DNA of 20,000 nt from a bacterium (GCA_031551405.1 JAVBNQ010000007.1:53925-73924), one strand, 5' to 3'. Positions 1 through 20,000 are shown, numbered from the stretch's first letter. Translations and numbers: made by a program. The notes: generated from the sequence alone by a model not told the origin.

Positions 1-1
1 A

Positions 2-3000
2 GTAGAGTTTGTTCAGACCGGAATTATTCTAAATAAAACGACATATATTAATGACAACCAGTTATCAGTAAATGTTACTGTTGCTGACGATGCCGCAGTT
101 GGAAATGTAGATGTACGAATAATTAACGATGAGTACAATAACTTGGTTGCCAACAAAGTTTTCAGTATTGTCCCAAGGATTAGAGTTGAAAAAATTAATA
201 ACAATATTTTATATAGAGGGAAAGGTACAGCTTACGGAGATGATGTTATTGTTGAAATTATAGGAAGTAATTTCACGCTTAGTACGAGCTCAAACATTGT
301 TTCAGAATGTAAAGTTGAACTTATTGGCGCAGACAATGAAATTCAGGTTGTCAAAGTTGAAACAAAGAGCTCTGGAAATATTTTTGCTTATATAAAAACA
401 AATCAAACCGCAAAACTTGGCTTTGTAGATATGAAAATTATTTGCAATAGTGATAAACGAGAATTGATTGTTTCCAATGCTTTTGAAGTTGTAGACAAAA
501 TTAAAATCAACAATGTTACTCCATCGAATATAATGCTTCTAAAGAATGCATTTAATATCACAAATTCTGGAGCAGTAGCTACTTATTCTATAAGCGTTAC
601 TCACTTAACTCTTTCCGGAGTTGCGCCAATTTTGCTAGCTGGGAAAACAGTCGATCAGCTGATTTCGGCCATAAATGCTGAAGCTGGATGGACAGCAACT
701 CTTTCTAGCTCTCAAGCAGGAAGGCAGCCGGCTACATATTTAAAAACTGTTGGGACTACTGACGTTGCCAATGGTAAAACAAGCATAGCGAGCTTTACGA
801 AGAATGGTATTTTTGACAATAGTGGTAGTGAAGTTACTTTGAATATCGCAGGAAGTGGTTTCGCAGCCGGGATTAACGATTCAAAACTTTTATTTTCAGG
901 TAATGGCATTTCTATTACTAACACCAATTTTGTAAGTGATAAAGAATTAACTGCAAAAATTACATTTGATCCTGCGTTAATTTTAGCGGGTAAACGAGAC
1001 CTTACAATTACAAATTTAGATAATACTTTTGGAATCGCAGCCGGTATAGTCGAGTTTGTAGAGCCTCTTGAAGTAAGTCAAGTAAGCCCTCAGACTTTGG
1101 CTAGAGGTGCAGTAAAAGCTCCGATTACAATAAAAGGAAAAGGTTTTAGCGATAATTTATTGGTGACGTCAGGTTCCAGTTTGGTTTCTGTTTCAGATTT
1201 TAAATGCATAAGTCGTGACGAAATAAGCTTTAAAGTTACTATTGATCCAACATTTATATCGCCTACAAATATTTTTACTTTGAAAAGCGCGACTGGAGAA
1301 AGTGTTCCTGCATCGATAAATGTTGAGCAATTGCCGGTTATTACGAGCGTTGTACCTAACGAACTCGGACAAGGCGCTTCAACTTGGATTACAATAAGCG
1401 GTTATAAACTCGCGAATATAATAACGCTGAATAATATTTTGTTTAGTCAAAACGACATAAGTATTCTAGATATGAAAGATTTTTCAGATACTGGTTTCAA
1501 GGTGTTAGTGAATGTTTCAAAATCAGCTCAATTGGGAGACAAAACAGTAACTCTTAAAGATTTTGTTATTGGTAAAGAAAATACTAACTCCGGAGTACTG
1601 TCAATTGTTGCCGAGCCAAGTATAGTTTCATTTAATCCAGATACATTATTCTTGGGGAGCGTTGGAGAGATTATATTGAAAGGAAGCGGTTTCGTAAATG
1701 GAACCATACTTAAATTTTCGTCTCCGGATATAAAAGCGACAGGATACCAATTCTTTAATAATACTGAAATGAAAGCAACCTTGAATATAAGCAGCGTTAC
1801 AATTCCTGCATTATACGACGTTGAAATAGTAAATCCGGATAGAAGCAATAATTATTATTCCGGTCTATTTAACGTTGTTGATCCGGAACGTATAATTACT
1901 TCTAGTCCAATAATCACAGGAATAAGCGTAGCTGCTCTTACTCAAGGTGCCACCTACACAGTATTTTTGGAAGGTGAGAATTTCTTAAAAGGAACAAACG
2001 TATCTTTCAGTAATAACGACGGGTTATTTATTAGTAATATTAATGTTTTGGGAAGCAAGGATATAACGTTTGATATTTTTGTTTCGACGACTTCAAAAGT
2101 AGGTAAGCACGACATAAGCGTCATTACTAATAACGGCACTGTAACTGCGACTGGACTCCTCAATATCGTTTCGCCACTAAAACTGGATAGACTCGATCCA
2201 AAAGTCTTGTCAAGGGGAACAAAAAGTAGAGACGTTTGGATTTATGGAGCCGGATTTGATGATACTACCAAGTGTTTGGTGGATGGCGATGGTGTTACAA
2301 TAGAAAACACGTATTATTTAACGGACAAACTTTTACGTATTGTAGTAACTATAAGTGAGAGCGCGGTTTTGGGCACAAGGAAAGTATCGCTTGTCAATGG
2401 CAATGGCTCAAAAGTAGAAGTAGAAGGCGCGATTGATATTATACCAGCGGTGACTGTCACAAGAGTGAGTCCGGATAAAGTTGGAATTGGTTCTTTGTTG
2501 GAAAGAATTGAAATCGAAGGAACTGAATTCAGACCTAATTTGGACGTAAAAATACTTGGCTCCGGGGTTTCAGTCTCAAGCATAGAATTCAGAAGTGATA
2601 CTCAAGTAAACGCGTATATTTCTGTTAGTCAAGATGCTTCAGCGGGTTCACGAGATATTAGAGTTATTAACAAAGATGGAAATGAAGGAATTGGCAAAGG
2701 TGTTCTTACTCTAGAAAGTTTTGTAAAGGTTAATTCGATGGTAAGCGAAGGAGCGAATGTTAATTATTTTACGTTGACACCAGGCACAACACATCAAGAA
2801 ATAATCATTCGTGGTGATGGCTTTAGACTAGCAAATGATTTGGTGACAAAGCCAACTATCAGTTTTTCATTGCCATATTTAAGTATAGAACCAGGTACCA
2901 TGAGATTTATGAATAGTGCAGAATTGAGAGCAACATTGTGGGTGGATACAGGATCTGCTCATGGTGGAGATAAAGTGGACGTCCGAGTCACAAATCCCGA

Positions 3001-6000
3001 TGGAACAACAGGGCTTGGCAAAAATCTTTACATTATTTCTGAGCCTCTAGCATTGAGACAAGTGATCCCAAACATGCTAGGAGCTGGAGCACAAAATGAG
3101 ACGCTATCGATTAATGGACAAGGATTTATTGATGGAATAAAACTGGAGTTTTTTGAAAAAAATCACATTACAATTCATTCGATAAAATATATTAATGCAA
3201 ATCAAATAGAGGCAAAAGTTAGTATCGACGAAGCAATGACAGTAGGGTATGCTACTTTTAGCGTAATAAATCCGGGGAATGTAAAGCTTACAACAAGCAC
3301 ACTATTTAGTATTGAGGAATGCCCGGTGGTTAATCTTGTAACACCTGATCATTATGCTCAAGGCGCTCTCAATCAAAATATAAAGATTGGCGGAAGATTG
3401 TTTGATATAAATAGCACTACAGTCACAATAAGTGGCGGTGTAACCGTTGCTTCTACTACAGTGGAAAGCTCAACGTCTATTATCGTAAATGTAAGCGTTG
3501 ATAAAAGTGCTGCTGTTGGAGCTAAAGATATTATTGTTGAGTCTGGTGGAAAAGTTGGAATTGGTCGAGGAGTGTTTAAGGTCGTTGATGCTCCTACGAT
3601 TTTGGAAGTAATTCCTAATACGATTGCTCAAGGAGCGCAAAATAGAGTTATTGAAATAAAAGGGCGCGGTTTTGTTTCTAAGTCGTCTGTCACTGTCAAT
3701 ATCCCCGGTTTAGTTGTAAATAATGTTGCAATTTACAGTGGAGAGAAAATAAGTTTGACTGTGAGCGTTGACAGTATAACGAGTAGTCCAAATTATTATG
3801 ACATAAATATTGCAAATCCGGATGGAAGTTCTGGGGTAGGTACTAGAGTTTTGCAAATAAAAGAGCCGCCTACGCCGCCGGTCATGATTAGTATTATTCC
3901 TAAAATGATGGCAGCAGGATCAAGCAATCAAAATATAATCATCGAGGGACAGAATTTGCAAGATGGAATCAATATGATCATTTCCGGAGGAGGAGTAACC
4001 GTTTCTACTGTAAATCGTAGTGTAGAGAGTCCGTCGACTAGAGTTTATGCTACAATTTCGATTGATGCCGGAGCTGTTATTGGGAAACGAGATGTTTTAT
4101 TTGTGAATCCAGATGGCGGATTCAAAACATATGCAAAAGAGTTTGAAATTATTACAAATCCGGTCATAGATTCCATGGATCCAAGCGTAGTTATTAAAGA
4201 TACTACTACGGCAAAAACTATAAAAGAGATAAATATTATTGGAAAAGCATTTAGCGAATACAGCATAGTTGAATTTACCGGAGGTGGAATTACAGTTGAT
4301 AGCTTTACATTTGTTGGTGAAGACCACTTGAGGATCGACATTACTGTGGCTACTAATGCTTTATCCGGATATCGTGATGTGATAGTTAATAACCCATACG
4401 GAATGTCAGGTAAAAAAGAAGGTCTCTTTAGAATTTCTGAACCGGTTGTGATTACAAAAATTACTCCAAATCAAGCAAGCCAAGGCGTAATAAATAAAGA
4501 AATACGTATTGAAGGAACGAATTTTATGGAAGGCGCGAGTTTGGATTTCAGCGGTAGTGGAATTACGGTTTCATCGCTTAATGTTGTATCAAGTAGCTTG
4601 ATTTTAGGGCGACTGGATATTGCAGATACAGCAACCACGAGCAAACGTAAAGTTACGATCATTAATAGAACAGGCGCAAGTTCAATGGAATCTGGTACTG
4701 ATATGTTTGAGGTTACGCCAAAACCTTCGATTACAGAGGTTTATCCAAAATCGTTAGAGCAAGGCACAAGCAGCTGGATTACGATAAAAGGTAAAGGTTT
4801 CTATCAAGGAATGTTGGTTCAGCCGATTGTGACAGTTTCTGGCGAGGGAGTTTCTGTAAGTAGCGTACAATATAATGGAGAAGCAGATGTTCAAGCATTC
4901 GTGATTGTATCAAGTGTTGCTGTTAGAGGGATGCGAGATGTTATAGTTCAAAATACGGACTCGAGCTCGACGACTATCCGTGGCGAAGCGATGCTTGAAA
5001 TTATCGAGCTTTTAAATTTAAAAAGTATTAACTTAACAAAAATTCCTCGAGGTGATAAATCTAGACAAATTATTTTGAATGGTGGTGGATTTGAGGAAAA
5101 CGCAAAAATTACTTTCTCGGGAACAGGCATTACAGTTAGCACAGTTTCCTGGAAGAGCAGCAACCAGTTGGTCGCAGTAGTAGACGTTGATATTAATGCT
5201 GAGATTGGATTGAGAAGTGTAACAGTCGAAAATCCAAATACCAAAAAAGTAACGCTAAACAGTGTATTACAAGTTGTTGATCCAATATTTATTGCAACTT
5301 TGGAACCTAGCGAGCTTGGAGTGGGAGTTGCAGACAAAGAAATAAGAATTAAAGGAACAGGTTTTGAACCAAATTCTACAGTTGTAATTTCTGGGGATGG
5401 AATTGTTTACTCGACCGTGAGTTGTTCTGCTACTGAGATTATCTTAAAAGCGTCTGTAACAGTTAATGCGACTTTGGGTTTTAGAAGCATTGAAATTCAA
5501 ACTCCGGAAGGAAACAGAGGAAAACTCGAGAAAGCAATCAATATTATCAATCACATAAATATCACTGAAATTTCTCCAAAATATATTGAAAAAGGATTTA
5601 ATGGAACTGTTTACATTAAAGGTTATAATTTCGACGTTACCAGCGGAATAAAACCTGTCGTTCAAATCTCCGGTGATGGACTAGTTGTGGGCGTAGTTAC
5701 GGCGGTCAGCTCTACAGAGTTGCAAGTACACTTGACAGTTCAAAATACTGCTACTATAGGAACAAGAGATGTTACAATTACAAATGCTGACGGAGCAAAG
5801 GGTTTTGGAAAAGGCGGTATTGAGATCACAGATGCGCTTAGCTTTGCAAGGCTCGAGCCAAATAATCTCGGCAAAGGTGCAAAAAATGAAATTGTTTGTC
5901 TTTATGGAAAAGGCCTTGTCGAAGACACAAAACTGGAGTTTAGCTCGTTAGACGTGGTTGTTTCGTCATTGCAGTACATTAGTAACGATCAATTGAAGCT

Positions 6001-6931
6001 TACGATATCTATACCGGAAGCAGCAGCAACCGGAGCAGTTGACTTACTTATAAAAAATCCAAATAATATAAATGTTCCTATTGTGGGAGCATTTAGTGTT
6101 ACCGACTCTCCAACAATTACAAAAGTTGAACCAAGCGAAATTGCTCAAGGCGCACTTAATCAGGAACTCAAAATAACCGGAACAAATATCAGTGCAAATG
6201 CAACATTTGCAGTTAGCGGCCTTGGAGTAAATATTTCGAGCATGAACATAATTGATTCGCGTACTATGAAGGTATGGGTTAATGTTAAGAAAACGGCTAC
6301 AGTTGGCGATAGAGACGTTGTAATAACGAATACTCTTGCAGCGACGAGCTCTTTTGGTATTGGTAAAGGTTTGTTAAAAATAATTGACGGGCCAAGTATT
6401 GAAACAGTGTCTCCTGAAATCATCGCTCAAGAAGATGTCAATAGAATTATTGAGTTGAAAGGAAAAGGATTCAAACCTGGACTCAAGTTGGAAATTGTAG
6501 ATGCAGTTGGCGTTCACATTTCCAGTTTGAACTATGTAAGTAGCGAGATTTTGCAAATTTTGGTCAATGTTGATAATGATGCTCCGACGAGGGTTTATGA
6601 CATAAAAGTTACGAATTTGGATTCTGGACAAGATACGCGTTTTAATGCTATAAAAGTTGTCCACCCTCCTAGAGTCGTGTCTGTTAATACGCCAATCGTG
6701 CAGAAAGGCGATATTGAAAAAATGATTGAAATTACCGGAAATAATTTTGAAATGGGAGCTGCAGTTTATATTGGAGATATGACGACTAGTACGGTAACGT
6801 ATGTTTCATCTTCAAAATTGATAGTGAAAGTAATTGTTGCACAAAATGCAACCGAAGGCGCAAAAGATATTACTGTAATAAATCCAAACGGCATTGTTGG
6901 AATCGGAAAAAGTTTGATAAAAATAGTGGAA
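2..6931 (+). repeat. Protein-level tandem array of about 23 complete plus 1 partial Ig-like beta-sandwich repeats
   Basis: Counted by eye from recurring P-x-I...QG...G-x-GF...RDV-x-V-x-N-x-DG units. Repeats are divergent at DNA level. Confidence 0.8.
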
Positions 6932-8335
6932 AAAATGCCGATTATCAAAAATGTGACTTTAACATCTAAATCAATTGAGTACGAGAAAATTTCGTCTGCA
7001 ATTAATCCTTTATTAAACGGAGTAAGTTTTTATTATGAATTGGTGCGTTCTGCAAAATCAGTTGAACTTGCAATTTATAGAAGTTCAGAACTTCAGCCGG
7101 GTCAGGAAGTAAAACGAGTCATAAGAAGCAACTTACAAGCAGGTGTATATAACAATATTTATAATGCGGACAAAGTATTTTACTGGGATGGATCGATTGA
7201 GTACAAGAAAAAAGATGATGGAAGTTCTGATTTGAAGAAGGAAAATGGCGATTATAGGTGTGTAATAAGAATTACTTCCGACGAAGGACAGGTTGAAGAA
7301 TGGACGGAAACTATTACAGTTGATGTTGTAAACATTAACGATCAATATGTGGAATATACTTTGATGGGGCAAGAAAATGTAAAAGTTTCTCCTTATAAGT
7401 TGCATTATACATTGTCAAAACCTGCGTATACAAAACTTGAAATTGTAAATAGTTCAGGCACACTTGTTCGAGAGTTTGGCACTGAATTGTCAAGCAAAGG
7501 TGAGAATGTGAAGATATGGGATGGAAGAGATCTTAATGGTGTAAGGCTTTCAAAGGGTATTTATAAAGTTATTCTATCAGCATACGATACATCAAATCCT
7601 GTTGATGAAGCTAATATAAAGAATATCGCAATCTCTGTGGATCAATTAGTAGTAGCCGATGTAAAAATAGATTCTATCCGAGCAGACAAACCTGAAACCA
7701 CAATAAGTTTTGTTCCATCAGAAACCATGAGAGTAGATTTGGTGATCTACAAACCAAAAACAATGCTTGGAACAGCAACAAATGGATCAGGCACTGTTGT
7801 GCCAAGCCCATCTGGAACAGAAGTTAAGGTCTTCAACTTGTATGTTGAGAAGGGAACAACTTATCAAGTTACGTGGGGCGGGAAAAATGATAGGGGAGAT
7901 ATGCTTGTTGACGGTGATTATCCATTTGCAATTACGGGTAAAGACAGCCATGGTATCGTTATGGGGCAGCCTTACATTAGCGTTATAGCGATTAATAGAG
8001 CAGCTAATTTGGAAATGAGACGTGAGATGTTCAAGAAAAATTCGTATGCATATCCTAACCCGGTTGATTTCAAAAAAGTCAAAGTTGCAAAAATCAATTA
8101 TGGCATTAACAATATGTCGAATCTGAATTTGTATATTTATGATGTTTTGGGTAATATTGTCTGGGAAAAGCGGTTGGATAATGTGGATATAGGAGAGGGA
8201 CAAATAAATTGGGCTCTCATAAATAATGGCGGAAAAGAAGTTGGTCGTGGATTGTATGTTTATGTCCTGGAAGCAGAAGAAATAAATACCGGTAAAAAAT
8301 TAAAAACTACAAATAAAATAATGGTGATAAAATAA
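2..8335 (+). CDS. Giant Ig-like (IPT/TIG-type) repeat surface protein / putative adhesin with FlgD-Ig-like modules and T9SS-type C-terminal sorting domain; 5' end lies outside the window
   Basis: Frame is open from base 2 (VEFVQTGIILNKTTYINDNQLSVNVTVADDAAVGNVDVRIIN...), so the track start at 143 is internal; at least 2777 aa. About 93-100 aa repeats with consensus P-x-I-x2-V-x-P-x2-L-x-QG...I-x-G-x-GF...SG-x-G-I-x-V...A-x2-G-x-RDV-x-V-x-N-x-DG. C-terminus has three WDG/WGG...G-x-Y modules, then AYPNP...YIYDVLG...W...G-x-Y...KIMVIK. Confidence 0.9.
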   Translation, partial: VEFVQTGIILNKTTYINDNQLSVNVTVADDAAVGNVDVRIINDEYNNLVANKVFSIVPRIRVEKINNNILYRGKGTAYGDDVIVEIIGSNFTLSTSSNIVSECKVELIGADNEIQVVKVETKSSGNIFAYIKTNQTAKLGFVDMKIICNSDKRELIVSNAFEVVDKIKINNVTPSNIMLLKNAFNITNSGAVATYSISVTHLTLSGVAPILLAGKTVDQLISAINAEAGWTATLSSSQAGRQPATYLKTVGTTDVANGKTSIASFTKNGIFDNSGSEVTLNIAGSGFAAGINDSKLLFSGNGISITNTNFVSDKELTAKITFDPALILAGKRDLTITNLDNTFGIAAGIVEFVEPLEVSQVSPQTLARGAVKAPITIKGKGFSDNLLVTSGSSLVSVSDFKCISRDEISFKVTIDPTFISPTNIFTLKSATGESVPASINVEQLPVITSVVPNELGQGASTWITISGYKLANIITLNNILFSQNDISILDMKDFSDTGFKVLVNVSKSAQLGDKTVTLKDFVIGKENTNSGVLSIVAEPSIVSFNPDTLFLGSVGEIILKGSGFVNGTILKFSSPDIKATGYQFFNNTEMKATLNISSVTIPALYDVEIVNPDRSNNYYSGLFNVVDPERIITSSPIITGISVAALTQGATYTVFLEGENFLKGTNVSFSNNDGLFISNINVLGSKDITFDIFVSTTSKVGKHDISVITNNGTVTATGLLNIVSPLKLDRLDPKVLSRGTKSRDVWIYGAGFDDTTKCLVDGDGVTIENTYYLTDKLLRIVVTISESAVLGTRKVSLVNGNGSKVEVEGAIDIIPAVTVTRVSPDKVGIGSLLERIEIEGTEFRPNLDVKILGSGVSVSSIEFRSDTQVNAYISVSQDASAGSRDIRVINKDGNEGIGKGVLTLESFVKVNSMVSEGANVNYFTLTPGTTHQEIIIRGDGFRLANDLVTKPTISFSLPYLSIEPGTMRFMNSAELRATLWVDTGSAHGGDKVDVRVTNPDGTTGLGKNLYIISEPLALRQVIPNMLGAGAQNETLSINGQGFIDGIKLEFFEKNHITIHSIKYINANQIEAKVSIDEAMTVGYATFSVINPGNVKLTTSTLFSIEECPVVNLVTPDHYAQGALNQNIKIGGRLFDINSTTVTISGGVTVASTTVESSTSIIVNVSVDKSAAVGAKDIIVESGGKVGIGRGVFKVVDAPTILEVIPNTIAQGAQNRVIEIKGRGFVSKSSVTVNIPGLVVNNVAIYSGEKISLTVSVDSITSSPNYYDINIANPDGSSGVGTRVLQIKEPPTPPVMISIIPKMMAAGSSNQNIIIEGQNLQDGINMIISGGGVTVSTVNRSVESPSTRVYATISIDAGAVIGKRDVLFVNPDGGFKTYAKEFEIITNPVIDSMDPSVVIKDTTTAKTIKEINIIGKAFSEYSIVEFTGGGITVDSFTFVGEDHLRIDITVATNALSGYRDVIVNNPYGMSGKKEGLFRISEPVVITKITPNQASQGVINKEIRIEGTNFMEGASLDFSGSGITVSSLNVVSSSLILGRLDIADTATTSKRKVTIINRTGASSMESGTDMFEVTPKPSITEVYPKSLEQGTSSWITIKGKGFYQGMLVQPIVTVSGEGVSVSSVQYNGEADVQAFVIVSSVAVRGMRDVIVQNTDSSSTTIRGEAMLEIIELLNLKSINLTKIPRGDKSRQIILNGGGFEENAKITFSGTGITVSTVSWKSSNQLVAVVDVDINAEIGLRSVTVENPNTKKVTLNSVLQVVDPIFIATLEPSELGVGVADKEIRIKGTGFEPNSTVVISGDGIVYSTVSCSATEIILKASVTVNATLGFRSIEIQTPEGNRGKLEKAINIINHINITEISPKYIEKGFNGTVYIKGYNFDVTSGIKPVVQISGDGLVVGVVTAVSSTELQVHLTVQNTATIGTRDVTITNADGAKGFGKGGIEITDALSFARLEPNNLGKGAKNEIVCLYGKGLVEDTKLEFSSLDVVVSSLQYISNDQLKLTISIPEAAATGAVDLLIKNPNNINVPIVGAFSVTDSPTITKVEPSEIAQGALNQELKITGTNISANATFAVSGLGVNISSMNIIDSRTMKVWVNVKKTATVGDRDVVITNTLAATSSFGIGKGLLKIIDGPSIETVSPEIIAQEDVNRIIELKGKGFKPGLKLEIVDAVGVHISSLNYVSSEILQILVNVDNDAPTRVYDIKVTNLDSGQDTRFNAIKVVHPPRVVSVNTPIVQKGDIEKMIEITGNNFEMGAAVYIGDMTTSTVTYVSSSKLIVKVIVAQNATEGAKDITVINPNGIVGIGKSLIKIVEKMPIIKNVTLTSKSIEYEKISSAINPLLNGVSFYYELVRSAKSVELAIYRSSELQPGQEVKRVIRSNLQAGVYNNIYNADKVFYWDGSIEYKKKDDGSSDLKKENGDYRCVIRITSDEGQVEEWTETITVDVVNINDQYVEYTLMGQENVKVSPYKLHYTLSKPAYTKLEIVNSSGTLVREFGTELSSKGENVKIWDGRDLNGVRLSKGIYKVILSAYDTSNPVDEANIKNIAISVDQLVVADVKIDSIRADKPETTISFVPSETMRVDLVIYKPKTMLGTATNGSGTVVPSPSGTEVKVFNLYVEKGTTYQVTWGGKNDRGDMLVDGDYPFAITGKDSHGIVMGQPYISVIAINRAANLEMRREMFKKNSYAYPNPVDFKKVKVAKINYGINNMSNLNLYIYDVLGNIVWEKRLDNVDIGEGQINWALINNGGKEVGRGLYVYVLEAEEINTGKKLKTTNKIMVIK

Positions 8336-9303
8336 TGACAAAAAAAATTAAATTAACAATCGTTTTACTTTTACTTGTCTTATTTTTAAATGCTACTTTA
8401 TGTGCAAAACAGGCTAGCGGAACAACAGATTTTCAATTTTTGAAATTAGACGTAGGCGCTAGGACTCTCGCGATGGGAGGAGCATTTGCCGGAGTTTCTG
8501 ACGATATCTCTGCAATCCGTTATAATCCGGCGGGATTGCGACAATTGTCAAAAAAGGAAGCTTCTGCGACTCATATGGAATGGATTGGTGATTTGAGAAT
8601 TGAACATGTAGCATTTGCAATGCCATACAGCGTCAACAAAACTATAGGTACAAGTATTTTTTATATGACTACAAAAGACGACCTAATGGGACGTGATGAG
8701 TATGGAAAGCCTACGCATAATTTGAAGTTCGAACAAGTTTACGCAACTATTGGAGGGGCTACGCCTGTCGACCCGATGACGGAAAAGCTTTTAGTTGGTG
8801 GGAACGTTAAATATGTTCAGGAAACACTAGACTACAGTAAAAGTACAGGTCTAGCTTTAGATGCTGGATTATTGTGGAATACTCATGATAATATGAGTTT
8901 TGGCTTAGTGGTGAGAAATCTTGGCATTAGCGACGGTAATTATCCGCTAGAAATAAGATTCGGCGGTAGTTACATTCGTCGTAATTTAGGTTTGAGCGCT
9001 GATTTGTATAAATTTAGAGATACTGACGTAAATTATGCGATTGGAGCAGAATATTTTATCAAAGATATGTTTGTTGTAAGAGCTGGATATAATTCAAGCC
9101 TTGGCTCTCTTGGCGAGTTGAATGAGGATGAAAGTTTATCGTCTTTTTCAGATTATTCGTTTTCCGGCCTTTCTCTTGGATTTGGTATTTTGACAAAACC
9201 GCTTAGTTTTTTAAATAAGCATTCTTTAAAATTTGATTATGCGATTGTTGATTACGGAAGATTAGGATTCACGCATATATTTACTTTATCCACTGAATTT
9301 TAA
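8335..9303 (+). CDS. PorV/PorQ-like (UPF0164, FadL-superfamily) outer-membrane beta-barrel protein
   Basis: Signal peptide; family motif FLKLDVGARTLAMGGAF...DDISAIRYNPAGL; alternating beta-strand pattern; C-terminal Phe (THIFTLSTEF) typical of BAM substrates. Start overlaps the upstream stop (TAATG). Confidence 0.85.
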   Translation: MTKKIKLTIVLLLLVLFLNATLCAKQASGTTDFQFLKLDVGARTLAMGGAFAGVSDDISAIRYNPAGLRQLSKKEASATHMEWIGDLRIEHVAFAMPYSVNKTIGTSIFYMTTKDDLMGRDEYGKPTHNLKFEQVYATIGGATPVDPMTEKLLVGGNVKYVQETLDYSKSTGLALDAGLLWNTHDNMSFGLVVRNLGISDGNYPLEIRFGGSYIRRNLGLSADLYKFRDTDVNYAIGAEYFIKDMFVVRAGYNSSLGSLGELNEDESLSSFSDYSFSGLSLGFGILTKPLSFLNKHSLKFDYAIVDYGRLGFTHIFTLSTEF

Positions 9304-9308
9304 TAGAA

Positions 9309-9461
9309 ATGAAAGACAAAAAAGGGCAAGCTATTGTTGAATATGTGCTTTTGGTTTCGCTTGTAGCTTTAGCATTTGTGTCTACCACAGATTTTTTTAA
9401 CAAAGCTGTTGAGGCGCTTTTCACAAAAATCGGAAATTCTTTCGCTCAGAAAGGTCCGTAA
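9309..9461 (+). CDS. flp: Flp/Fap family pilin (Tad pilus subunit), copy 1, 50 aa
   Basis: Manual translation MKDKKG|QAIVEYVLLVSLVALAFVSTTDFFNKAVEALFTKIGNSFAQKGP*: basic leader, G|xxxxEY prepilin motif, hydrophobic helix. Absent from the ORF track, probably because of its length. Confidence 0.85.
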   Translation: MKDKKGQAIVEYVLLVSLVALAFVSTTDFFNKAVEALFTKIGNSFAQKGP

Positions 9462-9484
9462 ATAAATATCCCAAAATAAGAAAG

Positions 9485-9518
9485 CACTGAGTGACAGTTC
9501 AAATTTAGTCACACTGTG
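9485..9518. promoter_or_regulatory. Imperfect inverted repeat between the two flp genes (possible operator or mRNA hairpin)
   Basis: CACTGAGTGAC (9485-9495) and GTCACACTGTG (9508-9518) pair at 9 of 11 positions around a 12-nt spacer. Confidence 0.35.
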
Positions 9519-9536
9519 AAAAAATAAAAATTTCCT

Positions 9537-9543
9537 GAGGAGG
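9537..9543 (+). promoter_or_regulatory. Strong Shine-Dalgarno sequence for flp copy 2
   Basis: GAGGAGG ending 4 nt before the ATG at 9548. Confidence 0.75.
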
Positions 9544-9547
9544 AAAA

Positions 9548-9703
9548 ATGAAACAAATAATGTTCAGAAAAAAAGGGCAAGGTTTAACAGAGTATATTTT
9601 GATTATTGCGTTGATCGCATTAGCGGCAATCGTATCTATCCAGGTTTTTGGTGAAAAAATAAAGGCAAAATTCACAGCCTTATCAGATACTCTCAGCTCA
9701 TAG
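9548..9703 (+). CDS. flp: Flp/Fap family pilin, copy 2 (likely major pilin), 51 aa
   Basis: Manual translation MKQIMFRKKG|QGLTEYILIIALIALAAIVSIQVFGEKIKAKFTALSDTLSS*: canonical Flp G|xxxxEY motif, hydrophobic helix, strong RBS. Confidence 0.92.
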   Translation: MKQIMFRKKGQGLTEYILIIALIALAAIVSIQVFGEKIKAKFTALSDTLSS

Positions 9704-9704
9704 G

Positions 9705-10124
9705 ATGAAGCAAAAAAAGTCTTTAAAAAATAAAAAAGCGCAAGCTATTCTTGAATTTACATTAGTTTTGATCCCGTTTTTTATTTTATTAATGGGAGCG
9801 ATGCAGCTTTTGCATATAGCTGTGGTGAAATTATTAGTGAATCATGCCGTATTTACTACTGCAAGAGTCGCGTCTGTCACAGATAATAAAGATGAGATCA
9901 CTTCGGCTGCCAAGAATTCGCTTATTTTTAAAGACAAAGAAAATATCACGGTTTATATTGTCGATCAAGCTTCTCAAGATGAAATACACGTAAAGCTTAA
10001 TTATAAAATGGCGTTAATCTTTCCAATAGTAAACAAAATTATACAAGAAGCGAAAGGACTGCAGGATTATAAGTTACTAATTAGTTCTGAATATAGTTTG
10101 CCTAAAGAAAATTTGGTGAACTAA
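9705..10124 (+). CDS. tadE: TadE-like pseudopilin
   Basis: KKA|QAILEFTLVLIPFFILLMG...HAVFTTARVASV matches the TadE N-terminal pattern (xxxxEF, hydrophobic helix, A-x3-AR). Starts 1 nt after the flp2 stop. Confidence 0.85.
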   Translation: MKQKKSLKNKKAQAILEFTLVLIPFFILLMGAMQLLHIAVVKLLVNHAVFTTARVASVTDNKDEITSAAKNSLIFKDKENITVYIVDQASQDEIHVKLNYKMALIFPIVNKIIQEAKGLQDYKLLISSEYSLPKENLVN

Positions 10125-10137
10125 TAGGAGATTTGCC

Positions 10138-10905
10138 TTGGAATCAAAAAAAATTATTATAATTGCAATTTTAGTTGGTCTTTTAGGTATGTTTTTGTCT
10201 TTTTATTACTTACGAAAAAAAGAATCAGCGCTTTTGTATGGAATGCAACTTCAACCGGTTTTGGTTGCGGCTAAAGATATTCCTCCAAAAACGAGATTGA
10301 CGGCAAATCTGATAAAAGTTGAAAAAATCCCAGAAAGATACATGTCTCCAAAAGCTGTGATTGTAAACACCCAAGAAGATATTGAGCGAGTCATAAATAA
10401 AATTAACGTAGTTCCTATAGCTGCCGGACAACAGATAAGTATGACGGAAATTGTTCCTGCGACAGAAGAAACCGGTTTGTCTGTCAATATCCCGCCGAAC
10501 ATGCGGGCAATGATTGTACAAATAAATAATATTGACGTGATCGATTTATTGAAACCAAACGATAAGGTTGATGTGATTACGATATTTTCTGCACAGCATG
10601 CAACAAAAGGAAAAGTGAAAGTCGCTTCGACAATTTTGCAAGATATTCTGGTTCTGGGTGTTTCGAAAGATTTGGGTGAAGTTGAGGAAGATCCGGATAG
10701 TTTTAAAAAGAAGAAAAAAGATGACGATGGAAAAACAAAAACAATGAACATGATGACAGTAAGTTTAGCTTTGGCACCTGAACAAGTTCAAGTTTTGGCC
10801 TTAGCGCAAAATCAAGGCGATATAGTTTTGTCAATTAGATCAAATAATGATAATGAAATGAGGACGAATTTGGTTCCAATAGATTCGACAGTGTTCTTAA
10901 GTTGA
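10138..10905 (+). CDS. cpaB: Flp pilus assembly protein CpaB/RcpC
   Basis: N-terminal TM helix; SAF-like VLVAAKDIPPKTRL; RcpC-like IPPNMRAM...KPNDKVDVI...ILQDILVLGV...TVSLALAPEQVQVLALAQNQGDIVLSIRS. TTG start with AGGAG RBS. Confidence 0.92.
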   Translation: MESKKIIIIAILVGLLGMFLSFYYLRKKESALLYGMQLQPVLVAAKDIPPKTRLTANLIKVEKIPERYMSPKAVIVNTQEDIERVINKINVVPIAAGQQISMTEIVPATEETGLSVNIPPNMRAMIVQINNIDVIDLLKPNDKVDVITIFSAQHATKGKVKVASTILQDILVLGVSKDLGEVEEDPDSFKKKKKDDDGKTKTMNMMTVSLALAPEQVQVLALAQNQGDIVLSIRSNNDNEMRTNLVPIDSTVFLS

Positions 10906-10921
10906 TAAAAGGGGAGACCTA

Positions 10922-11716
10922 ATGAAACGAAAATATTTATTGTTGTTGCCTTCGATTTTTTTGTTTTTTTGTGTACAAATTGCGACTGCCGTTCCACTTG
11001 TAGAGGTGAGCGCTGATATAATCGAAATTAAGCAGAATAAGGAAAACAACCAAGGTGTGACATGGAACGATGCGGTAAAGTTTGAAGAAGGTTTATTGTC
11101 AACGCCATTTGTTAATTACAATCAACCTACAGTACGCGGAGTTGCAATGTCGAATTTCAGGATAGGAAGCGTTGAGAGGGCAGACGCACTTACGGCAACC
11201 CTTCGTATGATGATAAATGATAATGTGGCGAGGATTTTAGCAAATCCAAAGCTCGCTACTGAACCTGACTCACAAGCTACTTTCTTGGTCGGCGGAGAAA
11301 TTCCAGTTCCGGTTGTTTCGCCACAAGGCGTGAGCATAGAATGGAAAACGTATGGAATTAATTTGCAGATTAGGCCTAATATTGTTGGGAAAGATAAAAA
11401 AGAAATTTCAGCAATGATTCAAGTTTCAATTAGCGACTTAGATTACGCAAATTCTGTCAAACTTCAAGGATATGACGTCCCAGCTCTTTTGAATAGAAGC
11501 GCAAACTCGAAAATAACAGTAAATGACGGCGGGACAGTCGTTATTGCAGGTTTAAAACAAACTCGAAAAGAAACGACAGTTCGTAAAGTTCCTATTTTAC
11601 ACAATATTCCGATTTTGGGATGGTTTTTTAAAGGAACTTCAGATAGAGACACAGACACCTCAATGGTAATTTTTGTGACATTTAAAATAGTTGAAAGTAA
11701 TCCAAATTTAAATTAA
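10922..11716 (+). CDS. cpaC: Secretin (RcpA/CpaC-type), secretin core domain only
   Basis: Secretin motifs ARILANPKL...ATFLVGGEIPVP...EWKTYGINLQIRP...GGTVVIAGL...KVPILHNIPILGWFF...MVIFVTFKIV; signal peptide; GGGGAG RBS; Tad gene context. Confidence 0.9.
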   Translation: MKRKYLLLLPSIFLFFCVQIATAVPLVEVSADIIEIKQNKENNQGVTWNDAVKFEEGLLSTPFVNYNQPTVRGVAMSNFRIGSVERADALTATLRMMINDNVARILANPKLATEPDSQATFLVGGEIPVPVVSPQGVSIEWKTYGINLQIRPNIVGKDKKEISAMIQVSISDLDYANSVKLQGYDVPALLNRSANSKITVNDGGTVVIAGLKQTRKETTVRKVPILHNIPILGWFFKGTSDRDTDTSMVIFVTFKIVESNPNLN

Positions 11717-11735
11717 TAAAAGGCTGATTTCAAAG

Positions 11736-13913
11736 ATGAGCATGAGTAAAATAATCGCTATATCTGGTCCAAAAGAAGGCGTTGGAAAAACCTCGTTTTG
11801 TATCAATTTTGCTCTCCAATATGCAATGGAGACTAAAACAAAGGTTGTTATTTTGGATGGCGATACAAAATGCAGAAATGATGTAAGTTATTATCTGAAT
11901 TCCGCAGTTTTTGAAACAGTGCCAAATCTTTGGAATTTAGTTGAAAAAGTAAAGTTGACTGGACTAGACGTTAGCCTTTTTAAGGGAAGAATCCCATTCA
12001 ATGAACAGGGAGTGGGTATCCTAAATATCGCGAAAACTAGCGATGGATTTAAAGAAACGCAAGCCGCGCACCTCATGAAGGTTTTGGCAATATTTGGAGA
12101 GCTTTACACATTTTTTATAGACGTAGAATCCTTGCCGGAAGATTTTTGCCTGCCGATTTATGACCTATCTGACAAAGTTTTTTGGGTAATGGATCCAATG
12201 CCAATTAATCTCAAAAACACTATCGAATATTTTGCGAACCTCAGAAATAAAAATTTTAATATGAGTAAATTCAATATTATTTTGAATAGAAGTACATTGC
12301 CTGAGTCTTTATCTACTAAGCAAATTAATTCGAAACTGGGCGTTTTTAACAAAAGCGTGATAATGGAAATTCCAGAGGAAAAAACTGTATCACAAGCTGT
12401 CGCGCGACGACAAATTATTACAGTTGACAGACCACACACTACTTTTGCGAGAGTAGTTCGTGAGCTTTTGCATATCATGCTTGTCGGAGAAACGGCAAAA
12501 GTAGAGTCTGACAAATCCGTGGATGATAAGGGGAATCTTTGGAAAGATTTGCTTGGTACGGTAGCAGAAGAAAATTCAGCTTTAAATCCCGACGAGATTT
12601 TGCCTCAGACAAAAGAGGATTTGAAGCAAAGCATAAAAAAGAAAGTTCACAAACAACTTATCACAGAACTTAATAACAAAAAAATAGATTTAAATTCAGT
12701 TGACGACGATCCAATGAAACAAGTGAGGTTAAAACAGCTTGTTGAGGAAACTGCTGCCAAAATTTTGAGTAGTTTTGGAGATTTGGGATTCACGAGACAA
12801 GAAAATCACGAGCTAGTTTCTGAAATTATGGATGATTCTCTTGGACTTGGGCCTCTTGAAAAAATTTTGAGAGATAAAACTATTACAGAAATAATGGTAA
12901 ATAAAAAAGATCAAATTTATATAGAACAGAACGGTAAGTTGAAAGTTTCTGATCAAAAATTTAATTCTGACGACCAAGTTGTCCAGGTAATTCGTCGTAT
13001 TATCGCTCCGCTTGGAAGAAGAATAGATGAGAGTGTTCCTCTTGTAGATGCGCGTCTTCAGGATGGCTCGAGAGTAAATGCGATTATTCCTCCTCTTGCG
13101 GTGCAGGGGCCGATGATTACAATTCGTCGTTTTCCTGATAAAGTTTTTGATTATCGCGATTTAATTAATTTTGGAAGTATTAACCAGGATATGGTTGATT
13201 TTTTGCGAGCATGTGTTATTAGCGAGAAGAATATAATTGTCAGTGGTGGTACCGGTAGTGGAAAAACTACCTTGCTAAATATGTTGTCATCGTTTATCCC
13301 GGAAAGCGAAAGAATAGTGACAGTTGAAGACGTAGCAGAACTTAGGTTACAGCAGGAACATTTGGGAAGGCTTGAATCCAGACCGCCAAACATCGAGGGA
13401 AAAGGAGAAATTACGATTCGAGATTTAGTGAAAAATACGCTTCGTATGCGTCCAGATAGAATTGTCGTCGGAGAGTGTCGCGGTGGAGAAGCACTCGATA
13501 TGCTCCAGGCGATGAATACCGGTCACGACGGATCTTTGACTACGATCCACGCGAATTCACCTTATGATATGATAGGAAGACTGGAGGCAATGGTTTTGAT
13601 GTCAGGGGCTGAGCTTCCAGTAAGAGTAATCAGGAGTTATATTGCTTCGGCTGTGAATCTTGTAGTTCAGATTTCAAGACTTCAAGATGGAAGCAGAAAA
13701 GTTGTCGCAATTACCGAAGTTTTGGGATTGAACGAGGAAAATATGAGCATAGAAATGAAAGACATATTCTTGTTCAAGAGGACTGGGATTGATGATACAG
13801 GTAAAGTATTGGGAGATTTCGTTGCCACTGGAGTTGTGCCAAAAGTTTATCCGGAGTTTAAGCTCCGGGGTGTAAATCTTAGTCTGAAAATTTTTGAGAA
13901 TAAGAACGTTTAA
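11736..13913 (+). CDS. cpaF: Fused TadZ/CpaE (MinD/ParA-like) and TadA/CpaF pilus assembly ATPase
   Basis: N-terminal about 250 aa: deviant P-loop GPKEGVGKTS, VILDGD, IILNR, EIPEE...A. C-terminal about 430 aa: GLGPLEKIL.D..ITEIMVN, VDARLQDGSRVN, Walker A GGTGSGKTT, VEDVAEL, LRMRPDRIVVGECRG, NTGHDGSLTTIHAN. One uninterrupted frame. Confidence 0.93.
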   Translation: MSMSKIIAISGPKEGVGKTSFCINFALQYAMETKTKVVILDGDTKCRNDVSYYLNSAVFETVPNLWNLVEKVKLTGLDVSLFKGRIPFNEQGVGILNIAKTSDGFKETQAAHLMKVLAIFGELYTFFIDVESLPEDFCLPIYDLSDKVFWVMDPMPINLKNTIEYFANLRNKNFNMSKFNIILNRSTLPESLSTKQINSKLGVFNKSVIMEIPEEKTVSQAVARRQIITVDRPHTTFARVVRELLHIMLVGETAKVESDKSVDDKGNLWKDLLGTVAEENSALNPDEILPQTKEDLKQSIKKKVHKQLITELNNKKIDLNSVDDDPMKQVRLKQLVEETAAKILSSFGDLGFTRQENHELVSEIMDDSLGLGPLEKILRDKTITEIMVNKKDQIYIEQNGKLKVSDQKFNSDDQVVQVIRRIIAPLGRRIDESVPLVDARLQDGSRVNAIIPPLAVQGPMITIRRFPDKVFDYRDLINFGSINQDMVDFLRACVISEKNIIVSGGTGSGKTTLLNMLSSFIPESERIVTVEDVAELRLQQEHLGRLESRPPNIEGKGEITIRDLVKNTLRMRPDRIVVGECRGGEALDMLQAMNTGHDGSLTTIHANSPYDMIGRLEAMVLMSGAELPVRVIRSYIASAVNLVVQISRLQDGSRKVVAITEVLGLNEENMSIEMKDIFLFKRTGIDDTGKVLGDFVATGVVPKVYPEFKLRGVNLSLKIFENKNV

Positions 13914-13970
13914 GTAATTAACTTGATTTTGCAAAAAATTGAGTAAAAATAAGAAAATTCGGAGGAAAAA

Positions 13971-14264
13971 ATGTCTAAAAGAATCGAATGCATCTGTCTC
14001 TGTTCTGTTGCGAAAATAATGCCAATTATTTATTTAAAACTTGGCTTTTTGATTGCTCTTGGATCTTACATTTACTTGAAAATTGCTAATAGCGCTACAG
14101 CTCCTACGATAGGTTTCTGGGCGTGGATTTTCGCAATTTTGCTTTATACGGCATTATTCTGCGTGATTTTGTCTCTCCTTACTTTTGTTGGTGTTTTGGC
14201 GTACAACTGGCTCAGCAAAAGAATAGGCGGAGTTCAAATCTGTTTGGCAGATGATAAAGAATAA
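13971..14264 (+). CDS. Small two-TM membrane protein, DUF3566-like
   Basis: GGAGG RBS at 13961-13965; two hydrophobic segments; S-x-AK near the N-terminus and YN-x5-IGG-x-x-I near the C-terminus as I recall for DUF3566. Family call is tentative. Confidence 0.6.
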   Translation: MSKRIECICLCSVAKIMPIIYLKLGFLIALGSYIYLKIANSATAPTIGFWAWIFAILLYTALFCVILSLLTFVGVLAYNWLSKRIGGVQICLADDKE

Positions 14265-14268
14265 TTGA

Positions 14269-15642
14269 ATGCTAAAAAAATTTTTGCTTGCGTTAGTTTT
14301 CTTAGGGATTGTATCATTAAATTTATTTAGCGATACAGTTTCGCAAGGTATTGCCGTCTATTCTAATATCGACAAAAAAAATATTGGGATAGACGAGCAA
14401 ATCAATTATAGACTCACGATCGCAGGATCAGGATATTTCCCGGATCCAAAACTTCCTCAGATCAAAGATTTTTCAGTAATAAAAACCCGTCAATTCACAA
14501 GCATAGATTTTTCGAAGGGAAGACCACTTCCGTACACAGTTTTCGAATATATCTTCACTCCTTATCAAAAAGGCAACTTCTTAATACCAAAAATCGCAAT
14601 AGAATATAAGGGATATTTTTATTATAGTGAAGCGTATAATATTTCTGTCGGAGACAAAATACGTAGAATTGAAGACGTTAAAACTCTGTCTTATGTGGAA
14701 ACGCGAAATATCTCCGGCGATTCTGCGCCGATTTTTATTAGATCGAGCATTTCCAGTAGCGACGTTTTTTATAATCAGCAGATAATTTATACTTATACGC
14801 TTTTCACGAGAGTTTCTATAAAAAAATTGCCTGTTATAAAGGTTCCGGAATTTGAAGCTTTTCACATTGAGCCACTTTATTATCGTAGGGAATATGCGAC
14901 GGACATTGGTGGAATGAGATATCGAGCTGTGGAATTTAAGTTTGCGATTTTTCCGTATATGACGGATACTCACTCGCTGAAACCATTAAAAATGTTTTGT
15001 TATAAAGATAATTTTCCTGTCGAGATCGCAAGTTCTGTCGTGCCAGGAAATTCACTCGTTAAGGAAACGCAAAGTTTTCGTGTAAATATCAAGCCTTTGC
15101 CGCTCAAGGATAAACCGTTAAATTTCAGCGGACTAATAGGCGATTTCGAGATCACGCAAGAGGTTGATAAGCAAGAAATTGCTGTAGACGAAGAATTAGT
15201 GTTGACGGTTCGAGTCAAAGGCAGCGGAAATATTAGGTCGATTCCTCACATCAAATGCCCGTTTATGGATAATTTGCGGGAATATAATTCTGATACTTTT
15301 ATGAATTACGACAAAAAAGAATCAAAAATAATTGGAGAAAAATTGTTCAGATTCTTGTTAATTCCGAGGGAAGTTGGAGAAGATACGATTCCGAGTATTG
15401 GATTTTCGTATTTCGATGAAAAAGAGCAGAAATATTTGACAAAATGGACTGAACCAATCAAAATTAAGATTGTGAAAAAGAAAAAAGCTGCTAAATCTGA
15501 CGATAATAATTCAAATCAATCTACTGAAACTCAGAAAAAAGGTTTTAATTTTAAAAATTATTTTTATGCGATTGGCGTTGTTTTAGCGTTAATAATAGTT
15601 TTTTTTGTTTTGAAAGCAAGAAAAAATAAAAATCGTAATTGA
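14269..15642 (+). CDS. batD: BatD-family (oxygen tolerance domain) exported protein with C-terminal membrane anchor
   Basis: Signal peptide; repeated BatD-like beta modules (IDKKNIGIDEQINYRLTI...P...F; VNIKPLP..DKP.NFSGLIGDFEI; V.G.GNI; IP.I.FSYFD); C-terminal TM helix followed by a basic tail. Confidence 0.8.
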   Translation: MLKKFLLALVFLGIVSLNLFSDTVSQGIAVYSNIDKKNIGIDEQINYRLTIAGSGYFPDPKLPQIKDFSVIKTRQFTSIDFSKGRPLPYTVFEYIFTPYQKGNFLIPKIAIEYKGYFYYSEAYNISVGDKIRRIEDVKTLSYVETRNISGDSAPIFIRSSISSSDVFYNQQIIYTYTLFTRVSIKKLPVIKVPEFEAFHIEPLYYRREYATDIGGMRYRAVEFKFAIFPYMTDTHSLKPLKMFCYKDNFPVEIASSVVPGNSLVKETQSFRVNIKPLPLKDKPLNFSGLIGDFEITQEVDKQEIAVDEELVLTVRVKGSGNIRSIPHIKCPFMDNLREYNSDTFMNYDKKESKIIGEKLFRFLLIPREVGEDTIPSIGFSYFDEKEQKYLTKWTEPIKIKIVKKKKAAKSDDNNSNQSTETQKKGFNFKNYFYAIGVVLALIIVFFVLKARKNKNRN

Positions 15643-15938
15643 AAACTTTTTTAAATCCTTAAAAACCCCTCCAAAATCGTTTTTCAAAAACAGAAAATTA
15701 AATGTAATCATAATAATAAATCAGCTTGAATCTGAAACCTAGTTCTATTCAAATCGAAAAAAGATTTTTCGAGATGAAAACTGAGAGAATTTGTTTTTGC
15801 AATTGAAAAAGAGAAGAAAAACTTTTCAATTTCAGTCTCTTTTTACCTTTACGTCTGCCTATCGATGAGAAGATAGAAGATTTTTATAAAAGCATTAAAA
15901 ATTTTCAACGGTTAACGCTGGAACAAATAAAATCTAAA

Positions 15939-16547
15939 ATGAAACAAACAAAAATTAATTTTAAGAAAGAAGACATAATTCGAAAGTTGGAAGGTTTTTT
16001 ATCGCCGGAGAGGTTGCTCCATTCGATTAATGTTGCAAAAACTGCAGTTGAACTCGCTAAAATTTATGACGAAGATTTACAGTTTGCTGAGATTGCCGGT
16101 CTGATGCATGATGCGGCGAAGGAATTGGATGTTGCGGATTATGAAAAACTCGGGATTTCTATTAAAAAAATTCCGAAATTCGATTATTTTTTAAAGCATG
16201 CGAAAGGCGTTATTCATTCTTTCGCGAGCAGACAAGTTGTAGAAAATTATTTTAAAATAAAAAACGCATACATTTTGCAGGCTATTGAGAGTCATTGTCT
16301 CGGAAATTCGAATATGACTCGTCTAGATAAAATAATTTTCGTTGCAGATTTAATCGAGCCTAGTCGAAAATTTAAAGGGATAAAGAACTTGAGACAAATT
16401 TGTTTCAAGGATTTGGATGAAGGAATGATTTTATCGATGGGTTTTACTTTAAAATTTTTGATTGACGATGAGAGATTTATTGTTGATGATGCTGTAAAAA
16501 ATTGGAATAGTTTGATAAAAAATGACGATAAAATTATTTGCAGGTAA
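15939..16547 (+). CDS. yqeK: HD-domain hydrolase YqeK (symmetrical Ap4A hydrolase family)
   Basis: ERLLHSINVA...LA, AGLMHDAAKE, IHSFAS, AIESH, LDKIIFVADLIEPSR.F.G match YqeK metal-binding motifs. Exact start is uncertain because no RBS is visible. Confidence 0.88.
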   Translation: MKQTKINFKKEDIIRKLEGFLSPERLLHSINVAKTAVELAKIYDEDLQFAEIAGLMHDAAKELDVADYEKLGISIKKIPKFDYFLKHAKGVIHSFASRQVVENYFKIKNAYILQAIESHCLGNSNMTRLDKIIFVADLIEPSRKFKGIKNLRQICFKDLDEGMILSMGFTLKFLIDDERFIVDDAVKNWNSLIKNDDKIICR

Positions 16548-17826
16548 AATTTTCTGGTGACATTCGTTTCATTGAGCAAAATTCTCCGCACATAGTGCAA
16601 ACACCGTCTTTTTCCACGCCTTTTTCATCTAATCTGCGCTTTGCTTCATCTGGATTTATAGCCAAAGCTTTTTGTTTTTCCCAATCGAAATTTTTTCTGG
16701 CTTTTGAGATTTCGAGCGCCCAATTGTAAGCCTCCTTTTTGCCTTTTGCAAGGTCAACTGCATGAGCTGCAATTCTCGTTGCTATCAAGCCTTCTATCAA
16801 ATCTTGTTTGTCAGGCAGATGCAAATGCTCGGCCGGCGTCACAAAACATAAAAAGTTCGCGCCGTGCATTCCGGCGATTGCTCCACCGATGGCGGCTGTA
16901 ATGTGGTCGTAGCCAGGAGCCACGTCAGTCACGAGAGGCCCAAGAACATAAAAAGGAGCTCCATGGCAAAATTGTTTTTGTAATTCCATATTTTTTTGGA
17001 TTTCGTTTATTGGCACGTGACCAGGGCCTTCGATCATGACTTGAACGTCTTTATCCCAGGCTTTTAACGTGAGTTCGCCAAGAATCCCCAGCTCTTTAAT
17101 TTGCGCCCAGTCAGTTGCGTCAGCTATGCAACCGGGTCTTAAGCCGTCGCCAAGACTGAGAGTTGCATCGTACTTTTTTAGAATTTGCAAAAGCTTGTCA
17201 AAATTTGCGAAATACGGATTTTCTTTTTTATTTTTTAAGATCCATTCAGCCATTATTGCGCCGCCGCGACTTACAATTCCGGCTACGCGAGGTTTTTCAA
17301 GAAGATAATTTACGATTTCTCGAGTGACACCGCAATGAATTGTTACAAAATCCACGCCTTTCTCGAGCTGTTCTTCTACGACAGCAAGAAAATCAGATTC
17401 CGTCAATTTTTCAGCACCTTGTCCTTTGACTCGCTCCAATGCAGAATAAACAGGCACAGTCCCGACTGGAATAGTTGATTCAGAAATTACCATTTCTCTG
17501 ACTTCGCGGCTTTTATTTCCAACGCTGAGATCCATGATCGCGTCGGATTTATATTTTATCGCGAGTTCGAGTTTTTCTCTCTCACAATCGATGCCGGAAA
17601 GTTTCGGCGATGCCCCAATATTTACATTCACTTTTGTCAAAAGGCCATCTCCGATTGCAAATATTTTACGTTTTCCGTAGTTTTTATTGTTGATAGGAAC
17701 CGCTATTTTTCCGTTAGCTATTCCTCGTTTTATATCCTCGAGTGGTAAATTTTCGTTTTTAGCGATTTCGTTCATTATTTCGTTAGTTTTGCCTGCTCTC
17801 GCGATTTCCATTAAATTGTTTGACAT
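16534..17826 (-). CDS. thiC: Phosphomethylpyrimidine synthase ThiC (short, about 430 aa form)
   Basis: TKVNVNIGAS, DAIMDLS, PVGTVPVY, GVDFVTIHCG, GIVSRGG, SLGDGLRPG, VQVMIEGPGHVP, APFYVLGPLVTDVAPGYDHI, and C-terminal Fe-S motif CTMCGEFC. GAGGGA RBS upstream. Confidence 0.93.
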   Translation of the reverse strand: MSNNLMEIARAGKTNEIMNEIAKNENLPLEDIKRGIANGKIAVPINNKNYGKRKIFAIGDGLLTKVNVNIGASPKLSGIDCEREKLELAIKYKSDAIMDLSVGNKSREVREMVISESTIPVGTVPVYSALERVKGQGAEKLTESDFLAVVEEQLEKGVDFVTIHCGVTREIVNYLLEKPRVAGIVSRGGAIMAEWILKNKKENPYFANFDKLLQILKKYDATLSLGDGLRPGCIADATDWAQIKELGILGELTLKAWDKDVQVMIEGPGHVPINEIQKNMELQKQFCHGAPFYVLGPLVTDVAPGYDHITAAIGGAIAGMHGANFLCFVTPAEHLHLPDKQDLIEGLIATRIAAHAVDLAKGKKEAYNWALEISKARKNFDWEKQKALAINPDEAKRRLDEKGVEKDGVCTMCGEFCSMKRMSPENFTCK

Positions 17827-17855
17827 TTTTTCCCTCGTAAATCAATTTTATTTGG

Positions 17856-17863
17856 ATTATAAT
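17856..17863. promoter_or_regulatory. Palindromic ATTATAAT giving a consensus -10 hexamer on both strands in the divergent thiC/cinA gap
   Basis: TATAAT at 17858-17863 (+) and 17861-17856 (-). No good -35 element seen. Confidence 0.35.
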
Positions 17864-17967
17864 ACACGAAAAAAGGTTTAAAAACCATAAAAATTAATAG
17901 AACACTTGTTTTTGCTTTTTAAATAAGGCAAACTTGTGTCAAAATTTGGTTTAAGCGAGGCATAAAA

Positions 17968-19266
17968 TTGAAAAAAATCGTAAAAGTCGAAGTTTTAAGT
18001 ATCGGTTCGGAATTGTTGAAAAATAGGACGAATACGAATATTCTGAACATTGCAGCTTTTTTGGAAAAATTTAATCTCAAAATCAATAAATCTTATAATG
18101 TTCCCGATATAAAAAGTGAGATACAAGATGCTTTGAAATTTGCTTTAAATAATAGCGATCTCATTTTTTTGACAGGCGGACTCGGACCTACAGTCGACGA
18201 TATAACATTTGAAGCAGCGGGCGAATTGTTGAGTAAAAAATTGATATTTAAACCGGAAATTTTGCGGAAAATTGTGAAAAAATTGGAAGAAAAAAATAGA
18301 GTTTTAACTCGAGAATTAAAGCAAAACCTAAAAAAAATGGCGTATGTTTTGGAAGACGCTTTGATTCTAGACAACAAAATCGGCTCTGCCCAAGGTTTAA
18401 TATTAAATTTTGAAAAAAATAAGAATAAAAAAACTATCGTGTTTTTGCCAGGCCCGCCCGAAGAGCTTAATTGTATCCTTGAGAATGAGATTTCGAAATA
18501 TTTAAAAAAAGAAAACTGGTTAAATCTAAAAAATAGAGTTGAAAAGCAAGAAAAATTGGAATTTCAAACTTTTGGATTACCGGAATCTGTAGTCGACATA
18601 AAACTTAAAAAAATTTTAAAAACTTTAAAACATAAAAATGTTACTATTTCAATTTTGATAAAATCCGGCGTTATTTATGCAGGATTATTTTTTGAGAAAG
18701 ATAATAAGAGTTTTGAGTTTTTGAAAAATTTACGAGCTAAAATAAAACGTGAATTTGAAGAAAATATCTTGGTTTTTAGTGGAGAAAATGTAGTTGAAAT
18801 ATTGGTCAAAAGATTGACGAAATCGAAGGAGACGTTAGCAGTAGCAGAGTCTTGCAGTGGCGGATTAGTCGGGAAATTGATCACGGATATTCCCGGAAGT
18901 GCGTACGTTTTTCTCGGCGGAATAATTTCGTATTCGAATCAAGTTAAAGTTCGAGATTTGAAAGTGAGAGAAAAAACGCTTGAGGATTTCGGTGCTGTGA
19001 GCGAGGAGACTGCTTTAGAAATGGCGAATGGTGCACTAAAAAAGTTTGGAACGGATTATGCGATTTCGATTACCGGTATAGCCGGGCCAAAAGGAGCGAC
19101 GCCTGGCAAACCTGTCGGATTGGTTTATATTGGGATTGCATCGAGAAATTTCGGGACGAGTGTAGAAAGATTTGTATTTAGTGGTGATAGAGTTGCAATA
19201 CGAAAACGAGCGGCAATCACGAGTCTAGCTAAATTATTAAAGTTGCAAAATCGTCACAAAAAATAG
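17968..19266 (+). CDS. cinA: CinA-like protein (molybdopterin-binding-like domain plus PncC NMN deamidase domain)
   Basis: IGSELL...NTN, TGGLGPTVDDIT, LPGPPEEL; C-terminal AESCSGG, GSAYVFLGGIISYSN, GAVSEETA.EMA.G, ITGIAGP.G...KPVGLVYIG. TTG start with GAGG RBS. Confidence 0.93.
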   Translation: MKKIVKVEVLSIGSELLKNRTNTNILNIAAFLEKFNLKINKSYNVPDIKSEIQDALKFALNNSDLIFLTGGLGPTVDDITFEAAGELLSKKLIFKPEILRKIVKKLEEKNRVLTRELKQNLKKMAYVLEDALILDNKIGSAQGLILNFEKNKNKKTIVFLPGPPEELNCILENEISKYLKKENWLNLKNRVEKQEKLEFQTFGLPESVVDIKLKKILKTLKHKNVTISILIKSGVIYAGLFFEKDNKSFEFLKNLRAKIKREFEENILVFSGENVVEILVKRLTKSKETLAVAESCSGGLVGKLITDIPGSAYVFLGGIISYSNQVKVRDLKVREKTLEDFGAVSEETALEMANGALKKFGTDYAISITGIAGPKGATPGKPVGLVYIGIASRNFGTSVERFVFSGDRVAIRKRAAITSLAKLLKLQNRHKK

Positions 19267-19512
19267 AACTATTTTTCGTGAAAATTTATAGAATTTATAT
19301 TTTCGATTTCTGCTTTTGTTTCAGTTTTATCTTTAAAAATTGCTGAGCAATTTTTTCAAAACCCCATCATGAAGGAAAGTGGAAAAATTTTTGAAAAACT
19401 GTTAAGAAATTTTCAACTGTTTGAGCCCAATTTTTTGTGGCGAGTTTTGGAAATTTTAAGTTTTTTGAAAATTTTTACCTATATCCGGAATGTTTGGGGC
19501 GTCGTTTTCTTT

Positions 19513-19553
19513 TGGTTCATTTTCTTTCTGGACGAGCAAAAGAAAATGAACCA
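19513..19553. repeat. Perfect 15-bp inverted repeat (hairpin)
   Basis: TGGTTCATTTTCTTT (19513-19527), 11-nt loop CTGGACGAGCA, AAAGAAAATGAACCA (19539-19553). Confidence 0.85.
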
Positions 19554-19766
19554 GACTCGCAAAACAATTTTGGAAAAATAAAACCGCAGTCGTTAGCGGA
19601 AAAACAAAAGGGTGGGAAATTTTCTTGTTTTTTCACTATGGAAAAATAACAAAATCGGTTTAAAATTTCAGAAATTTATATTTTCGTTTTTTTACTCAAA
19701 ACTTCATTTTTCGCTCCAAGTCCACGCACTTTTAAGCTCGAACTTTAACTAGCGGCGTTCTTTTTC

Positions 19767-19801
19767 TTAGGAAAACCAAACTAAGCGTTGGTTTTTCCTA
19801 A
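19767..19801. repeat. 13-bp inverted repeat with a one-base bulge
   Basis: TTAGGAAAACCAA (19767-19779), loop ACTAAGCG, TTGGTTTTTCCTAA (19788-19801). Confidence 0.8.
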
Positions 19802-19820
19802 CACCTTTCCTTAGCTTTTT

Positions 19821-19864
19821 CTCGCAAAACTCGCTCCATTCCATTCCGCTCATACAGTTGCGAG
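19821..19864. repeat. 7-bp inverted repeat enclosing AACTCGCT...CGCTCATACAG
   Basis: CTCGCAA (19821-19827) and TTGCGAG (19858-19864), with an internal CCATT-CCATT duplication. Confidence 0.6.
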
Positions 19865-20000
19865 TATAGTTTTTTTATTTAACCCCCGTCTAATTTTTTC
19901 GCTCCTTCCTAAAGTCCTCTCGCCCAGCTTTTAAATTCCTTCAAACGTTTTTCTTTAAAATTCTTGTTTTAATTTTCTCTTTCTCGTGAGATTTTTTTGT

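Follow-up and report, generated by a model that had tools for sequence, protein, structure and literature searches.

The giant repeat protein, the outer membrane barrel, and the Tad/Flp pilus genes described here probably constitute a co-transcribed two-module attachment operon in Elusimicrobiota, in which the fiber with its barrel and the pilus are not one machine. The DNA analyzed is a 20-kb stretch of one genome (the window), which holds 14 open reading frames (ORFs). Module A would consist of a giant fiber of about 24 TIG-like repeats ending in a β-sandwich of the kind formed by type IX secretion system (T9SS) C-terminal domains (CTDs); a private barrel of the PorV/PorQ family would bind the tail of this fiber on the outer face and thereby fix it to the outer membrane, as in PorQ-PorZ and PorV-PorU. 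Module B would be a reduced Tad/Flp set with two Flp pilins, TadE, CpaB, a secretin of small size, and an ATPase in which TadZ and TadA are fused; a small membrane protein and a BatD-like protein come next. Both modules would lie on one transcript in this lineage, so that the long tether and the pilus would be deployed simultaneously.

All genes of the locus lie on the + strand, according to the ORF list and the sequence of the window. The giant ORF (2..8335) has no 5′ end within the window; its stop, TAA (8333-8335), and the barrel ATG (8335-8337) overlap by one base, and the barrel stop (9303) is separated from the flp1 start (9309) by 5 nt. A gap of 86 nt (9462-9547) lies between flp1 and flp2, and later gaps measure 1, 13, 16, and 19 nt before tadE (9705), cpaB (10138), the secretin gene (10922), and the ATPase gene (11736), respectively. 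The TAATG overlap at 8335, the gaps, the coordinates, and the single strand given in the preliminary description were all confirmed in the sequence. That description had ended the block at 13913; the genes up to this point are present, but the conserved block extends past the ATPase gene to 15642, taking in tm97 and a BatD-like gene. Scanning of 7800-16200 for terminators returned 4 sites versus 5.1 expected from shuffles, with both + strand sites (13111 and 14715) within coding sequence and none of the sites in any intergenic gap of this range, in agreement with the earlier remark that no clear terminator is present. The flp1-flp2 gap contains a modest + strand hairpin (9485..9518) that has no T run after it and was not called a terminator; the 96-nt piece from 9455 to 9550 folds at −13.8 kcal/mol (z = −2.13), a value equaled by 8 of 200 shuffles. 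The suggestion that this gap could hold its own promoter was not borne out by a promoter scan, which found no sigma-70-like site there. No ribosome-binding site is visible before flp1, and flp2 is preceded by GAGGAGG. From the sequence, we infer that the giant-barrel pair and the Tad genes are co-transcribed.

The locus was compared with nine related loci, a small sample in which the window is joined by five Elusimicrobiota-type loci. These five closest loci (L001 to L005) come from metagenome-assembled genomes labeled Elusimicrobiota or unclassified "bacterium"; because its nearest relatives are Elusimicrobiota, the host of the window is inferred to be a bacterium of this little-known phylum, whose taxonomic lineage carries no FCB node. 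Two of the nine related loci, L003 and L004, have all ten genes in the order giant-barrel-flp-flp-tadE-cpaB-secretin-cpaEF-tm~97-batD. The join is not unique to the source genome, as this synteny search, proposed earlier, shows. The barrel-to-flp gap is 5 nt in the window and 2 and 22 nt in L003 and L004. In three of the five close relatives, the giant-barrel pair stands without adjacent Tad genes, and the barrel is followed instead by cinA (L001), murJ (L002), or Fe-S and NADH dehydrogenase genes (L005). A Leptospiraceae locus (L007) has a similar pair. The overlap between the giant gene and the barrel gene measures 1 nt in the window and 4 nt in each of L001 to L004, and in all 5 close loci the pair appears to be translationally coupled. 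Altogether, the giant protein and the barrel form a stable module, and the Tad module is separable from it. The modules also occur apart, and a co-regulated attachment kit is therefore favored over one fused machine.

In the barrel tree, L004 branches at the base and the Tad-less loci group into a single clade (100/99 support), a topology that fits a single loss and suggests that Tad adjacency is ancestral. The Tad-linked loci all fall within one barrel-tree clade, the Tad block was lost beside a retained pair at least once, and the window and L003 share yqeK downstream, hence some background synteny; each of these points is compatible with the genes being neighbors by descent only, sharing a transcript without a shared purpose, their order reflecting the relatedness of the three genomes. 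We consider this unlikely, as the ten-gene block is intact in L004 despite an unrelated flank past batD (ORF6N, HipA_C, and HIRAN genes) and the intergenic distances at the junction remain minimal. Moreover, since both modules are plausible adhesion devices, co-regulation is the simpler reading. As a point against the favored two-module reading, adjacency kept at 39-53% barrel identity, almost without intergenic space, could mean more than co-regulation.

The giant surface protein of the proposed fiber-barrel module exceeds 2,777 aa, its 5′ end lying beyond the window. It matches the Pfam families TIG, Qn_am_d_aIII, FlgD_ig, and CHU_C, as well as the NCBIfam model CoaZ_rpt_PGGG (391 bits over 17 stretches). 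Residues 1-2297 (2..6892) are made up of about 24 TIG/IPT-like tandem repeats of about 90 aa; a self-built repeat profile matched 25 times, in one case marginally (0.5 bits), at a spacing of 8-12 aa. The repeats are followed by a C-terminal stalk of three FlgD-Ig-like β-sandwich domains (6893..8002), recognized by a Pfam FlgD_ig match in the last 450 aa (76.4 bits, 3 stretches) and by a PDB sequence match to FlgD (3c12). The protein ends in a 110-aa CTD (8003..8332) with YPNP at 8051-8062, putatively a T9SS type-A-like domain for sorting or anchoring.

The best NCBIfam matches of this tail are the C termini of PorU (32.5 bits) and PorZ (32.1 bits). Against TIGR04183, with its cutoff of 23, the tail scored 22.8 as a 120-aa piece and 23.2 as a 450-aa piece; the tails of its relatives scored 22.8-30.7, and 4 of the 8 pieces tested exceeded the cutoff, the others lying at or near it (22.8-23.2). 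The score against Por_Secre_tail (PF18962) was 19, under the Pfam cutoff of 27, and that against CHU_C was 28 with a cutoff of 27 (28-36 across the pieces tested). Residues Y17, P18, N19, P20, G50, W70, G83, Y85, and K105 are invariant in six sequences, with YPNP, GxGxY, and a terminal K as conserved motifs. One of five structural models was confident (7 strands, pLDDT 88; 37-46.5 in the others), and it matched PorU (6za2) and PorZ (5m11) with TMq values of 0.63 and 0.52; these fold matches are not specific, as unrelated Fn3-like domains reach 0.58 and those of C5a peptidase rival PorU. Altogether, the tail appears to be a T9SS-kind CTD closest to those of PorU and PorZ, in line with its earlier description as a YPNP-type CTD, with CHU_C just above its cutoff as well. 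The giant protein would be anchored at the cell surface and have an adhesive role.

The next gene (8335..9303) encodes an outer membrane barrel of 322 aa with a signal peptide and 14 strands. It passes the NCBIfam PorV/PorQ subfamily model NF033709 (125.7 bits; cutoff, 90), as do the barrels of L001 to L005 (102.8-180 bits), and it falls below both equivalog cutoffs, scoring 118 bits of the 220 needed for PorQ (NF033711) and 32.9 of 250 for PorV (NF033710). The protein is a family member and an orthologue of neither. Membership of the subfamily upholds the preliminary label of a PorV-like barrel in part; the score is closer to PorQ than to PorV, and neither equivalog level is reached. When the barrel profile was compared with the PDB, PorV (6h3i_F) gave an E value of 9.9e-38 and TodX 1.2e-5, so that PorV is preferred over TodX/FadL by 32 orders of magnitude. 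Consistently, the barrel model (pLDDT 85.9, pTM 0.83, 14 long strands by DSSP) retrieved two PorV chains, 8gl6_F and 6h3i_F, as the top two Foldseek matches (TMq 0.68 and 0.66), with FadL and TodX ranked after them at 0.51-0.60. The barrel does not belong to the PorP/SprF family (TIGR03519, 16.2 bits; cutoff, 90.55).

Its position immediately before flp1, together with weak N-terminal matches to Toluene_X and to "pilus system FadL family transporter FilD" (24.9 bits; cutoff, 970), would allow the barrel to be a pilus accessory instead, either a stand-in for RcpB/TadD or a FadL-type channel, and not the partner of the giant protein. This assignment is disfavored and most improbable: a CTD protein precedes the barrel in 6 of the 9 related loci, Tad genes adjoin it in only 2, it overlaps the stop of the giant gene in all five close loci, and its profile prefers PorV so strongly. 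Because the giant-barrel pair also occurs where no Tad genes adjoin it, we assign the barrel to the cargo and not to the pilus, and propose it as a private anchor for the CTD of the giant protein.

Structural modeling of the CTD with the barrel, which had been recommended as a check, gave a complex score of 0.88, 0.89, and 0.88 in three runs, whereas the best of three controls scored 0.00; of 157 solved complexes, 116 attained that mark, compared with 2 of 215 mismatched pairs. The runs share at least 89% of contacts, with a partner pLDDT of at least 89. The tail makes contact through its conserved YAYPNP segment, its GxGLY region, and its final strand, and the barrel through the invariant loop G119-R120-D121 and every second turn, i.e., one face, to which the tail is modeled to bind. 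The pass may stem from the model having memorized the PorV-CTD complex solved as 8gl6, and it therefore demonstrates likeness more than binding.

The pilus module opens with two Flp-type prepilins, flp1 (9309..9461; KG|QAIVEY) and flp2 (9548..9703; KG|QGLTEY). Both score under the Pfam Flp_Fap cutoff of 32.2 (24.5 and 29.4 bits, respectively), and both carry the G|xxxxEY prepilin motif, as do the four copies in L003 and L004; flp2 is more conserved than flp1, the identities to the respective L003 copies being 67% and 40%. They are followed by a TadE-like minor pilin (9705..10124; Pfam TadE 29.4 bits, cutoff 22.9), CpaB/RcpC (10138..10905; TIGR03177 148.6 bits, cutoff 71, with RcpC [72.4] and SAF domains), and a short secretin of 264 aa (10922..11716; Pfam Secretin 132.9 bits over residues 98-258), whose copies in L003 and L004 have 260 and 258 aa. 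The ATPase gene (11736..13913) fuses a P-loop domain like that of TadZ/CpaE (residues 1 to ~260, GPKEGVGKT; CbiA 45.1 bits) to a TadA/CpaF part (residues ~350-660; T2SSE 214.6 bits); it scored 326.9 bits against TIGR03819, under the cutoff of 373, and has 12 full-length fused relatives. The TadA/CpaF, TadZ/CpaE, RcpC/CpaB, secretin, and TadE domains all score above their cutoffs. The family calls made earlier for Flp, TadE, RcpC/CpaB, secretin, and T2SSE agree with these results; cpaE and cpaF had been listed as such, and domains for both were found, in one fused gene.

Downstream lie tm97 (13971..14264), encoding a 97-aa DUF3566-like membrane protein (DUF3566 22.2 bits, at cutoff; 47-49% identity in L003 and L004; Atlas matches to DUF3566 clusters, 0.89-0.90), and the final gene of the conserved block (14269..15642), whose BatD-like product has a signal peptide and a C-terminal membrane anchor (Pfam BatD 90.5 bits; 49-52% identity in L003 and L004). 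No TadB/TadC platform (T2SSF) match was found in the 14 window ORFs or the downstream ORFs of L003 and L004, and the window and both L003 and L004 were likewise without a match to a TadV/CpaA prepilin peptidase (peptidase A24); the peptidase may be located elsewhere in the genome. With its short secretin, its fused ATPase, and no tadB or tadC in view, the Tad set seems to be stripped-down and atypical. The retractile pilus envisaged earlier is not supported, as there is one ATPase and there are no platform genes in view.

An atypical Tad set of this kind is what might be expected if the reduced apparatus of secretin, fused ATPase, and short Flp/TadE filament carried the giant CTD protein through the outer membrane, acting as a type II secretion piston or assembly platform in a phylum lacking the SprA translocon, with the PorQ-like barrel capturing the tail. 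The ten-gene order in three genomes with its short barrel-to-flp gaps, and flp1 directly after the barrel stop without a ribosome-binding site of its own, are in keeping with such a hybrid, and the family of the fused ATPase equals the barrel clade in its small size and narrow taxonomic range (14 matches versus 10 close barrels). T9SS genes are described as absent outside the FCB phyla in the portion available of one source (PMC11285876), and in that of another as restricted to Bacteroidetes, with 60 of 97 genomes carrying them (PMC4793230). A profile search of the window's 14 ORFs found no SprA/Sov, PorK/L/M/N, or PorU. The join on which the preliminary proposal of a hybrid system rested is kept in L003 and L004, but L001, L002, and L005 retain the pair, with conserved tail and barrel, away from Tad genes; completeness of the machine is not arguable with no platform protein in view, and no computed link connects any Tad protein with the fiber. 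To our knowledge, no Tad system exports cargo of the giant-CTD-fiber kind; our literature search returned none, nor any paper describing a giant CTD protein and barrel joined to Tad genes, which bears out the earlier statement that no characterized operon combines the two. We therefore judge the hybrid decidedly unlikely. If true, it would represent a secretion pathway assembled from parts of a type IV filament and a type IX system, and would hint that CTD-barrel capture predates, and is independent of, the SprA translocon.

As two co-regulated modules, the locus can be compared with known systems part by part. In the attachment complex of the Porphyromonas gingivalis T9SS, barrels of the PorV/PorQ family hold CTD proteins at the surface, according to the portion consulted of Glew 2017 (PMC5562754), and the CTDs of PorA, PorU, and PorZ stay uncleaved, as stated in an excerpt of PMC11285876. 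Like PorQ-PorZ and PorV-PorU, the window pairs a tail matching the PorU and PorZ C termini with a barrel whose best equivalog match is PorQ. Unlike in those pairs, the host phylum lies outside FCB, the barrel stays under both equivalog cutoffs, the protein held would be a giant repeat fiber and not an enzyme or lipopolysaccharide carrier, and the two genes adjoin and overlap; the window also differs from the P. gingivalis system in having no translocon, sortase, or PorKLMN in view.

In SprB-SprF and PG1035-PorP, proteins with a type B CTD are tethered by PorP-like barrels, as described in part of PMC9143113. The window resembles these pairs in combining a large adhesin with its own dedicated surface barrel, and differs from them in the family of the barrel, given its TIGR03519 score, and in a tail that is type-A-like (YPNP, PorU/PorZ-like), though CHU_C is matched at cutoff. 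The SprB and SprF genes are presumably adjacent in Flavobacterium.

Finally, the window shares with the tad locus of Aggregatibacter and the cpa locus of Caulobacter the Flp G|xxxxEY motif, TadE, RcpC/CpaB, a secretin, TadA/CpaF, and a TadZ/CpaE-like domain. According to the passages available from PMC6668835, Elusimicrobia are among the groups with Tad systems, and Tad systems in general nearly always form a single locus in which tadB and tadC are systematically present. Unlike those loci, the window has TadZ and TadA fused and a secretin of just 264 aa, and neither the window nor the L003 and L004 loci include tadB, tadC, or tadV. In Tad loci, tadB and tadC usually come after the ATPase gene; here their usual place is occupied by the DUF3566-like and BatD-like proteins.

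The giant repeat protein, hereafter the fiber, is encoded at 2 to 8335 on the plus strand by an open reading frame (ORF) whose 5′ end is open at the window edge and whose TAA stop codon lies at 8333 to 8335. The final A of this stop is the A of the barrel ATG; the two genes thus share 1 nt. The barrel gene runs to 9303; flp1 begins at 9309 and is followed, with gaps of 86, 1, 13, 16, and 19 nt in that order, by flp2 (start at 9548), tadE (9705), cpaB (10138), a secretin gene (10922 to 11716), and a fused cpaE-cpaF ATPase gene (11736 to 13913), all on the plus strand. The coordinates proposed in the preliminary description all agreed with the ORF list and with the sequence of 8200 to 10200. Past the point where that description ended, a 97-aa membrane protein and a BatD-like protein, separated by gaps of 57 and 4 nt, extend the series to 15642, and yqeK, thiC (minus strand), and cinA lie beyond. 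The yqeK and thiC genes are convergent, with their 3′ ends overlapping by 14 nt; within 16534 to 17967, thiC (minus strand) has an upstream region of 141 nt with no TPP riboswitch or other Rfam match at the gathering score. No tRNA gene and no Rfam family at the gathering score was detected anywhere in the window.

The block had been described as having no clear terminator, and a consensus scan of 7800 to 16200 gave the same picture, with 4 terminator-like sites versus 5.1 expected from shuffled sequences and 0 located between genes. With regard to the caveat that the 86-nt gap between flp1 and flp2 (9462 to 9547) could hold a promoter, the consensus scan detected neither a sigma-70-like promoter nor an intrinsic terminator there; present in this gap is a modest hairpin alone (9485 to 9518, z = −2.1), with no T run at its 3′ side. 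A strong ribosome-binding site, GAGGAGG, precedes flp2, whereas none is visible for flp1, and flp1 is less conserved than flp2 (40% versus 67% identity to the copies in L003, a related locus described below). Because of the hairpin and GAGGAGG at flp2, together with the missing ribosome-binding site and lower conservation of flp1, flp2 may encode the major pilin, at a level set separately from that of flp1. G+C content is even over the block (0.33 to 0.41 per kb) and thus gives no sign of recent insertion.

The 322-aa barrel passed the NCBIfam model of the PorV/PorQ subfamily (125.7 versus a cutoff of 90) and remained under the equivalog cutoffs of both PorQ (118 versus 220) and PorV (33 versus 250). 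Assignment to the PorP/SprF type, which serves type B C-terminal domains (CTDs), was ruled out (16.2 versus 90.55 bits). When a profile of 26 barrel sequences was compared with the PDB, the Flavobacterium PorV chain 6h3i_F was matched with an E value of 9.9e-38, versus 1e-5 or worse for TodX/FadL, and the predicted structure (pLDDT 85.9, pTM 0.83, 14 long strands) had the PorV chains of 8gl6 and 6h3i as its top two PDB matches. By subfamily model, PDB profile, and fold, the protein is a barrel of the PorV/PorQ family, close to the PorV-like barrel that had been suspected. Its closest relatives in the protein search are 47 to 59% identical and, where labeled, come from Elusimicrobiota or a "bacterium"; remoter PorV/PorQ-family matches are labeled Zixibacteria, Ignavibacteriales, Margulisbacteria, and Flavobacteriales.

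The fiber consists largely of TIG/IPT-type repeats. The NCBIfam model CoaZ_rpt_PGGG scored 391 bits over 17 stretches, and a repeat profile derived from the protein's own sequence gave 25 matches of ~90 aa each, 1 of them marginal, up to residue 2297. The C-terminal part of 480 aa comprises three FlgD-Ig-like stretches and a last domain with the YPNP motif. The best matches of the last 120 aa were the C termini of PorU (32.5 bits, model positions 995 to 1094 of 1095) and PorZ (32.1 bits, positions 669 to 757 of 757). Against the type A sorting domain model, with a cutoff of 23, the tail scored 22.8 and its relatives 22.8 to 30.7. Modeled as a single domain, the tail formed a seven-strand sandwich (pLDDT 88, with 1 of 5 models confident), whose structural neighbors were PorU (TMq 0.63), PorZ (0.52), and unrelated Ig-like domains.

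Modeling of the CTD-barrel complex had been proposed, and the predicted pairing of the mature barrel with the 110-aa tail passed, with a complex score of 0.88 (0.88, 0.89, and 0.88 in the individual runs) versus 0.00 for the best of 3 controls. The runs shared at least 89% of contacts, with a partner pLDDT of at least 89; of solved complexes, 116 of 157 attain this mark, as do 2 of 215 mismatched pairs. On the tail side, the modeled contacts involve residues 15 to 20 (YAYPNP), 74 to 84, and 103 to 109; on the barrel side, they involve residues 27 to 38, the invariant loop G119-R120-D121, and every second turn between strands, i.e., one face of the barrel. From the usual topology of such proteins, we infer that this would be the outer face. 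As a PorV-CTD structure, 8gl6, is already solved, the score may reflect recall of this relative, and hence likeness rather than binding.

With regard to the pilus genes, the two Flp-type prepilins (50 to 51 aa) scored below the Pfam cutoff and have a clear G|QxxxEY motif; this cleavage motif is retained in 6 of 6 Flp proteins from the window and the related loci L003 and L004. TadE, CpaB/RcpC, and the secretin were identified by Pfam and NCBIfam. The secretin has 264 aa (258 to 260 aa in L003 and L004) and consists of little beyond the secretin domain, preceded by a signal peptide and a short N-terminal stretch. The gene at 11736 to 13913 encodes a single 725-aa protein with two parts, a TadZ/CpaE-like P-loop domain (GPKEGVGKT) and, fused to it, a TadA/CpaF ATPase. 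In a set of 5.8 billion sequences, its N-terminal 340 aa had only 14 relatives, 12 of them full-length fusions of 695 to 749 aa and 2 truncated at the N terminus; where labels are given, these are Elusimicrobiota or "bacterium." Three of the 14 are on contigs that agree in length with contigs of barrel matches (15,997, 19,860, and 148,392, the last being L003); for the first two, the fused ATPases P0102 and P0106 may share a contig with the barrels P0003 and P0005, a possible link to which we give no weight. The tadB and tadC genes usually come after the ATPase gene. What follows it here is a 94- to 100-aa DUF3566-like membrane protein and a BatD-like protein (13914 to 15642 in the window, 15585 to 17218 in L003, and 15853 to 17589 in L004). 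The idea that the 97-aa protein of the window is a remnant platform protein was unsupported, its only match being DUF3566-like, at the cutoff. No gene for a T2SSF platform (TadB/TadC) or prepilin peptidase was found in the window, L003, or L004, within a view that begins at the giant gene; such genes may be located upstream of it or elsewhere in the genome. Tad systems are recorded for Elusimicrobia in the part of a survey that treats them (Denise et al. 2019, PMC6668835).

A single scan of genome contigs with the 10 closest barrel sequences as the query yielded nine loci (L001 to L009), which were annotated by tblastn with the window proteins, ORF calling, Pfam, and NCBIfam. The assembly accessions are CAYQVV01 for L001, JAIRLV01 for L002, JAAEPJ01 for L003, JBDRED01 for L004, and DMMW01 for L005. 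In L003, from an unclassified metagenome-assembled genome (MAG), and L004, from Elusimicrobiota, the full order is conserved, i.e., giant protein, barrel, flp, flp, tadE, cpaB, secretin, cpaEF, small membrane protein, and batD, with identities to the window proteins ranging from 39 to 53% for the barrel, the lowest, up to 59 to 71% for the ATPase. The join of CTD protein, barrel, and Tad genes, which the preliminary description had singled out for a synteny check, is thus not unique to the window. That the two modules are cotranscribed yet functionally unrelated neighbors is a reading that we consider rather unlikely, since their tight junction has been retained down to 39% barrel identity. 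In L004, the ten-gene block is directly followed, at 17730 to 20334, by two genes with an ORF6N domain, a fragment of HipA_C, and a gene with a HIRAN domain, a mobile-element or defense-like patch at which synteny ends; because the genes past batD are unrelated, conservation of the block goes beyond that of its flank.

Three other loci have the pair with no adjacent Tad genes: L001 (Elusimicrobiaceae) has a CTD protein and the barrel followed by cinA and dus; L002 (Elusimicrobiota) has a giant protein, the barrel, murJ, and the contig end; and L005 (Elusimicrobia) has a 1,322-aa CHU_C protein, the barrel, and Fe-S and NADH dehydrogenase genes. The pairing is not restricted to Elusimicrobiota, as L007 from a Leptospiraceae MAG (10 to 3520) encodes a 623-aa protein with a FlgD-Ig/type A tail and, after a 10-nt gap, a 543-aa PorV/PorQ-like barrel. 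The Leptospiraceae barrels of L007 and L009 (5079 to 6707), each of 543 aa, scored below the cutoff at 75 to 80 bits (79.6 for L007); L009 contains two weak barrel-like ORFs whose neighbors have no recognizable CTD. At a contig edge of a Spirochaetia MAG, L006 (82 to 1896) holds a 605-aa ORF that combines a PorV/PorQ-family barrel (111.7 bits) with a FlgD-Ig-like stretch and a C-terminal OmpA peptidoglycan-binding domain. L008, which encodes a FadL-like protein, was rejected as a family member. In this small, phylogenetically clustered sample, a CTD-type protein was found immediately upstream of the barrel in 6 of 9 loci, and Tad genes downstream of it in 2 of 9, i.e., 2 of the 5 Elusimicrobiota-type loci, with the window additional. 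Judged by these relatives, the window itself probably comes from Elusimicrobiota. Since the CTD-barrel pair is separable from the Tad genes, it is improbable that the whole forms a single hybrid machine, with the fiber exported by the Tad-type apparatus, and the same separability makes it very hard to credit that the barrel is an accessory of the pilus.

Between the giant and barrel genes, the overlap is 4 nt in L001 to L004 and 1 nt in the window. A maximum-likelihood tree of 21 barrels, picked from the first 42 matches and the loci and rooted at the midpoint, contained a 12-row clade with support of 100/100. Within it, L004, with Tad genes, is basal; the window and L003, also with Tad genes, cluster with the search matches P0002, P0003, and P0005; and L001 and L002, with no adjacent Tad genes, share one sister clade (100/99). 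Most simply, this would mean that the barrel-flp junction was present in the ancestor of the clade and disappeared a single time, a history that can only be inferred because the root is the midpoint. In L001, a 163-aa CinA C-terminal-domain gene (1555 to 2046) comes directly after the barrel; the two-domain, 432-aa cinA of the window (17968 to 19266) lies 8.6 kb further on, beyond the Tad-batD-yqeK-thiC stretch. Its position is consistent with deletion of this stretch from the lineage of L001.

CTD-bearing cargo and PorV/PorQ barrels are regarded as hallmarks of the T9SS, the type IX secretion system found in Bacteroidota and other FCB phyla. In the section of one genome survey that covers it, T9SS is reported from 60 of 97 Bacteroidetes genomes and from no other clade (Abby et al. 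2016, PMC4793230), and a passage of PMC11285876 likewise confines it to Bacteroidota or other FCB phyla. The NCBI lineage of Elusimicrobiota is without the FCB node. Databases already annotate such barrels as "PorV/PorQ family protein" in Elusimicrobiota MAGs; the parts are thus annotated, and our literature search found no report of a CTD/PorV-Tad operon or of T9SS CTD/PorV parts in Elusimicrobiota. What is new, as judged from gene content and order, is a putative CTD-barrel anchoring pair outside the FCB phyla, which one lineage combines with an atypical Tad set. If these genomes truly lack SprA and PorKLMN, capture of the tail by the barrel would be a free-standing anchoring device, bearing on the origin of the T9SS attachment complex and on how a fiber of more than 2,777 aa gets across the outer membrane; the conserved join to the atypical Tad set offers one concrete, testable hypothesis. 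If they carry a full T9SS, the finding shrinks to an unusual yet ordinary adhesion operon.

Altogether, the operon probably combines two modules, a fiber-barrel anchor and a Tad-type pilus set. According to this model, the fiber would be exported over the inner membrane, a step that is assumed because its signal peptide is outside the window, and would then pass the outer membrane. Its uncleaved tail would dock on the outer face of a private PorV/PorQ-family barrel, so that the fiber is held at the surface, and the same transcript would supply the Tad-type pilus set, with tether and pilus made together. A tail that stays on has counterparts in known systems, as the CTDs of PorA, PorU, and PorZ are described in a passage of PMC11285876 as not removed. 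Precedents for a barrel-held tail are PorQ-PorZ and PorV-PorU, as portrayed in part of PMC5562754, and barrel anchoring has a further precedent in SprB-SprF and PG1035-PorP, according to a portion of PMC9143113.
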